From assembly GCA_964508905.1 (NCBI GenBank), contig CAZDVO010000004.1, forward strand, positions 11,956 to 75,955: a DNA stretch of 64,000 bases, written 5' to 3'. The notes under the pieces are model-generated. The model did not search any database. It was not told the DNA's origin and was given only the letters and a program-made list of their open reading frames with translations. Each line of letters opens with the position of its first letter. Position 1 is the stretch's first letter. Position numbers and translations under genes: made by a program. Positions 1 through 64,000 of this stretch are shown one piece after another. Origin of the DNA: an uncultured bacterium. Lineage in GTDB: Bacteria; Omnitrophota; Omnitrophia; Omnitrophales; Aquincolibacteriaceae.

Positions 1-310
1 GGATGGTCCCCGACTGAGGACGGATCCCCGGAAGGGTCTCGTCAAAGATCTCACCGGGGGTCCCCTGGGAAGCGACTTTCTGGCGAAGCTCGGCGACCGA
101 GGACTCCAGCCATTGCTTGACCCGGTTCAATTCCGCGCCAACGGACTTCTTTTCTTCGGAGGAAACGGATCCCAGACCTTTGAAAAGCTCCGTCAGCTTC
201 CCCTTTTTCCCGAGATAAGACACACGAAATATCTCGACCTTTTCCGCCGAATCGATCTTGGCAAGGTCTTCGCGAGCTTCTTTCTCAACGAGGTTGATAG
301 AATCTTTCAT
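1..310 (-). CDS. pheS: Phenylalanyl-tRNA synthetase alpha subunit, N-terminal part (runs off the window start)
   Basis: Reverse-strand ATG at 310..308 opens 'MKDSINLVEKEAREDLAKIDSAEKVEIFRVSYLGKKGKLTELFKGLG...', typical of the PheS N-terminus; it follows rplT as in the canonical infC-rpmI-rplT-pheS operon. It is absent from the ORF track because the window truncates it. Confidence 0.65.
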   Translation of the reverse strand, partial: MKDSINLVEKEAREDLAKIDSAEKVEIFRVSYLGKKGKLTELFKGLGSVSSEEKKSVGAELNRVKQWLESSVAELRQKVASQGTPGEIFDETLPGIRPQSGTI

Positions 311-385
311 GAGTGGCGATCCTGTTGCAAAAACAACGCCCGGTGCCGGCGCGAGGCCAACACCGGGCGAAACGATCTCGGTCTT

Positions 386-745
386 TTACGCTTTTTTGAC
401 GTTCTTCACAAGAGCGACAAGCTCCTGGAACGTCTTTTCATCGCGAGCCGCGATCTCGGCAAGCGACTTGCGGTTCAACTTGATCTTGGACTTGTTCAGC
501 GCATCGATGAACCGGGAATACGACATCCCTCCGGCGCGGCACGCCGCGTTGATACGGGCATTCCACAGAGCGCGGAAATGGCGCTTCCTCTGCTTCCGGT
601 CACGGGTGGCGAAGGCCATCGCGCGCGCGACGGTCTCTTTCGCTGTACGAAGAAGCTTCCCGCGGCCGCCGACAAAGCCCTTGGCTCGCTTGAAGATCTT
701 CTTCTTTCGTTTACGTGTGGCTACGGTATGTGTTGACCTTGGCAT
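386..745 (-). CDS. rplT: 50S ribosomal protein L20
   Basis: 119-aa basic protein 'MPRSTHTVATRKRKKKIFKRAKGFVGGRGKLLRTAKE...' fits the L20 family; operon context with rpmI and infC. Confidence 0.95.
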   Translation of the reverse strand: MPRSTHTVATRKRKKKIFKRAKGFVGGRGKLLRTAKETVARAMAFATRDRKQRKRHFRALWNARINAACRAGGMSYSRFIDALNKSKIKLNRKSLAEIAARDEKTFQELVALVKNVKKA

Positions 746-785
746 AAATCACTCCCTTGTTAAATCGTTCGGATACTTATTAAGA

Positions 786-986
786 TCAGCTGTCGTACGG
801 CATGCAAAGCTTGATCGCGCCGACGTACATCTTTTCGACCTGGAGCCCGCGGCGAAGCTGACGCTTCTTCTTGGGGCTACGATCGGTCATCATGTGACGG
901 CGGAGGGTCTTGCTGGCAAGAACCTTGCCGTTCTTCGTGATGCGATAGCGCTTTTTCATGGCCTTTTTCGTCTTCAATTTCGGCAT
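786..986 (-). CDS. rpmI: 50S ribosomal protein L35
   Basis: 66-aa protein 'MPKLKTKKAMKKRYRITKNGKVL...' is the L35 signature; lies between infC and rplT. Confidence 0.93.
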   Translation of the reverse strand: MPKLKTKKAMKKRYRITKNGKVLASKTLRRHMMTDRSPKKKRQLRRGLQVEKMYVGAIKLCMPYDS

Positions 987-997
987 AACATTTTCCT

Positions 998-1597
998 CTA
1001 TTCTGTCTTCGCCGGCGGAACACTGGGATTTGCCGGAGCTGTTGATGATGAAACCGGTACGGCTTCTTTCTTTTTCACGGGGGCAGTTTTGGTCAAGTAA
1101 AGCATGATCGCCTTCCCTTCCAACCCGTCATTACGCTCGACCATCGCGACATCCGCGAGGTCCTGCACAAACCGAGCCACAAGTTTCCGTCCCTTGTCCA
1201 CATAGACGATCTCACGTCCTCGGAAAAACACGACCAACTTGACCTTGTCCCCGCGCTCGATGAACCGGCGGGCGTTCCGCAGCTTGGTCTGATAATCGTT
1301 CTCATCGATCTTCGTCGTCATCTTGACTTCTTTGATGTCGATCGTCTTTTGTTTCTTGCGGGATTCCTTTTCCTTCTTTTCGAGGGAATAAAGGTATTTC
1401 CCGAGATCCATGATACGGCAAACCGGCGGCACGGTCGTTCCCGCGACTTCCACGAGATCCAACCCCGCTTCCTGCGCTTTCAGCAGGCCTTCCTGCGACG
1501 TCACAATGCCAAATTGTTCTCCGGCAGCTCCGATCAAGCGGATCTGCGGCGAGCGAATACGCTCATTGGCCCGAACTTTTTGTGGACTGAGTGACAA
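998..1597 (-). CDS. infC: Translation initiation factor IF-3
   Basis: 'RLIGAAGEQFGIVTSQEGLLKAQEAGLDLVEV...' and 'KEVKMTTKIDENDYQTKLRNARRFIERGDKVKLVVFFRGRE' match the IF3 N and C domains. The true start may be a non-ATG codon. Confidence 0.92.
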   Translation of the reverse strand: MSLSPQKVRANERIRSPQIRLIGAAGEQFGIVTSQEGLLKAQEAGLDLVEVAGTTVPPVCRIMDLGKYLYSLEKKEKESRKKQKTIDIKEVKMTTKIDENDYQTKLRNARRFIERGDKVKLVVFFRGREIVYVDKGRKLVARFVQDLADVAMVERNDGLEGKAIMLYLTKTAPVKKKEAVPVSSSTAPANPSVPPAKTE

Positions 1598-1618
1598 TGA
1601 TCCTCCTTGTGGTTAAAG

Positions 1619-3346
1619 TTACTTCTTTTGCGCGATCTCTTGCTTGATCCGTCCGGTGATCGCGTCCACGGCCTGGGCTCCCAGGTCCTGACGCCCGCGC
1701 ATACGCACCGCGACTTGCTGGGCTTCCATCTCTTTATCGCCGACGATAAAAACGTAAGGGATCTTCTGCATCTCCGCCTCGCGGATCTTGTAGCCGATCT
1801 TTTCGGTACGAAGATCTGTTTCGACGCGAAGCCCTTCTTTCTTAAGGCGTTCCGCTAATTCCGAGGCGTACGCGTTATGGCGCTCCGCGATCGTCGCGAT
1901 ACGGACCTGGACGGGCGAAAGCCACACGGGAAACGCTCCCGCATAATGCTCGATCAGGATCCCCACGAACCGTTCAAGGCTTCCGAAGATCGCCCGATGC
2001 AGCATGATCACGCGGTGCTCCCGGCCGTCTTCCCCCACATAATTCATATCAAAGCGTTCGGGAAGGCTCATATCCAACTGAATGGTCCCGCACTGAAGCG
2101 TCCGTCCGATCGCGTCCTTCAAATGGAAGTCGATCTTGGGGCCGTAAAAAGCGCCGTCCCCCTCGTTGACCTTGTAGTCGATCTTCAGTTCTTCCAGAGC
2201 TTGGCGTAGACCGTTCGTCGCGATCTCCCACTGCTCATCGCTCCCCAGCGACTTGGCGGGGCGCGTCGAAAGTTCCACATGATAATCAAAATCAAAGGTT
2301 TTGTATACCTCATCCGTAAAGCGAATGATCTCAACCACGCTTGCTTGCAACGCCTCAGGCGTTGTGAAGACGTGCGCATCGTCCTGCGTGAAGCCGCGAA
2401 CGCGGAAAAGCCCCGCCAACACGCCGGAGCGCTCATACCGGTGCACCTTACCGAACTCCGCGACCTTCATCGGCAATTCCCGATAAGAATGTTTCTCTTC
2501 CTTGTACATCAACATGCCGCCGGGACAATTCATCGGCTTCAGGGCATACACTTCCTCTTCCCGCTCGAGAAAGAACATATTCTCGCGGTAATTATCCCAA
2601 TGTCCGGAGGTGCGCCAAAGTTTGTCGCGAAGGATCGTCGGCGTTTCGATCTCGACGTAGCCGAACGCCGCCAACTTCTCACGCATAAAAGCGATCAAAA
2701 GATTCTTGAGGACGAGCCCCTTCGGTTTCCAGAACGGAAGCCCCGGGCCCTCCTCGTGGAAGCTGAAAAGCCCCAACTGTTTACCCACCTTGCGATGATC
2801 GCGTTTTTGGGCCTCCTCCCGCTGGGTCACATACGCGTCCAACTCCTTCTGCGACGGGAACGCGGTCCCATAGATGCGCTGGAGCATCGGGTTCTTCTCA
2901 TTCCCCCGCCAATAAGCGCCGGCGACGGAAAGCAATTTGAAAGCCTTCAGTTCCTGGGTGTTTTCGATATGTCCGCCTTCGCAGAGGTCGGTAAAAGGGC
3001 CATTCTGGACGAAATTAACCGAATCGCCTTCGATCCCGTCGATGATCTCGAGCTTGTACACCTCGCCTTTTTCCTGAAAAAACTTGCGGGCTTCGGCCTT
3101 ACTCACCGCCCAGTGTTTGAACGGCTGGCGCTCCTTGACGATCTCGCGCATCCGCGCTTCGATCTTGGGAAGATCTTCGTCCTGGAAAGCGACCTTGGAG
3201 TCAAAATCGTAGTAAAAGCCCTCATCGATCACGGGACCGATCGCGAGCTTGGTTCCTGGATACAGATCAAGGACAGCTTGAGCGAGGATATGTGATGCGG
3301 AGTGCCGCAACCGGTAAAGCGGTTCGTACTGCTTGGCGTCTGACAT
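1619..3346 (-). CDS. thrS: Threonyl-tRNA synthetase
   Basis: 575 aa with class II aaRS motifs and an anticodon-binding C-terminus ('LRHSASHILAQAV', 'FTQDDAHVF'); located upstream of infC. Confidence 0.95.
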   Translation of the reverse strand: MSDAKQYEPLYRLRHSASHILAQAVLDLYPGTKLAIGPVIDEGFYYDFDSKVAFQDEDLPKIEARMREIVKERQPFKHWAVSKAEARKFFQEKGEVYKLEIIDGIEGDSVNFVQNGPFTDLCEGGHIENTQELKAFKLLSVAGAYWRGNEKNPMLQRIYGTAFPSQKELDAYVTQREEAQKRDHRKVGKQLGLFSFHEEGPGLPFWKPKGLVLKNLLIAFMREKLAAFGYVEIETPTILRDKLWRTSGHWDNYRENMFFLEREEEVYALKPMNCPGGMLMYKEEKHSYRELPMKVAEFGKVHRYERSGVLAGLFRVRGFTQDDAHVFTTPEALQASVVEIIRFTDEVYKTFDFDYHVELSTRPAKSLGSDEQWEIATNGLRQALEELKIDYKVNEGDGAFYGPKIDFHLKDAIGRTLQCGTIQLDMSLPERFDMNYVGEDGREHRVIMLHRAIFGSLERFVGILIEHYAGAFPVWLSPVQVRIATIAERHNAYASELAERLKKEGLRVETDLRTEKIGYKIREAEMQKIPYVFIVGDKEMEAQQVAVRMRGRQDLGAQAVDAITGRIKQEIAQKK

Positions 3347-3515
3347 ACTAATTTATTCTATGGCCGCACGGCGTCGAGGCAGGCAACTGACCGACAAAAA
3401 CGCTTGAGACCGATAAGATTCCCCCATTGATTTTAAAAGAGTGCGTATTGTACCCGCCCTTTGAAAAAGCCGCAACCCTTTTCCTAACCCCTTGTCACGG
3501 CTCCAATTACATCCG

Positions 3516-3998
3516 TCAAAGGCGCTCCCCATCCCAGGATTCCGATGAGAGCGCGTTACGCCGAAGCCTCATGTGGTGACGTTTGATGACGAGAACAGCA
3601 AAAACAAGCTGGCTATAAACAGCCACTCCGATCGTCGCATAGAGACCATCCAAAAAAACCGTCACAAGACGCGCGGATCTCCCGGGAACAAAACTCTGCC
3701 GCCATTCGTCGAAAGCGGCAAAAGCCACGATCAACCCCACGGAAAGCAACGCGAGCTTCCAAACATTGAGCCGGATCCGAAGATGCGCAAAGGCCCGCGC
3801 CAGAAGGATACCAAAAACAGAGTACTCGATCAGATGCCCGATCTCATGTATTAGAAAGAGGTTGGGGATATACCGTCCCGGAATAGACGACATTAAAAAA
3901 ATAGCGACCATCCACAGGATCGGCGGAAATCCAAAGATCCAGAACCGTTTTTTCCATTTCTCCATGAAAGCGCCTTTGCCCGCGGGAAGTATTTTCAA
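3516..3998 (-). CDS. VanZ-like integral membrane protein
   Basis: 160 aa with four predicted TM helices and a 'FDEWRQSFVPGRS' motif reminiscent of the VanZ family. The start may be the internal Met at ~3965. Confidence 0.45.
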   Translation of the reverse strand: MKILPAGKGAFMEKWKKRFWIFGFPPILWMVAIFLMSSIPGRYIPNLFLIHEIGHLIEYSVFGILLARAFAHLRIRLNVWKLALLSVGLIVAFAAFDEWRQSFVPGRSARLVTVFLDGLYATIGVAVYSQLVFAVLVIKRHHMRLRRNALSSESWDGERL

Positions 3999-4006
3999 GA
4001 AAACAT

Positions 4007-4080
4007 GGGCCCGACAGGATTCGAACCTGTGACCCCTACCATGTCAAGGTAGTGCTCTAACCAACTGAGCTACGAGCCCA
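4007..4080 (-). tRNA. tRNA-Val (anticodon GAC)
   Basis: Reverse complement reads GGGCTCGTAGCTCAGTTGGTTAGAGCACTACCTTGACATGGTAGGGGTCACAGGTTCGAATCCTGTCGGGCCCA. It has a 7-bp acceptor stem, D-loop AGCTCAGTTGGTTAGAGC, anticodon loop CTTGACATG (GAC) and T-arm GGTTCGAATCC. CCA is not encoded. Confidence 0.85.
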
Positions 4081-4152
4081 TGAAGTGTTCGGAGGGACGC
4101 ACATCATAAGCTTTCGTTCTTTGGAATTCAACGAAAAACATGAGGTGTCTTG

Positions 4153-4608
4153 TTAAAGACGGAGAATGCGGGTCGAGCGGTCCTGCGTATCTCTCAGCGT
4201 TACGGAATCCGGCGTGATCTTTTCAACTTCCAACGTCCCGATCTTGCCTTTCAGCTCAAGCATCTTGCCATTAATGATCGCGAAAGGCTGCGCCGGATTA
4301 TAGATGATTCCTTCCAGCGTATAGTTGTCCCCCGTCGAACGGATCACCGGGACACTCGTCTTTTCCACAAGCGGGCCTTCGTACAACTTCATCACCGGCT
4401 TCATGGCCTGAGGTGCCCCAACAATAAAAAAAAGAACCAAGGCGAACGAAACAACGATGGCGACAGCCCATAAGATCCTTTTCCAGCGGATCGTTTTCGT
4501 GGGAACGGATTTTTCGCTCGAAGCGACGGGGGCATTGGGAGCGGAAGGAACAGCTGAAGGCTCTTTCTTGTCCCGGATCTGTTTTAAATAATCATACACA
4601 ATACTCAT
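4153..4608 (-). CDS. GspB/ExeB-like secretin-assembly accessory protein (single TM)
   Basis: 151 aa with one TM helix (WKRILWAVAIVVSFALVLFFIV) and a periplasmic C-terminus; translationally coupled (4-nt overlap) to the ExeA-like ATPase upstream. Confidence 0.4.
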   Translation of the reverse strand: MSIVYDYLKQIRDKKEPSAVPSAPNAPVASSEKSVPTKTIRWKRILWAVAIVVSFALVLFFIVGAPQAMKPVMKLYEGPLVEKTSVPVIRSTGDNYTLEGIIYNPAQPFAIINGKMLELKGKIGTLEVEKITPDSVTLRDTQDRSTRILRL

Positions 4609-5408
4609 CGGATCTCTTCCATCGCGGCGATAAAGATCTCAGGGCTCAAAGACTTTTCCTTTCTAACAAAGCCGAGCAACAAAGCTCGATCGCAGAGCAG
4701 ATTCACCAGCCTCGGTATCCCTTTCGAAAACTCATGGATCATCCGATACCCTTGCTCAGAGATCGTCACTCCGGAAGAGCCGGACTGTTCAAGGCGAAAA
4801 TCAACATACGCCTTCACATCTGAGAACTCCAGGGGGCGCAATTCATACTTCACGGCCACTCGCTGGTAGATCTGTCTAAGCTCGAACCGCTGAAGGCTCA
4901 CCTTCAGTTCCGGCTGGCCCACCAGCACGATCTGCAGGAGCTTTCCATGTTTCGTTTCGAGATTCGAAAGAAGCCGTATCTGCTCCAACTGTCGGGGTTT
5001 CAGATTTTGAGCCTCATCGATGATCAGCACCGCGTTCCCCTGATTCAAACTCAGGTCGATCAAAAAGGCGTTCAGCTTTTTGACGATATCAAGACGCGTC
5101 TTCTTCTCTGGTTCCAGGCCAAAATCCTCCACGATCGCCTGCAGCAGCTGGATATCGCTAAAATAGGGGTTCAGAATCAGCGAGGTGCGGACGCTCGAAG
5201 GCAACCGGCCCAACAGAGCATTACAAAGCGTCGTCTTGCCCGTCCCAACCTCTCCGGTGATCAAAATAAGCCCTTTGCGCTCTTCGATACCATACAGCAA
5301 AGAAGCCAAAGCCTCCTGGTGGGAACCGCTCTCATAGAAAAGTTCGGCGTCCGTGGTGATATTGAAAGGCTGGGTTTTAAAACCGTAGAATTCCTGAAGC
5401 GCCGTCAT
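4605..5408 (-). CDS. ExeA/GspA-like AAA+ ATPase
   Basis: Walker A 'GEVGTGKTT' and Walker B 'LIIDEAQNL'; the ExeA-family layout sits next to the secretin gene. Confidence 0.7.
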   Translation of the reverse strand: MTALQEFYGFKTQPFNITTDAELFYESGSHQEALASLLYGIEERKGLILITGEVGTGKTTLCNALLGRLPSSVRTSLILNPYFSDIQLLQAIVEDFGLEPEKKTRLDIVKKLNAFLIDLSLNQGNAVLIIDEAQNLKPRQLEQIRLLSNLETKHGKLLQIVLVGQPELKVSLQRFELRQIYQRVAVKYELRPLEFSDVKAYVDFRLEQSGSSGVTISEQGYRMIHEFSKGIPRLVNLLCDRALLLGFVRKEKSLSPEIFIAAMEEIR

Positions 5409-6955
5409 ATTTTGGCTTTCGCATCGATCTTCGTACGATCCAGCACATCCGAAGGCAGAACCGTCGAAGGCTTCACGATCTTCACGGTCAAAAAGATCAA
5501 AAGATCCGTCTTGGCGGAATTCTTCGTGTCCCGATCGAAAATCTTGCCGAGATACGGAATAGCACTTAAAAAGGGAACGCCTGCCAGATCTTTAGTCTTA
5601 GAATCGCTCAAAAGTCCGCCCATGACAACAGTCTCGCCGTCGTTCACCACCATTTGGGCTTCGGCCTCTCGCGTATCAATGATCGGGTATGACGCAATAA
5701 TAGTTGTATTGCTAGACCCATTAATATCGACCGTACCCGACTGGCTGGAAACAGTAGGATGGACGATCAGATTGACCATATCCTCATTTTCCCCGCATAT
5801 CTGAGGCACCACGCGAAGTTGGATCCCAATATTCTGGTAATAATCCAGATTCCCTCCCACCACATAGTCGGAGGTGGTCGTACTGGAATCCGTCCCAATG
5901 ATCGGATACTGCTGACCGACCAGGATCGAGGCTTCCCGGTTATCCATGGTAAGGATCGTAGGCGTTGACAACGTGTTGGTATCTTCATCCTCTTGCAAAG
6001 CATGGAGAACAACCTCGAACTTGGTTCCTGTCACTTTCGAAAAATTAAACTCGAACCCCGAAGTGGCAGTGCTCATGTCGGTCGTAGGCGGAGTAAAACC
6101 GCTGGGCGTCGTTGGAAAACGGCTCCCCAGACCAGACGTGAAGGTTTTACCAAAGATCGAATCGCTTCCAGGAAGCGTTGTGGGAGACCCCCAATCCAAT
6201 CCCAGATCAAAAACTTTATTCTGATTCACTTCCAAAAGGATCGCTCGGATCAATATTTGTTTTGGCGCAATATCGACTTCTTCGAGAAGCTTTGCGATTT
6301 GACGGACCACACCGGGCGTATCCGAGACAGCCAACATCTTTGTTCGGGTCATTCTCGTTGTGGTTTGCGGCTGGATTGGCTGATTGTAATTCCCCCCAGT
6401 CGAGGAACCATCCCCCACACTGATCAGTCCACTGGTCGAAGCCGAAAAACCCCAACCAAGCTTGTTCACGGCGTCCAAGACAGAGACTTTTCCCTCTTTC
6501 GTAAGAAACGGCTGTATCAATTTCGCGGCATCCGCCGCCTCGATATGTTTCAGTTTAAAGGCCTCGATCTTCATTCCTCCGGAGGCAAAAAGAGCATCGT
6601 CTTCTTTTTTCTGGTCTTCCTGGATCTTGGTCAGCGAAGAAACGGTCAGGATATTCCCGTCCTGAAGATAGCCAAGGTCATTCATTTTAAGAATGACCTT
6701 GAAGGCGGTTTTCCAATCAACATTCTCAAGGTCGACGGTCACCAGGCCGAACACCTCGGGCGTCGTCACGACCGTGATCTTTTTCCCTTCAAGTTCCGCT
6801 TTCTTTTCGATCGCCTTGAGCACCGTCGCGATCTCGGTGTCCTTGAACTTCAGACTGCTGACCGCGGCGGGGGCCGCCCAAACGGACACGGACAGGCTCA
6901 TGATCACAAGCCACATTCCGAAAATGACTCTCGCCTTCATGAGACCTCCCCTCAC
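5405..6955 (-). CDS. pilQ: Type IV pilus / type II secretion secretin (PilQ/GspD family)
   Basis: 516 aa with a signal peptide, N-domains and a C-terminal secretin region ('NTLSTPTILTMDNREASILVGQQYPI', 'GGLLSDSKTKDLAGVPFLSAIPYLGKIF'). Confidence 0.85.
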   Translation of the reverse strand: MRGGLMKARVIFGMWLVIMSLSVSVWAAPAAVSSLKFKDTEIATVLKAIEKKAELEGKKITVVTTPEVFGLVTVDLENVDWKTAFKVILKMNDLGYLQDGNILTVSSLTKIQEDQKKEDDALFASGGMKIEAFKLKHIEAADAAKLIQPFLTKEGKVSVLDAVNKLGWGFSASTSGLISVGDGSSTGGNYNQPIQPQTTTRMTRTKMLAVSDTPGVVRQIAKLLEEVDIAPKQILIRAILLEVNQNKVFDLGLDWGSPTTLPGSDSIFGKTFTSGLGSRFPTTPSGFTPPTTDMSTATSGFEFNFSKVTGTKFEVVLHALQEDEDTNTLSTPTILTMDNREASILVGQQYPIIGTDSSTTTSDYVVGGNLDYYQNIGIQLRVVPQICGENEDMVNLIVHPTVSSQSGTVDINGSSNTTIIASYPIIDTREAEAQMVVNDGETVVMGGLLSDSKTKDLAGVPFLSAIPYLGKIFDRDTKNSAKTDLLIFLTVKIVKPSTVLPSDVLDRTKIDAKAKI

Positions 6956-7419
6956 CCCTGTTTTAAACGAAGTTCAAATTGCCCGCGAAGATCCTGCAAT
7001 ACCACACTCGATTCGCTGATCGAAACGACCTTACACTGATCGATCGCGTCCCCCACGCCAAGGAATTGCCCCTCGATCACCGCCACAGGCTTCCCCTGGT
7101 TCCAAAGGATCCCTGTCAGATCGAGATCGTCCCGAGCGCCCGACGTTCCGATCCCGGAAAACGTAAAAGGGTCGCGCTGGAACGGCAGAGCATCCGCCAC
7201 GCTATTCAACCTCACAAAGAAAGTATCGTCCTTCATGGGAATTACCTTGATGGCATCTCCCTCGAGAGAAACCGGAGCGGACGCTCCGGGTGCCACCGTA
7301 GACTTCGAAGCCTTTTCCCAAGGAGCCTGGCGGACCAGCGACATCGACGCAAAGACCAACGCGACACTCAGGACGCCGATCACTCCCAACTCAACCATTG
7401 TTTTTTTCTTCATCATCAC
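6952..7419 (-). CDS. pilP: PilP-like pilus assembly lipoprotein
   Basis: 155 aa with an N-terminal signal/TM and a C-terminal beta domain ('PVAVIEGQFLGVGDAIDQCKVVSISESSVVL'); position between pilO and pilQ; 4-nt overlaps on both sides. Confidence 0.55.
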   Translation of the reverse strand: MMMKKKTMVELGVIGVLSVALVFASMSLVRQAPWEKASKSTVAPGASAPVSLEGDAIKVIPMKDDTFFVRLNSVADALPFQRDPFTFSGIGTSGARDDLDLTGILWNQGKPVAVIEGQFLGVGDAIDQCKVVSISESSVVLQDLRGQFELRLKQG

Positions 7420-8021
7420 TCCAGAATATACAGAACGAGCCCCAAGGTCCCTGAAAGTTTCGGAACCGTAGTAACCCCGTTATGGATCTCAAGGTCCTCG
7501 ATCACAGGATACGCGGGCAGGACCTTGCGAAGCGTCTCAATATATTTGACCAGATTTTGGTATTCCCCCTTGAAATTGATGCGGACACGAACGCCTTTAC
7601 ATGTACGGCCTTCGACCGAAACAGGCTTGCCCCGCGGGTCGATGACCTTTTCAGGACTCCCCGCCTGAACCTGTTCGACCCGGACCTGGAATTTATGAGC
7701 ATATTCCGTGATCGCCAGGAGCGATTTCTGTTCGGCATCCGGGAACCTCCAGCTTAAAGCCCGCGCGCTTCCGGCAAAGTGATCAAACACCTGCTGGGGG
7801 TCCGGGTATGAATCAATCACATGGGTCACCCAACGAAGATGGTCACCGAGCCGGTCCACAACCGCTTTTTCGTCCAACATCCGCTCCACGGCCGGACGGT
7901 AGATCGCGCTGACAAAGACAACGACTCCAAGAACCAAGGCGCAAAACCACGCCAGGATCATGATCTGGGCCGGGGTTATGTTTTTTTTCTGGACGTTAAT
8001 CATGGCTGAACACCCCCTCAA
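7416..8021 (-). CDS. pilO: PilO-like pilus assembly protein
   Basis: 201 aa with a single N-terminal TM followed by a periplasmic domain; position between pilMN and pilP. Confidence 0.55.
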   Translation of the reverse strand: MRGCSAMINVQKKNITPAQIMILAWFCALVLGVVVFVSAIYRPAVERMLDEKAVVDRLGDHLRWVTHVIDSYPDPQQVFDHFAGSARALSWRFPDAEQKSLLAITEYAHKFQVRVEQVQAGSPEKVIDPRGKPVSVEGRTCKGVRVRINFKGEYQNLVKYIETLRKVLPAYPVIEDLEIHNGVTTVPKLSGTLGLVLYILE

Positions 8022-9579
8022 CCCGATACACCGAAACGGCGTAGCCCGAGACCGACTTCACCCGAACCGATTTAAAAAAACGAGTCTCTTTAAGACGGCG
8101 CACAAAGTCGGTTACCATCGGGTTCCCATCCTCATCAACCCCCGATGTTTCAAGCTCCAGGATCAGGGTTCGATCCGAAGAATCCAATTTCCATTCCCGT
8201 ACAGAGAGTCCCGAGGGGATCAAATGACCGATCAGGCGGAGCACTTTATCGGGAGGGACCGTCCCTTCTTCCATCATTCTTGCCAATTGAAAACGGATAA
8301 AAGGCTTTTGGGAAACCTCCGCAAACCGACCGAGGGCCTGAAGATATTTCTCCTGGATCTTCACGTGGTCCCGAAGCGAGGCGATCCGGAATTGGACCAA
8401 GAGGAACGCGATAAGGCAGATCGCTGCAACCGCCACGGACAACACGCGAAGAGAACTGCGCTGATAAGCCTCCGCCTTCCGGCATTGGATCTCAAAAGGA
8501 ATAAAATCGACACTTGCCGGTCCCCCGGGAAGGACTCCCGCTAATGCGCTCACGCACTGGCCGAGCCGGGGAGGATCATTCGTCGCGGAAGTTTCGCCCC
8601 AGCGGACGGACTCCGGCCACGGAAGATCGGAAACAGTCATGCCCAATTCCCGAGACAGATAATCACCTAGCCCACGTAGTTTCATGGCATGTCCCGTTAG
8701 AAAACACCTCTGAGGGTCGCGCATCCTGAGATTCGTCGTAAAATAGTTCGTAGAGTATCGGATCTCCCGCACTAACGTTTCCAGGAACGGCCGCAACAAG
8801 CTGAAAAATTGCGCCGCGGACCTGTCCAGACTCCCCACCGCCTGAGGATCCTTCGGGATCTGAAGCGTCTCGAGCGCCTGGTCGATCTCTTTTTCGGCGT
8901 CCGGTGTGCGAAATTTGGGGCCCAAAAAAACAGCGTCATTCAGCCCCGAACGGACCCGAGCGTAAGAGATCGAGAGCGTCCGAAGGAAAAGAAGTTTCCC
9001 TTTAAAGTAGATCGCAAGGGTCGATCCGGCATATCCCAGATCGAGGACCACCGCTGCCTCCTGGGGATCACCCAAGCCCGCAAGGACCTTCGCCGTATTG
9101 AGCGGCGCGGCGGTCACCTGCACGACTTCCAGCCCGAGTTTCGTCAGAAGCCGGATCGAAGCATCGAACAGATTCCTGTTCACGATCGAAAAAGTGACCG
9201 CCCATTTTTTCGACTCATCCGCACCCATAAACTCATAGGCGATCTCATAATTAAAAAGAAGGGTATCGTCTCCCCAAAGCCCTTCTTCCTTGGCATGCCA
9301 CTGAAGCGCGGGAACGATCTCCGAGGGAGCCATCACGGGCAGAACCGTATTGCGGAGCATGATCACCCCCGGATCCGAGAGAGTCAAAAAGACCTTGTGA
9401 TCCGTGATGCCAAAACGGTGAATAAAATCACGCAGGGATTCAGTGACGCGGACCTTAAAATCTTCGTTCGGAAGAACGGTCAGGCTCAGGTCGTGGAGGA
9501 CGGTCAGCGACTCCTTCGTCCGCTCCAGGGCAAGGACTTTAAAACGGTGTTTTCCCAATTCGATCGAAAGAAAAGGCAT
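7996..9579 (-). CDS. pilM: PilM-PilN fusion protein (actin-like ATPase domain plus TM/PilN-like C-terminal region)
   Basis: The N-terminal ~350 aa resemble PilM ('VVLDLGYAGSTLAIYFKGKLLFLRT'). Then a TM helix 'LRVLSVAVAAICLIAFLLV' and a PilN-like periplasmic segment. Confidence 0.7.
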   Translation of the reverse strand: MPFLSIELGKHRFKVLALERTKESLTVLHDLSLTVLPNEDFKVRVTESLRDFIHRFGITDHKVFLTLSDPGVIMLRNTVLPVMAPSEIVPALQWHAKEEGLWGDDTLLFNYEIAYEFMGADESKKWAVTFSIVNRNLFDASIRLLTKLGLEVVQVTAAPLNTAKVLAGLGDPQEAAVVLDLGYAGSTLAIYFKGKLLFLRTLSISYARVRSGLNDAVFLGPKFRTPDAEKEIDQALETLQIPKDPQAVGSLDRSAAQFFSLLRPFLETLVREIRYSTNYFTTNLRMRDPQRCFLTGHAMKLRGLGDYLSRELGMTVSDLPWPESVRWGETSATNDPPRLGQCVSALAGVLPGGPASVDFIPFEIQCRKAEAYQRSSLRVLSVAVAAICLIAFLLVQFRIASLRDHVKIQEKYLQALGRFAEVSQKPFIRFQLARMMEEGTVPPDKVLRLIGHLIPSGLSVREWKLDSSDRTLILELETSGVDEDGNPMVTDFVRRLKETRFFKSVRVKSVSGYAVSVYRVEGVFSHD

Positions 9580-9593
9580 CGGATTTCCAGTCG

Positions 9594-10187
9594 TTACAGA
9601 TACTTATTCACTTTAACGGAGGTGCCCTGCTCGCTCAGCCCCTCATATTTATCGGACGAACCTCCGCCTTGCTTAGCGATTAAATCAATGTTAATACGCC
9701 GGACATTCGCGGGAACAGCCGTCACGGCCTCGGCGGCGTCATAATAGGTAAAAAGCGAGCCCCCGCCTCCCGACAAGTCCATATCCGAGGCCATGAAATA
9801 AGGGATCATCGCCGGTCCCCCGGGAGCGATCGTCCTGCGGATTTCTCCGCTGGTCAATCGATACGTGATCGTCTGATCGTCCTGGTTGGTGAAAACGATC
9901 CGATTGGCCAAAGCGGTGGTCACGGCCTTGCAGAAACGGAGTCCCTTCGCCTGGTTATCCCCCTCCACCATGATCTCCAACGCTTCCGCCGCGACCAGAT
10001 CGGCCTGCACCTGATTGGGAAGATAGAACGAATGCTGGAGCATATAGCGCATTAAATGCAATCCCGCGACCGAGAGAAGCGATGCAATGAGAATGACCAT
10101 CACCAACTCGACCAGCGTAAACCCTGCTCGAGACAGGAAACGCATTTTAGGGCGCCTCCGCATGGTCTGAAAAACTCGATTGGTCAT
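9594..10187 (-). CDS. Minor pilin / pseudopilin with prepilin-type N-terminal methylation motif
   Basis: 'RAGFTLVELVMVILIASLL' is a class III signal (G|FTLVE). Confidence 0.7.
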   Translation of the reverse strand: MTNRVFQTMRRRPKMRFLSRAGFTLVELVMVILIASLLSVAGLHLMRYMLQHSFYLPNQVQADLVAAEALEIMVEGDNQAKGLRFCKAVTTALANRIVFTNQDDQTITYRLTSGEIRRTIAPGGPAMIPYFMASDMDLSGGGGSLFTYYDAAEAVTAVPANVRRINIDLIAKQGGGSSDKYEGLSEQGTSVKVNKYL

Positions 10188-10262
10188 AACAAGCTATCCT
10201 TCATAGAAACTTGCCTCAAAAAAATCTCCCGGTCTCTAACGGGGTAAATCCTTGATCTTTTT

Positions 10263-10670
10263 TCATGGCGCGTACGTCACATCTTTCGCGATCGACGCAT
10301 ACAACGTCACAAGGATATCGGAGGTCCCCGTGCGCTTCGCCGTCATCGTAATATCTTTTCTTTCGGCCCCGTTGGCTCCAGCCACCGTCACAACCGTCCA
10401 GACGATATGGTAGGCGGCAATCGTTGAGCTCCCGGATGCGAGCGACGCGTAAGAAATATTGTGAAGACGTTCCATCTCGCGACGCGCAAGATTCCCGGCT
10501 CCGGTAAGATCGGTCGAGGCGATCATCCCCCGGATCTGCGCCCCGACCATGGCCGCCGCGGGGATCGAGATCGCGAGAAGGATCACCATTGCCATAACAA
10601 GTTCGACGAGGGTCACGCCCCCTTGAGATCTCTTCCGCATGAACACTCTCCGGATCATGGCCGCGGGCAA
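10263..10670 (-). CDS. Minor pilin / pseudopilin (GspI/PilV-like)
   Basis: 'SQGGVTLVELVMAMVILLAI' prepilin motif; 135 aa. Confidence 0.7.
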   Translation of the reverse strand: MPAAMIRRVFMRKRSQGGVTLVELVMAMVILLAISIPAAAMVGAQIRGMIASTDLTGAGNLARREMERLHNISYASLASGSSTIAAYHIVWTVVTVAGANGAERKDITMTAKRTGTSDILVTLYASIAKDVTYAP

Positions 10671-11737
10671 GGCGTCGCGCCGCTTCCCGCGCAGGTGGAA
10701 TTATAATAAGCCTTTATTTCGGCGGCGGTCTTTTCACAAGGGTAGGCATAAACCTCATCCACCGTACCAATAAAGCGGGTTGTGGCGCTATTCGTAACAA
10801 GCGTTCCGATCTGCAATGCACCGGTCGTCGTTCTCGCGACGCGAACGGTAGAATTGTTCGCTAACGGCCCCCCATTTAAATACAGGCTCAGCCCATCCGC
10901 CCCCCAGGTCGCCACGACGTGATACCAGGTATTCAGCGACAAATTCGTCCCTCCATTTAATGTCCGGCGAGTGCCCCCGGCATCCCGAAGCACCAACTGA
11001 AGGCGACGATTGCCACCATTCCGCCGGATCCCGATCCCGTAGGCCTCATCTGCCTGACTCGAAAGAGCCCCCTTATGCACGATGCCGGTCCCGGTATTAA
11101 CCTGGGCGGTGTTGTAGATCCAGGCCATCAAAGTCCCGGCCGTTGTAAAATTCAGGCCGGCGGTATGCGGCACGGTGACGTAGCGATGCGCAGGGGTCGT
11201 GTTGAAACTGAGCGCGGTCCCAACGCGGCCCGCGACCCACGGAGGACTGTTGACGAGCGTCCCCACATACGGCGCTGTCCCAGTGGTGTTTCCCGAGCCC
11301 TCGCTGAACGACCACGAGATCGGATCGCAGCACACCGGCGGAGGGATGCCTGTGCCATCGCCTTCGCGATAGATGCTGAATTGACTGGAGGCGGGATACA
11401 CTTCCGCGAACACCGTGCGGGAAACGGAGTTGCCGGCTGCGATTGAAGTCCCAACCGACTTGAGCTGATAAACATTCGAGCATTGAGCAACGACCGTCAC
11501 GGCGATCTGGTTATTGGCGTCCCAGTGGGGCACGGGAAGCGGGGTCCCCGTCGACTTAATGTTGAAGAGCGCTTGATGGATCCCCGCCTGAGCGAGGTAC
11601 AACGCCTTCATGTTCCGGGCTTGAGTGTCATGGCGGGTGACCGAGGCGGTAATGAAGAAGGTAAGTCCAAAAACAACGATAGGGACGATCATGACGACGA
11701 TCAATACCGTCATAAGAGCAAAACCATTGCTCTTCAC
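10655..11737 (-). CDS. Large pseudopilin (GspK/PilX-like N-terminus) fused to a LamG/concanavalin-like lectin domain
   Basis: N-terminal 'MKSNGFALMTVLIVVMIV' hydrophobic pilin-like segment. The C-terminal ~200 aa contain 'TLMAWIYNT...WYHVVATWGADGLSLYLNGG...IGTVDEVYAY', typical of LamG_3/laminin-G jelly-roll domains. Confidence 0.55.
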   Translation of the reverse strand: MKSNGFALMTVLIVVMIVPIVVFGLTFFITASVTRHDTQARNMKALYLAQAGIHQALFNIKSTGTPLPVPHWDANNQIAVTVVAQCSNVYQLKSVGTSIAAGNSVSRTVFAEVYPASSQFSIYREGDGTGIPPPVCCDPISWSFSEGSGNTTGTAPYVGTLVNSPPWVAGRVGTALSFNTTPAHRYVTVPHTAGLNFTTAGTLMAWIYNTAQVNTGTGIVHKGALSSQADEAYGIGIRRNGGNRRLQLVLRDAGGTRRTLNGGTNLSLNTWYHVVATWGADGLSLYLNGGPLANNSTVRVARTTTGALQIGTLVTNSATTRFIGTVDEVYAYPCEKTAAEIKAYYNSTCAGSGATPCPRP

Positions 11738-11825
11738 GAAAGCCCCCTTTAAAAGGAAAAAAGAACCGATGGCGTCCTCACGGCCACCACCGGTTCAAGA
11801 TCACGAACAAACAAAGAACGCGAGT

Positions 11826-12215
11826 TTAATCGACAAAGGCACCCGTTGCCGCCGTGTACGTATAAGTGTTCCCTGCCGGCCCCGTATAAGTCGTCGCGGA
11901 GGCCTTGGTCCAATCCTGCTGGATCCCGTCCTGATCGAGCACTGTGGTAAAACATTTATTGCTGGCCGAACAGGCCGCCGTGGAAGCGGCATCCAGCGTC
12001 GCGGGATACGCTTTATTCTTGGCAAAATACGTGTAGATCCCGGACCGGACCCCGCCGACCACACCTTTTTCAGCAGCTTCCTTGGCATCGGTCTGAAGAT
12101 CGTAATATTTCGGAATGGCCACGATCGCCAAAAGCCCCAAAAGCACGATCACCATGATCAGTTCAATAAGGGTAAAACCTTTTCGATTCTTGAACATCGG
12201 GATTCTCCTTTGCAC
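11826..12215 (-). CDS. Type IV major pilin / GspG-like pseudopilin
   Basis: 'KGFTLIELIMVIVLLGLLAIVAIPKY' is a canonical prepilin leader plus N-terminal helix with E5; 129 aa. Confidence 0.82.
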   Translation of the reverse strand: MQRRIPMFKNRKGFTLIELIMVIVLLGLLAIVAIPKYYDLQTDAKEAAEKGVVGGVRSGIYTYFAKNKAYPATLDAASTAACSASNKCFTTVLDQDGIQQDWTKASATTYTGPAGNTYTYTAATGAFVD

Positions 12216-12228
12216 TGGTTGTTAAATC

Positions 12229-13443
12229 TTAGCCTCGAAAGATTGCGATCATATTCCACATCGGGAGGAACATCCCGAGAGCCATCACAAAAACCATACC
12301 GCCCAACACCACGATCAGCATCGGCTCGATCAACACCATCAAATTGCTGACCGTGTACTCCACCTGCATATCATAATAGTCCGAAACTCTTAAAAGCAAT
12401 TCATCAATTTTCCCGGTCTCCTCACCGACCCGAACCATCCGCACCACCGATGGTGGAAAAACACCGCTTTCTTTCATCGGTTCGGTCATCCCGGTCCCTT
12501 CGGTCACACTGACCCGGATCTTGTCGATGGCTTGCGCGACAACGCTGTTATCGGCGCTTCCAGCCGAAATCTCAAGCGCTTTCAACGCAGGGATCCCGCT
12601 CTGAATGAGCAAGGACATCACCCGGGCAAAACGCGACATATCCGCCTTGAGCACCAATCCCCCAAAGACCGGAACCTTAAGCAGTAGCTGATCCTTGAGC
12701 CATTTCCCATGGGGGGTCTTTAGGAACCGAACCAAGGCCACCCCCAGCACGATCGTGAGTATCCCGATCAAAAGACCGTAATGAGCGAACGCATCATGGA
12801 TACCCAGTAAAATCCGGGTCGGAAGGGGTAACGCGACACCGCTCTTGGCGAAAAGGGCCGCGAATTTTGGAATAATAAAGTTCGTGATCGCCAGGAACGC
12901 CAAAACGATCGCCGTCAACACCAAGGCCGGATAGCGAAGCGCTGATTTCACGCGCAACTGGAGTTTTTCTTCGGCTTCGCCGAGGAAGATCAACCGTTCA
13001 AGGATCTGCTCCAAACGCCCCGAAGCCTCACCCGCCCGGATCATATTCACATAGAGAACGCTAAAGATCTTGGGATAGCGCGCCATACTGTCGGAAACCG
13101 AGGCACCGCCTCGGATACTCTGGATAAGGCCATCCACGATCTTCTTGAGCACCGGGTTCCGGTCCTGCTCCCCGATCACTTCGAACGAGGCCAAGATCGT
13201 CAGCCCCGCTTTCGTCAGCGTGTAGAATTCCCGGGTAAACGCGTTGACATCGCTCAATTTAAATCGCCTGAAACGATCAAGGATATGGATATCGAGCTTC
13301 TCTTCGACCGGCGCGACAAAAAAAGGGGTGCATTCTTTCTCACGAAGTTTGACAGAAACTTCGGCTTCGGAAGCCGCGGTCATCTGCCCTTCCGCAAGTT
13401 TGCCAAACTTGTCGCGCGCCTTATAGCGGTAGAGGATCTCCAT
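12229..13443 (-). CDS. pilC: Type IV pilus platform protein PilC / GspF
   Basis: 404 aa with duplicated GspF domains and three TM segments; immediately downstream of pilB. Confidence 0.9.
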   Translation of the reverse strand: MEILYRYKARDKFGKLAEGQMTAASEAEVSVKLREKECTPFFVAPVEEKLDIHILDRFRRFKLSDVNAFTREFYTLTKAGLTILASFEVIGEQDRNPVLKKIVDGLIQSIRGGASVSDSMARYPKIFSVLYVNMIRAGEASGRLEQILERLIFLGEAEEKLQLRVKSALRYPALVLTAIVLAFLAITNFIIPKFAALFAKSGVALPLPTRILLGIHDAFAHYGLLIGILTIVLGVALVRFLKTPHGKWLKDQLLLKVPVFGGLVLKADMSRFARVMSLLIQSGIPALKALEISAGSADNSVVAQAIDKIRVSVTEGTGMTEPMKESGVFPPSVVRMVRVGEETGKIDELLLRVSDYYDMQVEYTVSNLMVLIEPMLIVVLGGMVFVMALGMFLPMWNMIAIFRG

Positions 13444-15116
13444 TACTCGATCTCGGTCACACGGAGCACTTCTTCGAGGGTCGTCACCCCGCGCAGAGCT
13501 TTCTCAAGACCATCCTGACGCAGTGTTTTCATCCCTTGCTCCACAGCCTTTTTCCGGATCTCGGGAGCCGAACTGCGCGCGTCCACAAGCGACTTGATCT
13601 CATCGGTAATGAAAAGAAGTTCGAAGATACCGATCCGGCCGGAAAACCCCGTTTGGTTACATTTCGAGCACCCTTTCCCGCGCATCAGCTGGGTGTCCTC
13701 GGGAATCCCGACGCTCTTGAGAACCGCCGGCGACGGGCGAAAGGGCTCACGGCATTTGACGCAATTCACGCGCACAAGACGTTGGGCGAGAACGCCGATC
13801 ACCGAACTGGAAAGGAGGAACGGTTCGGCTCCCATATCGATCAAACGCGCGAGCGCGGAAGGAGCATCGTTCGTATGCAAGGTCGAAAAAACCAGATGAC
13901 CGGTCAGCGCCGATTGGATCGCCATTTCCACTGTTTCCCGATCACGGATCTCACCCACCATCATGATATCGGGGTCCTGGCGCAAAAAACCGCGCAACCC
14001 GTTCGCGAAGGTGATCCCGGCCTTGGGATTCACCTGGGTCTGACGGACCCGCGGCAGCACATATTCGACCGGATCTTCGATGGTCACGATATTCTTCTCT
14101 TCGCTGTTGATCTTGGAAAGTGAGGCGTAGAGCGTCGTCGTCTTCCCGCTGCCGGTCGGACCGGTCACCAGGATGATCCCATGCGGTTGCGCGATCAGCT
14201 TCGTGAAACGGTCGAGATGCTCCTTTGAAAAACCGAGGTCCACCAGATTCGGCAGCATCGCGCGCTTGTCGAGAAGACGCAATACCACATTCTCGCCAAA
14301 CAGCGTCGGGAAGGTCGAAACGCGAATATCCAGATCCTTCCCCTCAAGGTCCAGGCGGATCTTTCCATCCTGGGGCTTCCGTGTTTCCGTGATATCCATC
14401 CCCGCCAGGATCTTGATGCGGGAAACTACGGCGCTCTGGATGGTCAAAGGAAAGGTCGTGATATGTTTCAGGAGACCATCCACCCGAAACCGGACGGAGA
14501 CGATCGTTTCTTCCGGCTCGACATGGATGTCGGACGCGCGAGTTTGAACGGCTTGAAGCATCAGGCTTTCAACAAGCTTGCTGACCGGGGTCTGTTCCGT
14601 GATCTCCCCAAGGAGCGTCTCGCTCATGCTTGGGGTCTTTTCCTTCTCCAGTGTTTTTACGATGTCCGCCATCGACCCGTAGGCGCGATAATACGTATTG
14701 AGGGCTGCCTGAAAACCGCTCACCGAGATCAGGATCGGGTCCACCACATCAAAATTCGTCAACTTGCGAACCTGATCGATCGCCACGATGTTCTGAGGAT
14801 CGACCATGCCAAGGGACAACGCCGTCCCGGTAGAAAAAAGCGGCATCACGCTGTATTTGCGCGCCACCTTTTCGGGAAGCAATTTGACCAATTCTTTGTC
14901 GAGGCGATAGTTATTGAGGTCCACATAAGGAACGCCAAGGAGAGAGGCTTTAGCGCTGGCGAGTTCTTCATCCGTAACGAACCCGCTTTTGACAAGCACC
15001 GACTCAAGCGGCTGAGTGACGCGAAAAGCTTCTTTTTTCGCCTGCTCCGCTTGGTCCGGCTGAAGCATTCCCTGTTTCACGAGCAATTCCAGCAGCTTCA
15101 CGTCTGGGATCATCAC
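13443..15116 (-). CDS. pilB: Type IV pilus assembly ATPase PilB / GspE
   Basis: 557 aa with a GSPII N-domain, Walker A 'GPTGSGKTT', Asp and His boxes, and a tetracysteine motif 'CVKC...CSKC'. Confidence 0.92.
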   Translation of the reverse strand: MMIPDVKLLELLVKQGMLQPDQAEQAKKEAFRVTQPLESVLVKSGFVTDEELASAKASLLGVPYVDLNNYRLDKELVKLLPEKVARKYSVMPLFSTGTALSLGMVDPQNIVAIDQVRKLTNFDVVDPILISVSGFQAALNTYYRAYGSMADIVKTLEKEKTPSMSETLLGEITEQTPVSKLVESLMLQAVQTRASDIHVEPEETIVSVRFRVDGLLKHITTFPLTIQSAVVSRIKILAGMDITETRKPQDGKIRLDLEGKDLDIRVSTFPTLFGENVVLRLLDKRAMLPNLVDLGFSKEHLDRFTKLIAQPHGIILVTGPTGSGKTTTLYASLSKINSEEKNIVTIEDPVEYVLPRVRQTQVNPKAGITFANGLRGFLRQDPDIMMVGEIRDRETVEMAIQSALTGHLVFSTLHTNDAPSALARLIDMGAEPFLLSSSVIGVLAQRLVRVNCVKCREPFRPSPAVLKSVGIPEDTQLMRGKGCSKCNQTGFSGRIGIFELLFITDEIKSLVDARSSAPEIRKKAVEQGMKTLRQDGLEKALRGVTTLEEVLRVTEIE

Positions 15117-15134
15117 GCCTCCCGGTCAGGACTT

Positions 15135-15512
15135 TTATGGGTTTTGGGGGCCGAGCAACCGCAGGATGGTCTTGTTGAACGTTTCGACGTCAAAGGGCTT
15201 CACAAGGTAGGCATCCGCGCCCACCTGTTCGGCAAGTTTTTTGTCCGCGTCGCTTCCCTTCGCGGACAAAATAATGACCGGCATATTTTCAAAGGACTTG
15301 TCGAACTTAAGCATCCGGCAAACCTTGTAACCATCGAGCTTCGGAAGCATCAGATCTAAAAGGATCGCGTCGGGAGCTTCCGAACGTGCCAGGTTCAGCC
15401 CCTCTTGCCCGTCGCGGGCGCTGACCGTCTCATACCCCAAAGCCCCCAACCGGGCGCAAAGGATCGCCACGATCTCAGGCTCATCATCCACCACAAGGAT
15501 CTTCCGTTTCAT
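15135..15512 (-). CDS. Single-domain response regulator (CheY-like receiver)
   Basis: 'KILVVDDEPEI...LLDLMLPKLDGY...LSAKGS' carries the receiver-domain D/D/K residues. Confidence 0.85.
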   Translation of the reverse strand: MKRKILVVDDEPEIVAILCARLGALGYETVSARDGQEGLNLARSEAPDAILLDLMLPKLDGYKVCRMLKFDKSFENMPVIILSAKGSDADKKLAEQVGADAYLVKPFDVETFNKTILRLLGPQNP

Positions 15513-15591
15513 TTCACACTCGCTCTCTCCAAAAATAAATAACTCGGCACAATCATCAACCTGCTGAGATTATCGGCATAACCCTTCTTCT

Positions 15592-16215
15592 CTAAACTTG
15601 ACCTCGGCCCCGAAGATACTCCATTAAAAGCTTCCGCAGCTTACCCAAAGCCTGGCCGCGATGTGAAACGCGATGTTTCATGGCGATCGGAACTTCACCA
15701 AAGGTTTTTTGATAAGGGGGATAATAGAAGAGAGGGTCGTAACCGAACCCCCCGCCCCCCTGGAGGTCCCGGGTAATGAGCCCATGGACCTGCCCTCTCA
15801 CCGTCCCGATCAGCTTCGCAGGTTCCGCCAGGGCGATCGCGGACTCATAATAGGCCGTCCGCTTTTCATCGGGAACATCCTTCATCAGCTCCAGAAGCTT
15901 CGAGTTGTTCGCCTCGTCACTGTGGAACTCGCCGCAAAACCTGGCTGAGAGTATCCCCGGCGTGCCGTCCAGCGCGTCGCAGCAGATCCCGGAATCTTCG
16001 CCCAAGGCTAGCGTCCCCGTTTGCTCGGCGTAGCTCATCGCCTTGATCTTGGCATTTTCTTCGAAAGTACGGCCCGTCTCATCGACGATCTGGATCCCGG
16101 GAAAATCCTGAAGCCCCAGGCATTCAACCGGAAGATCGGCAAGAAGATCGCGCAGTTCCTTGAGCTTCTTGGCGTTGGTCGTCGCGACCAGAAGTTTCGT
16201 TTTTCCGCTAGGCAT
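15592..16215 (-). CDS. rdgB: Non-canonical purine NTP pyrophosphatase (RdgB/Ham1)
   Basis: '[14 protein letters not shown]...FGYDPLF...HRGQAL' Ham1 motifs. Start taken at internal ATG 16215 (MPSGKTK), overlapping the rph stop; the ORF track extends it to 16260. Confidence 0.85.
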
Positions 16216-16918
16216 GCTTCTTCTGCATCGCGGCAAGTTCACGGATGCCCTTCTTGGCAAGTTTGAGAAGATGGAGAAGCGTGGCTTCGCTGAAGGGCGC
16301 GCCTTCGGCTGTTCCCTGGACCTCCACCAATTTTCCGGAGCCGGTCATCACCACGTTCATATCCACTTCCGCTTTGGAATCCTCCTTATAACAAAGATCT
16401 AACACCGGAGTTCCATTCACAACGCCGACGCTCACAGCCGCGACGGAATCAAGAAGAGGTGTTTTCTCGAGCTTACCCGCTTTCAGCAACTTGCCGATCG
16501 CTTGCGCCAACGCGATATAACAACCCGTGATCGATGCCGTCCGCGTCCCGCCATCACCCTGGATTACGTCGGCATCAAGCCATATCGTCCGTTCCCCGAG
16601 TTGTTTCAGATCGACGATCGAACGAAGACTGCGGCCGATCAGCCTCTGGATCTCCTGGGTGCGCCCCGAGAGCTTGCCTTTTGACGCCTCACGGGCGATG
16701 CGTTCGTTGCAAGAGGCCGGAAGCATCCCATACTCAGCTGTGACCCATCCTTTCCCTTCAGCCTTGCAGAAAAACGGAACTTTTTCTTCCACCGTCGCGG
16801 AACACACTACCTTAGTATCCCCCATTTCGATCAAGCAGGAGCCCGCCGCGTTTTTAAGATAGTTCGTCCGAATGCTCACCTTGCGAAGTTGATCGCTCTT
16901 GCGTTTATCGATCCTCAT
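16208..16918 (-). CDS. rph: Ribonuclease PH
   Basis: 236 aa, '[15 protein letters not shown]', 'GTRTASITG'; classic rph-rdgB adjacency. Confidence 0.93.
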
Positions 16919-16927
16919 AAGTGCCCC

Positions 16928-17641
16928 CTATTGGATGTTCATTAATTTGTGAAGCTGGATCCCGACACGAACATCGGGAAGATACTGAGTCCCGATCCGT
17001 TGCAGCCGGTTCAGAAAAGACATCAAAGGTAGATCCGGATATTTTCCACGGCCGCTCTCGCAAGGCTGCAAAAAGAGAGTCGCGCGCGGCGCGATCCGCG
17101 CCGCCATGCGGACATGTCGCTCAAAATCCCGGACATCCACGCCGCGGCTGATCACAGCCTTGAGATAAACGGTCCTTTTAGCCGCAAGCTGAAGGAATTT
17201 CTTGTGCGCGTCAAAAAAATCGCACTGACGCGTTACACTCGCGAGTTTCAAATCCATGGCGATCATATCGCAGCATTTGAGAACTTTCGAAAGTTGCCGC
17301 CACAGAACCCCGCTCGTTTCAAGAAGGACCGGAAACCCTTGCCGCCGGAGTTTCGCGCAAAAAGGAATGATGAAATCCGCATAAAGGAGCGGTTCGCCGC
17401 CCGTGAGGCTCACGCATGCGTGCGGCCCTTCACGGCGTTCGAACCTCTGAACCTCGTTCAGAACTTCTTCAAGCGACATCCTGCGGCCCTTTTTCCGGGA
17501 TTCATCACAATAGGCACAGGCCATGTGGCAGGATTCAAAGCGGACGAATAAATGACGCTGACCCGCGAGAGGGCCCTCGCCTTGAAGCGAGGAAAAGATC
17601 TCGGTAATGCGCGCGGCCGGAGGATTCGGGCGGGATCTCAT
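16928..17641 (-). CDS. queE: 7-carboxy-7-deazaguanine synthase (radical SAM)
   Basis: CxxxCxxC 'CHMACAYC' near the N-terminus, 'LTGGEPLL'; 4-nt overlap with queC. Confidence 0.8.
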   Translation of the reverse strand: MRSRPNPPAARITEIFSSLQGEGPLAGQRHLFVRFESCHMACAYCDESRKKGRRMSLEEVLNEVQRFERREGPHACVSLTGGEPLLYADFIIPFCAKLRRQGFPVLLETSGVLWRQLSKVLKCCDMIAMDLKLASVTRQCDFFDAHKKFLQLAAKRTVYLKAVISRGVDVRDFERHVRMAARIAPRATLFLQPCESGRGKYPDLPLMSFLNRLQRIGTQYLPDVRVGIQLHKLMNIQ

Positions 17642-18321
17642 GCCAGGAGCGGATCCGGGATCCCGGCTTCACGAAAGCCTTTGGCGCGCAAGACGCACGA
17701 ATCACAGGTGCCGCAAGGCTTGTCATCCCCGGCATAACAGGACCAGGTATTCTGAAAAGGAACGCCCAACTTCTGTCCCAACAAAACGATCTCTTTCTTG
17801 GTCATCGCGATAAGCGGCGCCTTGATCTCGATCCGTTTCCCTTCCGCGCCGGCCTTGGTTCCCCGCCACATCGCCGCGGCGACGGCCTCCAGATATTCGG
17901 GACGGCAATCCGGATACCCGCTGTAATCCAAGGCATTCGCGCCGATAAAGATCGCCTCAGCATTCACCGTCTCGGCGCACGACATCGCCATCGAAAGGAA
18001 CACGCTGTTCCGGCCCGGGACGTAGGTGACGGGGATCTCTTGCGCCATAGCCCCTTCGTCACGGTCCTTGGGCAATTTGATCTTCGGATCCAGGAGAGCG
18101 CTTCCTTTCCAAGGCATACTCAACGCCGCGAAATAATGCGGGATCACAAGATGCTTCGTCAGGACCCGCGCCGATGAGATCTCACGAAAATGCCGCTGTC
18201 CGTATTCCACCGAAAGCGCGATCGGCGAGTAACCTTCGGCCCGAGCCACATAGAGGCAGACTGTCGAATCAAGTCCCCCGGACAGCAGGCAAACGGCGTT
18301 CTTCACGGGACCCTCACACAT
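17638..18321 (-). CDS. queC: 7-cyano-7-deazaguanine synthase
   Basis: 'AVCLLSGGLDSTV' PP-loop and a C-terminal Zn motif 'CGTCDSC'. Confidence 0.88.
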   Translation of the reverse strand: MCEGPVKNAVCLLSGGLDSTVCLYVARAEGYSPIALSVEYGQRHFREISSARVLTKHLVIPHYFAALSMPWKGSALLDPKIKLPKDRDEGAMAQEIPVTYVPGRNSVFLSMAMSCAETVNAEAIFIGANALDYSGYPDCRPEYLEAVAAAMWRGTKAGAEGKRIEIKAPLIAMTKKEIVLLGQKLGVPFQNTWSCYAGDDKPCGTCDSCVLRAKGFREAGIPDPLLA

Positions 18322-19175
18322 TTGACGACTCTGAGCCTCTCGCCCAAGAACGCCTCGCCGATACGGGAAAAATTCCTGACAAAGTCCGTCACAAAGATCC
18401 GAAGCGGAGCGCGACGGGACTTCGGATACAAAAGGCCCTTCTTTTCAAGCAGCGCTTTCAGCCTCAGGGCCGTTGGAACGGCGGAATCGACTAAATGCAC
18501 GCGGGGCCCCATCACCTTCGCGATCACTTTTCCGAGCAGCGGATAATGCGTGCAGCCGAGGATCAAGGTATCGACCCCTTTCTTTTTGATAGCCGCAAGA
18601 TATTTCCGCGCCGCGCCAAGGGAAACATCGTCGTTGAGCCAGCCCTCCTCGGCCAAAGGCACGAAAAGAGGGCAGGGCTTCAAAAAATACTCGGCGTCGG
18701 CGCACCGGGATTCCAGACTTCGGGCATAACTGCCGCTTTCGATCGTGGCATTGGTCGCGATCACTCCGATACGCTGATTGCGCGAAGCTGCGAGGGCAGC
18801 TTCGACCGCGGGGCTGATCACATCCAGAACGGGGATCGGAAGCTTCTGACTCAATAGCTTAAAGGCCACGCTCGATGCGGAATTACAGGCGATCACCAGA
18901 GCCTTTATTTTTTTCTTCAAGAGGAAGGCCGCGCAGACAGAGGAAAGACGCCGGATCTCCGCGGTTGATTTTGTCCCATAAGGAAGATGGGCTAGATCGC
19001 CCAGATAAAGGATCTCTTCGCTGGGCAGCAGGCGCCGAAGCGCGCGAACCACGGTCAGCCCCCCCAACCCGGAGTCAAAGACACCGATGGGAGCGCGGGA
19101 CGACGGAAGAGAAGTCTTTGATCTTTTGAGCGAAGCGTTTTTCATATTGGGTTGGACTCTCACGGTTTTTTTCAA
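18303..19175 (-). CDS. murI: Glutamate racemase
   Basis: 'IGVFDSGLGGLTV', 'LVIACNSAS', 'LGCTHYPLL' motifs. Confidence 0.9.
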   Translation of the reverse strand: MKKTVRVQPNMKNASLKRSKTSLPSSRAPIGVFDSGLGGLTVVRALRRLLPSEEILYLGDLAHLPYGTKSTAEIRRLSSVCAAFLLKKKIKALVIACNSASSVAFKLLSQKLPIPVLDVISPAVEAALAASRNQRIGVIATNATIESGSYARSLESRCADAEYFLKPCPLFVPLAEEGWLNDDVSLGAARKYLAAIKKKGVDTLILGCTHYPLLGKVIAKVMGPRVHLVDSAVPTALRLKALLEKKGLLYPKSRRAPLRIFVTDFVRNFSRIGEAFLGERLRVVKCVRVP

Positions 19176-19196
19176 GCCTACAGCAACTGCCGAGAC

Positions 19197-20264
19197 TTAA
19201 AGCACCGCGACCTTTTGCATGGCTTCCTTGATGCGCCCCAGCCCTTCTTCGATCTGTTTAATATCGAGAGCGTAACTCAAGCGGATCCGATCGGGAGCAC
19301 CAAACCACTCACCCAGGTACGTGATCACTTTGAAATCGTTATAGAGAACCGATAAGAATTCCCGCGCATTCTTGCACTTCGGGAGCACATAGAACGCGCC
19401 TTCCGGCTTCCAAAGATCAAACCCGAGATCGACCAAGCCCTTGTAGATGTAATCCCGACGTTCCCGCCAGATCTTTTGCTGCTTCAAGATATACTCCTTG
19501 GGCGCCTTCATGGCGGAAAGGGCCATGTCCTGTCCCACTAGGTTCGTATTCATCGACGTATGCGTTTTCATTTCGCAAATCGTTTCAACGATCCGCTTAT
19601 CCGAACTCCAGAGGTACCCCACCCGCACGCCGCACATGCAATACGTCTTCGAGAACGAGTTGACCGTGATCACATGGCCGCCTTGGATATGATAATTCTC
19701 GCGTTCATAGATCAAGTCCTTGTAGACCTCATCCGAAACCACGTAAACGCCTAGCTTCTGGGTGACTTGTTCGATCTCCTTCAACGTCTCGATCGCCTCG
19801 ACTCGGCCCGTCGGGTTGGACGGCGAATTGATCAACACCGCGCGGCAATCCTTGATCTTTTTATTGAAATCATCCAGATCGATCCGCCCATCAACGAGCT
19901 CGGTAAAAACCGGGATCATACCCGCCATCTCAATGATGGGAAGATAGGAATAATAGAAAGGACGAGGCAGGAGCACTTTCTCGCCTTTTCCCCAGGCCCG
20001 AAAAATGAGGTCCAGCGCTTCAGAAGCTCCGTTCGTGATCACGAAGTTATCCGCGGTCGAACCGGCATATTCCCGAGCCAGGCTTTCCCTCAGCTTCACT
20101 TCTCCCTGGATAAGCCCATAGCGGAGATCCCTCGTAAGATCGATACCCTGGAAGGCTTCCGGCGGCGGCGGGAGGTCCGGTTGTCCGGAACCAAAACTAA
20201 TAACGCCATTGCCTTGTTTACCAATAAAATCGGCGGGACTTTTGAGCTTTAATATTTGGGTCAT
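19197..20264 (-). CDS. PLP-dependent aminotransferase, class I/II
   Basis: 'SFSKTYCMCGVRVGY' lysine-containing PLP site; 355 aa. Confidence 0.85.
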   Translation of the reverse strand: MTQILKLKSPADFIGKQGNGVISFGSGQPDLPPPPEAFQGIDLTRDLRYGLIQGEVKLRESLAREYAGSTADNFVITNGASEALDLIFRAWGKGEKVLLPRPFYYSYLPIIEMAGMIPVFTELVDGRIDLDDFNKKIKDCRAVLINSPSNPTGRVEAIETLKEIEQVTQKLGVYVVSDEVYKDLIYERENYHIQGGHVITVNSFSKTYCMCGVRVGYLWSSDKRIVETICEMKTHTSMNTNLVGQDMALSAMKAPKEYILKQQKIWRERRDYIYKGLVDLGFDLWKPEGAFYVLPKCKNAREFLSVLYNDFKVITYLGEWFGAPDRIRLSYALDIKQIEEGLGRIKEAMQKVAVL

Positions 20265-20390
20265 GAGAGGTCATTCGACTTTCTGTTCTTGATCCGACAG
20301 GCCTTGCCGGGGATGCAAAGGGACACATCAAACCTGCGAAGCGATCACGCGGAATATGAAAAGATCGGTTTAAAAAATAAAAAGCCGGGG

Positions 20391-20666
20391 CTAGGCGTCC
20401 TCGTCTTCCTCGTCCCCGCCCAGATCACCTTCTTCATCATCAATAATGCAAAGGAGTTCATCGCGTTGGACCGCATCGTCCTCATCGATGCAAACCTCGG
20501 CCAGAACACCCGACGCAGGCGCCGTGATCAATACGACCGAGTCCTCCGTCGCCAATTCCACAAGGTCATCGCCTTCCGTCACGGTATCCCCTTCTTCAAA
20601 AAACCAGGTCTTCACCGTCGCTTCGTCAACATGCTTGCCCAACCCTTTTGCCAAAACCTCCAACAT
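20391..20666 (-). CDS. Small acidic lipoyl/biotinyl-attachment-like domain protein lacking the modifiable lysine
   Basis: Start taken at 'MLEVLAKGLGKHVDEATVKTWFFEEGDTVTEGDDLVELATEDSVVLITAPASGVL...'. Hybrid-barrel motif with Ser where the lipoyl-Lys is expected; poly-acidic tail; directly downstream of lipA. The ORF-track version (to 20810) overlaps lipA and is likely over-extended. Confidence 0.4.
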   Translation of the reverse strand: MLEVLAKGLGKHVDEATVKTWFFEEGDTVTEGDDLVELATEDSVVLITAPASGVLAEVCIDEDDAVQRDELLCIIDDEEGDLGGDEEDEDA

Positions 20667-20700
20667 GGTCCTTGCTCTCCCTATGAATAAAAGTAGTAAT

Positions 20701-21603
20701 TTAGATCCCTGTACAAGTTTCAGACTGACCGCTCGTCCGCGAATCGCCCAGCCCCGAGAAGGTTTCCCTCGCGTGGTAGGAACTCCGAACGTAAGCTCCC
20801 GACTGCACATTCTCGAACCCCATCGCCCGCAACTTCCGGGCCAAGTCCGCGAATTTTTCCGGTGTCACATACTCCTGGACTTCCAGACTCTGCGCTTTGG
20901 GCTGAAGGTACTGTCCGAGGGTCATGATGGAAACACCCACAGACAAAAGATGACGCCCCGTTTCGAGGATCTCAGGGACCGTCTCACCCAGCCCCAACAT
21001 CAGGCCGCTTTTTGTCACCCGGGCCGGCGCCAAACGTTTTGCGACCTCCAGAGTCTTCAAGGAACAATGATAATCGGCCTGAGGCCGAACGACCCGCTGA
21101 AGGCGTTCCACGGTTTCCAGATTGTGATTAAACACTTCGGGGCCGGCATCCACCACACAGCGGACCAGCTCTTCCCGAGAATGAAAATCCGGCGTCAGCA
21201 CTTCCACCTCGGCCCCGGGGATCTCGCGTTTGACCGCGCGCACCGTGCTCGCGTAATGCCCCGCGCCTTCGTCTTCAAGATCGTCCCTCGTGACCGAGGT
21301 GACCACCACATAGCGCAAACCCAATTCTTTGGCCGCAAACGCGACGCGCTCGGGTTCATCGCGGCGAAGCGCCTCGCCGGCGCCGGTCGGGACCGCGCAA
21401 AAACCGCAGTGACGCGTGCAAACGCCGCCGAGGATCATGAAGGTCGCTGTGTCTTTAGCATAGCACTCGTGAATATTCGGGCACATCGCGGCACGGCAGA
21501 CGGTATTCAACTCATATTTATTCAAAATGGCGTGGGTCCGCTGGGAAGAATTTTCTGGCAAGGAACGTCGCAACCAATCCGGGAAGCGCCTGAAAGTTCG
21601 CAC
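20701..21603 (-). CDS. lipA: Lipoyl synthase
   Basis: 'CPNIHECY' and 'CTRHCGFCAV' cysteine clusters. Confidence 0.92.
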   Translation of the reverse strand: MRTFRRFPDWLRRSLPENSSQRTHAILNKYELNTVCRAAMCPNIHECYAKDTATFMILGGVCTRHCGFCAVPTGAGEALRRDEPERVAFAAKELGLRYVVVTSVTRDDLEDEGAGHYASTVRAVKREIPGAEVEVLTPDFHSREELVRCVVDAGPEVFNHNLETVERLQRVVRPQADYHCSLKTLEVAKRLAPARVTKSGLMLGLGETVPEILETGRHLLSVGVSIMTLGQYLQPKAQSLEVQEYVTPEKFADLARKLRAMGFENVQSGAYVRSSYHARETFSGLGDSRTSGQSETCTGI

Positions 21604-21730
21604 GAGAGACCTTTCTCAAAGCAATTTTAAAATGAGCTGAAAGTGGGAGCGTTTTTATCAGAAAGCACGCGGAGTGTCAAGCCTCACGCATCTCCACGCA
21701 ATAAAACCTAACTCGTTACAGCATCGAACG

Positions 21731-22393
21731 TTAGTCGAGAAAAGGACGCATCAAAGCAACGGGGATCCCGATATCCACCACATCAATCGTTCCGGCATGC
21801 TCGGGCCCCTCACCCTCGAAGAGCCCGGCCTTCGGAAGCGCAAGCGTGATGGTTCGGGTCGCCTTGACGGCATCGCCCAGCACGCGCCCGGAATCGGCGT
21901 CTAATCCGGACGGGACATCAATGCTGACAACCGGTTTTTCGCTCTGATTGATCGCTCGGATCACGGCTCGGACGCTGCCACCAACCGGTCCGTGGAGCCC
22001 CACACCAAAGATGGCATCCACGATCAGTCCGGCGTTTCGGAGCTCTGCCCCCAAATTCAGGCCGCGGTCTTCGGGCAAGAGGATCGGCACTTTCATCTTC
22101 CGGAGAATGTGGTAATGGAGAAGCGGATCGGGCTTCAGCACCGAAGGGACGTCCAGAAGGATCACCCGGACCGAAAAACCCCGGTTGGCAAGATGGCGCG
22201 CGACGACCATGCCGTCCCCGCCGTTATTCCCTTTCCCGACCAGGACAAGCACTTTCCCCGGGGAGAAATGCCGTAGCATAATATCCCCCGCCGCTCGCCC
22301 GGCGTTCTCCATCAGCAAAAGCGCGGGGATCCCAAAATCACGGATCGCTGCCTCATCCAACCGCCGCATTTCTTCGGAACTAACGCATCGCAT
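21731..22393 (-). CDS. NAD(P)H-hydrate epimerase (YjeF N-terminal domain)
   Basis: 'VLVLVGKGNNGGDGMVVARHL', 'DAIFGVGL'. Confidence 0.8.
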   Translation of the reverse strand: MRCVSSEEMRRLDEAAIRDFGIPALLLMENAGRAAGDIMLRHFSPGKVLVLVGKGNNGGDGMVVARHLANRGFSVRVILLDVPSVLKPDPLLHYHILRKMKVPILLPEDRGLNLGAELRNAGLIVDAIFGVGLHGPVGGSVRAVIRAINQSEKPVVSIDVPSGLDADSGRVLGDAVKATRTITLALPKAGLFEGEGPEHAGTIDVVDIGIPVALMRPFLD

Positions 22394-22402
22394 AGACGAA
22401 GC

Positions 22403-24040
22403 TTATTGATCCGGGTTGGGCGCTTCCGGCCCGCGCGGGAGCGGCGAGCGGAGCTGAAACTTCTTTTCGGTGTCCAGTACGGCCGATTCGCTTCCAAGGA
22501 ACAGGATCAACTTCTGCAACCCCTGGCGCACGGTATCCACACCTCGGACCCATTCTCCTAACTCCCGGGTCGCGGCTGCATTCTTGCGATCCGCGCGGCT
22601 CCGGTATCGGCGGTGTTCATCTTCGACCCGGGCAAAACGGACTTCCTGTTCGGCGAGCTTCGCGTCGTACTCTTTGCGGATCGTCGCGCGCTCCTGCACG
22701 AGCTTCGCGTGTTCCTGGCGAAGGTTCTCGGATTCGCTGACTTTCTCGGCCAGCTCCAACACTTGCTTTTCAAACTGCGCCAGCGCGGCATCCCGGGAAC
22801 GCAGCGACTCATCCATCGCTTCAATACTCCGCTCAAGTCCAGAAGCCTTCTCCTTTAATTCCTGCTCGCGCTGCCGCGCGGATTCGATCTCCCGTCCGGC
22901 ATCCCCCGCGTACTTCTCAAGTTCACCGATGCGGGAATGAAGACCGTTCTTTTCATTCTCCTTAGCGGCGATCGCTTGTTCGAGTTCCTGGATGCGCCGC
23001 CCTCCCTCAGAAGCCTGAAGCGACAGTTCCTGCTCATGCCTACGGACCTCTTCCAACTGACGCAGGATCTCGCTCGTATTGCGTTCAAGCTCGGCGATCC
23101 GATTCCCCATCGCCGCTTTTTCCGAGTCCTTCGTAGCACAACCCGCTTCCAGTTCCGCGACACGACGGGCCAGCTCTTCCGCTCGTTGGGCACGCCCGGC
23201 GAGCTCATCCTTTTCATGGACCAGGTGTTCGATCGCGGAATTCTTTTGCATCAGGTCTGTTTCGATCTCCCGGACCTTCTCGCCAAGGGCCATCGCCTTC
23301 GCACGCCATTCTTCCCCCTCACGCGTCAAGGCTTCCTGTTTCTGGGCCTCCTGCTGCAACGATTCATAAGCCCGCGCGATCTCTTCTTTTTTCTGGCGTT
23401 CCTGATCCAGCTTTTCCTGAAACTCATTCTTCGTTTTTTCAGAAACCTCCGCGTGTTCCTCGCACATCTGCTGCTTTTCCTGCTGGATCTTCTGAAGCTT
23501 CTCGTTCAACTCGCGGGCGCGGCGCTCCCATTCAAGGTCCATATTGGACCCGGCAGTCGGAACCGGCGGCGCTTCAACTGGCGAAGCCTCGGGCAGAGGC
23601 TCTGCGGCCGGAGCGGGTGTCTCCACCGGAGGTTCCTCCGCTCGCGGCGTTTCAGCGACCGGCGCTGGCGTTTCAGGAAGGGGCACCTCTGCTTTGGCAG
23701 AACCAACGGCAATATCTTCCTGCATGAACATGGCAAGATCCGGCATCTCCGGCCACACGACCTGAAAGCAATTCTTCTTGATCATCTCGTGATTGGTAGT
23801 CTCAACGACCGCCCCCAATTTCTGGAGGAATTTCTTAATCCGGGAAACCACCAAAAAAGGCAGATGGTCGACAAGGATCAGCGGAACGTTGGCCAGGACC
23901 TGTTCGGCGTCTTCGCGGTCCAGATGAAAGAGGGTTTCAAGCTGTTTGACGATATCTTTCTTTCGTTTGGAAGGGACGGACTGCAGCACCACACCCCAGT
24001 CTTCAGCTCCCGGGGGAAGTTTGGAATCATTCGCCGACAT
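22403..24040 (-). CDS. ClpS / L7-L12-CTD-like N-terminal domain protein with Pro/Ala linker and ~350-aa coiled coil
   Basis: The N-terminus 'KKDIVKQLETLFHLDREDAEQVLANVPLILVDHLP' resembles the ClpS core 'FxLDRExAxQ'. Then a PAPV-rich linker and a long E/R/K/A/Q heptad region. Confidence 0.45.
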   Translation of the reverse strand: MSANDSKLPPGAEDWGVVLQSVPSKRKKDIVKQLETLFHLDREDAEQVLANVPLILVDHLPFLVVSRIKKFLQKLGAVVETTNHEMIKKNCFQVVWPEMPDLAMFMQEDIAVGSAKAEVPLPETPAPVAETPRAEEPPVETPAPAAEPLPEASPVEAPPVPTAGSNMDLEWERRARELNEKLQKIQQEKQQMCEEHAEVSEKTKNEFQEKLDQERQKKEEIARAYESLQQEAQKQEALTREGEEWRAKAMALGEKVREIETDLMQKNSAIEHLVHEKDELAGRAQRAEELARRVAELEAGCATKDSEKAAMGNRIAELERNTSEILRQLEEVRRHEQELSLQASEGGRRIQELEQAIAAKENEKNGLHSRIGELEKYAGDAGREIESARQREQELKEKASGLERSIEAMDESLRSRDAALAQFEKQVLELAEKVSESENLRQEHAKLVQERATIRKEYDAKLAEQEVRFARVEDEHRRYRSRADRKNAAATRELGEWVRGVDTVRQGLQKLILFLGSESAVLDTEKKFQLRSPLPRGPEAPNPDQ

Positions 24041-24210
24041 AAGCTCAACCTTTCCGTTTAAACTGGGTTTTTCGCCCGCATGCCCCGGACAAATCCAGGG
24101 CCCGAACGCGTTCGCGGCCCATCGCCCATCGAAGAAAAACCAAGAAGGCCGGATCGAATTCGGGTATTATACCCCGACTTGTTGTTTTTTCTACCACGAC
24201 CTTTCAACCC

Positions 24211-25185
24211 GTGACGCGACCGATGATCAAACTTGGAAAAGTTTCACTTCACACGCCCGTTTTCCAGTCGCCCATGGCCGATTGCACGGACATCGCGTTC
24301 CGATTGATCGCGCGCAGCCTCGGTCTCGAGCTCGCTTTCACCGAAATGGTCTCCGCGGAAGCCCTCGCCCGCGAGAACAAAAAGACACTCCCCCTGATCC
24401 GCCGTGTTCCGGGAGACTCGCCGCTGGGGGCCCAGCTCGTCGGTCATGATCCGCGATCGATGGGAATCGCCGCCGCGATGATCGAAGCTATGGGATTTGA
24501 GATCCTCGACCTGAATTGCGGCTGTCCGGTAAGAAAGATCACAAGCCCCGGCGCGGGCTCCGCGCTGCTTCAAAATCCCGCCCTCGCCCGCCGGATCTTT
24601 GAAAGCGTCATGGCGAACGTCAAGAAGATCCCGGTCACCGTCAAAATGCGTATTGGGTTCACGGACGCAAGCGGCAAGGAAGCCCTGCAGCTCGCCCGCC
24701 ACGCTGAGGACTGCGGTCTCACCGCCGTCACGGTGCACGGTCGCACCCGCGCTCAAGGCTATACCGGCAAAGCGGACTGGACCAGGATCGGACTCATCAA
24801 AAGATCGCTCTCGATCCCTGTTTTCGGGAACGGAGATATCTTCGAACCCGAAGACGCCAAACGAATGATCGACGCCAGCGGCTGCGACGGCGTAGCCGTG
24901 GGGCGCGGGGCTCTCGGAAACCCGTGGATCTTTGCGGGGATCAAAGCCTTCCTTTCCGGAAAGAAACCGGCCGAGATCCCGTTCGAGGAAAAGAAGCGCG
25001 TGGCGCTGGAGCACGTCCGGCTCGAAGCAAAATATGAGGGCGAGAAGATCGGCATACTTCAGTCCCGACGGATCGCCACCTGGTATTTCAAAGGCTGCAC
25101 GAACGTCGCCCAATTCCGTGCCAGGATCAATCGCGCGGCATCGCTTGCGGAAATGACAGAACTGATTTCGGGATTTAACGCGTAG
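24211..25185 (+). CDS. dus: tRNA-dihydrouridine synthase
   Basis: 'LDLNCGCPVRKI', 'VTVKMRIGF', 'VTVHGRTRAQGY' Dus TIM-barrel motifs. Confidence 0.9.
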   Translation: MTRPMIKLGKVSLHTPVFQSPMADCTDIAFRLIARSLGLELAFTEMVSAEALARENKKTLPLIRRVPGDSPLGAQLVGHDPRSMGIAAAMIEAMGFEILDLNCGCPVRKITSPGAGSALLQNPALARRIFESVMANVKKIPVTVKMRIGFTDASGKEALQLARHAEDCGLTAVTVHGRTRAQGYTGKADWTRIGLIKRSLSIPVFGNGDIFEPEDAKRMIDASGCDGVAVGRGALGNPWIFAGIKAFLSGKKPAEIPFEEKKRVALEHVRLEAKYEGEKIGILQSRRIATWYFKGCTNVAQFRARINRAASLAEMTELISGFNA

Positions 25186-25205
25186 CCGGGCCCCAAGGGC
25201 CGGGG

Positions 25206-26510
25206 TCAGATCAGTTGCGACTGGAAGATCGTCGCGAAGCCCAGGAAGGCGAGGAAGCCCATCACGTCCGTGATGGTCGTCAGAATGATGTTCGAACATT
25301 GAGCCGGGTCCAGACCGATCGCTTTCATCGCCACAGGGATCGCCGCTCCGGAAAATCCTGCGACCACAAGGTTCACGAGCATCCCGAGCCCGACCACGAT
25401 CCCCAGAAAAGGATTCCCCTGCCAGGCCCAGGTCACGGCAGCCGTCACGATCCCGATAATGACCCCGTTCACGGCCCCGATCCAGGTTTCCCTCGCGATC
25501 AATTGCCAGGCTTTACGGAAAGGGATCTCCCGAAGCACAAGCCCCCTCATTACAACCGCCAGGGACTGCGCCCCGGCATTCCCGCCTTGGCCTGCGACCA
25601 CCGGCAAAAAGACCGCGAGCACCGTAATTTTGGCAATGATCCCCTGAAAACAACCGACCACAAAGGCCGCGAGAAAAGCCGTCGCCAGATTCACATGAAG
25701 CCACGGCAACCGCTTCCGCAACGAAAATCCGACCGGCGAGAACACGCGCTCATCCCCGCCCGCGCCGAACATCTTTTGAAAATCCTCCGTCGCGTCTTCC
25801 CGGACGCCTTGCAGAAGATTCCCCGCGTCGATCACGCCGATCAGACGCTGTTCCTGATCCACAACAGGCACGGCAAAAAAGCGGCGTTTTCCGCTAAGAC
25901 GCACGACCTCCTCCCGGTCCATCAATGCGTTCACGGAAAACACCTCCCGACGCATCACGTCCGCAAGCAGGGCCTCACCCTCCGCGAGCAAAAGGTCCCT
26001 CATATTCATGACCCCGATCAAACGGTTCTGCTTATCCACGACATAAACATAAAACGGCGTCTCTTTTTTATGGGCGAGAACCCGGATCCGCTGAACGGCC
26101 TCGTCCACCGAAAGATCGTCCCAGAACGCAATGAACGAAGTGCTCATGATCCGCCCGGCGCTGTTAACGGGAAAGGTCAGAAGTTCCCGGATCTGGTCCT
26201 TCGCCTTTTTGGGGAGACGCCCCAGGATATGCTCCCGGTCCGTTTCGGGAAGATGGGCAAAAATAGCCGTCCCTTGATGCGGGTCCATCTGAAGGATGAT
26301 CTCATCGAACAGTTCATGAGAAGCCCCTTTGAGTATCCCGGCGGCAAAATGCGGTTGCAGATGCCCGAAGGCCCTGCCAGCGATCTTGGGAGGCAATGAT
26401 TTCAGAACCGCGAGGGCCTTCTCTTCCGACATGGATTCGAGGCTGTGGGCGGCGGAGACCGGTTCCTTCTCGAAGTATTTTTCGGCAAGCGGCAGCAGCG
26501 CGTCGCGCAT
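25206..26510 (-). CDS. mgtE: Magnesium transporter MgtE
   Basis: MgtE N-domain, tandem CBS domains and a C-terminal 5-TM domain ('GQGGNAGAQS'). Confidence 0.9.
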   Translation of the reverse strand: MRDALLPLAEKYFEKEPVSAAHSLESMSEEKALAVLKSLPPKIAGRAFGHLQPHFAAGILKGASHELFDEIILQMDPHQGTAIFAHLPETDREHILGRLPKKAKDQIRELLTFPVNSAGRIMSTSFIAFWDDLSVDEAVQRIRVLAHKKETPFYVYVVDKQNRLIGVMNMRDLLLAEGEALLADVMRREVFSVNALMDREEVVRLSGKRRFFAVPVVDQEQRLIGVIDAGNLLQGVREDATEDFQKMFGAGGDERVFSPVGFSLRKRLPWLHVNLATAFLAAFVVGCFQGIIAKITVLAVFLPVVAGQGGNAGAQSLAVVMRGLVLREIPFRKAWQLIARETWIGAVNGVIIGIVTAAVTWAWQGNPFLGIVVGLGMLVNLVVAGFSGAAIPVAMKAIGLDPAQCSNIILTTITDVMGFLAFLGFATIFQSQLI

Positions 26511-26513
26511 CGA

Positions 26514-27401
26514 TTACATGTGCCGCCGAACCCAATCCGACGAGCGTTCAGCGGACGAGCGATAGACAATCTCAGCCATGATCTTCTTCAAAATCTGGTG
26601 CAGGATCTTGGTCAGGAGGGAATCGGCGCGAAAATCCGCCGGTGCGAAATGTTCCGCGCGATGCTCGGCAACCATCGCCTTCACTTCACGGGGAACCCGT
26701 TTTTGAGGATCATACACTGCAACCGCATACCCCTTCGCCTTTTGCGTCACGGTCATGGACGGCACATCCGTGATCCCATCCCCGATATAGATCATGTTCC
26801 GGAATGGAATACGGCGTTCAGCCTCAGGCATATGCCCGTTGATACTTTCATCCAATTTGAGCATACCTTTGTTAATGCGGAAAAGAAATTGCGTCTTATT
26901 GGTGTCATTAATAACAAGCTTGGGAAAAACAGGCCGTCCGCCCTGAAAATCAAACTCGCATGCAAAAGTCTCTTTAAAGTATTTCCGGATACTGACCCCA
27001 TCCAGGATATCCTGAAGGCCGCTGGAGATAATGTAATGTTCGATCGTGATCCCGATCTCTCGTGCTTCAGGGAACGCATTCAGAAAATCGGCCAGATGAT
27101 CAAAATAGCCTTCGTTCACACCCGGGTAATAGGTGATCCTGCGCGCGGATTCGCGAAGTGTTTTCCGGGTGAGCGGCTTCCGCCGAAAGATCGGATCGTC
27201 GATCAGCAGTTTCAGGTAGGCCAGCGTTTTCTCATAGCCGCGCTTCACGACAAGCTTCTGCGAACGTTCCCAGAATTTTTTCTTATCGATCCCGTAGGAC
27301 TGAAAGATCGTCTCTTCCTGCATATTCCCGGGCGAGAGCGTCCCATCAAAGTCGTACACGATCGCGATGATGTTTTGAGCGGCCTTTTTTTTCGCCGGCA
27401 T
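26514..27401 (-). CDS. HAD-superfamily hydrolase
   Basis: 'IVYDFDGTLS' motif I and 'YIGDGITD' motif IV. Confidence 0.7.
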   Translation of the reverse strand: MPAKKKAAQNIIAIVYDFDGTLSPGNMQEETIFQSYGIDKKKFWERSQKLVVKRGYEKTLAYLKLLIDDPIFRRKPLTRKTLRESARRITYYPGVNEGYFDHLADFLNAFPEAREIGITIEHYIISSGLQDILDGVSIRKYFKETFACEFDFQGGRPVFPKLVINDTNKTQFLFRINKGMLKLDESINGHMPEAERRIPFRNMIYIGDGITDVPSMTVTQKAKGYAVAVYDPQKRVPREVKAMVAEHRAEHFAPADFRADSLLTKILHQILKKIMAEIVYRSSAERSSDWVRRHM

Positions 27402-27496
27402 AAGGTCCTTACCTACCGTCCGCTAAAACGGACATTTCCAAAAATCCGCTCCAGGAAGGCCGCGTCAAGCGGCAATCCCGGAGCAGAAAAAACCGA

Positions 27497-27874
27497 TCAC
27501 TTCTGCTGAGATTTTGCCGCAGAAGCCCCCTCGACCGTGATCCCGAGCGTGCGGGCGCGCTCGACCTGAATGTACTGTGAAAGGGTCTTGATGTTCTGGG
27601 AAAAGCTCTTCTTCTGATCGTCCGTCAATTTATCGTTCGCCCCCGGAAGCTGGATCTGACCGACCGGGAAGAGCAGCGCGGCTTCGTTGCTGGGGACCAG
27701 CACATCGATCCGGCCGTTCGTATTGTTCAGGCGGTAGAGAACGCCTTCGTAACCATAAACGGAATAGACCTCACGCTGGGAGATCCTCTTGGCATTCTCC
27801 ATGCCCGTTTTGAGAATGAAAGACGAAACCACCAAGGCAAGTGCGACAATGGAAGCGACAACAATGTTTTTCAT
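27497..27874 (-). CDS. Small secreted protein of unknown function
   Basis: 125 aa with a signal peptide 'MKNIVVASIVALALVVSS'. Confidence 0.4.
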   Translation of the reverse strand: MKNIVVASIVALALVVSSFILKTGMENAKRISQREVYSVYGYEGVLYRLNNTNGRIDVLVPSNEAALLFPVGQIQLPGANDKLTDDQKKSFSQNIKTLSQYIQVERARTLGITVEGASAAKSQQK

Positions 27875-27939
27875 GACGGACTCCTGGGTTGACTGCGGTT
27901 GAAAAGAGTATCGGCCGACCGGGGCCGTTTTTAAAGCAC

Positions 27940-28485
27940 CTACTTAAAATAGCGCTCGCGGTAGAACTTCAGCTCAGCGATCGACTCGCGGATGTCCGAA
28001 AGCGCCCGATGGGACTTCCCTTTCGGCGGCTCCTTATCCTTCGGATACCAGCGCGCGATCAGGGCCTTGAGCGAACTGACATCCACATGCCGGTAATGAA
28101 GATAATCATCGATCTTCGGCATGTATTTGACGAGAAAGCGCCGGTCATGATGGATCGAGTTGCCGCAAAGGGGCGCCTTCTTCGGCTTGCAATACTCCTG
28201 GATGATCTCTAGCGTCAACTCCTCCGCTTTCTTGACCGTCATCGTGGAGGACTTCACCGCTTCGATCAGGCCCGACTTGCCGTGATGTTCGCGATTCCAC
28301 TCGTCCATCCCCTTCAGCACGTTCGCGGGCTGATGGATCACGAGATCCGGCCCCTCGGCCAGGATGTTCAGATTGCCGTCGGTGATGATCGTCGCGATCT
28401 CGAGGATCTTTTCTTTCTCCGGATCCAGCCCCGACATCTCCATATCGATCCAAACCATATTAAAACGATGAACCTTCGGAACCAT
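27940..28485 (-). CDS. orn: Oligoribonuclease
   Basis: 'WIDMEMSGLDPEKEKILEIA', 'GNSIHHDRRFL', 'HRALSDI' DEDDh exonuclease motifs. The start is probably the internal Met at ~28458. Confidence 0.88.
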   Translation of the reverse strand: MVPKVHRFNMVWIDMEMSGLDPEKEKILEIATIITDGNLNILAEGPDLVIHQPANVLKGMDEWNREHHGKSGLIEAVKSSTMTVKKAEELTLEIIQEYCKPKKAPLCGNSIHHDRRFLVKYMPKIDDYLHYRHVDVSSLKALIARWYPKDKEPPKGKSHRALSDIRESIAELKFYRERYFK

Positions 28486-28504
28486 GTGACCTTCTTTCCC
28501 GGCC

Positions 28505-29077
28505 CTAGCGGCCTTTGGCTACGTCTTCGTTGGCGTAATAAGTTTCTTCGAACTGCGTTTCAAAAACGTTCTTCAAGGCCTCGCTCACTTCCATCATGAA
28601 GCAAAATCCGGAGCCCAGGTTCGGCTCCGCCGAATCCTGCCCGCGAGACATCGCTTCGAGACCCAGCTTATGAAAAAGATGAACGAGCACGCCCAGAACC
28701 GGCGCCTGTTCGGGATCCGCATTCGAGGCGTACAGGCTTTCGCTGAAACGCGTCGCGTTCTCAAGCGACTTCGGGCTTTCAAAGAGAGCCATCACTTCTT
28801 TAAAGAAAATATTCTGCAACGCCTTGTCTTCGATCCGCCGCGCCGCGCAACATGCGATCCAGGCAACGCACCCCAAGGCCAGCTTCGCGGGAACATACTC
28901 AAGACAGAACGACTCGAACGGAACGCTCCGGAGCTTCGGCTCCCGGGAACAGCACTCCCGGTAGATCAGATCATGTCCGGTCGCATCCAAGACAAGATCC
29001 AGCAACCCTTTGGCCGATAATTTCAATTGATCTGCAGTGTTCATATAGAAATTCCCTCTGTTCGGGTATCCTATCAA
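28505..29077 (-). CDS. Hypothetical cysteine-rich protein
   Basis: 190 aa with 'ECCSREP...FCLEY...GCVAWIACCAARR'; no family recognised. Confidence 0.35.
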   Translation of the reverse strand: MIGYPNRGNFYMNTADQLKLSAKGLLDLVLDATGHDLIYRECCSREPKLRSVPFESFCLEYVPAKLALGCVAWIACCAARRIEDKALQNIFFKEVMALFESPKSLENATRFSESLYASNADPEQAPVLGVLVHLFHKLGLEAMSRGQDSAEPNLGSGFCFMMEVSEALKNVFETQFEETYYANEDVAKGR

Positions 29078-29221
29078 GCGGGCCCGCTGCTGGCAAGGTA
29101 GTAAAAAAGAAAAGAGCCGGATCGATCACGACGAACAACGGTTCCGGCCCACTAAAAACTTCGCCGACCGAACCAAAATCCATTAACTCCACGGACTTTT
29201 TGCCGTACATATGTTATAAAG

Positions 29222-30187
29222 GTGCACATGGCTCGCAAGAAATCCTTCAAATTCAAACTCACCAAGAAACAAAAACGCAGGATCGTCGTCGGTTTAGCGA
29301 TGACGCTTTGCGCCATCGGTGTGTTCTGGCTTTTCGCGCGTCCCGTCAAAACGCCGTCTCCCCGCGTGGTACGGCCGCGCCCCTACCCCGTAGCCACGGT
29401 CACTCCGAAGAAAACGGTCGAGCAACCCAAGCCTTTGATCCCCGCCGTAGTTCCCGCGCCCAAGGTAGCCGCCAAACCGGCTGAACCGGCGAAGCCCCGC
29501 CGGCGCTGGTTCACGTCAAAACCCAAGGTGACGTTCGTGATCGATGATGTCGGTTATCACATCCGGGACAGGGACAAGCTCGCGGCCTTAAGCGACAAGG
29601 TCACCTACGCTGTGTTGCCGCTTCTTCCTTATTCGCGCTATTTCGGCAACCTGAGCCGCACCACGGGCGCCGAGGTGATCCTGCATCTTCCTCTGGACAC
29701 GATGCAGGACAAGGTTCCGGGACGTGGACTCATTGTGGAGACCATGAGCATTGAAAACATCCTGGATATGCTCGCGCGAGACCTGAACTCGGTTCCAAAC
29801 CATGTCGGGGTCAATAACCATATGGGATCTCGAGGCACCGCGAGCCGTGAGATGATGACGGTCATATTGAAGGATTTGAAACGGCGGGGCCTCTTCTTCC
29901 TGGACAGCTACACCACTCAGGAATCCGTTGTTCCTTCCGTCGCGCGAGCGATCGGTCTCCCGATCCTGACGCGGGGCGTCTTCCTCGACAACGTCGACAC
30001 CAAGCCCGCGATCCAAGCTCAGATCCAGGAACTCCGAAAAGTAGCCCGAGCAAAAGGCAACGCCATCGCGATCGGCCACTACCGCACCAAAACACTCGAA
30101 GTCCTGGCTGAGGAGATCCCGGCCATGGAAGACGAAGGTTTTCTGATCATTACCCTGCAGGAGATGCTGGAGATCCAACGCGATTAA
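29222..30187 (+). CDS. Divergent polysaccharide deacetylase (YibQ family)
   Basis: N-terminal TM; 'VTFVIDDVGY', 'HLPLD', 'GVNNHMGS' motifs of the YibQ family. Confidence 0.8.
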   Translation: MHMARKKSFKFKLTKKQKRRIVVGLAMTLCAIGVFWLFARPVKTPSPRVVRPRPYPVATVTPKKTVEQPKPLIPAVVPAPKVAAKPAEPAKPRRRWFTSKPKVTFVIDDVGYHIRDRDKLAALSDKVTYAVLPLLPYSRYFGNLSRTTGAEVILHLPLDTMQDKVPGRGLIVETMSIENILDMLARDLNSVPNHVGVNNHMGSRGTASREMMTVILKDLKRRGLFFLDSYTTQESVVPSVARAIGLPILTRGVFLDNVDTKPAIQAQIQELRKVARAKGNAIAIGHYRTKTLEVLAEEIPAMEDEGFLIITLQEMLEIQRD

Positions 30188-30189
30188 AG

Positions 30190-30273
30190 GGGACAGGCTG
30201 AATTTCGGGGTCTGGCTCCATTTGATTTTTTGAAATGGTGCCTGACCCCTAAAATTAATTCAGCCTGTCCCTT
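30190..30273. terminator. Bidirectional nested hairpin between convergent genes
   Basis: GGGACAGGCTGAATT (30190-30204) pairs with AATTCAGCCTGTCCC (30259-30273). Inner inverted repeats GGGGTC/GACCCC and CCATTT/AAATGG flank a TTTTTT run. Confidence 0.6.
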
Positions 30274-30275
30274 TT

Positions 30276-31754
30276 TTAGATTAATTGAGCGCGAAAGGTC
30301 TCATGATAGAGACCGGTCAGTTCCATCCTCACAAATTGTCCCGATAGATCCTTCTCCGATTCAAAAAGCACGCGACGATCCTGATCAAGCCGCCCGACCC
30401 ACTCCCGGGGATTCTCGTCATTGCGCCCTTCCACAAAAACTGAAAAGGCCCTTCCAATGTATGTCTGGCTTTTGGCGTCCGTGATCTCTTTCTGGACCTT
30501 TAGCAGTTCCTGATTCCGCGAGGCCTTTACTTCCGAAGAGACATCGTCCGGAAGTTTTGCCGCGGGCGTCCCCGGGCGCACGGAATACTTGTAGATAAAA
30601 GCGCTGTCAAAGCGAATCGTCTCAAGTGTCTGCCGGGTTGCCTGGTGATCTTCCTCCGTTTCGCCCGAGAAGCCGACGATAATATCGGTGGTGATCGAGA
30701 TATCCGGGACAAGCTCCCGCAAACGATCGATCTTGGTTTTGTATTCCTCGATCGTATGGAGGCGCTTCATGCGTTTCAGCATCCGGTCGGAGCCGGACTG
30801 CAGCGGAAGATGGAACCGCCGGCCGATCTTGGGATTCCTCGCGATCACCTGAAAAAGTTCCTCCGTCGCGTCGGAGGGGTGCGATGTCGTGAACGAGATC
30901 CGTTCCAGCCCGTCGATCTTGCAAAGCCTCTCGAGCAGTTCCGGGAACGATGTTTCCCGCTCAACGCGCAACGCGCAACGGTCAACGGGATTTTGCGTTG
31001 CGCCACCCTTATAACTATTCACGTTCTGTCCGAGCAGCGTGACCCACTTGGCGCCCGTCGCGACCAACTTTTCGGCTTCACGACAGACTTCGGCGGCAGG
31101 CATCGAAACTTCATGCCCCCGCGTGATCGGCACAATGCAAAATGTGCATTCCTTGTCGCAGCCGGTCATGATCGGAAGCCATGCGTGAAAACGGCTGTCC
31201 CGTTTCGTGAAATCGCTGTATTCGATCGAGATCCCGTCCTGCTTGATCCGTGCTAAACGCGTCGGAGGAGGTTCCGTCTCAGCTAAAGCGTTCCGGCGCC
31301 GCGTTTCCTGAACTTGCCGGATCATTGCCGGAAGCTCGCGGATATTCCGCGTCCCGATCATCAGATCCAGGTACGGGAATCGCTTGAAGAGTTTTTCCCG
31401 ATATTCTTCCACCATGCATCCCATAAGACCGAGAATGAGTTCGGGACGTTCTTTTTTCTCAACCCCCAGCATCCCGAGGCGGCCCCAGACCCGCTCTTCC
31501 GCGTGATCGCGCACCGAGCAGGTATTCATCAGAACGATGTCAGGTCTTAGAGGTTGTCCCGAAACCTCACGCCCCGTGTTTGGAGCTTGGATCTCTCGCG
31601 AGGCCGGGACAAACGGAGCGAAAGCGCTTTCGTCTGTAAAAACTTCAAATCCCGCCTGCTCAAGCAGCCCCGCCGCGACTTGGCTGTCGTAAGCGTTCAT
31701 CTGACATCCGAAGGTTTTCAGGAGAACCTTTTTATTCATAAAACCTGTATCCAT
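30276..31754 (-). CDS. miaB: tRNA (i6A37) methylthiotransferase MiaB
   Basis: 'KVLLKTFGCQMNAYDS', 'CTFCIVP' radical-SAM motif and a C-terminal TRAM domain. The likely true start is MNKKV at 31736. Confidence 0.9.
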   Translation of the reverse strand: MDTGFMNKKVLLKTFGCQMNAYDSQVAAGLLEQAGFEVFTDESAFAPFVPASREIQAPNTGREVSGQPLRPDIVLMNTCSVRDHAEERVWGRLGMLGVEKKERPELILGLMGCMVEEYREKLFKRFPYLDLMIGTRNIRELPAMIRQVQETRRRNALAETEPPPTRLARIKQDGISIEYSDFTKRDSRFHAWLPIMTGCDKECTFCIVPITRGHEVSMPAAEVCREAEKLVATGAKWVTLLGQNVNSYKGGATQNPVDRCALRVERETSFPELLERLCKIDGLERISFTTSHPSDATEELFQVIARNPKIGRRFHLPLQSGSDRMLKRMKRLHTIEEYKTKIDRLRELVPDISITTDIIVGFSGETEEDHQATRQTLETIRFDSAFIYKYSVRPGTPAAKLPDDVSSEVKASRNQELLKVQKEITDAKSQTYIGRAFSVFVEGRNDENPREWVGRLDQDRRVLFESEKDLSGQFVRMELTGLYHETFRAQLI

Positions 31755-31822
31755 ATTGAATTAACGAGTCGAGTATAAGAACACCAACGATTATCGGAAG
31801 GCATGCCCTACGATTGCGATTC

Positions 31823-32515
31823 TTAGTCTTCGCACGGAGGATACTGCAGCGGCGCTTTTCCGATGATCTCCAATATCACCGATTTGGAGTCCACATTTCC
31901 GGCTTTTCGCATCTCTTTTAACTCCACGTTAAATTGCCAACCATCGCCGTAATCAAAGAGAAAAATCAACTTTTCGCCGACACACTTGAAGGCTTGAGAT
32001 ATTTTCACCTTTTTAACGCCCTTTGCCAATTCGCGCGTCGGGTCCTCACCGATATCGACAAAAAGTTCGAACGCTTTTTTACAATTCTTCATGTCTTCCA
32101 AAGTGTCGTAAAACCCAAAGCAATGGTCGAACTGAAAACCAAACGCCTGCGTTATAACCCTGGCGAAATTGTACAAGCTTTTTGATCCCGGGATCTGAAT
32201 CCTGCGTATGATCTTCTTTGCTTCCGTGCATTTTGCATCCCCATAGAGCCAGACATCAAAAGTATAAAGGCCGGACACGGCTCGCATCCTCTTCTCTGGA
32301 GCCGGAGCAAGATCATCAATAACACGTGCCACCTTGTGGCCGCAGGCGCCGCAGAACCCTTGAAGCACCACAACGCCGCGCAGTTCCGCGTGATAATCAA
32401 CAATGGTCACAGCCTTCCGGCATTCCCCGCACCAAACGCTGTTCAAAAATATCTGCCTCGTATCTGCCGGAAGGCCTATCCACAATTTCAATGCTTCTTT
32501 CGACATTCTGCTCAA
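31823..32515 (-). CDS. Hypothetical Zn-ribbon protein
   Basis: 'CGECRK...(17 aa)...CGACGHK' tetracysteine ribbon at the N-terminus; the C-terminal 'FLFDYGDGWQFNVEL' is vaguely reminiscent of the pRiA4b-ORF3-like family (uncertain). Confidence 0.4.
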   Translation of the reverse strand: MSRMSKEALKLWIGLPADTRQIFLNSVWCGECRKAVTIVDYHAELRGVVVLQGFCGACGHKVARVIDDLAPAPEKRMRAVSGLYTFDVWLYGDAKCTEAKKIIRRIQIPGSKSLYNFARVITQAFGFQFDHCFGFYDTLEDMKNCKKAFELFVDIGEDPTRELAKGVKKVKISQAFKCVGEKLIFLFDYGDGWQFNVELKEMRKAGNVDSKSVILEIIGKAPLQYPPCED

Positions 32516-32534
32516 CCCTGTGTTGTCATGGTGA

Positions 32535-33554
32535 TTAAATCCTATTGATTTCTTTTTCCACGCCCCGTAGTTTTTCTATAATCTGATCGAACGCGGGCGG
32601 TTCTTCAAAAAACATCTGTTGCATCTGGCGATAATCATTTTTAAGCACACTCATTTGATCTTCCCGCGGCAATAACCGTAAGCCTGCCGGGGTCGCTTCT
32701 TCGTAATGCGCCCAATTAGCCTTGAAAAATAAGGCTTTATGCTCAGCAACAGTTTTTAGCAGCGAAATATTCTCCAACGCCCGCTTATATATCGGAGAAT
32801 CAACCATCGCGTATATATCGTAATAATGACGCGACATTCGCGGAGGCACATTCTTTTCGGCCGGATAATGATAGATCATATGCAAAATCGTGGCCTTCTC
32901 CCAAAACGTCCTCTCCGCGGCTAAAACACGCACAGAAACCCCTTCGACGATCCGCTCCCCGGGAACATTCACGATATAGGGAACAATCGTCGCGGTTTCA
33001 ACCGGCCAGGGATCAGCTCGAGCGCCAAACTCAACCTTGACCGATGACCTTACGTAGCTCTCCACATTACTTATCATGGCATGAGGAAAAGTAAACAGAA
33101 CCGTTTGGCTGTCCGGATCATCCGCATCCAACCCCAGCCTCCATTCCTTTTTATCAGGAAGCACCGACATGATCGCTTGCCTTAAGCTTGGGACAATAAC
33201 CTCATCGATCTTCGTCCTGCAGGCCGCCTGCAATTCTTTAAGTCGCTTCTGATTTTCTTTGTTGCTTTTCTCTTTGTCCGGCTCGATCGTCTTTACCTTG
33301 AACAAAAAAGGTCTTTCTATGGAAATATCGATGTCTTCCGAAAATCTTTTTATGACGTTGTAGCACTTCGAAAGCGACGTCCCTCCTTTAAAAGTTAAAT
33401 GTTCTCCGACCTCCGGCAATGAAAAGAGGACTTTCAGTATCCAGCACACCCAAAAGTCCTTCTCGACCAGTTGCGGCATGATGTTTAAATTGGCCGCGGC
33501 CACTTCGAAGTAGGCTCGTTTATCTTTTGCGTCAAGTGATACGAATTTATCCAT
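32535..33554 (-). CDS. AbiEii/AbiGii-family nucleotidyltransferase toxin (type IV TA)
   Basis: 'EKDFWVCWIL' and 'LTFKGGTSLSKCY...SEDIDI' hallmark motifs of DUF1814/AbiEii. Confidence 0.85.
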   Translation of the reverse strand: MDKFVSLDAKDKRAYFEVAAANLNIMPQLVEKDFWVCWILKVLFSLPEVGEHLTFKGGTSLSKCYNVIKRFSEDIDISIERPFLFKVKTIEPDKEKSNKENQKRLKELQAACRTKIDEVIVPSLRQAIMSVLPDKKEWRLGLDADDPDSQTVLFTFPHAMISNVESYVRSSVKVEFGARADPWPVETATIVPYIVNVPGERIVEGVSVRVLAAERTFWEKATILHMIYHYPAEKNVPPRMSRHYYDIYAMVDSPIYKRALENISLLKTVAEHKALFFKANWAHYEEATPAGLRLLPREDQMSVLKNDYRQMQQMFFEEPPAFDQIIEKLRGVEKEINRI

Positions 33555-33557
33555 AGA

Positions 33558-34166
33558 TCATTCCTGAAGCTGTTTGAATATGGCGCCTATCCACGCGGGG
33601 GCATATCGGAAATCACGCATCAGTTGCTTTTTTTCATCCCCTTTCAACCGGGCTTTCAATCTCCTGATCACTTTATCGTCAACGTGGTTCATCCCGAGAT
33701 ATCGCAGAGCCTGAATCACCAGCCCGCTGACACATCCGGCTGTGGCCATATTCTTGGGGGTTGTTCTTTTCAATACAACCTGCTGATTCTTAACCCGCAC
33801 AATCCTGTTCGCGCCGTCGGTTAGAAAAATAATTTTCGCAGGTACCTGCTCGGTCAACCCCAGCAGATTGGCGGCATAGGCCCCGGACGGTTGAATTTTC
33901 AAGTTATCTCTTCCGGCCAATGCTTGAGCTATCCGCTCATAATTCGCCGGAAGATCGCCCAATGTCGGATGTTTCTCAGGATAATCATAGAGACCCCGTG
34001 CCAAACGACGAATGGTCCCGGATCTTACCAGCCGACCCAATGCTTGATCGATGGCTGCACGATTTCCGAGATCAAGAAAATAGCTTGGAGTAAATACCCG
34101 CCCTCTATTTTTGTCGCTAATCCTATTGAGTACTTTTCTCTCAATACTCTGTGCCATATATGCCAC
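33558..34166 (-). CDS. AbiEi-family antitoxin / transcriptional regulator
   Basis: 202 aa with an N-terminal wHTH-like segment 'AIDQALGRLVRSGTIRRLARGLY'; immediately upstream of and co-oriented with AbiEii (3-nt spacing). Confidence 0.7.
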   Translation of the reverse strand: MAYMAQSIERKVLNRISDKNRGRVFTPSYFLDLGNRAAIDQALGRLVRSGTIRRLARGLYDYPEKHPTLGDLPANYERIAQALAGRDNLKIQPSGAYAANLLGLTEQVPAKIIFLTDGANRIVRVKNQQVVLKRTTPKNMATAGCVSGLVIQALRYLGMNHVDDKVIRRLKARLKGDEKKQLMRDFRYAPAWIGAIFKQLQE

Positions 34167-34175
34167 CTCTTCTTG

Positions 34176-34205
34176 TCAGAAAAAATATATACTTTTTCTG
34201 ACAGC
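34176..34205. promoter_or_regulatory. Near-perfect 30-bp palindrome just upstream of the abiEi start (candidate autoregulatory operator)
   Basis: TGTCAGAAAAAATATATACTTTTTCTGACA ends 10 nt upstream of the abiEi start codon. Confidence 0.45.
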
Positions 34206-34639
34206 ATGTCCAGGCATTTTTCCTCATTTTTCCGCTATCCGATGCAAATCAAATCCCCGCCGTCACAGAACCGGCGGGGATTTGTAGAGGAGAGTCAGGA
34301 TCTCGATAATCGGTCGGGTATACGAGTCCCAAAGTTCATCCAAAAGTCTTTAGGAGAACTTTTTTCATTTTGAGGGTTTTCCGTGATTAATGAGCGGCGA
34401 AATTTTGGATATAAAAACAACGCTCAAAAACTGAATTTAGGGACCTATTACGTTCGAAGTTCCTAATCGTGCGGTAATCGCGAAATCTGCCGAGCCCAGA
34501 AAACCATCTGCCGATCATCTGACGTTTCCGGAGCATTAAACGATTAGGGAAAATCACTTAACGATTCCCCAGCGAATTTGTTTGCCTATATTTCGTGACA
34601 TTTTTCGTGATGTTTTCATGCTTTCGTGCTACGAGCCTC

Positions 34640-36154
34640 TCATCTTCCCTTTTTCAGCTTTTGAAGCCGGTTAATCCCCTTCTTTGTTAACCGATATTTT
34701 TGCAATCGGCTGTTCGGCTTGTCGGGACTCGTGTACTTAACGTATTTTTCATCCAGCAATCCGCGTATAACTTTGTTCAATTGACCCGAAATGCCCTTTT
34801 GGCCTAGTCCCGCAGAAATGCTGGATTTACTCGAGATCTTGTTCTCCAAAAGAAGTAATACCCGGTCATCAAGCAACTCTGGCTGTGACTCTAGCCGTGA
34901 CTCTGGCTGTAACTCTGGCCGCGCCCTTGCCATTTTTGAGGCGCTTTTTCGCCACACCGTCAGGATAAAGAAGCCGCTCTCTAAACGGAACTCCGGCGCT
35001 TTCAGCCCGGCCTTCCGGCAATTGTCGAAGATATCAACAGTGCCGGTACCGGCTTTTTCGATATATTTCGTCAGGAAAAGAGGCTCTGCGATGAGTGGGT
35101 TCCCGGGCTGTGACGAATGCGGCTTGGACAGCCCGGCGATCGTAAGCGATGGAGGCAATGTCCCGGGATTCCAGATTTCAAGACGGTCCGCAAAAAGCAT
35201 GATCTCAACACTGGCATTGCTTGTGTAATCACGATGCGCCACCGCGTTGACGATACCTTCAGCCACAACCTCTTGGGGGATATCATACTCGACAGGCGCT
35301 TGCGGCCCCTTAGCACGAGTCCCCACAAAACGGTTGAGTTTCGACATCACAAAGTCAACGGCCTGATCGACCATCTCGAAGACCGTCCCCCGGTATATCT
35401 GATACGAAGCTATCGGCTTGAGTTTCTGCAGGCCATGAAAGTGCATGCACTTGACTTCGGAAGAAATAAGGAAACGCTGGGGCTTCTTACCGAATAAAAG
35501 TATCCCCGCATGGTTCGGCTTGTCTTTATCCAACAGATCCAGATGCGCCAGAACATCCATGACCGGCGTTCTCTCATCCAAAGCGAAGTCGCGCGCGTTC
35601 TTGGCACGTGTGAGAAACCAGCGGATCTTTTCCTCTGAAATATCCGACTTTGCGGAACCTCTGGAGGCCGTGGCGTCAAAAGGTCCTGTCATAATCCTGC
35701 CTGTCTCCAAAAGATGGCTTACGAGACTGGCATATACCGCAGCATTCAATTCCGGCAACGAATTAAAACGGCGTCGGATCAACTGATCCCCTGCCGTTTT
35801 CAACAACTCAAGCATTTTGGGATGACGATCCGCATCGCTTTCGCCCTTAACAAAAATCAACCGGCATTTACCGAGTTTAGACGCCAACAGGAACTCTTCA
35901 TGCGTCGGAGACCGTCCTTCCCGGTTCTCTTTGCCGTAATCGTCGCCGAATAGCCCGAGATAAATATCGCTCGCGCCGACTTCCTTCAAATAAACCTCAT
36001 CAGCCCGGCGATCACAAGCCGGAAGGTCTTCGAACAGAAAAATATCGAAAAACCTTCCCAACAGAGGATCGCCGGATATGTAATCCTTTAATCCCCTGCG
36101 CGCGTCCTTGAATTCCTTCTGAACGCTACTGATGAATATCTTGCGCTTGGTCAT
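34640..36154 (-). CDS. DUF4062 - AlbA_2 (Schlafen-like) - HATPase_c_4 - wHTH protein (paralog 1)
   Basis: The N-terminus 'KIFISSVQKEFKDARRGLKDYI...DIYLGLFGDDYG' is DUF4062-like. The middle 'VAEGIVNAVAHRDYTSNASVEIMLFADRLEIWNPGTLP' is the RecG-C/HATPase_c_4 signature; the C-terminus has a wHTH. The ATG at 36154 carries the SD GGGGAAGG; the ORF track starts at GTG 36172. Confidence 0.75.
   Translation of the reverse strand: MTKRKIFISSVQKEFKDARRGLKDYISGDPLLGRFFDIFLFEDLPACDRRADEVYLKEVGASDIYLGLFGDDYGKENREGRSPTHEEFLLASKLGKCRLIFVKGESDADRHPKMLELLKTAGDQLIRRRFNSLPELNAAVYASLVSHLLETGRIMTGPFDATASRGSAKSDISEEKIRWFLTRAKNARDFALDERTPVMDVLAHLDLLDKDKPNHAGILLFGKKPQRFLISSEVKCMHFHGLQKLKPIASYQIYRGTVFEMVDQAVDFVMSKLNRFVGTRAKGPQAPVEYDIPQEVVAEGIVNAVAHRDYTSNASVEIMLFADRLEIWNPGTLPPSLTIAGLSKPHSSQPGNPLIAEPLFLTKYIEKAGTGTVDIFDNCRKAGLKAPEFRLESGFFILTVWRKSASKMARARPELQPESRLESQPELLDDRVLLLLENKISSKSSISAGLGQKGISGQLNKVIRGLLDEKYVKYTSPDKPNSRLQKYRLTKKGINRLQKLKKGR
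34884..34931. repeat. In-frame 12-nt tandem repeat (x4) inside paralog 1 linker
   Basis: aactctggctgt / gactctagccgt / gactctggctgt / aactctggccgc; it encodes the PELQ/PESR/LESQ linker between the HATPase_c_4 and wHTH domains. Confidence 0.7.
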
Positions 36155-36172
36155 TTTGCCTTCCCCTGCCAC

Positions 36173-36290
36173 TCGATTAAAAAAGCCATGAACCTTTGCG
36201 GATTATACCAAAGACCCTACGGGTAGAGCTTAAAAAGTATAGCGCAAAGACGGGTGTAAGCGCGAGGCCAATGGTCAGCCAAAGTCCTTA
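36173..36290. repeat. Conserved ~120-bp upstream segment shared with 63297..63417 (about 90% identical), including a recombinase 3'-end remnant
   Basis: Aligns base-for-base with the region upstream of paralog 2. In copy 2 this DNA encodes the last ~20 codons of the serine recombinase ('...HWPRVYTRLCAILFKLYP*'). Copy 1 keeps '...HWPRAYTRLCAILFKLYP*' with its stop codon, but no recombinase body precedes it. Confidence 0.7.
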
Positions 36291-36395
36291 TGGACACTTT
36301 TTTTCTATCCGTAAACAACGATTTTTCCAAAATGACTCCCTTAGTTTTAACCTTTTTGAAAAAATTTAAACGGGTAGATGATATTTCAAAGTTGA

Positions 36396-39300
36396 TTACG
36401 CGGCAATAGCAACAATGAAGTTGTTATCGTAGGTTCGCTGTAGAGCGTCCAGAAGGCTTTCTTCCACGGTCCAGAAACCGCCCTCTTGTCTTACCTCCGG
36501 CATGCGGATGTCTTCCCCTCCTGAAATGGCCCAAAGAAGCGCCATTGCGAGCGAGCCGCTCTTGTCACTATTCATTTTGAAAAATGACACTCGCTTACGC
36601 AGGCTACCGATCGACGTCCGCGAAGGCAGGACTTGTTTTGATAAATGAACGGTGGGGACATGAAATCTTGAAAAAACGTTTACTGCTTGATCAAGATTAC
36701 GCTCCGTTCTCGTAACGCGTTCAAGCTTAAGGAGCGCTGCCAGCTCTTCATCATGAACTTGCCCGTTTTCGTTATAAACAATGATGCGCGTTTCCGATCT
36801 TGAAAGCGCCACGAACAGATATTCCTGCTTCTGCGCTTCCGACAAACTCCCCCAATCCTCCGCATCCAAAAATACCGTCACCGGTTGCGTATTTCGACGA
36901 ACATTCTGAATGATTTGATCGCTTGGACCGGTGCTCACTCCGGGGATTGTCTCCATGCGCGTCTCGCTCCGCTCCCTAGGAACCCTGTTAGGGGAGCGAT
37001 TCGAAGGCACACGTTTTGGAGACCCGTTAAAACCGATCGCAACAGATTCTATGGCGGATTCGTGCTGTCCCGGAGAAGTTCTCAACGCGCGAGCTTTAGA
37101 GCGAGTTTCCCGGGCAGCTGATGCTGCAGGAATATTCCGGAGCTGTTCGGCTTCGCGGTCGGGATACTGCGCTAGAAATTCGTCACGCCACTTAATCACG
37201 TCATGCTCAGTAGGCGTCCAAAGACTCCGATACCAAGTCTTATCCTCCGGATAGTAATCCCGATGCAGGGGGTGAACTTTTTTGCCGGACAATAAAAATT
37301 GGACGCGCCTCACAAGAACCTGGACCAGCGCATAAAGCCGGTAGATCAAAGCCTCCACGCCCCTAGCCTGGCGCTTCAGATTTTTCGGTAAATAAGAGTC
37401 GTCCTTCGCGACAAGAAGCTTCCACTGTTTTTTTTCCGGCAAATACGCCACGACGTTGATACCGACATTCTGGGAGAAATCCGCAAAACCTCGCACCGCC
37501 GTATATTTTTTGACGGAAATTTGTCCAAAGGCCATCAATAGCGCAAGGATGGATCCGCCATGCGCTCCAATAGCTACGGTTTTTCCCTTAATTGAAGGGC
37601 TGTTTAATAAATCCTGAGAGAATTCCCGAAGGTCGCCCATCATTCCGGCCAATGAATCCAACTGCAAGGTGGTAACGGCTTCTGGGTATCGTTCGAAAAA
37701 ATTTTCTGGGTCAAAAATCACTTTGGCCATTTTGCCCGGAACACCTGCGACAGGGAATATACTGGTTTCAGCCAAACGAGAATCGACCGGCATGACACCC
37801 TGGCGCCCGCGACGCTTCCATAAGGGATACAGGGTTTGGTATGCCCTTTCCGAATCGCTGGATACAAAAATATCGAACGGAATTTTTGCGAGAAATTTAT
37901 CCAGGGCCTGGGCCTGTTTCTTTCCGCGAAAAGTTCCGGGGGAGAAACCATAACGTGTTTGCGTGACCTTCGTCAAATTTGAAATCGACTCTTGATGACG
38001 GATCGCATAGACCACAACCGCGTCAGGATGTGCTTCCCTCCAACCCGAATGCCAAAAATCCAGAACACTTCCATATTCCGGCGTCAGAAACGCCTTTTGT
38101 TCGGGGGTTAACTCACGATGAGGTTCCAGAGAAGTTGCCAAATCGCGCATTTCGGATCGGGGTTTTACTGCCGGCTCTTGCCCAGCAACGTCAGGCGTAT
38201 CCGCCGCCGCGCGGTCGGGCTCGGCCCCCTTCATCGCCGCTCCATCGCCCGGCGGGTTGTCTGTAGCTGTTTTTGCCTTGATAATTTTGAAAGCCGCGTC
38301 GACTTCTTCTAACAATAACGGCATCTCCTTCCCATTGAACATATCGACTATCTCACGACTAGTTATTTCTCTGCCCCTGTTTTGTTTAGTCACTTCAAGC
38401 CATTGATTAAAAATAAAGAGATCTTTGTCCGGGGAATTTATTGATAACTGTTTTATCAAAACAGGTAGCCCGATAATAAAGCCACGGTATCTATCACTGT
38501 CAAAACGAGGGTTACCTCGAATGATCTTTCTGTTTTCCGGAAGTTTCCCCATAATAGAATCTTGAACAAGTTCCGGCAAAATCATTAAAATATCCCCATT
38601 CCGAATACCAGACAACGCATCGCGAATGGCCATTGCTGAGGCGCCTTCATAATTCATGCCTCTTAAAAGCGTCTCTTGAAATAAATTTTCCTTTCTCGAA
38701 CTCTCCGCCGCGTTAACCTCTTCGGGAAGCAATTCGCTATCATGCGGCTCGCGCTCACTAAATAAAACATTGATAAAAACATTGTTAGTTTCTAAGAAGG
38801 CCTTATGCTTCCTCAAAAGTTCGGAAAACTTTAAAAGAGTATCAGGTTCTGGTTTCCCGTCTTTTATCTTCGCCCTATACTGATGCGTTCGCTCCCATAA
38901 TTCATAATCAGGCGCGAAATAATGCCTATGATCTGATCCTCCCAGATTGAAAGCGTAGAACCTTCCATTTTTTCTGCCCACGTTCAACTTAATCAGATCA
39001 ATAAAATCTGACTCTCCATCCGTAGAAGTCCCCTTTCCTATATCGCTGTATTCAAAGATATCCTTCACATAGCCCGTCATAAGAGCGATAAACTCAGCCA
39101 CAATATCATGCCTCTCTTCAATGGTCCTTCCGATGGCACCCTTCCTGTCATCCGCCCCCTGAACGCGAATAACCCCTATATCGGCCTTGCTTTGTACCAT
39201 GGCACGAAACATAGCCTCAATATGCCCGAAATGCAATGGATTGGCGGCTATAGAATAATAAAGCATTTTTGCATCCCCTGAATCCTCATCCGAACTAGTC

Positions 39301-42300
39301 AGTACGGGCGAACGATCATTGATCCGCACTCGAACATGCCGAGTTTCGCCATTGAGCCGCAACACAGCCATATTCCAAATTTGTAATTTTAAACGTCGGG
39401 CGATCAGCTCTGCTTGGGCTCTTTGAAATGAACTACGCGGCTGCCTTATCATGTCTGAGATCGCCTGATTAAGGCCAACAAAATCCCCTCCTATGAGTGC
39501 CTTTAATTTTTCCGGTCGGTAAATGCTCCTAGCATATTCAAACTCCTGATAAACCTTTTCATCCGCTGACCCACGATATAAAGCATGAATAAATGCCCTC
39601 GTGAGAGAAGCTTTGTCTTTCGATCGTTTCAAGCGTTTGAGGAACGAGGTTTCCATGTAGATCTTGCTGACGCCATTTTCCCTTACCCTTGCGATTCCGA
39701 AAGTAATTTTATCAGTCTCGATCAAATAGACCTTACTGTCTTCCTTAATTCCTAAAAAATCCTTTGCCACATTCAATTCTCTGTCAAATTCCACGGTCGG
39801 CCTTTCGGATCTTCTGGCCGCAGCCAGATTTTTCCTGAGCTCAAACAAGGACATTCTTTCATAGTAGCCATGATCAGCTAAGCGAACATTACGGTTTGCC
39901 AGCATTTCCAGAACATCCCGCATTAGACTGCGGCTATAAAACTCAATATTATCTGATCGATAAACAACCTCATGCTGATCTTCATTAAGGCGAATTGTCA
40001 GAATCGAGCTCTTCCCTGACGGGCCAATGAAATAGATCTCCCATCGATCACCCTGTCTTTGGGCCTTCTCAAAGCGCAGATCAACCCGTTTAGCGATCTC
40101 TTGCCCCAGCAATGCGGGAAATTCATCTTTGTTCTGAAGAACAACAAGATGGTCAAAAGAATCTAGATCAAAAGAAGAAATTTTCTTTTCAAGAGCACCC
40201 GGCGCCGGATCTCCTTTGTCAGACCCTTTGATAACTTTCACTACAGGCGCAAATTCAGCTCCTAGCTTGGAGAATTTCTCGTCTATTCCATCCGCTATCG
40301 CTTCGGATATCTTTCTATAAACCCATGGATCAGTTTCATCTAAATAGCCGGCCACTTCGAAGCCGCGCTCATGAAGACCGTACGATGTCGCCCCATCATC
40401 CACCGTTGTTACCAAAACCCCGTTGGGCAGTATCATTAAATATTTATAGGTCTTTTCTTCCTGCAGGGTCTTGTTCATTCGAAGGACCTGATCCGCAGTA
40501 AAAGAGCTATCTTCGCGAGCAAGGTACGCACGCACTCTTTCCCGCATCAGTTGAACAGCCTCATCATGAAGAAGGGCAAATTCATCGTAGGTTATCCCCA
40601 GAGATTTCTTGAGTTCATTCGGGAAACTTTTGAGCGGCTGAAATATATTGCATTTCCATATGGGAGGCCGTATCGACGGGTAGTGTTGTTTTGTTTTATT
40701 AAAAACATCCAAAATAATACCTTCAACATAAGGCAGGAGATCCGTCTTGACCTTATCAATGTTTTCTCTCGTAACCGTGGTGGTTATCACGATTTCTATA
40801 TCTTTATCCCTCTGAGCAGCGATTGTCTTGATGCTGGCTATTACTTCCGGCCATAACAAAGGGATTTCCCCTCTGAATGAATGCGGGTCGACCGTATCCA
40901 AAGAAAAACAAAACTGATCGACATAACTGATAAATTTTTCTAAAGGAACAAGATGCGTGCTCTTCCGGTCTTCTTTATAAAGCTCAATAAAGATCTCGCC
41001 CCCGACCTTTTTAAATTGCAGGCCGTTCGTGTTAACAAAAACCTTCATTCCTTTAGATTTTACATAAGCAATAATTTCATCAAACCGAGGGACTATAGTC
41101 GGTTCGCCGCCGCTAAAGGATATGCCTTCAATGCCTGTCTCAGCCAAAAGGTTAATGGTATGCAATATTTCTTTAAAAGACGGCTCCTTTGTCCCGTATT
41201 TAGCGATCTCTTTCTGTGAATAAAAATTTCTTGCCCAGCATTGCCGGCATTTTAATTGACACCGCAGCGAAGGAAGAAAGTCTATAAGTGAAGCGAATGT
41301 CCCTTCCCGGAAAGGGACTGCTCCCTCGGGGATACTCTTGTGTTGCCGGGCTAATAATACAGCTTGAGGCTTTGCTGCTTCCCGCATCTCGGAGCGGGCG
41401 GTTGTATTTTCCGGATTCTCTTTTTCCGCCGCAACTTTTGCTTTCAGGCGTCTGACCCGCTCGTCTATTCTCTCGATCTCCGCATCGTAGTACTCCCGGA
41501 CCTTATGATGCCTGGCCGCTTCTTTCTGGGATCTCAAGATATTTTTAACACCTTCCATGTCGATCTCATAATCCCGGAGCGCGTGCTCCCGGTCGTCCCT
41601 CCACGCCGCCTCGACCTTTCGATCGATCTTTTCTTCCTCCCCTCGTCTTTCAAAAGTTCGTTTCAGATACTCATGGTCAGCATCATGCGAAAGAGCCACC
41701 ACCTCTTCCGTGCTCAGGTCGAAGATCAATTCAGGGTTGTTACCAAAAACTTCAGGATGGGCTTTTGCGGTCTCGATCATGAGAGGATGCATCTTTTTCT
41801 GATAGCGGGTAATCAGCTGATGGGCATCCTCCATGAAAGAAAATTGTTGGACGTTGAGGGAGACAATCTTCCTGAGCGTTGGATAGCTTCCCAGGATAGT
41901 CATGAATTTCTCCTGATTTTTTTCTTCCTTAGCTTTCTCACCTCGGAGGTACTGTATCGTTTGGGATATTTCATCATCCAGCGCCTCCATGCTGACCGAA
42001 GGCTTCTCGCCGGCATTCGACATCCTGATCCTCGTAAAAAGTCGCAACGCGAGAAAAAGTTTCAGATCCAATATTCGGATCTTTTCACGAATGGTTTTTT
42101 CCGACTTAAGTTTCCAGACATCAACGGGTTCCCCATTCTTATCGCAAAGTCTTTCGATCAGCCGCAAAAGCTGGGGGGCCGCAATCGTTTCCGCTAAGTC
42201 CGAATCGGAAGCAAGGTTTGCTTGAAACTCATGCAGAAATGACACTTCATCATCACCTTTCCGGATATCTTCATCAGAAGCTTTGTAGTTATGCATATAA

Positions 42301-45300
42301 TCCGCCAGCGCCTGATAAACATCTCCCGTCCTCCGGGCGCGGGCATCTCTGACCCTTGTTTCGATGGCGCCAAGCGCTCCTTCTTCAAAAAGTTTCATGA
42401 CAGCCGCATCTTCCCGGATCATCTCCTCAATGGCGGCTACTTCTTTTACCTTATCCCAATGGGTCAACTTTTTCATCCAATGCTGTTCTGTTTCAGGCGT
42501 TAACTGAAGCGCCGCTCTCTCCAAACCGGCACGACTCATTGACAATTCGAATGCGTTAAAAAACCGCGCCTGCGGATACCAGAATTTATCCTGAAAAGTC
42601 GCGTGAAATGGTCGCGCAATGTGCATCCAAGCCAGCAATTCCACTAACCATGCCGTAGCCTGTTGCATCTGGCCACCACTTAAAAGCCCGCTGTCGGGAA
42701 GCCCACTAAAGAAGGCGTCTGCCTCCATGAACCGCTCAACACGCTTCTTGAGGACCGAATCGTAATCAACCAATTCCCGCCGATACAGCGGATTCTGAAG
42801 TCCGCTAGGTTCATTAATAAGCAACGAGTAAATGATCCTGTCCTTAAATTTTCGAGGCATGGTTTTGAATTCGTTTGTTTTGAATAAATTATTGAGCATT
42901 TCGGCGTATTTTTCAAAAGCCCGGTAATAATAATCCAGTTCAAAATAACCAAACTCTGTCTTGGGGCGCCCCCTCCACTCGCCTTCAAAATCCGGCATGT
43001 AGTTCTCTTTACCACCCTCCCTATAGAACCCTTCGAAATCTCCGTCGCTAAGCCAGACATCCCTCGGCTTAGGCGCGGGCTTAGCCAAAAGCTCCGCCGC
43101 TTGTTTCCACATTTTAAGTTCAATGCGAACTGTTTTGACCTTAACCGCGGGAGGCATTCCGTCATCCCGATAGTAGATGGTCCTTGTCCCGGAATCGAGT
43201 ACGACGGACTGATCGTCAAATTTCTTCAGGTCTTCGACCGCATTTTTAGAACCGACAACACATGCCTTATCCCGCTCACGAGCCGTTACCGCCGCATGAC
43301 TGGTCGTATTTCCGTTCTCCGTGATAACTCCCGCCATTCTGAAAAAAGCATTGTCCCAGCTGTTATCCGTCTCCTGGGTCACGAGAATATCTCCGGCCTT
43401 GATCTTCCGCGCGATTCTTTGGCTTTCGGCACGCTTCTGATTCTCTGGCAGATCCATACGAACCGGCCTTACTCTCAAAACACCGATCGCGACGCTCGGG
43501 AAACCGACAACAGCATCTCCAGGTAAAGTCATTTTTTTTACGGTGCTATCCATATCGCTCTCATCCACTGTCTTGATCTCAATAAAGCCAGCCTTGCTAA
43601 TGGTCGTTTCAGGCCGTGTCTGGACAACATGGATGACCCCCGATTTATCTTGCGCGAATTCAATATCCACGTTGGCGACATCCTTCATGGAGTTATATTT
43701 ACTCCGAATCCTCTGGGATATCTTCGCCAAACGCATAACAGCTTCCATCTCCAGAGAAGGCATCATTTGTTCATGCGGATCCGTGATCTTAACTCTCACA
43801 GTGCCATGCTCTCCCGTTATGATCTTCTCCGTCTTTGGCTGAGGCTGCTCCTCAAGAATGGTTTGCGCGTCAGGACTAATTGTCCACTCATCCGCCAAAC
43901 CAGACCCTGACACCACGCCTTCACCCAGTCCGGGCTTGGCATTGATCCTGAAAGCAGGTCGACCGGTCGTGGTATCCACGGAAAAAACATTGCCAGCCGA
44001 CTTAGCATCCACCATTTTTAATATCACAACCGGCATCATGGGAGTTTCTGTCATCTGATTCAAGATCCTGTAATTCACGAAACCACTATTAAAAAGACTG
44101 GCCCACACCTGAATAACAGCTCTGCTAACCTGCTTCGTATTATTCCTAGCCAGGACGCTATCTGCTTTTCCTGCACAAGCTGCCTTTGAGGAATCTTCAA
44201 CGCTAGCCGAACTCCTAACGGCAACACTGACCTCGGTCGCATCGCCTTGAAGGGATCCCATCATTTTCGAGATATCTTCCAAGAGTGGTTTGGGCAATCT
44301 GACCAACCACCGGATCCCAGTTCGGATCATCCAAGCCTCTATTTGAATTTCTCCTTGGAGAAACAAATCCAGGAACCAAAAGCGGGCTCCCGCAATAAGC
44401 TTTCTCCAGGCGGACAGTTCATTTTCCATCGCCTTGGCTTCCTTTGCCTTGCGATCCCTCAGAACTATCAGCTTCAAAGATAAAATTCGTAATCGTTCGA
44501 TCAGTGCTCCCAAAAACGGATTCCTTAAAACAACTTTTTTAAATACCTCAGCGCGAAGGATATAACCTTCCGGGACCCTCACAGGGTCAGAGACATTGTC
44601 CCGAGCTTCTTCAGCGGCAAGCATTCGCAGATAATGAAGATTGGCTCCCTTCCCTCCGGATACCGATTTATTGCCGCTGTCAGGATGGTCCAGATGGACC
44701 AAAGACTGACCAATCTCGAGGGGGAGATGTTCTGATACTGAAATATTCCGAACAACTTGCCTGGAAACAGTTTCGTAAATAGCATCGCTAATACTGGGTT
44801 GTAAATTCTCTTTTGCAGAAGATTCCGCTGAGAAAGGAACTGAAAGATCGCTGGCCAAAGCTGCGCCTTCTTCTCGTAGCTTGTAAAAAACATCCCACCA
44901 CAGCCTGAATCCATAGGCATCCGCGTTCAGGTTCTTCAATTCGTCCTCGGTCATAGGCATTTTTTCCCTATCGGCGAGTTTTCTCGGCTCTCTGAACTTG
45001 TCTGCCACCTTTTGATCTTCTAAAGCATTCAGGAAATAAGTGAATAAAGTGCCGGTTTCGAAGATTTCGGCCGGAGGTAATAATGGTACTGATGTTGCCT
45101 GTGCGGCTTCTTGTGCCAAACTGGCAAGCGCCTCACGTAGAGCTGTATCATTTTTTGTAACATAAATGACAAGCGCATGTTTTACAGGATCGTAATCCAG
45201 AACCAGCTCTTTACTGACAAGATCCTTTTGCTTTTCATAAAAAGAGCTCAGCTTACCGGCCTCATTCGTGTTCAAAGCCTGAAAGGTATAACTTTGAATG

Positions 45301-48300
45301 TAGCGGCTTTGTTCACCGGGTTTCCCGATCCTCTTCAGTCGTGACGCATCAGAACCGATCTCGAGATAATCTTTAAGAACCTGCTGAGCAGAATTTGTAA
45401 TGTTTGTGTCCGGTGCGATTTCACTACCTAAAGCTACTGAAAATTTGGAGGGAAATAAATCGCTGTAAGGCCCTTGTTTTTTAACTAAAACCCGTCCCTT
45501 GGTATCAAAGACCATCACTTGGACGCTTTGTCTTAAACCTTTTGCTTGTTGCCGCCTTCCATGGAGATTGATCAAATGACGCAATTGTGAGATCGCAAAA
45601 TAGGTCGAAAGGAAGTGAGGGTCGGGTTCCCCGACAATGTTCCCGTTATTCAAGATTGTGATGTCTTTTTCAATGACATTGAGCAAACCTTCCGCATCCT
45701 CATAACGGGCTTTAGCAACCATCTCCCTGACCGCGACGACTCTGTCGGGAAGTCCGGCCAGCAGACAACTGATAGCATGCGCCTGCCTCAGCATCGCAAG
45801 GACCTCGGCCGACCCGAAATAAACCGCCGTCAAATCCTCCGCATACTTCGCATGATCCGTGGAAAACATATCCGCAACGGCATCAATGGTTAGGAATTTC
45901 TTGGCATCAGAATCGATCAGCTTCAAAACACCTGAAGTGAGTGAATTCACTGAATTTTCTGCTGTTCTCCGCTGAGCTTCGTGAGATTTTACCTTCGTTT
46001 TAACCGCTTTCGCCTCGGCCTCGGTCAGAGGATAGACCAAAAGCGTGCTCTTTTCGTAAGTCACCGCGGTTAACAAAGATGGTATATGAGTTTCACTACC
46101 GATCGCCAGGACTAACCTGTCTTGATCCGCAGCAAGTTCAGCGCTGTCCTTTAGAATATAAACAGTGAGGGAGTGTTTCGTTTCTTCATCAAAATCCAGG
46201 GTGATACCCTGAGCTCCAGCCGATACTTTGTGTATTTCAAAAGCTTTCTTAAGAGATTCGGCTTCGCTCTGGTTAAAAGCCGGAAAAACATAGCTTCGCA
46301 TATAGTGCAAATGGGTATCTTCGCCGCCGACCCGCAGGATTCGCTTTGGATCCGCCTCGATTCCTATCTCCTGCCGGATTGAGGCCTTCACTTTTTCTTC
46401 AACCGCCGCGACATCAGCTCCCGCAGATGGTTTGGCATTGGCGGACACGGAATATTTGGAAGCAAAGAGTTGTTTATAAGGACCGCGCTTCTGGAGAAGA
46501 ATCTTGCCTTGGGGATCGACCGCCAGAATCTGAACACTTTGTTTCTGCGCAACATTATCGGAAATCACTTTTTTCTTAGCGACTTTCTCAAGCAACAGTT
46601 TTGCCGAAAAGTAATTCGCCAAGAGATATTTATCGACCTTGCTATAAGACCATTTCTGGACTAGCTTCCCGAGCGCTTCAACAAGAGGCTCCAACTTCCT
46701 CGCCGCCGCGGTGAAATCCATTTTCGAAAGCAGTTCTCGCGCCTCAACCAGCCCTTCATAAAGCTCTAAGGTATTCCGATCCTCTTGGGTGCTTTCAGCT
46801 TCCCGCATCTCGGAGCGAAGTTGGGCATTTCTATCCACTGTGTGCGCAGGTTGCATTGCTTGCTGAAGATCAACAAGACGACGCTCGATCAGTTGAGGGT
46901 CAGAGTTACCCGCGTCAACAGAAGAAGCAATCGCATGAAGTTTTGCACGCACAAATTCTTCGTTGCCGGTAGCGGCTAAGTAGGGGTAGCCCGGTGCTCG
47001 GTTGGCACGGGTAACAAGGAACGGGGCTTCGAAGGGGTGCAGTCCATCAGACATCAATCGTTTGTAATAATCCTGGTGACGCTTATCAATAGCCGTGATC
47101 TTGGGAGAAATGACTACATAAGAAAAACCCTGCTGCCTAAACATGTCCTTGATAGCGCTGGCGTGAAATCCCCCAAAAACCAGTATGGCGGCTTCCTCCT
47201 TGCCCTCCTGAAAGGCTCTGATGTGCTGATCGATCGCCCCATCCCGCTTCTGCGCCACATTGTAGAACCGAACCGCTTCCTTGATGTGCCGCTCCCACTC
47301 TTTGGAAAGAACTAGCGACCGGCGAGTCAGAGACACAATGAAATCCACTAATTTCTGCGTCTCAAGTTTTTCAAGCGCGTCTTTGGCCGCTTCATATTCC
47401 GATTGCGTGAGTTGGATCTGGTTGAGCCGTTTGAGCAAGCTCAAACCCTGATAATAATCAAAGATCTTTTTGTCCCGGTCATTTTGAAGGAAGGTCTTTG
47501 AAAGTCCCTGCTCCAGACGGCTCGCCTCTTCAAAAATAACGCGGGAATCCAGAGCGTTCAATTGCCCGATCAGCTTTTGGTCCCGGGTGGTTTCAGCGGC
47601 AAGAAGGATCGTAAGGGCGGGATATTCCCGGAAAAAGGAATCCGGATCCGCGACATTCTTCCGGTATAACGCTCGCAATGCTTTGAGATAATCGAGAAGG
47701 GGCCGTTCCCCTTTTGAGTATCCTTCCCGGAAGCGAAGCCAGGATTTCAGTTCCTTCGGAAAATACCGGTTGGCGAGGATCAGGATGTGCTTAAGAAGCT
47801 CATCAAGATCCGCTTCAGTGTCCTTCCGCTTCCTTGAAGAATCCCGATAAGCCTCGATATTTTTTGAATAGAGATCAAGATTTTCAACCCCGATCAGCTC
47901 AAAATCCTGTTCCCGGTTAATGTGCGCGTATTCCGCGCCTCCGATCCTCAATTTGTCCAAAAGAAAATAAGAGACCTTTTGTTTAATCTCGGGATCTTTG
48001 ATGAATCCAAAAAATTTTTCCGTGGGAACAGGGCCCTCATAGCCTTCCTCAAAAACGGTCTTGATCCCCTTTTCTTTTACGAAATTACCGATAAGCTTCG
48101 CGATGTTCTCCTGGGCTTCAAGAGAGTCGTGAGCATCCTGAATAAAAAGAATGGTCTTGCCGGAAGCTCCTTGAAAAGATTCTTCGATTTTTCCAAGTCC
48201 GGGAGGGACCGCGATCATGCCATTAAGGACTTGAGCGGTCGAAACGGAGACCGGATCACCTCCCGGAACATTGGAATTTTGCGCCTGCCGACCGGCGGGC

Positions 48301-48422
48301 ATAGCAAAACTGGTTGGTGTGGGAATAAGAATCTGCGTAGCGACAAAGGAAAGGACGATGAAAGACGCAATGGTCTTTAGAGAAAGTGAGGGCCCAGATG
48401 TTGCTTTTCGGAACAACTTCAT
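36396..48422 (-). CDS. Giant 4008-aa multidomain protein with signal peptide/TM, PEP-utilizing ATP-grasp plus phospho-His module, tandem Nudix-like repeats, radical-SAM core, HxGH nucleotidyltransferase and histidine-phosphatase domains
   Basis: A single uninterrupted 12,027-nt ORF. N-terminal hydrophobic segment 'TIASFIVLSFVATQILIP'. 'SVSGGKGANLHYL' (aa ~1253) and 'GNTTSHAAVTARERDKACVVG' (aa ~1704) are the PPDK/PEP-synthase ATP-grasp and mobile-His motifs. 'CQLKCRQC...SFSGGEPT' (aa ~2388-2441) is the radical-SAM CxxxCxxC plus GGE motif. 'ANPLHFGHIEAM' (aa ~3060) is a (H/T)xGH nucleotidyltransferase motif. 'YAIRHQES...GAHGGSIL' (aa ~3473-3625) are the RHG/HGG histidine-phosphatase motifs. Two ~130-aa internal repeats start 'SVQILAVDPQGKILLQKRGPYKQLFASKYSV' and 'SVQVMVFDTKGRVLVKKQGPYSDLFPSKFSV'. 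Confidence 0.85.
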   Translation of the reverse strand: MKLFRKATSGPSLSLKTIASFIVLSFVATQILIPTPTSFAMPAGRQAQNSNVPGGDPVSVSTAQVLNGMIAVPPGLGKIEESFQGASGKTILFIQDAHDSLEAQENIAKLIGNFVKEKGIKTVFEEGYEGPVPTEKFFGFIKDPEIKQKVSYFLLDKLRIGGAEYAHINREQDFELIGVENLDLYSKNIEAYRDSSRKRKDTEADLDELLKHILILANRYFPKELKSWLRFREGYSKGERPLLDYLKALRALYRKNVADPDSFFREYPALTILLAAETTRDQKLIGQLNALDSRVIFEEASRLEQGLSKTFLQNDRDKKIFDYYQGLSLLKRLNQIQLTQSEYEAAKDALEKLETQKLVDFIVSLTRRSLVLSKEWERHIKEAVRFYNVAQKRDGAIDQHIRAFQEGKEEAAILVFGGFHASAIKDMFRQQGFSYVVISPKITAIDKRHQDYYKRLMSDGLHPFEAPFLVTRANRAPGYPYLAATGNEEFVRAKLHAIASSVDAGNSDPQLIERRLVDLQQAMQPAHTVDRNAQLRSEMREAESTQEDRNTLELYEGLVEARELLSKMDFTAAARKLEPLVEALGKLVQKWSYSKVDKYLLANYFSAKLLLEKVAKKKVISDNVAQKQSVQILAVDPQGKILLQKRGPYKQLFASKYSVSANAKPSAGADVAAVEEKVKASIRQEIGIEADPKRILRVGGEDTHLHYMRSYVFPAFNQSEAESLKKAFEIHKVSAGAQGITLDFDEETKHSLTVYILKDSAELAADQDRLVLAIGSETHIPSLLTAVTYEKSTLLVYPLTEAEAKAVKTKVKSHEAQRRTAENSVNSLTSGVLKLIDSDAKKFLTIDAVADMFSTDHAKYAEDLTAVYFGSAEVLAMLRQAHAISCLLAGLPDRVVAVREMVAKARYEDAEGLLNVIEKDITILNNGNIVGEPDPHFLSTYFAISQLRHLINLHGRRQQAKGLRQSVQVMVFDTKGRVLVKKQGPYSDLFPSKFSVALGSEIAPDTNITNSAQQVLKDYLEIGSDASRLKRIGKPGEQSRYIQSYTFQALNTNEAGKLSSFYEKQKDLVSKELVLDYDPVKHALVIYVTKNDTALREALASLAQEAAQATSVPLLPPAEIFETGTLFTYFLNALEDQKVADKFREPRKLADREKMPMTEDELKNLNADAYGFRLWWDVFYKLREEGAALASDLSVPFSAESSAKENLQPSISDAIYETVSRQVVRNISVSEHLPLEIGQSLVHLDHPDSGNKSVSGGKGANLHYLRMLAAEEARDNVSDPVRVPEGYILRAEVFKKVVLRNPFLGALIERLRILSLKLIVLRDRKAKEAKAMENELSAWRKLIAGARFWFLDLFLQGEIQIEAWMIRTGIRWLVRLPKPLLEDISKMMGSLQGDATEVSVAVRSSASVEDSSKAACAGKADSVLARNNTKQVSRAVIQVWASLFNSGFVNYRILNQMTETPMMPVVILKMVDAKSAGNVFSVDTTTGRPAFRINAKPGLGEGVVSGSGLADEWTISPDAQTILEEQPQPKTEKIITGEHGTVRVKITDPHEQMMPSLEMEAVMRLAKISQRIRSKYNSMKDVANVDIEFAQDKSGVIHVVQTRPETTISKAGFIEIKTVDESDMDSTVKKMTLPGDAVVGFPSVAIGVLRVRPVRMDLPENQKRAESQRIARKIKAGDILVTQETDNSWDNAFFRMAGVITENGNTTSHAAVTARERDKACVVGSKNAVEDLKKFDDQSVVLDSGTRTIYYRDDGMPPAVKVKTVRIELKMWKQAAELLAKPAPKPRDVWLSDGDFEGFYREGGKENYMPDFEGEWRGRPKTEFGYFELDYYYRAFEKYAEMLNNLFKTNEFKTMPRKFKDRIIYSLLINEPSGLQNPLYRRELVDYDSVLKKRVERFMEADAFFSGLPDSGLLSGGQMQQATAWLVELLAWMHIARPFHATFQDKFWYPQARFFNAFELSMSRAGLERAALQLTPETEQHWMKKLTHWDKVKEVAAIEEMIREDAAVMKLFEEGALGAIETRVRDARARRTGDVYQALADYMHNYKASDEDIRKGDDEVSFLHEFQANLASDSDLAETIAAPQLLRLIERLCDKNGEPVDVWKLKSEKTIREKIRILDLKLFLALRLFTRIRMSNAGEKPSVSMEALDDEISQTIQYLRGEKAKEEKNQEKFMTILGSYPTLRKIVSLNVQQFSFMEDAHQLITRYQKKMHPLMIETAKAHPEVFGNNPELIFDLSTEEVVALSHDADHEYLKRTFERRGEEEKIDRKVEAAWRDDREHALRDYEIDMEGVKNILRSQKEAARHHKVREYYDAEIERIDERVRRLKAKVAAEKENPENTTARSEMREAAKPQAVLLARQHKSIPEGAVPFREGTFASLIDFLPSLRCQLKCRQCWARNFYSQKEIAKYGTKEPSFKEILHTINLLAETGIEGISFSGGEPTIVPRFDEIIAYVKSKGMKVFVNTNGLQFKKVGGEIFIELYKEDRKSTHLVPLEKFISYVDQFCFSLDTVDPHSFRGEIPLLWPEVIASIKTIAAQRDKDIEIVITTTVTRENIDKVKTDLLPYVEGIILDVFNKTKQHYPSIRPPIWKCNIFQPLKSFPNELKKSLGITYDEFALLHDEAVQLMRERVRAYLAREDSSFTADQVLRMNKTLQEEKTYKYLMILPNGVLVTTVDDGATSYGLHERGFEVAGYLDETDPWVYRKISEAIADGIDEKFSKLGAEFAPVVKVIKGSDKGDPAPGALEKKISSFDLDSFDHLVVLQNKDEFPALLGQEIAKRVDLRFEKAQRQGDRWEIYFIGPSGKSSILTIRLNEDQHEVVYRSDNIEFYSRSLMRDVLEMLANRNVRLADHGYYERMSLFELRKNLAAARRSERPTVEFDRELNVAKDFLGIKEDSKVYLIETDKITFGIARVRENGVSKIYMETSFLKRLKRSKDKASLTRAFIHALYRGSADEKVYQEFEYARSIYRPEKLKALIGGDFVGLNQAISDMIRQPRSSFQRAQAELIARRLKLQIWNMAVLRLNGETRHVRVRINDRSPVLTSSDEDSGDAKMLYYSIAANPLHFGHIEAMFRAMVQSKADIGVIRVQGADDRKGAIGRTIEERHDIVAEFIALMTGYVKDIFEYSDIGKGTSTDGESDFIDLIKLNVGRKNGRFYAFNLGGSDHRHYFAPDYELWERTHQYRAKIKDGKPEPDTLLKFSELLRKHKAFLETNNVFINVLFSEREPHDSELLPEEVNAAESSRKENLFQETLLRGMNYEGASAMAIRDALSGIRNGDILMILPELVQDSIMGKLPENRKIIRGNPRFDSDRYRGFIIGLPVLIKQLSINSPDKDLFIFNQWLEVTKQNRGREITSREIVDMFNGKEMPLLLEEVDAAFKIIKAKTATDNPPGDGAAMKGAEPDRAAADTPDVAGQEPAVKPRSEMRDLATSLEPHRELTPEQKAFLTPEYGSVLDFWHSGWREAHPDAVVVYAIRHQESISNLTKVTQTRYGFSPGTFRGKKQAQALDKFLAKIPFDIFVSSDSERAYQTLYPLWKRRGRQGVMPVDSRLAETSIFPVAGVPGKMAKVIFDPENFFERYPEAVTTLQLDSLAGMMGDLREFSQDLLNSPSIKGKTVAIGAHGGSILALLMAFGQISVKKYTAVRGFADFSQNVGINVVAYLPEKKQWKLLVAKDDSYLPKNLKRQARGVEALIYRLYALVQVLVRRVQFLLSGKKVHPLHRDYYPEDKTWYRSLWTPTEHDVIKWRDEFLAQYPDREAEQLRNIPAASAARETRSKARALRTSPGQHESAIESVAIGFNGSPKRVPSNRSPNRVPRERSETRMETIPGVSTGPSDQIIQNVRRNTQPVTVFLDAEDWGSLSEAQKQEYLFVALSRSETRIIVYNENGQVHDEELAALLKLERVTRTERNLDQAVNVFSRFHVPTVHLSKQVLPSRTSIGSLRKRVSFFKMNSDKSGSLAMALLWAISGGEDIRMPEVRQEGGFWTVEESLLDALQRTYDNNFIVAIAA

Positions 48423-48615
48423 TGGCTCAAGTCCTTTTCTTCATTGAAGTTGTGAAAAATGTAACACCTATATTTCCATGAGTCAAATTGGCGGATATGC
48501 CAATTGAGTTATACAGGTGGGATGTTATAAATTGACAGCTTATGCAAATCTCAAAAAATTAAATTTTACCCGGAGATAAAAAAAGGTGGTTGCGGGATAA
48601 GAGAATCGAGATCGT

Positions 48616-50415
48616 TTAAAAGCCTACTTGCGGCTTTTTCGCTCTACAAAAGTACTTTTCCAAGCCTCGAAACAGGCGTTGTCCATAAAAGAACCATTTG
48701 TCATCCGAAGGTTTTAATAAACACGACTGGCTTTTCGATGCCCTTTTCGTCTGTTTTTCTTTTCCTTGCTGACAAGTTTCCCACCTCCTTTCCGACAAGA
48801 CAACATTCCCCCTGGCTGCTAACGCTTTGTCATACATGCCCTGGAAGGGTTCGTAAAGCTCAAAACTTGCTATCTGCTGGTGATCGATCACGAGCTTCTT
48901 AAACACAAGCTTAAGCAGCTCTTTCCGCAAGGCCGGGTGCAGATTTTCCCGGAAAGAATCGGACGACCTTACAACATCCGCAGCCCTTTTAACATAGTCC
49001 TTCGACGCCTCCTTTTCGACAAGCTGAAGCTCCATCCGTTCGATCTTGATGCGGATCTCTCCTTCTTCGTTACGAAGCTTCTGGGCTTTGCCTTCAAAAA
49101 TGTCCTTGCCGATATTTCCGTCCAGATAGACATCCGTCAGCTTCCCGAGCTTCGCCGAACACCCCTGGAGTTCTTTCTTCAGCCTCTCAAGATCATGAGA
49201 AACTTCGCCCACCGCCTGTTCCCGGTAATGGTCCGTGATCAGGTTCCGCATTCTTTCTTTGCTGACCTCTCCGGAAGTGAAAAGGACTTCCAAAATCTCG
49301 GACACCTCGGCCTCCGGGATCTCGGCCCGCACGTCGTTATTCCCGCAATGAATGTTGCGTGTAGCGCGACCCGAGCAACGGTAATACGGCCTTTTCTCGT
49401 TCGTCTTGTGATTTTTCAAATTGGAGACGCCATTGTAGCGATAGCCGCATTTCGCGCAGGTCAGAATTCCCGACAGAACATAATCCCTTACCCGTTTGCG
49501 GTGAAAGCTGCCTCTCCGGTTCCGGTCGAGGATGTTTTGCGCGCGGGAGAAGACTTCCAACTCAATGACAGGCTGATGCAACCCGTCCGCCTCAATGACC
49601 TTGGAAGGATCATTTTTGACATAGCGGCAACCCCTCAGCGTCTTCTGCTTCCGGTCATAATGGTACGCGTTCCAGACCAGCTTGCCGGTGTAAAGCTTAT
49701 TGCGGAGGATCTTGCGAACTAGCGAGCTGTTAAAAGTCCCGCCGGAGCGGCTCAGGATCTTCTTCTGAAAAAAATCCCCGGCAATCTTCTGACAAGGCTC
49801 TCCCGCGATATATCTCTGGAATATCTCCCGCACAAGTTGCGCTTCTTCTTCAACGACAAGTAGCAGTTTGGCCGTCTTGTCATAAGAGTAGCCAAACGGG
49901 GCGTACCGCGAACCCTGCCAATGACCAGCCTGAACACCCCGGACCATTCCTGGGAACACCCGTTCAATGATCCGGTTGCGTTCAAACTCCGCAAAACTCC
50001 CTAATTGCTGAAGCATTAGCTTCCCCGAGCTTGTGGTCGTATCGTAAGGCTCGGTCGCTGATTTGAACTGGATCCCGAGTACGTCAAACTCATCCAGAAT
50101 ATTCAGAATATCCCGCAATCTACGGCTAAAACGGTCCAGCTTATAGACCAGTATCAGATCGAACTTCTTCGCCCTGGCATCTTCTAGCAGTTGATTCATA
50201 GCGGGCCGGTCAAGCGAATAGCCGCTGTAACCGTCATCCATGTAGATCGCGCCTTTGCCGTCAGCAAAACAGATCTCGAACCCTTCTCTTTTGGCGAAGT
50301 CCACAAGGTAGTCCTTCTGGACACCCAGCGAATACCCCTCGCGCGCCTGATCTTCGGTGCTGACCCGGATATAAAGCGCCGCTTTGATACGTCTTTTTTC
50401 TTCTGTCTTTTCCAT
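48616..50415 (-). CDS. Large serine recombinase (resolvase/invertase N-domain plus recombinase plus Zn-ribbon)
   Basis: 'AALYIRVSTEDQAREGYSLGVQ' holds the catalytic Ser region; 'YKLDRFSRR'; a C-terminal Cys cluster 'CAKCGYRYN...CSGR...HCG'; 599 aa. Confidence 0.9.
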   Translation of the reverse strand: MEKTEEKRRIKAALYIRVSTEDQAREGYSLGVQKDYLVDFAKREGFEICFADGKGAIYMDDGYSGYSLDRPAMNQLLEDARAKKFDLILVYKLDRFSRRLRDILNILDEFDVLGIQFKSATEPYDTTTSSGKLMLQQLGSFAEFERNRIIERVFPGMVRGVQAGHWQGSRYAPFGYSYDKTAKLLLVVEEEAQLVREIFQRYIAGEPCQKIAGDFFQKKILSRSGGTFNSSLVRKILRNKLYTGKLVWNAYHYDRKQKTLRGCRYVKNDPSKVIEADGLHQPVIELEVFSRAQNILDRNRRGSFHRKRVRDYVLSGILTCAKCGYRYNGVSNLKNHKTNEKRPYYRCSGRATRNIHCGNNDVRAEIPEAEVSEILEVLFTSGEVSKERMRNLITDHYREQAVGEVSHDLERLKKELQGCSAKLGKLTDVYLDGNIGKDIFEGKAQKLRNEEGEIRIKIERMELQLVEKEASKDYVKRAADVVRSSDSFRENLHPALRKELLKLVFKKLVIDHQQIASFELYEPFQGMYDKALAARGNVVLSERRWETCQQGKEKQTKRASKSQSCLLKPSDDKWFFYGQRLFRGLEKYFCRAKKPQVGF

Positions 50416-50468
50416 CGTCGTTCCTTTTCCGTTAGGCGGGTATTATACGCATTTATTTTTCGTACGCA

Positions 50469-50651
50469 TCAACTCCGCCGAACTTTTTTATCTGACGAAT
50501 TTCTCTTTTTCTCTCCCTCTACCAGGACGGCCATCCGCTCCTTATCCGCTTGCAGCATGAGCCTATAAAATTGTCTCAACCGATACTGATATTCGTCCTC
50601 TACTGTTTTGGCAGTCTCTTTAGCTTGCCGTGTAAATGCTTCCACGGGCAA
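50469..50651 (-). CDS. Small basic hypothetical protein upstream of the recombinase (possible directionality factor; speculative)
   Basis: 60-aa ORF ending 54 nt before the recombinase start, same strand; no recognisable motif. Confidence 0.2.
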   Translation of the reverse strand: MPVEAFTRQAKETAKTVEDEYQYRLRQFYRLMLQADKERMAVLVEGEKKRNSSDKKVRRS

Positions 50652-51339
50652 CTGACATCACCCCCTTAATATTTTTAAATTTTCAATGCAATAGCAGCAA
50701 GGCATCACTGTCTCTCCCCAATTTCTGCAGATCAACAAACCAAGCGACTCACCATCCGCGATACGCGATCCGAAATGCCCACCACAAAACGAGCCTGTTC
50801 TCGAAACATCCTGTAATCACCCTGCCTTTTCTATGCCGTTACCGCACTTCGTATCACTCAAACCGGCGCCGCCGGGACCGTCTTGGGGAGAACAGAGCCA
50901 AAACCCTGTCCTATATCCTTCGACTGACCCTGCATTACCGATCCACCGATCAAGTTCGCGCCATGAGTCAGAACGGAAAAGGTGGTCAATGCTACAAATA
51001 GCATCAAGCCAAGACCTTATCCCGCCCTAAACCATGTCACAAACTGGTGAAACACTTCTTTGGAAACCGTCTTGACGTTTGGAGAAGTCTGACGTCTTTC
51101 TTGAATTTCCATGATCTTCAGCGTGATCTCCGTTTACTTCTTGGGCTTTAGCGCCGTGTTAGCAACCAGGCTTTGGACTGGTCTTTTAATGATATGTCTC
51201 TCATGGGAGGTCGAGTTACGACATGGCCATTCACACCAAACGAACATTTCTAAGCTTAAAATAAATTTTTCAGCGGATTTTATAAGAAGAGTAAGAAGAA
51301 AAAGAGAAACTCAAAAAAAGATACTTTAGGAAAGACTAC

Positions 51340-51480
51340 GCACCCGGGCATGCCGAATATCCCGCTCGACCACGGTCTCGAGTAAAAAATTATGTTGAGA
51401 GACCGTGGTCGAGCGGGAGGTAGACCCTGCAATTGGTGTATAGGGTCACAAAAGAGGCATACCCGGGTGCGATATGCCGG
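51340..51480. repeat. Nested inverted-repeat structure in an ORF-poor 1.2-kb spacer
   Basis: A perfect 19-bp inverted repeat, CCCGCTCGACCACGGTCTC...GAGACCGTGGTCGAGCGGG, with a ~19-nt spacer. It is flanked by imperfect CCCGGG-containing arms (CGCACCCGGGCATGCC / GGCATACCCGGGTGCG) and a GACCCT/AGGGTC pair. Confidence 0.6.
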
Positions 51481-51878
51481 ACAGAAGGCGGTTTAACTAT
51501 TACTTGTCCGGAGGGCGAATTTCTTGTTCAGCTCGATCAGCACTTGATAAGGCGAATGCATCTCGCGATCTTGCCGGCAGCCTCAAGAGTCCAAGGCTCG
51601 TTCGAATACGGCTGTCAGCCCGCGGATCGTACCCTGCCGAGCCATCTTCTAAAATACAACGGACGGGCGTGAAGATGCAATTCTCGTCATAATCATGGAG
51701 TCTATATAGGATTGGACCCTTTCGTACAAAACCGCAACCGCCTGCCCTGTTTAAAAATCTAATAATTGGCAGGACTGGTCATGATTATTTTTTACTTTTA
51801 ATTGAGATCAGGGACTGAGAAAGACTGCCCTCCCGGAACCGCATGGCATAGGCTACAGATCAATTCCGGCTCGCCACG

Positions 51879-53006
51879 CTATGCAAGCCTTTTCTGGAAT
51901 CTCATTGAGCTTAAAGTGAGAATACCCACCCCCATCAGTAGAAGCGCCAGCATCTGCGGCCACAGTATCTCAAAACCGGTTCCCTTCAAAAAGAGCCCCC
52001 TTAAAATCACAAGAAAATACCTCAACGGATTTAAAAAAGTAACCCATTGGATAAGCTTCGGCATATTGGCAATGGGAAACATAAAACCCGAAAGCAACAC
52101 GGCCGGAAAATAGAAAAAGAAAGTCGTCATCATGGCTTCTTGCTGTGTCCCGGCAACTGTTGAAATAAATAGGCCTACTCCAAGGCAGGTAAACAAATAG
52201 AGACTGGAAGATACGAATAACAAAAATAAATTCCCATGAATCGGAACCTTAAACCAAAGAACACCGACTGCTGTCACCAGAAGCACATCCACCAAGCCGA
52301 TGATCGCAAAGGGAGTAAGCTTACCTAGGATCAATTCGTACGATTTAATCGGACTTACAATCAGCTGCTCCATGGTCCCGATCTCCTTCTCTCTGACGAT
52401 TGCCATGGAAGTCAAAAGAAGGGTAATCAACATCACAATCAGCGCGATCACACCCGGCACATAAAAGTTCCTCGACTCTAAATTTTCGTTGAACCAGGAA
52501 CGGCTCCGTAAATTAACGCGGGGAAACTCTGATTTTTTGAGTATGACTCTGGCGCGGCCATCTAGAATGCGCGCCGAATATTTTTCGATGATCCTGTTCG
52601 AATAACTTAAAATTACGGCGGCAGTATTGGAATCGGTGCCGTCAACAATCAGTTGGATTTGCGCCGAACGGTGGGCATTCAGATCACGAGCAAAACCGCG
52701 GTTGATCCGTAGCACCGCATTAACATGAGATTCATCAATCAGCCTCTTCTGTTCTTTGTCATGGGATATGTACTTCTTCACCCTGAAATAATTCGATGCT
52801 GTAAACTCCCGGATCAAATCCCTGCTCGCCTGGGTATTATCCAGATCGTAAACAGCGGTCGGGATATTCGTGACATCCGTGGACACGGCATATCCGAACA
52901 CCATCACCTGGATCATGGGCATAATGAAAATAATCGCCTTCATGCGCGGATCCCGGAATATTTGAATAAACTCTTTAACGAGAATATGGTAAATGCGCTC
53001 AAACAT
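51879..53006 (-). CDS. ABC-2 type transporter permease
   Basis: 375 aa, six TM segments, ABC-2 family layout; paired with a second permease and two ATPases. Confidence 0.85.
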   Translation of the reverse strand: MFERIYHILVKEFIQIFRDPRMKAIIFIMPMIQVMVFGYAVSTDVTNIPTAVYDLDNTQASRDLIREFTASNYFRVKKYISHDKEQKRLIDESHVNAVLRINRGFARDLNAHRSAQIQLIVDGTDSNTAAVILSYSNRIIEKYSARILDGRARVILKKSEFPRVNLRSRSWFNENLESRNFYVPGVIALIVMLITLLLTSMAIVREKEIGTMEQLIVSPIKSYELILGKLTPFAIIGLVDVLLVTAVGVLWFKVPIHGNLFLLFVSSSLYLFTCLGVGLFISTVAGTQQEAMMTTFFFYFPAVLLSGFMFPIANMPKLIQWVTFLNPLRYFLVILRGLFLKGTGFEILWPQMLALLLMGVGILTLSSMRFQKRLA

Positions 53007-54136
53007 CAGGCAATCCTTTTCTTGAACGTCCGGTTCGCTAAGATAAAAACGACTACGGAAAACAGGGTCAAAAAAAGCACCTCATAGAACAAAGCTTCAA
53101 GACCTATCCCCTTGAGATAAATTCCTTTCAAAATCGCGACAAAGTAACGGGCCGGGATGAAAAAGGTCAGCATTTGTATCACGTGAGGCATATTGGAAAT
53201 AGCATACATAAAACCCGAAAGCAAAAAGGCCGGTAAAAATGTAAAGACCAACGCCAGCTGGCTTGCCACTAATTGATTCTTTGTCACGATGGAAATCAGC
53301 ATCCCTAAGCTTAGGGCCCCCGCAAGGAAAACGCCGCTGAGAAGAAAAAGAAGTCCAACGTTACCTCTTAATGGAACATGAAAAAGGAACTCGCCCATAC
53401 CCACGGCGATTAGAACATCCAAAAAACCAACCGCAAAATAAGGCAGGAATTTCCCGAGAATGAGTTCATGGGATTTGACCGGCGTTGCGATAAGCTGTTC
53501 CATGGTGCCGCGCTCCCACTCCCGCGCCACGGTCAGTGACGTTAAAAGGGACGCAATGACCATCATAATAACCGCTATGAGACCCGGAATAATGTAGTTC
53601 CGGCTTTTCATATCCGCATTGAACCATACCCGCGAACGCATCTCCACGGGAGTGTGATTTTCCTCGCTCGATTTGGAAAGTAAATCTGTGATATTTTTTT
53701 TATTATAGCGCGCCACCACTGCTTCGACGTAACCGATCGCAATGGTTGCCGTATTCGAATCGCTGCCATCCGCAAGAAGCTGGATGTCGGCGGTTTCGCT
53801 GGAAGCAATCCTTTTCGAGAAGTCAGAAGGTAACACCAAAGCCAGGAGCACTTTATTTCGTTCAAGCGCATCCTCGAGTTCACTATACCGACTGGCATAT
53901 CCCATAATTTTAAAATAGGAGGAGTGCTCAAAATTAGATAGAAAATCACGAGAGACTGGAGATTTATCTTGGTTCCAAATCATCAAAGGAACCTGGTCAA
54001 CATCAAGGGTTAAGGCAAAGCCAAAAAGAATGAGCAATAGCATGGGGATCGCGATGGCCATGCCGAGACTTCTTGGATCCCTAACAATATGAACAAACTC
54101 TTTCTTTGCGAGCGCCCAGACTCTCACAAAACTCAT
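53006..54136 (-). CDS. ABC-2 type transporter permease
   Basis: 376 aa, paralogous to the previous permease. Confidence 0.85.
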   Translation of the reverse strand: MSFVRVWALAKKEFVHIVRDPRSLGMAIAIPMLLLILFGFALTLDVDQVPLMIWNQDKSPVSRDFLSNFEHSSYFKIMGYASRYSELEDALERNKVLLALVLPSDFSKRIASSETADIQLLADGSDSNTATIAIGYVEAVVARYNKKNITDLLSKSSEENHTPVEMRSRVWFNADMKSRNYIIPGLIAVIMMVIASLLTSLTVAREWERGTMEQLIATPVKSHELILGKFLPYFAVGFLDVLIAVGMGEFLFHVPLRGNVGLLFLLSGVFLAGALSLGMLISIVTKNQLVASQLALVFTFLPAFLLSGFMYAISNMPHVIQMLTFFIPARYFVAILKGIYLKGIGLEALFYEVLFLTLFSVVVFILANRTFKKRIA

Positions 54137-55119
54137 GCTACCTTTCCCCGCTTGTCGTACGACTCGATAAGAGAAACAAAAACATCCTCTAAAGACGGTT
54201 TGATTTTATGCACCACAAACCCGAACATTCCTTCGGCCGAAAATAACGCTTCAATCCGCTCGATAGCCTCCTTGGAATTTTCCACCACAGCGTGAAGTTT
54301 TGTGCCGAAAAGAGCTGTTTCCCTAACGCCTTCCACTGCCGTAACCCTTTTGATCCATGCCTGCGCATCAGGCAGTAAAATCTCAAGAACCTCTTCCTGC
54401 ATCACTTTCGTTTTTAGTTCCTCAGGCGTGCCAAGTGCAATGCGATGCCCTTTATAAATTAAAGCCACACGGTCGCAATTCTCCACCTCATCCATATAAT
54501 GGGTCGTCACGAAAACCGTTACGCCATCCTTGGCCATTGTTTTGATAAGCGCCCAGAAATTCCTGCGAGATATCGGATCCACGCCCGAGGTAGGTTCGTC
54601 CAAAAAAACGATCTTGGGCTCGTGAATGATGGCGCACCCCAAGGCCAGTCTCTGCTTCCACCCTCCGGATAAAGTAGAAGTCCGGCTTGACCTAAAATCT
54701 TCCAACCCGGCCATCTCAATAACCCAGTCTTTTCTGGCTTTCTTTTTCTGGTTGGGAATGCGGTAGATACCACTATAGAAATTAATGTTTTCTTCAACGG
54801 TGAGATCTTCATAAAGCGAAAATTTCTGGGACATATACCCAATATGCTGCTTGATCTTCTCCTGTTCAGTCAAAACATCATACCCCCCGACGTGCCCTTC
54901 GCCAGAGGTCGGAGTCAAAATACCGCAAAGCATCCGGATGGTCGTCGATTTGCCTGCACCGTTTGGACCGAGAAATCCGAAAATCTCACCCGATTTCACT
55001 TCAAAATTTACTTGATCTACAGCAGTAAACGATCCAAAACGCTTGACCAGGTCTTTTACTTCGACCGCATAATTATCTGTTTTCATAATCGCCGACAATG
55101 GCAATAAAGGCTTCCTCAA
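54133..55119 (-). CDS. ABC transporter ATP-binding protein
   Basis: Walker A 'GPNGAGKST', signature 'LSGGWKQRL', Walker B 'VFLDEPT'. Confidence 0.9.
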   Translation of the reverse strand: MRKPLLPLSAIMKTDNYAVEVKDLVKRFGSFTAVDQVNFEVKSGEIFGFLGPNGAGKSTTIRMLCGILTPTSGEGHVGGYDVLTEQEKIKQHIGYMSQKFSLYEDLTVEENINFYSGIYRIPNQKKKARKDWVIEMAGLEDFRSSRTSTLSGGWKQRLALGCAIIHEPKIVFLDEPTSGVDPISRRNFWALIKTMAKDGVTVFVTTHYMDEVENCDRVALIYKGHRIALGTPEELKTKVMQEEVLEILLPDAQAWIKRVTAVEGVRETALFGTKLHAVVENSKEAIERIEALFSAEGMFGFVVHKIKPSLEDVFVSLIESYDKRGKVA

Positions 55120-55804
55120 GGGAGGCCGCGTTTTTGCTTTTCTTGATCACATCGGGTGTGTCGCATTGCAAGAGCCGTCCCTTATGAATAAGCCCTACTC
55201 TCTTGCAGCGCTCTGCTTCGTCAAGATACGAAGTAGAATAAAAAATCGAAACTTTTTCCCGTAAAAGCTCATACAGAATCTGCCAAAAATCCCTTCGCGA
55301 AACGGGATCAACTCCATTGGTGGGTTCATCAAGAAAAAGCACACGAGGGGTATGGACTAAAGCGCACGCAAGACCCAATTTTTGCTTCATCCCACCTGAC
55401 AGATTGCGCGCCAAACGATCCTTAAAGGGACCCAATTTCGTAAAATCAAGGAGCTGTTCTATTTTGGAGGTTCTTTTACTTTTTGGAACCGTATATATGT
55501 CAGCATAAAAATGAATGTTCTCCATCACGCTCAGATCACCATAAAGACCAAAACGCTGTGACATATAGGCGATATTTTCTTTAAGGGCCTCGGCATCTTT
55601 AACAATATGCTGCTCTTCCACCCATGCGTCGCCGGCCGTTGGCATCAGGATACCTGTCAGAAGCCTCATCGTGGTGGTCTTCCCGGCACCATCCGGTCCT
55701 ACAAGCCCAAATATCTCGCCTTCTTCAATCTCCAGATCGAGTCCATCAACAACCGTCTTCTGATCAAATTTTTTTGTTAATCCCCGCGCCCGTATAGCCC
55801 ACAT
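55073..55804 (-). CDS. ABC transporter ATP-binding protein
   Basis: 'GPDGAGKTT', 'LSGGMKQKL', 'LFLDEPT'. Confidence 0.9.
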   Translation of the reverse strand: MWAIRARGLTKKFDQKTVVDGLDLEIEEGEIFGLVGPDGAGKTTTMRLLTGILMPTAGDAWVEEQHIVKDAEALKENIAYMSQRFGLYGDLSVMENIHFYADIYTVPKSKRTSKIEQLLDFTKLGPFKDRLARNLSGGMKQKLGLACALVHTPRVLFLDEPTNGVDPVSRRDFWQILYELLREKVSIFYSTSYLDEAERCKRVGLIHKGRLLQCDTPDVIKKSKNAASLEEAFIAIVGDYENR

Positions 55805-55807
55805 GTG

Positions 55808-56644
55808 TCAGACCGTTCCAAGATAAGCGTCTGCTGGCATCCCGGGTTTTAGTTCGAATTCTGGATTTTCAATTATTATTTTTACGCGATAAACGAGCTT
55901 GGTTCGTTCTTCTTTCGTTTGAATATGCTTAGGCGTGAATTCCGCCTCTTGCGAGATAAAAGAAATACGACCCTTGTAGACTTTGTCAGGATAGCTATCA
56001 ATCTTGATGTCCGCTTTTTGATTTAACTTCACTTTTCCAAGATCTGTTTCATTGATATAGGCCGTGAGCCAAACACTTTCCAGATCGGCCACCGTAAATA
56101 TCGTGCTCCCCACCTGCACGTTTTCCCCGACCTCTGCGCTTCTAACAAGCACAAAACCATTCAACGGTGCTACTAGATCCGAATACCCTAGCCTTAATTG
56201 AGCCAACTCAAGCGAGGACTCAAGTTCATCCCATTTTGATTTTGCCATATCCCGGCTCGTTTCCGTGGCATCTTTCTTATACTCGGGAACAGAACCCACC
56301 TTAAAAAGATTCTCCGCGCGCTGCAGATCTTCTTCGAGCCTTTTATAGCTGAATTTCGCTTCTGCCGCTGACGCTGCCGCCTTAGCTTTGATCTTGATTA
56401 ATTCTTCAGTGTCAAGCTTTGCAACGATGTCCCCTTTCTTTACATAATGCCCCTCGTCGACCATCATTTCCTTGATTCTCCCAGCAACCTGAAAAGACAA
56501 TCGCACCTCGGTTGCTTCGATATTACCCGAAAGACTGAGGATGGCGTGCGGATGTTGACTCCGACGCAAAAAATACCCTCCCAATTGAAATAAAATAAAA
56601 AATACAACCACGGCAGCTCCAATAATTTTGATTTTAGTTTTCAT
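55808..56644 (-). CDS. HlyD-family membrane fusion protein
   Basis: N-terminal TM, coiled-coil hairpin and a beta-barrel C-terminus; sits between the TolC-like gene and the ABC ATPases. Confidence 0.85.
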   Translation of the reverse strand: MKTKIKIIGAAVVVFFILFQLGGYFLRRSQHPHAILSLSGNIEATEVRLSFQVAGRIKEMMVDEGHYVKKGDIVAKLDTEELIKIKAKAAASAAEAKFSYKRLEEDLQRAENLFKVGSVPEYKKDATETSRDMAKSKWDELESSLELAQLRLGYSDLVAPLNGFVLVRSAEVGENVQVGSTIFTVADLESVWLTAYINETDLGKVKLNQKADIKIDSYPDKVYKGRISFISQEAEFTPKHIQTKEERTKLVYRVKIIIENPEFELKPGMPADAYLGTV

Positions 56645-58062
56645 TTTTTTGTCTCCTCGAATGGACTACGGCCTATGGACTTATCCAAGTAGGCCAGAGC
56701 AACAATGTAATCATAAATGGCGTCTGAAAGGTTCTTCTCGATCTGGCTTAAAGAAATCTGTGCATCCAAAACGTCAAGATTTGTGACTTGCCCCTCAAGA
56801 TAGCTGGCTTCAGCAATTTTCAGGGCTTCTCGTGCACTTTCAACACCCTCCTGCGCGGAATCAATAATAGTTTTCGCCTCAGACAAATCAAAGCAAGCGT
56901 GTCTGATTTCAAGAACGACTTGGTCTTCCACGTCCTCTTTCTTAATGATTGTCTGGGAATATCGCGCTTTAGCTTCATCCACTTTGACCTTTGCCGAAAA
57001 TCCATCAAAGATAGGGATAGTAACCCTTACCCCGATATTCCAATTATTGTGCTGAGAATTAAAAACATCCTTCATGAAAGCATCGGATTTAGAATAATAA
57101 TTGAATTCCCCATTTATCTTCGGCAGCCATCCGGCACGAGCGATTTTTATCCCCTGCTTATCCGCATTAATCTCAAGAGAACGCATCTCTAATTCCGGCC
57201 TCATACTCTGCGCTTGTTCCAAAAATCGATCTTCATCGATTTGAATCAAAGTATAAGCAAGCTCCCCTGTAAGCAAAATGACATCCATCCTTTCCAACCC
57301 CAAAAGTTTTTTCAACTCCTCAGCGATCAGATTCTTTGCTTTTTGGGCTCTTGCGAGTTCGGGCTCGACTTTGGAAATCTGAACCTTGGATTGAAGCAGA
57401 TCGAATCGTGAGGCAGCTCCCTCCCTGAATCGCCTCTCAACGTCCATGTAATGGGACTTTGCCTGGCTTACTAATTCCCCGTTAATTCGTTCCGTTTCAT
57501 AGGCCAGAAGAAGACCGTAATAAAGCCTTTTCGTTTCAAACTCAACGGCATGTCTACGGACCCGAAAAGACTCTTCCTGGATCTTTAATTCGATCCTTGA
57601 ACGTTTGAATAGAGCGAGATTCTTGCCTCCTTCAAAAAGCGGTTGACGGGCTGAAACTCCTAAATCATTCTGATTGTTATAGCCGACAAACACTCCGATA
57701 TCTTTCTTCGAAACTGCCGCTGGGCCGATGCTCATGACGGCGTCCTGATGAGAATAGCCTCCATTCAAGTCAATTTTAGGCAATGATTCACTGACCGCAC
57801 CGAAAATTCTGGCCCTTGCAATTTCAATTTCTTTTTCCTGGGCCAAAATTTCTTTATTGTTCTTGAAAGCTAACGCGACGGCATTCTCGATCGATAAATT
57901 ATGAATAGTACTCACACGGGACTCCCCACCGTAAGCACAGGGAGCGATTGCAACCACCATAACTAAACAAATCAGCCCTTTGTGAGAATACCTCTTAAAA
58001 ATATTTTCCACGCTTTCTTCCCTTTCTTTGAAGGCGAAAACCGGTAGCCCGAGAGGACCCAC
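56641..58062 (-). CDS. TolC-like outer-membrane efflux protein
   Basis: 473 aa with a signal peptide (AYG|GES) and duplicated OEP repeats. The annotated start overlaps the TetR 3' end; the true start is uncertain. Confidence 0.8.
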   Translation of the reverse strand: MGPLGLPVFAFKEREESVENIFKRYSHKGLICLVMVVAIAPCAYGGESRVSTIHNLSIENAVALAFKNNKEILAQEKEIEIARARIFGAVSESLPKIDLNGGYSHQDAVMSIGPAAVSKKDIGVFVGYNNQNDLGVSARQPLFEGGKNLALFKRSRIELKIQEESFRVRRHAVEFETKRLYYGLLLAYETERINGELVSQAKSHYMDVERRFREGAASRFDLLQSKVQISKVEPELARAQKAKNLIAEELKKLLGLERMDVILLTGELAYTLIQIDEDRFLEQAQSMRPELEMRSLEINADKQGIKIARAGWLPKINGEFNYYSKSDAFMKDVFNSQHNNWNIGVRVTIPIFDGFSAKVKVDEAKARYSQTIIKKEDVEDQVVLEIRHACFDLSEAKTIIDSAQEGVESAREALKIAEASYLEGQVTNLDVLDAQISLSQIEKNLSDAIYDYIVALAYLDKSIGRSPFEETKK

Positions 58063-58604
58063 TGCATCGCGATCGACTGAATAAGCCCCACAAACGTGTC
58101 TGCTGCAGCTTCCGCATCAAGATCGTCGGAAAAACAGCGACATTGGATTCCCCGCTTGAGAATATCTTTAATTTCACCGGAATACCCCATCATATGCCGG
58201 TTCAGCGCCAAGGAAATTTCAGGCCCTGCGCGATACACATTTTCGGAGAATATGATCCGCGGATAATATCTGTTCCGCTCAATAAATTTAATATGCCGCA
58301 TGAATATTTCTTCCAGAGACTCCAGAGGTGTGCGATTTTTACACGCATCTTGAACGAACTTCTGGAGAGCCGCGCCGATCCGTTCGATTACAGATCCCAC
58401 AACTGCGTCTTTCCCGGCAAAATGCCGGTAAACATTACTGTTGGTCATTCTCGTCTTTTTTGCGATGGATTCGATCGTGAGGCCCTCAAGAGCCTTTTTA
58501 TTCAAAATATCTAAAACGGCTTTTGTAATTTGCCTTTTCCGGACATGCGTTTTTGTTTTTTTAGCCATCGTGACTTTCGTCTTTATTATGTGAATGTTAT
58601 TCAC
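57972..58604 (-). CDS. TetR-family transcriptional regulator
   Basis: 'ILNKKALEGLTIESIAKKTRMTNSNVYRHF' HTH. The start may be the internal MAKKTK at ~58568. Confidence 0.85.
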   Translation of the reverse strand: MNNIHIIKTKVTMAKKTKTHVRKRQITKAVLDILNKKALEGLTIESIAKKTRMTNSNVYRHFAGKDAVVGSVIERIGAALQKFVQDACKNRTPLESLEEIFMRHIKFIERNRYYPRIIFSENVYRAGPEISLALNRHMMGYSGEIKDILKRGIQCRCFSDDLDAEAAADTFVGLIQSIAMQWVLSGYRFSPSKKGKKAWKIFLRGILTKG

Positions 58605-58851
58605 ATATTAGCACAGCCTTGAACAAAGTAAAGCAAAAGCTTTCTAACGCAAGGAGGCTCCCCGATCTTTTACCGAGGCATGCTGCTACGCTTAAGTGTA
58701 GGCTTGGCCCTGCCAAGTAGCTATGGGGTATTTGCCCTAGAAGATTGAGGAGGGGAAGTCAGGCATGCGGCCGATATCAACCGCAATTTTTCATGATTTG
58801 CCGCTATTGCTAATCATAATTGCAAATGAAATTACAAACCTGAATCTCCCG

Positions 58852-59418
58852 TTATTTTTCTAAAACAATTCCGTAATGGTAGGGCTTCAGGTCATACATC
58901 TTTGGAGAATGAAACCCTGCTTGCTCTGCCCATCTAATACACTCTTCCGGCTTGGGACGTATCTCCATCGAAGGGCCACGTGGTGTTGACGGATCGTAAT
59001 TCCAATGGATGGCCCCAAGCTTTCCACCACTTATCATTACCCGATGAGCCTCTTTGAGCAACACTACCGGGGTGTCAAGATGCAAAATATTAAAAAGCAT
59101 CACATAATCCACGCTCTCAGCAGAAAGCCCAAAGCCATCCGTGAGGACATCCCGCAACGCGGCTTCCACATTATTCAGCTTGGCCTTTTCAGCTTCAGAT
59201 TTTATTATACGGATCATCTCCTCATCAACGTCATACGCATAGATCTGGCCGCTGATCACTTTCGCAACAGGTATCGTGAACGTACCATAGCCGCAGCCGA
59301 CCTCAACGACATCACAAACTCTTGAATCCAGCTCCATATTTGGCAAAACCCCTTGGATATCAAAAAGGTTCTCCCACACGCACCGATCCGGCATACCACT
59401 ATCCCGAATCTTCATCAC
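58852..59418 (-). CDS. Class I SAM-dependent methyltransferase
   Basis: 'VVEVGCGYGTFTIPVAK' motif I. Confidence 0.78.
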   Translation of the reverse strand: MMKIRDSGMPDRCVWENLFDIQGVLPNMELDSRVCDVVEVGCGYGTFTIPVAKVISGQIYAYDVDEEMIRIIKSEAEKAKLNNVEAALRDVLTDGFGLSAESVDYVMLFNILHLDTPVVLLKEAHRVMISGGKLGAIHWNYDPSTPRGPSMEIRPKPEECIRWAEQAGFHSPKMYDLKPYHYGIVLEK

Positions 59419-59741
59419 TTTTCTTTTTGCATTTCCGACGGATTGGGCGTCTTAAACACCAAAAACGTGGCCTCAATACTACCGATGTTCTTAATAATCA
59501 TCGGCGTCTGATAAGAAACTGGCAACAGATCACCTTCTTTGACATGACTATCCAGACCGTTAAGATTAACCGCTAAATCGCCCCTTACAACCAGCAGATG
59601 AACATTTGAATTAGCGTTATGCTGAGGCACACTTTGGCCGGGCTTTAACGCTATCTGCATAACAAGCAGATGTTTCTCATCAACGACTTTGCGATTCCCC
59701 ATTTTATCGTCATTGTAGGGAATATTTTCTAATACATTCAT
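59415..59741 (-). CDS. Cupin-domain protein
   Basis: The beta-barrel motifs 'HNANSNVHLLVVRGD' and 'GDLLPVSYQTPMIIKNIG' suggest a cupin fold. Start taken at internal MNVLEN to avoid an 88-nt overlap with hcp. Confidence 0.55.
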   Translation of the reverse strand: MNVLENIPYNDDKMGNRKVVDEKHLLVMQIALKPGQSVPQHNANSNVHLLVVRGDLAVNLNGLDSHVKEGDLLPVSYQTPMIIKNIGSIEATFLVFKTPNPSEMQKEK

Positions 59742-59760
59742 CAATAACTCCTTTGTCCGT

Positions 59761-61437
59761 CTATTTTCCCGACATGATAGCAGCGACATCCTCATCAACA
59801 GTACCAATCGGCTTAATGTCAAACTTCTCAACCAATACCTTGGCAACATTCGGAGAAAGAAATGCCGGCAATGTAGGCCCTAAACGTATTCCTTTAACGC
59901 CAAGATAGAGCAAGGCAAGAAGAACAGCTACCGCTTTTTGTTCATACCACGCTATATCGTACGATATAGGCAATTCGTTAATATTTTTCAACCCGAACAC
60001 TTCTTTTAATTTCAAGGCAATAACCGCCAACGAGTAGGAATCATTGCACTGCCCGGCATCAAGGACACGGGGGATACCTCCGATTTCGCCCAACTGCAAT
60101 TTGTTGTAGCGGTACTTGGCACACCCCGCGGTAAGGATAACCGTGTCTTTCGGCAGTTTTTCCGCAACCTCAGTAAAATAATTGCGTGAGGGGTACCTCC
60201 CATCGCACCCGGCCATAACCACAAACCGTTTTATCGCTCCGGATTTAACCGCAGCAACAATTTTATCCGCAAGAGCGATCACCTGATTATGGGCAAAACC
60301 ACCGGTAAGGGTTCCTTGTTCCAATTCATCCGGAGCTTTACAGGTTTTCGCCAAGCGAATCACTTCTGAAAAATCTTTTGCCCCGTCTTTTTTCCGGTCC
60401 GAGATATGTTTGGCTCCAGAATAACTTACCACTCCGGTCGTAAACAACTTATTCAAATAGGTATTTTCCTTTTTTATCGGAATCAAACAGTTGGTAGTCA
60501 AAATAATAGGGCCGTTAAACGACTCAAATTCTTTATTCTGACGCCACCACGATCCGCCGTAGTTTCCGACAAAATTTTTATATTTTTTGAAAGCCGGATA
60601 ATAATTAGCTGGGAGCATCTCACCATGGGTATATACATCAATACCTGTACCCTCTGTCTGCTTAAGCAATTCTTCCATGTCCTTAAGGTCGTGGCCGCTA
60701 ATCAGAATACCGGGATTCTTGCGAACTCCCAGATTAACCTCCGTTATTTCAGGATGACCGTATGTAGAAGTATTTGCCTCATCCAAAAGTGCCATTGTTG
60801 TAACCGCTCCTTCCCCGGCCTTCATCACCATGGCAACCATTTCATCAACAGACAGATTACGCAACGTAGAATCCAATGCATTCATAATAAAGTCGTACAC
60901 ATCGTCTTTTTCAAAGCCTAAGACAGCGGCGTGGTCAGCATAAGCCGCAATCCCCTTACATCCGATAATAAGCAACTGGCGCAAAGACCTGACATCCTCA
61001 TTGTCGTTGACATTAATCCTGAGGTCGTCGGATTGGGCTTTTGCAAGGATCTCATCTTTTTTATCGAAGCTCCATACCGCGCAACCAGGAAAAACTTCTG
61101 AAAAATCTTGCCCATATTTCTTTTTGTGCGCATCCAAGAAAGTCTTCTTTATCTCATTCCTGACCGCAATGCCTTCCTTAATTCTAACAATTATCGCGTC
61201 ATCATCCCAAGCGGCATTAGTTATAGTAACAAACAGTGACTGGCAAATGAATTTTCCAAACTTTTTATCCACCGATTCAATTTCCTTAAGGCGCCTGCCG
61301 AAAAACGAAATCCCCTTACACACTTCAATAAGCAAATCTTGCAAACCAGCGGTTTCTTCGGGCTTCCCACAGACTCCTTTTATCGCGCAACCGATATTTT
61401 TTGCAGTTTCCTGACATTGAAAACAAAACATTCCCAT
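59761..61437 (-). CDS. hcp: Hydroxylamine reductase / hybrid-cluster protein
   Basis: N-terminal '[23 protein letters not shown]' cysteine cluster and overall Hcp length (558 aa). Confidence 0.9.
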
Positions 61438-61724
61438 AACACCCCCCTTTTTAGAAATAAATCTTTTACCACTTTTATTCAGGTCTTTGTTTTAAAGTTC
61501 TTCTCAATATTAATTCCCTTCTTCTTTCTGTCGATAGGCTAAAAACCATTTCCCAAGATTGCACAGCCAATCATTTTCACATCGAATTCGAAAATTCACG
61601 GCATTCCGCTCGCTCTCAGTTTCATATCATATCATTTCCCCGTGCTTCCGTTTCCCTTTTTCCAAGGAGACACAGCTCTTGAGGCCTTTCATCCCCCGGT
61701 CAGAATCCATACGGCCTTCATGAA

Positions 61725-63278
61725 TCACAACTTTGCCGTGAAGCACGCAGCCCTTTTGCGCCCTTGTAAATACGCAACCCCTTTTTCCGTCAACCGGTAC
61801 TTCTGATTACTGCTTTGGGGTTTGTCAGGAACCGTCATTTCGATCAATCCCGCATCTGCGAGAGGACTAAGCACCTGATGCCTGAACTTGGTGCGATCTG
61901 TCCGCCCAGTGATCTTCATGAGATCGGCTATCCTGCTCTCAGCCTGACACTTATGCAATATCTCAACTTGGTGCTGACTTAGTGCCAACTTGGTGCCGAC
62001 TTGGTGCCGACTTGGTCCCTGAACCTCGTGGGTGATGGGCCGGGCTTTCGGAGGGGCCTTCTTCTTGCGACGGATTATCAGGACGAACTGACCTCCCCGC
62101 TGCTGAAACGAAGGCTCCGGGATCTTCATTTTCTTGCACAGAGCGATCATGTCGATCGTTCCGGTTCCCGCCCGTTCAATGTATCTCGCCCAGAAAAGCG
62201 GATCACTGATCAGCGGGTTTCTCGGCACAGAGGCATGGGCTTTCCGTAGGGTCGCCGGCGTCATCCCTTCAGGAAGTGCCCCTGGGTTCCAGATCTCAAG
62301 TCGATCCGCAAACAGCATGACCTGAACGCCTGCGTTGGATGTGTAATCCCGATGCGCGACCGCGTTAACGATTGCTTCGCGGATCACCATTTTGGGTATC
62401 TCATACGATACATCACTCGCAACAGCGGTTTTGCTGGGCGTGACCGTGCGATCCAGTTTACCGAGCACGAAATCAACAGCTTCATCAACCTGTTCGAACA
62501 ATGTTCCCCGGTAGGTTTGGTACGAAGGGATCGGCTTTTGCACCTCGGTCCCGTGAAAATGCATACATTTAACCTCGGCACATAACAGGGCGCGGAACTT
62601 CTGGGGATTCCTGCAGAACAACAGGACCGCGGCATGCGTCAGCTTGCCGTTATTGAATAGGTTCAAATGAGTGAAAAGCTTTTTCGCCGAAGTGCGTGGC
62701 GGCAAGGGGAACTTGCGTTCGGCCCGGGCAGCCTCAAGAAAATTCCCAACGGCAGATTCGTCAATGTCGCCCAAAACAGCATTGCGGCAGGAAGCAGCAT
62801 CGAACGGAACGGTCTGCAAAAGACACTGCTCCTCCAAATACTGCACAAGGGCTGCATACAGTTGCGAGATCAATTCCGGGGCGTTGGAAAACCTCCGGCG
62901 AATAACCTCGTTGCCGGCTCTGTTGATCAATTTAGCTGTTTTAGGGTGACGGTCTTTTTCAGTCGTGTTTTTGACAAAAAGAAGCCGCGTCTTTCCGCGC
63001 TCCGTCGCCTCCCTGAATTCCCGCTCCGTAGCCGAAGATCCGCGGGCATCTTCAGCTCCGTATTCATTGCCGAGAAGACACACATAGATATCGCAATCCC
63101 TGACTTCATCGATATAGACGGCGTCCGGCCTGCGGTCCTGGGCGGGAATATCTTCGAAAAGAAAACAGTCAAAGTAGCGCCTGCACAAGGGATCGCCGGA
63201 GATAAAATCCCTCAAGGCGGCCCGCTCATCCTTGAACTCCTTCTGAACGCTGCTGATGAATATCTTGCGCTTGGTCAT
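61725..63278 (-). CDS. DUF4062 - AlbA_2 - HATPase_c_4 - wHTH protein (paralog 2)
   Basis: Same start peptide 'MTKRKIFISSVQKEFKD' and the same domain order as paralog 1; 'VMLFADRLEIWNPGALPEG'; ATG at 63278 with a conserved SD. Confidence 0.75.
   Translation of the reverse strand: MTKRKIFISSVQKEFKDERAALRDFISGDPLCRRYFDCFLFEDIPAQDRRPDAVYIDEVRDCDIYVCLLGNEYGAEDARGSSATEREFREATERGKTRLLFVKNTTEKDRHPKTAKLINRAGNEVIRRRFSNAPELISQLYAALVQYLEEQCLLQTVPFDAASCRNAVLGDIDESAVGNFLEAARAERKFPLPPRTSAKKLFTHLNLFNNGKLTHAAVLLFCRNPQKFRALLCAEVKCMHFHGTEVQKPIPSYQTYRGTLFEQVDEAVDFVLGKLDRTVTPSKTAVASDVSYEIPKMVIREAIVNAVAHRDYTSNAGVQVMLFADRLEIWNPGALPEGMTPATLRKAHASVPRNPLISDPLFWARYIERAGTGTIDMIALCKKMKIPEPSFQQRGGQFVLIIRRKKKAPPKARPITHEVQGPSRHQVGTKLALSQHQVEILHKCQAESRIADLMKITGRTDRTKFRHQVLSPLADAGLIEMTVPDKPQSSNQKYRLTEKGVAYLQGRKRAACFTAKL
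61967..62021. repeat. 11-nt tandem repeat (x5) inside the coding sequence of paralog 2
   Basis: cttggtgctga / cttagtgccaa / cttggtgccga / cttggtgccga / cttggtccctg. The unit length is not a multiple of 3. Confidence 0.7.
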
Positions 63279-63296
63279 TTTGCCTTCCCCTGCCAC

Positions 63297-63417
63297 ACGA
63301 TTAAAAACGCCACGAACCTTTGCGGATTATACCAAACTGCTCACGGGTAGAGCTTAAAAAGTATGGCGCAAAGGCGGGTGTAAACGCGGGGCCAATGGCC
63401 ATCCGAAGGTGCGCAAA
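63297..63417. repeat. Conserved segment paired with 36173..36290 (overlaps the 3' end of the recombinase-2 coding sequence)
   Basis: About 90% identity to copy 1 across ~120 bp. Confidence 0.7.
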
Positions 63418-64000
63418 AGCACACGTAGCTTCTTCGGGCTTTTGCCTCCGGAATCGCCTGTTCTTTCGTCTTTTCGCTCGTTTTCAACCATTTCATCCCC
63501 TCTTCATAGCAAGTCTTCCACGGCTCATTCAACTCAAACTTCACGATCTCCTGATTCTGGATAGTGATCGACTTGAAGACAATCCGCATGAACGTCTTTA
63601 TGAGATAATCCAATTGGTGATTGTCGCTCTCGGGCGTACTCCGCAATCTTAAAAGAAAATCCTGCGTCGCCTTAACCAGATTGACGGAATTGCGCTTGTC
63701 CAGAATCTTAAGATGAATAGCCTTGATATCCTGCTTTAGTTTTTTCTCCTCATTGCTTAAAAGCTCGGCTCGCTCTTTATAGAGCCCCATGTTTATTTTG
63801 TCTTCTGAAAATAACTCGTATATGGCCTTCTGTTTTTCAACATTCTTTCTAAGTAGCGCCTCTTTTTCCTCCAACTGCTCCATATATATCCGTTCCGGCT
63901 CGGATGCGTTAAGCCGGATCATGTCGCCTAATTCTTCCAGCACGTGAAGATTTTTCCTGATGACTTCAACAATATCCCAGACCTGCTTATTAACAGCGTC
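63341..64000 (-). CDS. Second large serine recombinase, C-terminal part (gene continues beyond the window end)
   Basis: The C-terminus 'FKSITIQNQEIVKFELNEPWKTCYEEGMKWL...CFCAPSDGHW' aligns with the C-terminus of recombinase 48616..50415 ('FKKLVIDHQQIASFELYEPFQGMYDKAL...CLLKPSDDKW'); the open frame continues to the window edge. Confidence 0.7.
   Translation of the reverse strand, partial: DAVNKQVWDIVEVIRKNLHVLEELGDMIRLNASEPERIYMEQLEEKEALLRKNVEKQKAIYELFSEDKINMGLYKERAELLSNEEKKLKQDIKAIHLKILDKRNSVNLVKATQDFLLRLRSTPESDNHQLDYLIKTFMRIVFKSITIQNQEIVKFELNEPWKTCYEEGMKWLKTSEKTKEQAIPEAKARRSYVCFCAPSDGHWPRVYTRLCAILFKLYP

What the first reader, a model, noticed from the sequence alone, without database searches (positions are those of the whole stretch)
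43143..44705. PEP-utilizing-enzyme-like kinase module (ATP-grasp plus mobile phospho-His domain) embedded in the giant protein
Nucleotide-binding motifs 'GGKGANL' and 'RSSASVEDSSKAACAG', followed ~450 aa later by 'GNTTSHAAVTARERDKACVVG', reproduce the rifampin-phosphotransferase / PEP-synthase logic. The ATP-grasp pyrophosphorylates a swivelling His, which then phosphorylates a substrate. No PEP/pyruvate TIM barrel follows it. The phosphoryl acceptor is therefore probably a different small molecule or a macromolecule, perhaps acted on by the downstream nucleotidyltransferase and phosphatase domains.
Basis: partly seen in the sequence, partly recalled or inferred. Interest (0 to 1): 0.6.

Follow-up and report, generated by a model that had tools for sequence, protein, structure and literature searches.

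The report
Rearranged rifampin-kinase-like dikinase in giant protein
The flagged stretch is a real, catalytically intact ATP-driven "swivelling histidine" kinase, but it is only the middle of a larger conserved unit whose own all-helical tail domain resembles the drug-binding domain of rifampin phosphotransferase, so it is a rearranged relative of that small-molecule kinase family and not a pyruvate/PEP enzyme.

Summary
Window 43143-44705 (minus strand) is aa 1240-1760 of a 4008-aa ORF (36396-48422). It holds a PPDK_N ATP-grasp (Pfam E 1.3e-50) and a PEP-utilizers swivel domain (E 1.9e-16). All ATP/Mg ligands and the phospho-carrier His1709 are present.

There is no PEP/pyruvate TIM barrel. 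Residues 1790-2342 instead form a separate, conserved, almost all-helical domain (AlphaFold pLDDT 89). Its only credible structural match is Listeria rifampin phosphotransferase (Foldseek top six hits, prob 0.97-0.99, but E only 0.015-0.1). Two collinear hhalign matches to the RIF-binding domain score above shuffled controls.

This C-domain is rare: 74 clusters among 1.84 billion representatives. In 47 of the 50 hits longer than 600 aa it directly follows ATP-grasp plus swivel, and often a degenerate Nudix-like domain. It occurs both as stand-alone 960-1570-aa proteins and inside giant Omnitrophota proteins.

The functional unit is therefore aa 541-2342, bounded by RSEMR linker motifs. My reading is a domain-permuted RPH-type dikinase: ATP + X-OH + H2O gives AMP + Pi + X-phosphate. 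The acceptor X is unknown.

Coupling to the downstream radical-SAM, "nucleotidyltransferase" and phosphatase modules is not supported. This is a new variant of a known kind, of moderate interest.

The parts
36396..48422 (-). Giant ORF, 4008 aa: signal/anchor, conserved N-cap, three enzyme modules and a conserved C-cap
   Evidence: Single ORF. An identical protein, P0001, is in NCBI. There are 119 relatives of 2-7 kaa, and the ones that carry a source name are mostly labelled Candidatus Omnitrophota.
41397..46802 (-). Module 1 (aa 541-2342): the complete dikinase cassette, made of Nudix-like x2, ATP-grasp, swivel His and RIF-BD-like C-domain
   Evidence: Bounded by RSEMR at aa 536 and aa 2343. 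The same domain order is found in P0002 and P0121, and in stand-alone proteins of 960-1570 aa.
45663..46622 (-). Nudix-like domain A (aa ~601-920), with a degenerate Nudix box
   Evidence: phmmer links it to relatives whose copy hits Pfam NUDIX at E ~1e-11. The Nudix box itself is not conserved.
44703..45602 (-). Nudix-like domain B (aa ~941-1240), an internal duplicate of domain A
   Evidence: Domains A and B hit each other (E 1e-25). There is a weak PDB hit to IDI2/YfcD.
43548..44702 (-). ATP-grasp nucleotide-binding domain (aa 1241-1625). Key residues: K1258, R1403, S1422, D1586/E1588, Q1601/R1603
   Evidence: Pfam PPDK_N E 1.3e-50. Residue alignment to RPH K22/R117/T136. D/E/Q/R columns are invariant in the family alignment A2.
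43143..43442 (-). Swivel phosphohistidine domain (aa 1661-1760), with catalytic His1709 in TTSHAAV
   Evidence: Pfam PEP-utilizers E 1.9e-16. The His aligns to RPH His825 and is invariant in 48 of 48 family members.
41397..43055 (-). C-domain (aa 1790-2342): all-helical putative acceptor-binding domain, RIF-BD-like. Invariant residues: R1894, E2051, H2201, Q2208, E2240, R2259. The motif FMEDAH (aa 2196-2201) aligns to RPH R666-E667-x-x-K670
   Evidence: AF2 model with pLDDT 89.3 and pTM 0.88. Foldseek top six hits are all RPH. hhalign scores 28.5 plus a collinear 22.8, against a null maximum of 22.5. Only 74 clusters among 1.84e9 representatives.
41382..41396 (-). RSEMR linker (aa 2343-2347) that closes the cassette
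   Evidence: Motif enrichment of 878 observed against 12.5 expected in the family. Stand-alone homologues end at this point.
46803..46817 (-). RSEMR linker (aa 536-540) between the N-cap and the cassette
38160..41381 (-). Module 2 (aa 2348-3421): radical SAM core (CX3CX2C at aa 2388-2395) plus unannotated sequence holding an HFGH motif. Not part of the cassette.
   Evidence: Pfam Radical_SAM E 3e-11. No Pfam or PDB support for a nucleotidyltransferase. Not co-conserved with the cassette.
36972..38144 (-). Module 3 (aa 3427-3817): histidine phosphatase (His_Phos_1). Not part of the cassette.
   Evidence: Pfam E 1.4e-13. In relatives P0003, P0037 and P0060 it occurs without the cassette.

Best explanation
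Window 43143-44705 encodes the catalytic core of a dikinase: an ATP-grasp domain and a swivelling phospho-carrier domain with His1709. This core is the middle of a conserved four-part cassette at aa 541-2342:
1. Degenerate Nudix-like domain(s).
2. ATP-grasp.
3. Swivel His.
4. A ~550-aa all-helical C-domain that stands where PEP synthase has its pyruvate-binding TIM barrel.

The C-domain is most probably a homologue of the rifampin-binding domain of rifampin phosphotransferase. That makes the cassette a domain-permuted RPH-type dikinase.

Proposed mechanism:
1. His1709 attacks the beta-phosphate of ATP in the ATP-grasp site. AMP leaves and the gamma-phosphate goes to water. This step is inferred from the family's established chemistry; all ligand residues are shown to be present.
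2. The swivel domain carries His~P to the C-domain and docks near the conserved E2198/H2201 helix start, which corresponds to RPH R666-E667/K670 (inferred).
3. The phosphate is passed to a hydroxyl of a substrate bound in the C-domain (inferred).

Net reaction: ATP + X-OH + H2O gives AMP + Pi + X-O-phosphate. X is unknown. Weak context hints point to a small molecule, possibly a sugar, polyol or nucleotide-related compound.

The cassette is an autonomous module. In this protein it is strung between RSEMR linkers with unrelated enzyme modules, as is typical of a family of modular giant proteins of Omnitrophota.
For: Kinase core:
- Pfam, NCBIfam and PDB sequence hits.
- K1258, R1403, S1422, D1586/E1588 and Q1601/R1603 are present and aligned to RPH/PEPS ligands.
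- The His is invariant in 48 of 48 family members.

No TIM barrel:
- No PF02896 hit.
- The AF2 model of aa 1790-2345 is all-alpha with four short strands, pLDDT 89.3 and pTM 0.88.

The C-domain belongs to the kinase:
- An exhaustive HMM search finds only 74 clusters.
- In 47 of the 50 hits longer than 600 aa it follows ATP-grasp plus swivel. About half also carry the Nudix-like domain. Stand-alone 960-1570-aa proteins are included.
- Ten genome loci in six phyla show the same order.

RIF-BD likeness:
- The Foldseek PDB top six hits are all Listeria RPH, with prob 0.97-0.99 and TMq 0.30-0.34 over ~500 columns. The next hits have prob <=0.16.
- hhalign of the 39-sequence C-domain profile against three RPH-like proteins gives two collinear hits inside the RIF-BD. 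C-domain 367-454 matches RPH 627-726 (score 28.5), and 78-250 matches 422-563 (score 22.8). Sixty column-shuffle controls reach at most 22.5.
- The first hit places the family motif R-E-D-G-H on RPH R666-E667-Y-P-K670. That dyad is essential for the second phosphotransfer (PMC4844700).

Modularity:
- The linker motif is 70-fold enriched and sits at module borders.
- The downstream modules are not co-conserved with the cassette.
Against: - In the giant and its closest relatives the residue aligned to the essential RPH Arg666 is Met2197. Some family members lose the Glu instead. The active-site equivalence is therefore uncertain.
- The C-domain also occurs after a deaminase-like domain without ATP-grasp or swivel, in P0010/P0011. 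It may therefore have a role not tied to phosphotransfer.
- No conserved operon partner identifies the substrate.
- The protein has an N-terminal signal/anchor, which sits oddly with ATP-dependent chemistry if the bulk is exported.
Confidence: 0.65

Rival explanations
1. It is a PEP synthase or pyruvate-phosphate dikinase domain that interconverts pyruvate and PEP. This is how PPDK_N domains in Omnitrophota giant proteins have been read in the literature.
For: The best NCBIfam model is PEP synthase, E 7e-60, with contiguous ATP-grasp-then-swivel order as in PpsA. [quoted passage not shown]
Against: The match stops at model position 463 of 798. There is no PEP-utilizers_C hit at any threshold. 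The following 550 aa fold as a confident all-helical domain, not a beta8/alpha8 barrel.
Confidence: 0.03
2. The kinase phosphorylates an intermediate that is then processed by the downstream radical-SAM, nucleotidyltransferase-like and histidine-phosphatase parts of the same polypeptide, as a fused biosynthetic assembly line.
For: All parts lie on one polypeptide. One stand-alone cassette, in the Planctomycetales locus L007, is also followed by a radical SAM/SPASM gene. The histidine phosphatase is real.
Against: The closest cassette homologue P0002 has HD and other modules instead, with no radical SAM or phosphatase. The phosphatase module recurs in relatives that lack the cassette. The L007 radical SAM shares only the generic core with the giant's (E 4e-4 over 100 aa). 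Modules are separated by a motif that marks shuffled units across 120 proteins. The nucleotidyltransferase assignment is unsupported.
Confidence: 0.1
3. The acceptor is a carbohydrate: an alpha-glucan, sugar or polyol. The cassette would then be a functional analogue of plant glucan-water dikinase, serving the sugar-metabolism theme of Omnitrophota giant proteins.
For: In Saganbacteria locus L005 the stand-alone cassette is flanked on both sides by GT5 starch-synthase-like genes. Other contexts hold inositol-1-phosphate synthase plus a GT28, a sugar-type SBP_bac_1 and GT2s. GT5, PGM and ROK domains dominate the giant-protein catalogues.
Against: No carbohydrate-binding module was detected. The domain order differs from GWD. 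The contexts are heterogeneous, and three of about ten are mobile-element settings. The structural match is to a small-molecule-binding domain.
Confidence: 0.18
4. It is mobile-element cargo with a protective role: an RPH-like enzyme that inactivates an antibiotic or toxin, or a nucleotide-directed defence enzyme.
For: The giant gene lies in a low-GC island next to a large serine recombinase, an AbiE toxin-antitoxin pair and a DUF4062 protein with pAgo-associated hits. Stand-alone cassettes P0128 and P0126 sit beside integrases, a primase and the same type of serine recombinase. RPH itself is a resistance enzyme.
Against: There is no PADLOC hit for the cassette. There are no viral copies. Other contexts are ordinary chromosomal ones. 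Giant multi-enzyme proteins are a general Omnitrophota trait.
Confidence: 0.12

Closest known systems
Rifampin phosphotransferase (RPH-Lm; PDB 5FBS/5FBT/5FBU, 5HV1-3)
   Same: It has an ATP-grasp, a swivel His domain (His825, aligned to His1709) and a large non-barrel substrate-binding domain. RPH is the only credible structural match of the C-domain. A local profile match covers the catalytic R666-E667-K670 helix. By inference the dikinase chemistry is the same: ATP to AMP + Pi + phospho-substrate.
   Different: - The domain order is permuted: ATP-grasp, swivel, binding domain here, against ATP-grasp, binding domain, swivel in RPH.
- Nudix-like domains are added at the N-terminus.
- The C-domain is larger (~550 aa against 428 aa), with no HMM-level sequence similarity.
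- Arg666 is replaced by Met in this protein.
- The substrate is unknown.
- The cassette is embedded in a 4008-aa modular protein.
PEP synthase (PpsA; PDB 2OLS, 8A8E, 9DAE) and PPDK
   Same: It gives the best sequence model match. The ATP-grasp and swivel are contiguous, in the same order and with the same spacing.
   Different: The PEP/pyruvate TIM barrel, which defines the family's second substrate site, is absent.
Two-component phenolic dikinases HpeHI, CreHI and phenylphosphate synthase PpsAB
   Same: They are RPH-type small-molecule dikinases in which the three domains are rearranged relative to RPH. This shows that the architecture tolerates re-partitioning (PMC12167813).
   Different: There the ATP-grasp is a separate subunit and the swivel stays fused to the binding domain. 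Here all three are on one chain in a new order. No sequence comparison with these proteins was made.
Alpha-glucan, water dikinase (GWD1)
   Same: It is a dikinase without a TIM barrel that phosphorylates a hydroxyl of a non-pyruvate acceptor. The GT5 neighbours of one homologue are suggestive.
   Different: GWD has N-terminal CBM45 domains and the order His domain then nucleotide-binding domain. Neither feature is seen here.
Multi-enzyme giant proteins of Omnitrophota (West-Roberts 2023; Nielsen & Lui 2026, 'multi-enzyme metabolic clusters')
   Same: It is a signal/TM-bearing protein tiled with unrelated enzyme domains. PPDK_N, NUDIX and Radical_SAM are listed among the recurrent domains.
   Different: This one is only 4 kaa. 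The shared N-cap, C-cap and R[SA]E[LMV]R linkers seen here are not mentioned in the sections of those papers that I read, and no paper in the library contains the motif strings in this context.

Membership tests
PEP synthase / PPDK (PEP-utilizing dikinases) | N-terminal ATP-grasp nucleotide-binding domain (PPDK_N) | tested here: met
   Pfam E 1.3e-50, aa 1256-1611
PEP synthase / PPDK (PEP-utilizing dikinases) | Swivel phosphohistidine domain with catalytic His | tested here: met
   Pfam E 1.9e-16. His1709 is aligned to the catalytic His and is invariant in 48 of 48 relatives.
PEP synthase / PPDK (PEP-utilizing dikinases) | C-terminal PEP/pyruvate-binding TIM barrel (PEP-utilizers_C) | tested here: not met
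   No hit even at E<=5. The NCBIfam match ends at position 463 of 798. The AF2 model of the following domain is all-alpha.
RPH-type small-molecule dikinases | ATP-grasp with Lys22/Arg117/Thr136-type ATP ligands | tested here: met
   K1258, R1403 and S1422 are aligned to them (residues from PMC4844700).
RPH-type small-molecule dikinases | RIF-binding-domain fold as the second substrate site | tested here: inconclusive
RPH-type small-molecule dikinases | Domain order ATP-grasp, then binding domain, then C-terminal swivel | tested here: not met
   The order here is ATP-grasp (aa 1241-1625), swivel (aa 1661-1760), C-domain (aa 1790-2342).
RPH-type small-molecule dikinases | Arg666-Glu667 dyad for the second phosphotransfer | tested here: inconclusive
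   The family consensus R-E-D-G-H aligns to R-E-Y-P-K. In the giant it is M2197-E2198-D-A-H2201, so the Glu is kept and the Arg is lost.
RPH-type small-molecule dikinases | ATP-dependent phosphorylation of a small-molecule hydroxyl, giving AMP + Pi | not testable with these tools
   Needs biochemistry.
Alpha-glucan, water dikinase | N-terminal starch-binding CBM45 domains and a C-terminal nucleotide-binding domain | tested here: not met
   No CBM hit. The nucleotide-binding domain precedes the His domain.
Nudix hydrolases (for the domains upstream of the kinase) | Nudix box GX5EX7REUXEEXGU | tested here: not met
   Both copies lack the RE...EE signature. The family keeps at most 'EExG'. Fold-level kinship is inferred from relatives that hit Pfam NUDIX.
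Modular giant proteins of Omnitrophota (the N-cap family defined here) | Conserved N-terminal ~480-aa cap after a signal/anchor, with R[SA]E[LMV]R-separated enzyme modules | tested here: met
   All 119 relatives align to aa ~50-530. The motif occurs at aa 536, 2343, 3422 and 3818, and is 70-fold enriched in the family.

The most novel reading that the evidence does not exclude
The giant protein is an exported polyprotein. The 70-fold-enriched R[SA]E[LMV]R pentapeptides would be processing or recognition sites that release autonomous enzymes, or display them as beads on a string. The conserved N-cap would be the export or processing device. This permuted dikinase would then be one cargo enzyme that phosphorylates a metabolite or surface compound of a host or prey cell. 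That would be a new way for ultra-small episymbiotic bacteria to deploy whole sets of metabolic enzymes.
Probability: 0.12. Interest if true: 0.85.

Novelty: new variant of a known kind. Interest (0 to 1): 0.55.

Why it matters
1. It corrects a reading in the literature. PPDK_N domains in Omnitrophota giant proteins have been taken as pyruvate/PEP interconversion. At least this type lacks the pyruvate site and looks like a small-molecule dikinase.

2. It defines a rare, previously undescribed architecture of the RPH/PEPS superfamily. The parts are a Nudix-like domain, an ATP-grasp, a swivel and a RIF-BD-like domain, with the binding domain moved to the C-terminus. It occurs as stand-alone enzymes in at least six uncultured phyla. 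That widens the known plasticity of swivel-domain kinases and gives tractable ~1000-aa proteins for substrate discovery.

3. It shows that the giant protein is built from autonomous, shuffled modules separated by a specific pentapeptide. This makes the long-standing question of whether such giant proteins are processed directly testable by proteomics.

Tried and rejected
The exhaustive representative search was used instead.
- The first AF2 run with a 4-sequence alignment gave pLDDT 57, and its Foldseek output was noise. It was redone with 28 sequences.
- HMM searches of the C-domain profiles against PDB sequences gave only designed helical proteins or noise.
- The genome scan with patterns from the close subfamily found nothing, and the 12-sequence alignment was too diverse for pattern design. 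A 4-sequence alignment of the main subfamily worked.
- I considered that the radical SAM module is a viperin, given PADLOC and NCBIfam pVip hits. I rejected this because only the first ~85 residues, the generic CX3CX2C core, match.
- I considered a specific link between the cassette and a radical SAM partner, from L007. I rejected it because the similarity is only generic.
- I considered that the N-cap is a Tiki/ChaN-like protease. There is no Pfam or PDB sequence support, so it is left as an untested idea.
- No viral copies of the cassette or of the N-cap were found.
- The 'nucleotidyltransferase' has no Pfam or PDB support.
Full report
**1. Observation**

The window holds one uninterrupted minus-strand ORF at 36396-48422, coding for 4008 aa. 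The finding's coordinates, 43143-44705, correspond to aa 1240-1760.

The three quoted motifs are present in frame:
- GGKGANL at aa 1256-1262.
- RSSASVEDSSKAACAG at aa 1403-1418.
- GNTTSHAAVTARERDKACVVG at aa 1704-1724.

Profile and sequence searches confirm both domains:
- Pfam PPDK_N at aa 1256-1611, E 1.3e-50.
- Pfam PEP-utilizers at aa 1675-1744, E 1.9e-16.
- NCBIfam's best model is PEP synthase PRK06464, but only its positions 21-463 of 798 are matched.
- Against PDB sequences the region matches Listeria rifampin phosphotransferase in two pieces (ATP-grasp 106-316 and swivel 736-850), and PEP synthases contiguously, at E 1e-27 to 3e-34.

**2. Catalytic integrity**

The residues that Stogios et al. 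showed to position ATP in RPH are Lys22, Arg117 and Thr136 (PMC4844700). They align to K1258, R1403 and S1422. The D-x-E and Q-x-R columns (D1586/E1588, Q1601/R1603) are invariant in a 21-sequence family alignment.

The phospho-carrier His (RPH His825) aligns to His1709. It is His in all 48 swivel domains of the family.

The giant's ATP-grasp has about 40 extra residues between GGKGANL and RSSAS relative to its closest relatives (147 aa against 102-109 aa). The meaning of this insertion is unknown.

**3. What follows the swivel domain**

No PEP-utilizers_C hit exists at any threshold. Residues ~1790-2342 are conserved in P0002 (38% identity over aa 899-2350), and also in P0010/P0011.

An exhaustive HMMER search of 1.84 billion cluster representatives, using a profile of this domain, found only 74 proteins. 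A phmmer domain map of those proteins gave these results:
- In 47 of the 50 hits longer than 600 aa the order is ATP-grasp, swivel, C-domain. The exceptions are P0010, P0011 and P0153.
- About half also have a Nudix-like domain in front.
- Many are stand-alone proteins of 960-1570 aa, for example P0128, P0130, P0141, P0126 and P0133.

With a 28-sequence alignment AlphaFold2 gives a confident model (pLDDT 89.3, pTM 0.88). It is almost entirely helical, with four short N-terminal strands. It is therefore not a TIM barrel.

**4. Identity of the C-domain**

Evidence for a relationship to the RPH RIF-binding domain:
- Foldseek of the confident model against the PDB returns the six Listeria RPH entries as ranks 1-6. 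They have prob 0.97-0.99, E 0.015-0.096 and TMq 0.30-0.34 over ~500 columns. Everything below has prob <=0.16.
- I fetched three RPH-architecture proteins, from Listeria, Bacillus and Rhodococcus.
- I ran hhalign of a 39-sequence C-domain profile against them. The best hit is C-domain 367-454 to RPH 627-726 (score 28.5, pairwise E 0.019).
- A second, collinear hit is C-domain 78-250 to RPH 422-563 (score 22.8). Both lie inside the RIF-binding domain (residues 327-754).
- Sixty column-shuffled controls reached at most 22.5, and a reversed control reached 16.8.
- The best hit aligns the family motif L-R-E-D-G-H-H, which is F-M-E-D-A-H-Q in the giant (aa 2196-2202), with RPH R666-E667-Y-P-K670. 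Those residues position His825~P and are essential for the second phosphotransfer.

Caveats:
- The E-values are marginal, and HMM-to-sequence searches of the PDB find nothing.
- The Arg is Met in the giant's subfamily, and the Glu is lost in some others.

I rate homology to the RIF-binding domain as probable (about 0.7), not proven.

**5. The upstream domains**

Residues ~601-920 and ~941-1240 are duplicates of each other. They are homologous to the N-terminal domain of stand-alone cassettes, and in several relatives that domain hits Pfam NUDIX (E 6e-7 to 2e-12).

The Nudix box is degenerate across the family and nearly gone in the giant. A ligand-binding or non-canonical role is more likely than a classical Nudix hydrolase. 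This is inference.

**6. The giant protein and its modules**

All 119 relatives found with the whole protein share only aa ~50-530 (40-70% identity). Thirty-three also share aa ~3830-4008. Between these caps the Pfam content is wildly different. The relatives that carry a source name are mostly labelled Candidatus Omnitrophota.

The pentapeptide R[SA]E[LMVIAT]R occurs 878 times in these 120 proteins, against 12.5 expected from shuffling, with a median spacing of 334 aa. In the giant it lies at aa 536, 2343, 3422 and 3818, exactly between the following parts:
- the N-cap;
- the dikinase cassette;
- the radical-SAM module;
- the histidine-phosphatase module;
- the C-cap.

Stand-alone cassette proteins end where the giant has '...TARSE'. 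The cassette is therefore an autonomous, shuffled module.

The downstream modules are not co-conserved with it. P0002 carries HD and other modules instead, and the phosphatase module recurs without the cassette in P0003, P0037 and P0060. The 'nucleotidyltransferase' rests on an HFGH motif at aa 3064-3067, with no Pfam or PDB support.

**7. Distribution and context**

A scan of GTDB species representatives found the C-domain in ten loci:
- Omnitrophota (three loci);
- candidate division FCPU426;
- Saganbacteria;
- Elusimicrobia;
- Planctomycetota (three loci, Phycisphaerae included);
- a fragmented copy in Competibacteraceae.

No viral contigs carry it.

Neighbourhoods are heterogeneous:
- GT5 starch-synthase-like genes on both sides in Saganbacteria.
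- A paralogue plus a radical SAM/SPASM gene in Planctomycetales. That radical SAM shares only generic similarity with the giant's.
- Inositol-1-phosphate synthase and a GT28.
- A sugar-type solute-binding protein.
- Integrases, a primase or a large serine recombinase.

In the window the giant gene lies in a lower-GC stretch (0.55 falling to about 0.47 from ~32 kb). Its neighbours there are a large serine recombinase, an AbiEi/AbiEii pair and a DUF4062/HATPase_c_4 protein. No conserved partner reveals the substrate.

**8. Mechanism proposed**

Shown:
- An intact ATP-grasp and a swivel His.
- A dedicated, conserved, non-barrel domain fused after them.

Inferred from established PEPS/PPDK/RPH chemistry:
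1. His1709 takes the beta-phosphate of ATP. AMP is released and the gamma-phosphate goes to water.
2. The swivel domain then docks on the C-domain near E2198/H2201.
3. It phosphorylates a bound hydroxyl compound.

The acceptor is unknown. Carbohydrate or polyol candidates, and xenobiotic or nucleotide-related candidates, are each weakly suggested by context.

**9. Comparison and novelty**

- It works like RPH and its two-component relatives HpeHI, CreHI and PpsAB (PMC4844700, PMC12167813).
- It is not a PEP synthase or PPDK, because the barrel is absent.
- It is not a canonical RPH, because the domain order is permuted, Nudix-like domains are added and the Arg of the dyad is not kept.
- It is not a GWD, because there are no CBMs and the domain order differs.

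PPDK_N, NUDIX and Radical_SAM domains have been listed as recurrent in Omnitrophota giant proteins, and the PPDK_N domains were read as pyruvate/PEP interconversion. The multi-enzyme class of giant proteins is also described. The cassette architecture, its RIF-BD-like domain, the caps and the linker motif are not mentioned in the sections of those papers that I read.

Verdict: a new variant of a known kind, of moderate interest. The wider modular-polyprotein reading is the more novel but unproven possibility.

Noticed in passing
window 46803-46817, 41382-41396, 38145-38159, 36957-36971 (aa 536, 2343, 3422, 3818), and throughout relatives P0002-P0120: The pentapeptide R[SA]E[LMVIAT]R (RSEMR in this protein) sits exactly between enzyme modules. 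It occurs 878 times in 120 family proteins, against 12.5 expected, with a median spacing of 334 aa. It may be a processing or recognition site. No paper in the searchable library contains the motif strings in this context.
   Followed up: partly
window 46818-48422 (aa 1-535): A hydrophobic signal/anchor (aa ~17-40) is followed by a ~480-aa cap shared by all 119 relatives at 40-70% identity. Invariant motifs include QDAHDSLEAQ, FEEG.EG, GGAEYAHINR and GGFH. There is no Pfam or PDB sequence hit. My idea of a Tiki/ChaN-like hydrolase is untested.
   Followed up: partly
window 36399-36935 (aa 3830-4008): A conserved ~180-aa C-terminal cap (…QPVTVFLDAEDW…FWTVEESLLDALQRTYDNNF…AA) is shared by 33 of 119 relatives. 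No annotation was found for it.
   Followed up: no
window ~32000-62000; genes at 48616-50415, 34640-36172, 32535-34166, 31823-32515: The giant gene lies in a lower-GC stretch (about 0.47, against 0.55 to the left). Around it are a large serine recombinase, a DUF4062/HATPase_c_4/Fic-like_C protein with PADLOC pAgo-associated hits, an AbiEi/AbiEii toxin-antitoxin pair and a PRiA4_ORF3 protein. This looks like a genomic island.
   Followed up: partly
P0010 aa ~2110-3136 and P0011 aa ~4495-5521: The same C-domain follows a cytidine/dCMP-deaminase-like domain (HAE…PCxxC, with a long insert) inside one linker-delimited module. There is no ATP-grasp or swivel in that module. The C-domain may therefore work with other partners, or with a swivel domain supplied in trans.
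   Followed up: no
P0014, P0022, P0039, P0068, P0082 (relatives): Other members of the giant family carry a second, PPDK-type ATP-grasp module (GNKGRNL / RS.P..MPG). At least P0014, P0022 and P0082 also have a swivel-like TH(E)A motif after it, seen by eye only. No TIM-barrel Pfam is listed for any of them. Barrel-less dikinase modules may be a recurrent theme.
   Followed up: no
window 40824-41270 (aa 2385-2533): The radical SAM core (CQLKCRQC at aa 2388-2395) hits viperin models in NCBIfam and PADLOC. Only the first ~85 residues match, so this is generic core similarity, not evidence for a viperin.
   Followed up: yes
window 44217-44636 (aa 1263-1402): The ATP-grasp has about 40 extra residues between GGKGANL and RSSAS compared with its closest relatives and with RPH (147 aa, against 102-109 in the relatives and 95 in RPH). 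This is a hydrophobic/helical insertion of unknown role.
   Followed up: no
L017/L018 (P0128), L019 (P0126): Stand-alone cassette genes sit beside phage-type integrases and a DnaG-like primase. In L019 the neighbour is a large serine recombinase of the same type as the one next to the giant gene. This suggests that the cassette is often mobile-element cargo.
   Followed up: partly
L005 3914-11413 (Saganbacteria MAG): A stand-alone Nudix-like, ATP-grasp, swivel, C-domain gene is flanked on both sides by GT5 starch-synthase-like glycosyltransferase genes. This hints at a carbohydrate acceptor.
   Followed up: partly
L009 6397-9683 (Competibacteraceae MAG): The only proteobacterial copy of the cassette is broken into several overlapping ORFs. 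It is either a pseudogene or an assembly with frameshift errors.
   Followed up: no
L014/L015 downstream of P0002: The closest cassette-bearing relative (3326 aa) is immediately followed by another giant gene of 11,388 aa on the same strand.
   Followed up: no

Follow-up and report, generated by a model that had tools for sequence, protein, structure and literature searches.

The minus-strand gene at 61725..63278 of the window, by which we mean the whole stretch of 64,000 nucleotides that was analysed, contains a tract of five 11-nt units with the consensus GGCACCAAGTC (61965..62019, minus strand), read in three frames and placed between the HATPase_c_4 domain and the C-terminal winged helix of the product. 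Across at least 15 phyla, one winged-helix subtype is preceded by the same unit, whose three reading frames together give GTKSAPSRHQV. With somewhat more confidence than doubt, we interpret the tract as one local instance of (GGCACCAAGTC)n, a coding minisatellite of pan-bacterial distribution, which marks the 5' boundary of the 'DRTKFR' Fic-like_C module and acts as an exchange and slippage junction in a probable defence protein. Coding tandem repeats are usually short-lived and lineage-specific, and one of 11 nt that is kept base-for-base across at least 15 phyla, at a point of domain swap or loss, is unusual.

The gene, its paralog and their genomic setting

The gene, hereafter paralog 2, encodes a protein of 517 aa counted from the ATG, with the architecture DUF4062, COG2865-type core with HATPase_c_4, linker and winged helix. 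A 523-aa form starting from GTG is an artefact of the ORF caller: a GGAAGG ribosome-binding site precedes the ATG, and relatives share the MTKRK start. An exact look-up in protein records did not find the GTG form; the ATG form is P0124. An NCBIfam naming search of the protein gave no match. Its AlphaFold2 model has a mean pLDDT of 89.8. The DUF4062 domain, of the TIR-like NADase type (aa 5-91; 63006..63266, minus strand; Pfam PF13271, E=2.9e-22), exceeds the cut-off of 24.7 bits in both paralogs (79.1 and 61.9 bits), and its confidently modelled structure recovers the SARM1 TIR, TIR-STING, BcmB and nucleoside deoxyribosyltransferase folds in Foldseek searches, which points to a TIR-like fold. 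Two glutamates, E42 and E87, are unchanged across 116 sequences and are candidate catalytic residues only (the residues used for comparison being KpSwz E97 and TEP1 E1008).

The COG2865/DIP2311-like core, comprising a middle domain and HATPase_c_4 (aa 160-403; 62070..62801, minus strand; Pfam HATPase_c_4, E=3.6e-20), is also detected by the PADLOC models of pAgo-associated PNTD proteins (E=1.5e-15) and by Foldseek against 3LMM (E=2e-13). The preliminary description had given both paralogs the order DUF4062-AlbA_2-HATPase_c_4-wHTH. Pfam supports the first, third and fourth of these domains, but AlbA_2 has no match in either paralog at E<=0.1, and the alignment of paralog 2 to the classical COG2865 member L081 begins only at L081 residue 146, past the AlbA_2 domain of the latter (12-121). 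To judge from these searches, DUF4062 stands in for AlbA_2 on the COG2865 core. The core is followed by an interdomain tether (aa 404-434; 61977..62069, minus strand), whose residues 414-431 are predicted to be disordered (AlphaFold2 pLDDT <50), and by the 'DRTKFR' subtype of the Fic-like_C winged-helix module (aa 435-517; 61728..61976, minus strand; Pfam PF21247, E=2.2e-14), modelled as helices 435-443, 450-457 and 462-475 plus a beta hairpin. Upstream of the gene, the 5' leader and promoter region (63279..63407, minus strand) has high identity to the corresponding region of paralog 1 (36155..36285), and beyond 63407 contigs that are otherwise near-identical no longer show homology.

Paralog 1 (34640..36154, minus strand; 504 aa from the ATG) shares this architecture and 49% identity with paralog 2 but carries another winged-helix subtype ('ISGQLNKV'). 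At the same HATPase_c_4/winged-helix junction it has four in-frame 12-nt units of the CCAGAGTCACAG type (PELQ PESR LESQ PELL; 34871..34918, minus strand), reported by Tandem Repeats Finder as 34876..34921 with 3.8 copies of 12 nt, in frame. An in-frame 12-nt x4 repeat had indeed been noted at this junction, with coordinates (34884..34931) that are off by roughly 10-13 nt. The array, of the QPES type, also occurs in L069 and is unchanged throughout the 6-member cluster of paralog 1. The difference between the repeats of the two paralogs had been taken as a sign of ongoing turnover, which does not hold: the winged helices of the paralogs belong to two distinct ancient subtypes, and throughout the family each subtype is paired with a repeat type of its own.

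The suggested defence setting of these DUF4062 proteins is plausible. Paralog 1 adjoins AbiEi/AbiEii, contigs near-identical to paralog 2 encode a SoFic-like Fic protein, a type II REase, Vsr and Dcm upstream, and the homologue P0025 sits between a BrxC/PglY-like gene and a methyltransferase. DUF4062 itself has been reported as a TIR-like NADase in 2026 preprints (bioRxiv 10.64898/2026.05.01.722283, 10.64898/2026.06.25.731849, 10.64898/2026.09.04.749371). Homology and context thus make a single-gene anti-phage sensor-effector the most likely role of the protein, and for paralog 2 NADase activity and protection against phages are predicted as probable.

The 11-nt tract and its conservation across bacteria

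On the coding (minus) strand the five units read GGGACCAAGTC (62019-62009), GGCACCAAGTC (62008-61998), GGCACCAAGTT (61997-61987), GGCACTAAGTC (61986-61976) and AGCACCAAGTT (61975-61965), and encode the peptide GPSRHQVGTKLALSQHQV. The five-copy array between the last two domains, as first described, is confirmed by Tandem Repeats Finder (61966..62016, period 11, 4.6 copies, 87% matches), whose score of 81 is the highest in the window; in 100 simulations of the window by a third-order Markov model, no array scored above 63. Allowing up to one mismatch, the unit occurs four times in the window versus 0.72 expected, and all four occurrences lie inside the tract. The perfect period-11 run is 29 nt long, i.e. 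2.6 units, and units 3-5 have 1-2 mismatches each. The expectation that a unit length other than a multiple of three would let a one-unit change remove the winged helix is likewise correct in silico: loss or gain of one unit yields products of 434 or 436 aa, respectively, which terminate within the tract or at its end and have no winged helix, and such alleles exist in relatives. To call the tract a plain linker is, however, inaccurate. In the AlphaFold2 model the 5' three to four units encode part of the disordered tether, whereas helix 1 (QHQVEILHK), which begins within the last unit at residue 435, has its N-cap and first turns encoded by the last 1.5 units, and the peptide is a motif that is conserved across phyla as QVGTK[LS]A[LP]SRHQVEIL.

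The consensus unit has no stop codon in any of its three frames and, its length not being a multiple of 3, the array passes through all of them, yielding the 11-aa peptide GTKSAPSRHQV. Among species-representative genomes, 103 stretches contain the exact two-unit 21-mer, where about 0.3 would be expected; they come from at least 15 phyla. Homologues with just 52-58% protein identity share the unit down to its codons: in pairs below 65% protein identity, 0.84 of the identical residues in the tract (1046/1246) also share the codon, versus about 0.38 gene-wide. Recent horizontal transfer of the whole C-terminal module was considered as a source of this codon conservation and rejected, since the codon identity of the winged helix equals the background (0.33-0.51), with the exception of the DRTKFR segment (0.60). 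Among the tract-bearing ORFs, Fic-like_C is present in 38/38, HATPase_c_4 in 35/38, AlbA_2 in 24/38, DUF4062 in 5/38 and Fic in 1/38; judged by these architectures, the tract goes with the winged helix, whatever the N-terminal part of the protein. Copy number ranges from 2 to 10 across homologues, and in L004, from the window's own lineage, the tract drifts synonymously; therefore, the constraint on it is not absolute. A resemblance of the unit to a Chi-like TGGTG core or to a tRNA 3'-end-like GCACCA was considered as well, but gains no support from the 12-nt arrays. Literature searches for the repeat peptides QVTPQVTPQV, GTKSAPSRHQV, SRHQVEIL and EVTPEVTPEV found no papers, and those on AlbA_2/HATPase_c_4 found nothing about the linker.

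Unit number, module exchange and the interpretation of the tract

Comparison of related genes shows that the unit number changes at the tract: L085 is one unit shorter than L184 (the genes being 92-95% identical), L091 is exactly one unit shorter than L101, and L020 and L028 differ in frame by 11 aa. Frame was assessed in a DNA-ascertained set of loci because a protein-ascertained one is biased toward intact genes. In that set, 54 of the 59 informative loci are in frame and four are out of frame at the tract, two of them through loss of exactly one unit compared with a close relative; L139 was discarded as a tract frameshift, its defect being located downstream. In a protein-ascertained set of 80 metagenome loci, those with a locatable core included no frameshifted allele.

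Comparisons with close relatives further show the tract to be a recombination breakpoint at which winged-helix modules have been swapped. The identity of the window to L109 is 0.90-1.00 from 63390 to about 62011 and then 0.65-0.75 through the winged helix, whereas identity to L004 is 0.87-0.95 along the whole length. Among the handful of mosaic pairs examined, L122/L141 displays an identity of 0.58 upstream versus 0.99 downstream of the tract; the others are L087 and L114, each against L157, and L095/L110. Some of these mosaics could also be mimicked by a winged helix that evolves faster, but L122/L141 and the sharp step relative to L109 could not. Relatives that are 64-75% identical to the query have five different C-terminal subtypes. 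Additionally, L096, L102 and L133 contain winged-helix modules with the tract but without the upstream core, and no full-length gene is present in their 8-kb loci; silent orphan winged-helix modules were not found within the window.

The interpretation as an exchange and slippage junction is as follows. The array provides a near-identical DNA patch common to otherwise diverged family members, at which homologous recombination swaps winged-helix modules and, as the comparison between genes shows, slippage or unequal exchange alters the number of units; changes by three units keep the frame, and those by one unit give rise to truncated proteins devoid of the winged helix. We infer that repeated exchange, homogenisation and three-frame selection on every unit position would hold the unit constant, synonymous sites included. 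At the protein level, a TIR-like DUF4062 NADase would be coupled, via the COG2865-type core, with an exchangeable winged helix serving as sensor or regulator. A bolder version, which we put forward tentatively and with rather more doubt, is that GGCACCAAGTC is a selectively maintained pan-bacterial DNA device, namely a three-frame hitch for exchanging the winged-helix sensor of defence-type proteins (COG2865, Fic and DUF4062 fusions), or for shedding it by a one-unit slip; its synonymous conservation would then stem from second-order selection or molecular drive for recombinability and not from protein function. If true, this would be a concrete DNA-level route for bacterial immune sensors to shuffle specificity or regulatory modules, and the 21-mer would be a simple sequence tag for finding such modules. 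Even if the tract were a relic, it would illustrate that a non-triplet coding repeat is by itself no evidence of phase variation.

The preliminary description had instead proposed a classic contingency locus. In such a locus, slipped-strand mispairing would toggle full-length and winged-helix-less (or off) forms at high frequency and so hedge defence against its cost. Phase-variable defence genes are an established class, and this reading would accommodate the non-triplet unit, the truncation of the protein at the tract by a one-unit change, the natural one-unit frameshift alleles of relatives, the DNA-level conservation of the tract and the perfect repeat runs of 53-70 nt that are seen in some species. 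However, the window allele has a perfect repeat of 29 nt only. Within the cluster of at least 90% identity, length is uniform in all members with sequence that extends to the tract, some of which occur on up to 15 contigs, and L001-L003 and L082 are identical to the window in the tract or across the matched region. Seven modelled length-variant proteins gave no exact match among 15 billion proteins, in which the intact protein is found on 9 contigs, and with 54/59 informative loci in frame, off alleles are far rarer than is typical of contingency genes. The window allele is an intact, stable 'on' form, for which fast reversible phase variation with 2.6 perfect units is unlikely. Moreover, any repeat sequence would serve slippage, and the contingency reading therefore leaves the conservation of GGCACCAAGTC unexplained. 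We regard it as rather improbable.

An unlikely reading, too, is that of a sequence-specific nucleic-acid element, i.e. a head-to-tail array of sites, each spanning about one helical turn, that the winged helix or a partner would bind, for instance in autoregulation, or an RNA-level signal, with coding as a secondary role. It would explain why synonymous-site conservation is confined to the tract, and draws on the core CAAGTC, which is common to repeat types of 11-12-bp period that are read in different frames. In the linker QV dipeptides, Q is CAA in 90% of cases versus 32% elsewhere, and since the 12-nt arrays of other subtypes favour CAAGTC even without a three-frame constraint, a further DNA-level factor may act. 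The element would also fit the occurrence of the unit in unrelated or non-coding settings (L130, L107 and L186), which are left unexplained by the idea of a module junction. The possession of a distinct repeat type by each winged-helix subtype is as expected of binding sites, but physical linkage predicts it equally. Against such an element, no RNA structure is predicted at the tract (z = -0.67) and an Rfam search there gave no relevant match; a sub-threshold RF_site9 match (61440..61478), which is not within the gene, is regarded as fortuitous. Nor does the promoter region, or any other part of the window, contain copies of the unit, and both the copy number of 2-10 and the drift of the tract in L004 are at odds with it.

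Least plausible among the functional readings, and very unlikely in our estimate, is a purely protein-level role, with GTKSAPSRHQV/GTKLALSRHQV as a structural or interaction motif and the DNA periodicity as a frozen relic of its origin. The conservation of the motif over phyla, the contribution of the last units to helix 1 and the stable length in close relatives agree with this, but selection in one frame cannot keep third codon positions at 0.84 versus near 0.38 elsewhere in the genes; further, there are 2-10 copies, the 5' units are predicted to be disordered, and it is at the tract that breakpoints and unit indels are concentrated. An artefact of chance or composition, for which nothing but the modest copy number speaks, is refuted by the simulated windows (0/100 matching the score) and by the 103 occurrences of the 21-mer.

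Comparison with known systems

Well-known contingency loci with coding repeats include the CTCTT pentamer in the leader-peptide region of Neisseria opa and the phase-variable restriction-modification genes mod/hsdS. The tract shares with them a non-triplet tandem repeat within an ORF, a consensus that is open in all frames and a downstream frame that shifts upon unit change; as with mod/hsdS, the gene is probably a defence gene. It differs from them in being short and imperfect (2.6 perfect units), without length polymorphism in close relatives, and in having a unit that is conserved across phyla; furthermore, a frameshift costs only the C-terminal module and does not silence the gene.

Closer parallels to the proposed exchange are offered by the junctions of module-swapping systems, such as the VENN boundary of CdiA, the PxxxxDPxGL boundary of Rhs proteins, and the central conserved region and TAEL repeats of type I HsdS. 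As in these, a conserved stretch is located exactly between a constant body and a variable C-terminal module, with a sharp drop of identity in close relatives, and in HsdS, too, a short coding tandem repeat at the junction varies in copy number. Unlike VENN and PxxxxDPxGL, the junction here is no fixed peptide motif but an 11-nt DNA repeat in three frames; what is exchanged is a winged helix, in contrast to the toxins or target-recognition domains of CdiA, Rhs and HsdS, and the silent orphan cassette arrays beside the gene that characterise module-swap systems were not found.

In its N-terminal part the protein resembles the DUF4062/NIR systems Swarozyc, Evangelion and NIR-Avs, with which it shares a TIR-like DUF4062 domain followed by a variable auxiliary region, a single-gene organization and defence-island neighbours. 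Unlike in those systems, the auxiliary region consists of a COG2865-type core plus winged helix, an architecture known here by sequence; in a text search, the terms Schlafen, AlbA and HATPase did not occur in the three preprints (bioRxiv 10.64898/2026.05.01.722283, 10.64898/2026.06.25.731849, 10.64898/2026.09.04.749371). The core and C-terminal winged helix are, in turn, homologous to those of COG2865/DIP2311-type proteins (AlbA_2, HATPase_c_4 and winged helix; PDB 3LMM): paralog 2 is 37% identical to L081 over 346 aligned positions, and the 11-nt tract is also present in many classical members. What sets the window's proteins apart from the latter is DUF4062 in place of the Schlafen-type AlbA_2 N-domain, which on a COG2865 core would constitute an undescribed architecture in the newly recognised DUF4062 NADase defence family.

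Domain make-up and genomic settings of the paralogs

In its GTG form, the open reading frame (ORF) of paralog 2 spans 61725..63296 on the minus strand (523 aa); judged from the sequence, the most likely start is the ATG at 63278 (517-aa product), since a GGAAGG ribosome-binding site precedes it and relatives begin MTKRK. On the 523-aa form Pfam places DUF4062 at residues 11-97 (E=2.9e-22), HATPase_c_4 at 323-408 (E=3.6e-20) and a Fic-like_C winged helix at 444-503 (E=2.2e-14), and all three are also present in paralog 1, which is 49% identical (minus-strand ORF 34640..36172; start ATG at 36154). The domain order of the preliminary description thus holds for these three domains but not for the AlbA_2 domain it had included: paralog 2 has no Pfam match to AlbA_2 at E<=0.1, and its residues 166-500 align only with 146-472 of L081, a classical family member with SLFN_AlbA_2 at 12-121 and HATPase_c_4 at 300-385. 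As this alignment begins past the AlbA_2 domain of L081, DUF4062 occupies the place held by AlbA_2 in classical members, in a family of at least 4983 matches. An AlphaFold2 model of the paralog 2 protein (116 sequences; mean pLDDT 89.8) has as its closest solved structure the COG2865-type protein DIP2311 (3LMM; E=2e-13), and the modelled N-terminal domain resembles TIR-STING, SARM1 TIR, BcmB and nucleoside deoxyribosyltransferases.

DUF4062 is described as a TIR-like NADase effector of the anti-phage systems Swarozyc, Evangelion and NIR (bioRxiv 10.64898/2026.05.01.722283, 10.64898/2026.06.25.731849, 10.64898/2026.09.04.749371); all three preprints show it joined to auxiliary regions that vary and that are required for defence in Eva01 and KpSwz, and text searches of them gave no mention of fusion to Schlafen, AlbA or HATPase. 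The suggested link to defence fits the context of paralog 1, of paralog 2-like contigs and of the homologue P0025. On its downstream side, paralog 1 is directly followed by a small defence islet (31823..34166, minus), made up of an AbiEi/AbiEii type IV toxin-antitoxin (abortive infection) pair together with a PRiA4_ORF3-family gene. Directly upstream lies a giant ORF of 4008 aa (36396..48422, minus) with PPDK_N, PEP-utilizers, Radical_SAM/Fer4_12 and His_Phos_1 domains, and large parts without a Pfam match. Contigs near-identical to paralog 2 carry upstream genes for a SoFic-like Fic protein, Lipase_3, Vsr, a type II restriction enzyme, Dcm and an IS-type integrase; in their place the window has an ORF without a Pfam match running off its end (63341..64000, minus), so this context differs between strains. 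P0025 (GCA_030018005.1, JASEGT010000004.1) lies between a BrxC/PglY_N-DUF6079 gene and a 945-aa N6_N4 methyltransferase, and hence inside a BREX-like operon.

The 11-nt tract and its unit number

Between HATPase_c_4 and the winged helix, paralog 2 does carry the five 11-nt units previously noticed: on the coding strand from 62019 down to 61965 they read GGGACCAAGTC, GGCACCAAGTC, GGCACCAAGTT, GGCACTAAGTC and AGCACCAAGTT, translated as GPSRHQVGTKLALSQHQV and leading directly into EILHKC. Tandem Repeats Finder reports the array at 61966..62016 (4.6 copies, 87% matches) with a score of 81, the window maximum, and likewise recovers the 12-nt repeat of paralog 1 as a period-12 array at 34876..34921. 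A chance origin of the tract is ruled out, as none of 100 third-order Markov simulations of 64 kb scored 81 or more (best, 63). Four copies of the unit with at most one mismatch occur in the window, every one in the tract (0.72 expected). Because 11 is not a multiple of three, three successive units are read as an 11-aa peptide, GTKSAPSRHQV; no frame of the consensus unit contains a stop. In the AlphaFold2 model residues 414-431 (PITHEVQGPSRHQVGTKL) are disordered (pLDDT <50) and helix 1 of the winged helix comprises residues 435-443 (QHQVEILHK); the 5' units would thus code for a tether, and the beginning of helix 1 with its cap would come from the last one and a half units.

As predicted from the unit length, loss or gain of one unit in silico yields products of 434 or 436 aa, with translation ending within the tract or at its end and the whole winged helix gone. 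Copy number ranges from 2 to 10, and an in-frame difference of 11 aa separates L020 from L028. Across the tract, a blastx frame test of the DNA-ascertained loci found 54 in frame and four out of frame (L085, L091, L156, L159), with one defective elsewhere and 21 uninformative. L085 differs from L184, the P0025 locus (92-95% nucleotide identity), by a single indel of exactly one missing unit, and L091 is one unit shorter than L101. Contig names point to short-read assembly for each of these four loci; as the tract is shorter than a read, collapse during assembly is unlikely.

A true contingency switch, the signature originally read into the tract, remains a rival reading, drawing on the non-triplet unit and these natural one-unit frameshift alleles; against it stand the quality of the tract, its constancy among close relatives and the fact that one specific unit is conserved. 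The perfect period-11 run in the window is 29 nt, or 2.6 units (median 31 nt and maximum 70 nt in the DNA-ascertained set). In consensus assemblies, no length variants appear among the members of the >=90% cluster that reach the tract, some found on up to 15 contigs, and the paralog 1 array does not vary within its own cluster. Seven modelled variant proteins (-1, +1, -2, +2 and +3 units; one or both starts) had no exact match among about 15 billion sequences, where the intact 517-aa protein occurs on 9 contigs. The evidence for phase variation of paralog 2, from consensus assemblies, is thus negative. In the >=90% cluster of P0002, P0135/P0138 and P0136/P0137/P0140/P0141 differ by one 4-aa (12-nt) unit, STQSATQS versus STQS, in the part of the linker that precedes the GTK motif; here copy number has changed in frame between close relatives, over a short time.

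Conservation at the DNA level and pairing with winged-helix subtypes

Homologues from several phyla keep the peptide QVGTK[LS]A[LP]SRHQVEIL.KC even at 55-58% identity. Among 80 metagenome loci gathered by peptide patterns lying outside the tract, genes 52-58% identical share the unit GGCAC[C/T]AAGT[C/T] down to the codons used (S=AGT, R=CGG, Q=CAA, A=GCA, L=CTA or TTG). Among pairs of genes whose proteins are less than 65% identical, the same-codon fraction, taken only over aligned positions with equal amino acids, is about 0.38 gene-wide (range 0.24-0.49); it reaches 0.84 (1046/1246) in the tract window and 0.62-0.73 immediately 5' of that, and is 0.33-0.51 over most of the winged helix. The exact 21-mer GGCACCAAGTCGGCACCAAGT is found in 103 stretches of a species-representative genome collection (596 Gb, both strands; about 0.3 expected), spanning at least 15 phyla. 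Domain counts in 38 full tract-bearing ORFs (Fic-like_C 38/38, HATPase_c_4 35/38, AlbA_2 24/38, DUF4062 5/38, Fic 1/38) indicate that the tract goes with a single winged-helix subtype, the one bearing GR.DRTKFR, rather than with an N-terminal architecture.

The third winged-helix helix begins RTKFRHQV, encoded CGCACCAAGTTC AGGCATCAGGTG (codons for DRTKFRHQV at 61865..61890, minus), which resembles two degenerate units; codon identity of this segment among distant homologues is 0.60 versus about 0.38, and the segment may be left over from the tract or serve it as a conversion partner. Outside the family the 11-nt repeat occurs in L130 (Mycolicibacterium chubuense DSM 44219), L107/L158 (Bacteroidales), L137, L186 (viral contig) and L083 (Desulfobacterium): in L130 and L107/L158 it precedes an unrelated gene, in DNA that is apparently non-coding, and other copies include a linker in an unrelated viral-contig ORF and the interior of a >2300-aa protein. 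L102 and L133 (Spirochaetia chromosomes) and L096 have tract and winged helix with no recognisable COG2865 core within 8 kb upstream; such modules are perhaps orphans, or fused in another way.

At the junction, a short tandem array is present in most homologues whose tail is of the Fic-like_C type; it is absent where the tail is of another helix-turn-helix type (e.g. L064, L070) and in a few others (L012). The other peptide units observed are TPQV (DNA ACCCCGCAAGTC), TEQV (ACCGAACAAGTC), TGQV (ACAGGACAAGTC), TPEV (ACCCCGGAAGTC), PTQS (CCGACCCAGTCA), QPES (CAGCCAGAGTCA) and EAQ(V) (GAGGCCCAAGTC), and every repeat type is paired with a particular winged-helix subtype. Paralog 1 combines a QPES-type repeat with an ISGQLNKV-type winged helix; since repeat type tracks subtype, the differing repeats of the paralogs, earlier taken for ongoing turnover, represent instead two old module types. 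The arrays share a DNA core, (C/G)(A/C)AGTC, and the 12-mers share AGTCAC, read in two frames. In linker QV dipeptides Q is CAA in 90% versus 32% elsewhere in the same genes, and the hexamer is CAAGTC in 59% versus 17% (Fisher p=2e-12, with repeat units non-independent).

That the tract is a putative protein-binding or other nucleic-acid element remains a second rival, suggested by the period of roughly one turn and by each subtype having its own repeat type; against it, the tract shows no predicted RNA structure (z=-0.67) and no Rfam match. A purely protein-level motif, the last rival, leaves the third-position conservation unaccounted for.

Exchange of winged-helix modules at the tract

The best-supported reading is that the tract is a junction minisatellite. 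Compared with L109, the nearest relative (P0001 gene, 92% protein identity), the DNA is 0.90-1.00 identical between 63390 and about 62011, and identity drops to 0.65-0.75 downstream, through the winged helix; against L004 it is 0.87-0.95 over the whole length. Given this step, and units 4-5 of consensus form in L109 versus variant in the window, the crossover lies inside the tract. Further pairs are mosaic as well: L122/L141 (0.58 upstream, 0.99 downstream), L087 and L114 with L157 (0.57, 0.87-0.88) and L095/L110 (0.56, 0.87). Five different C-terminal subtypes occur among relatives 64-75% identical to paralog 2.

At the 5' end, the paralogs share a near-identical segment of roughly 220 nt (63185..63407 and 36061..36285, minus; 90% over a 241-column alignment, higher within): a leader of about 130 nt, with the extended -10-like motif TGGTATAAT and the ribosome-binding site, and roughly the first 30 codons. 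From the ATG, the first 17 residues of the two proteins are identical. Homology of the window to L001-L003 and L082, otherwise 97-99.9% identical, also ends at 63407, the edge of this segment, which suggests a second exchange or insertion boundary.

On this reading, the near-identical DNA patch common to diverged members is a site at which recombination swaps winged-helix modules and slippage alters unit number; both are observed. Arrays repeatedly homogenised or replaced would place every position of the 11-nt unit at codon position one or two in at least one copy. The synonymous-site conservation would be most simply explained by such replacement together with three-frame exposure, an account that does not fully cover the CAAGTC bias of the 12-nt arrays.

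No description of the junction repeats was found in the literature searched. Frame-shifting coding repeats are already known, as are conserved junctions for module exchange; what appears new is their combination, an 11-nt unit read in three frames and conserved across phyla at the nucleotide level, and its link to a mobile winged-helix module of defence-type proteins.
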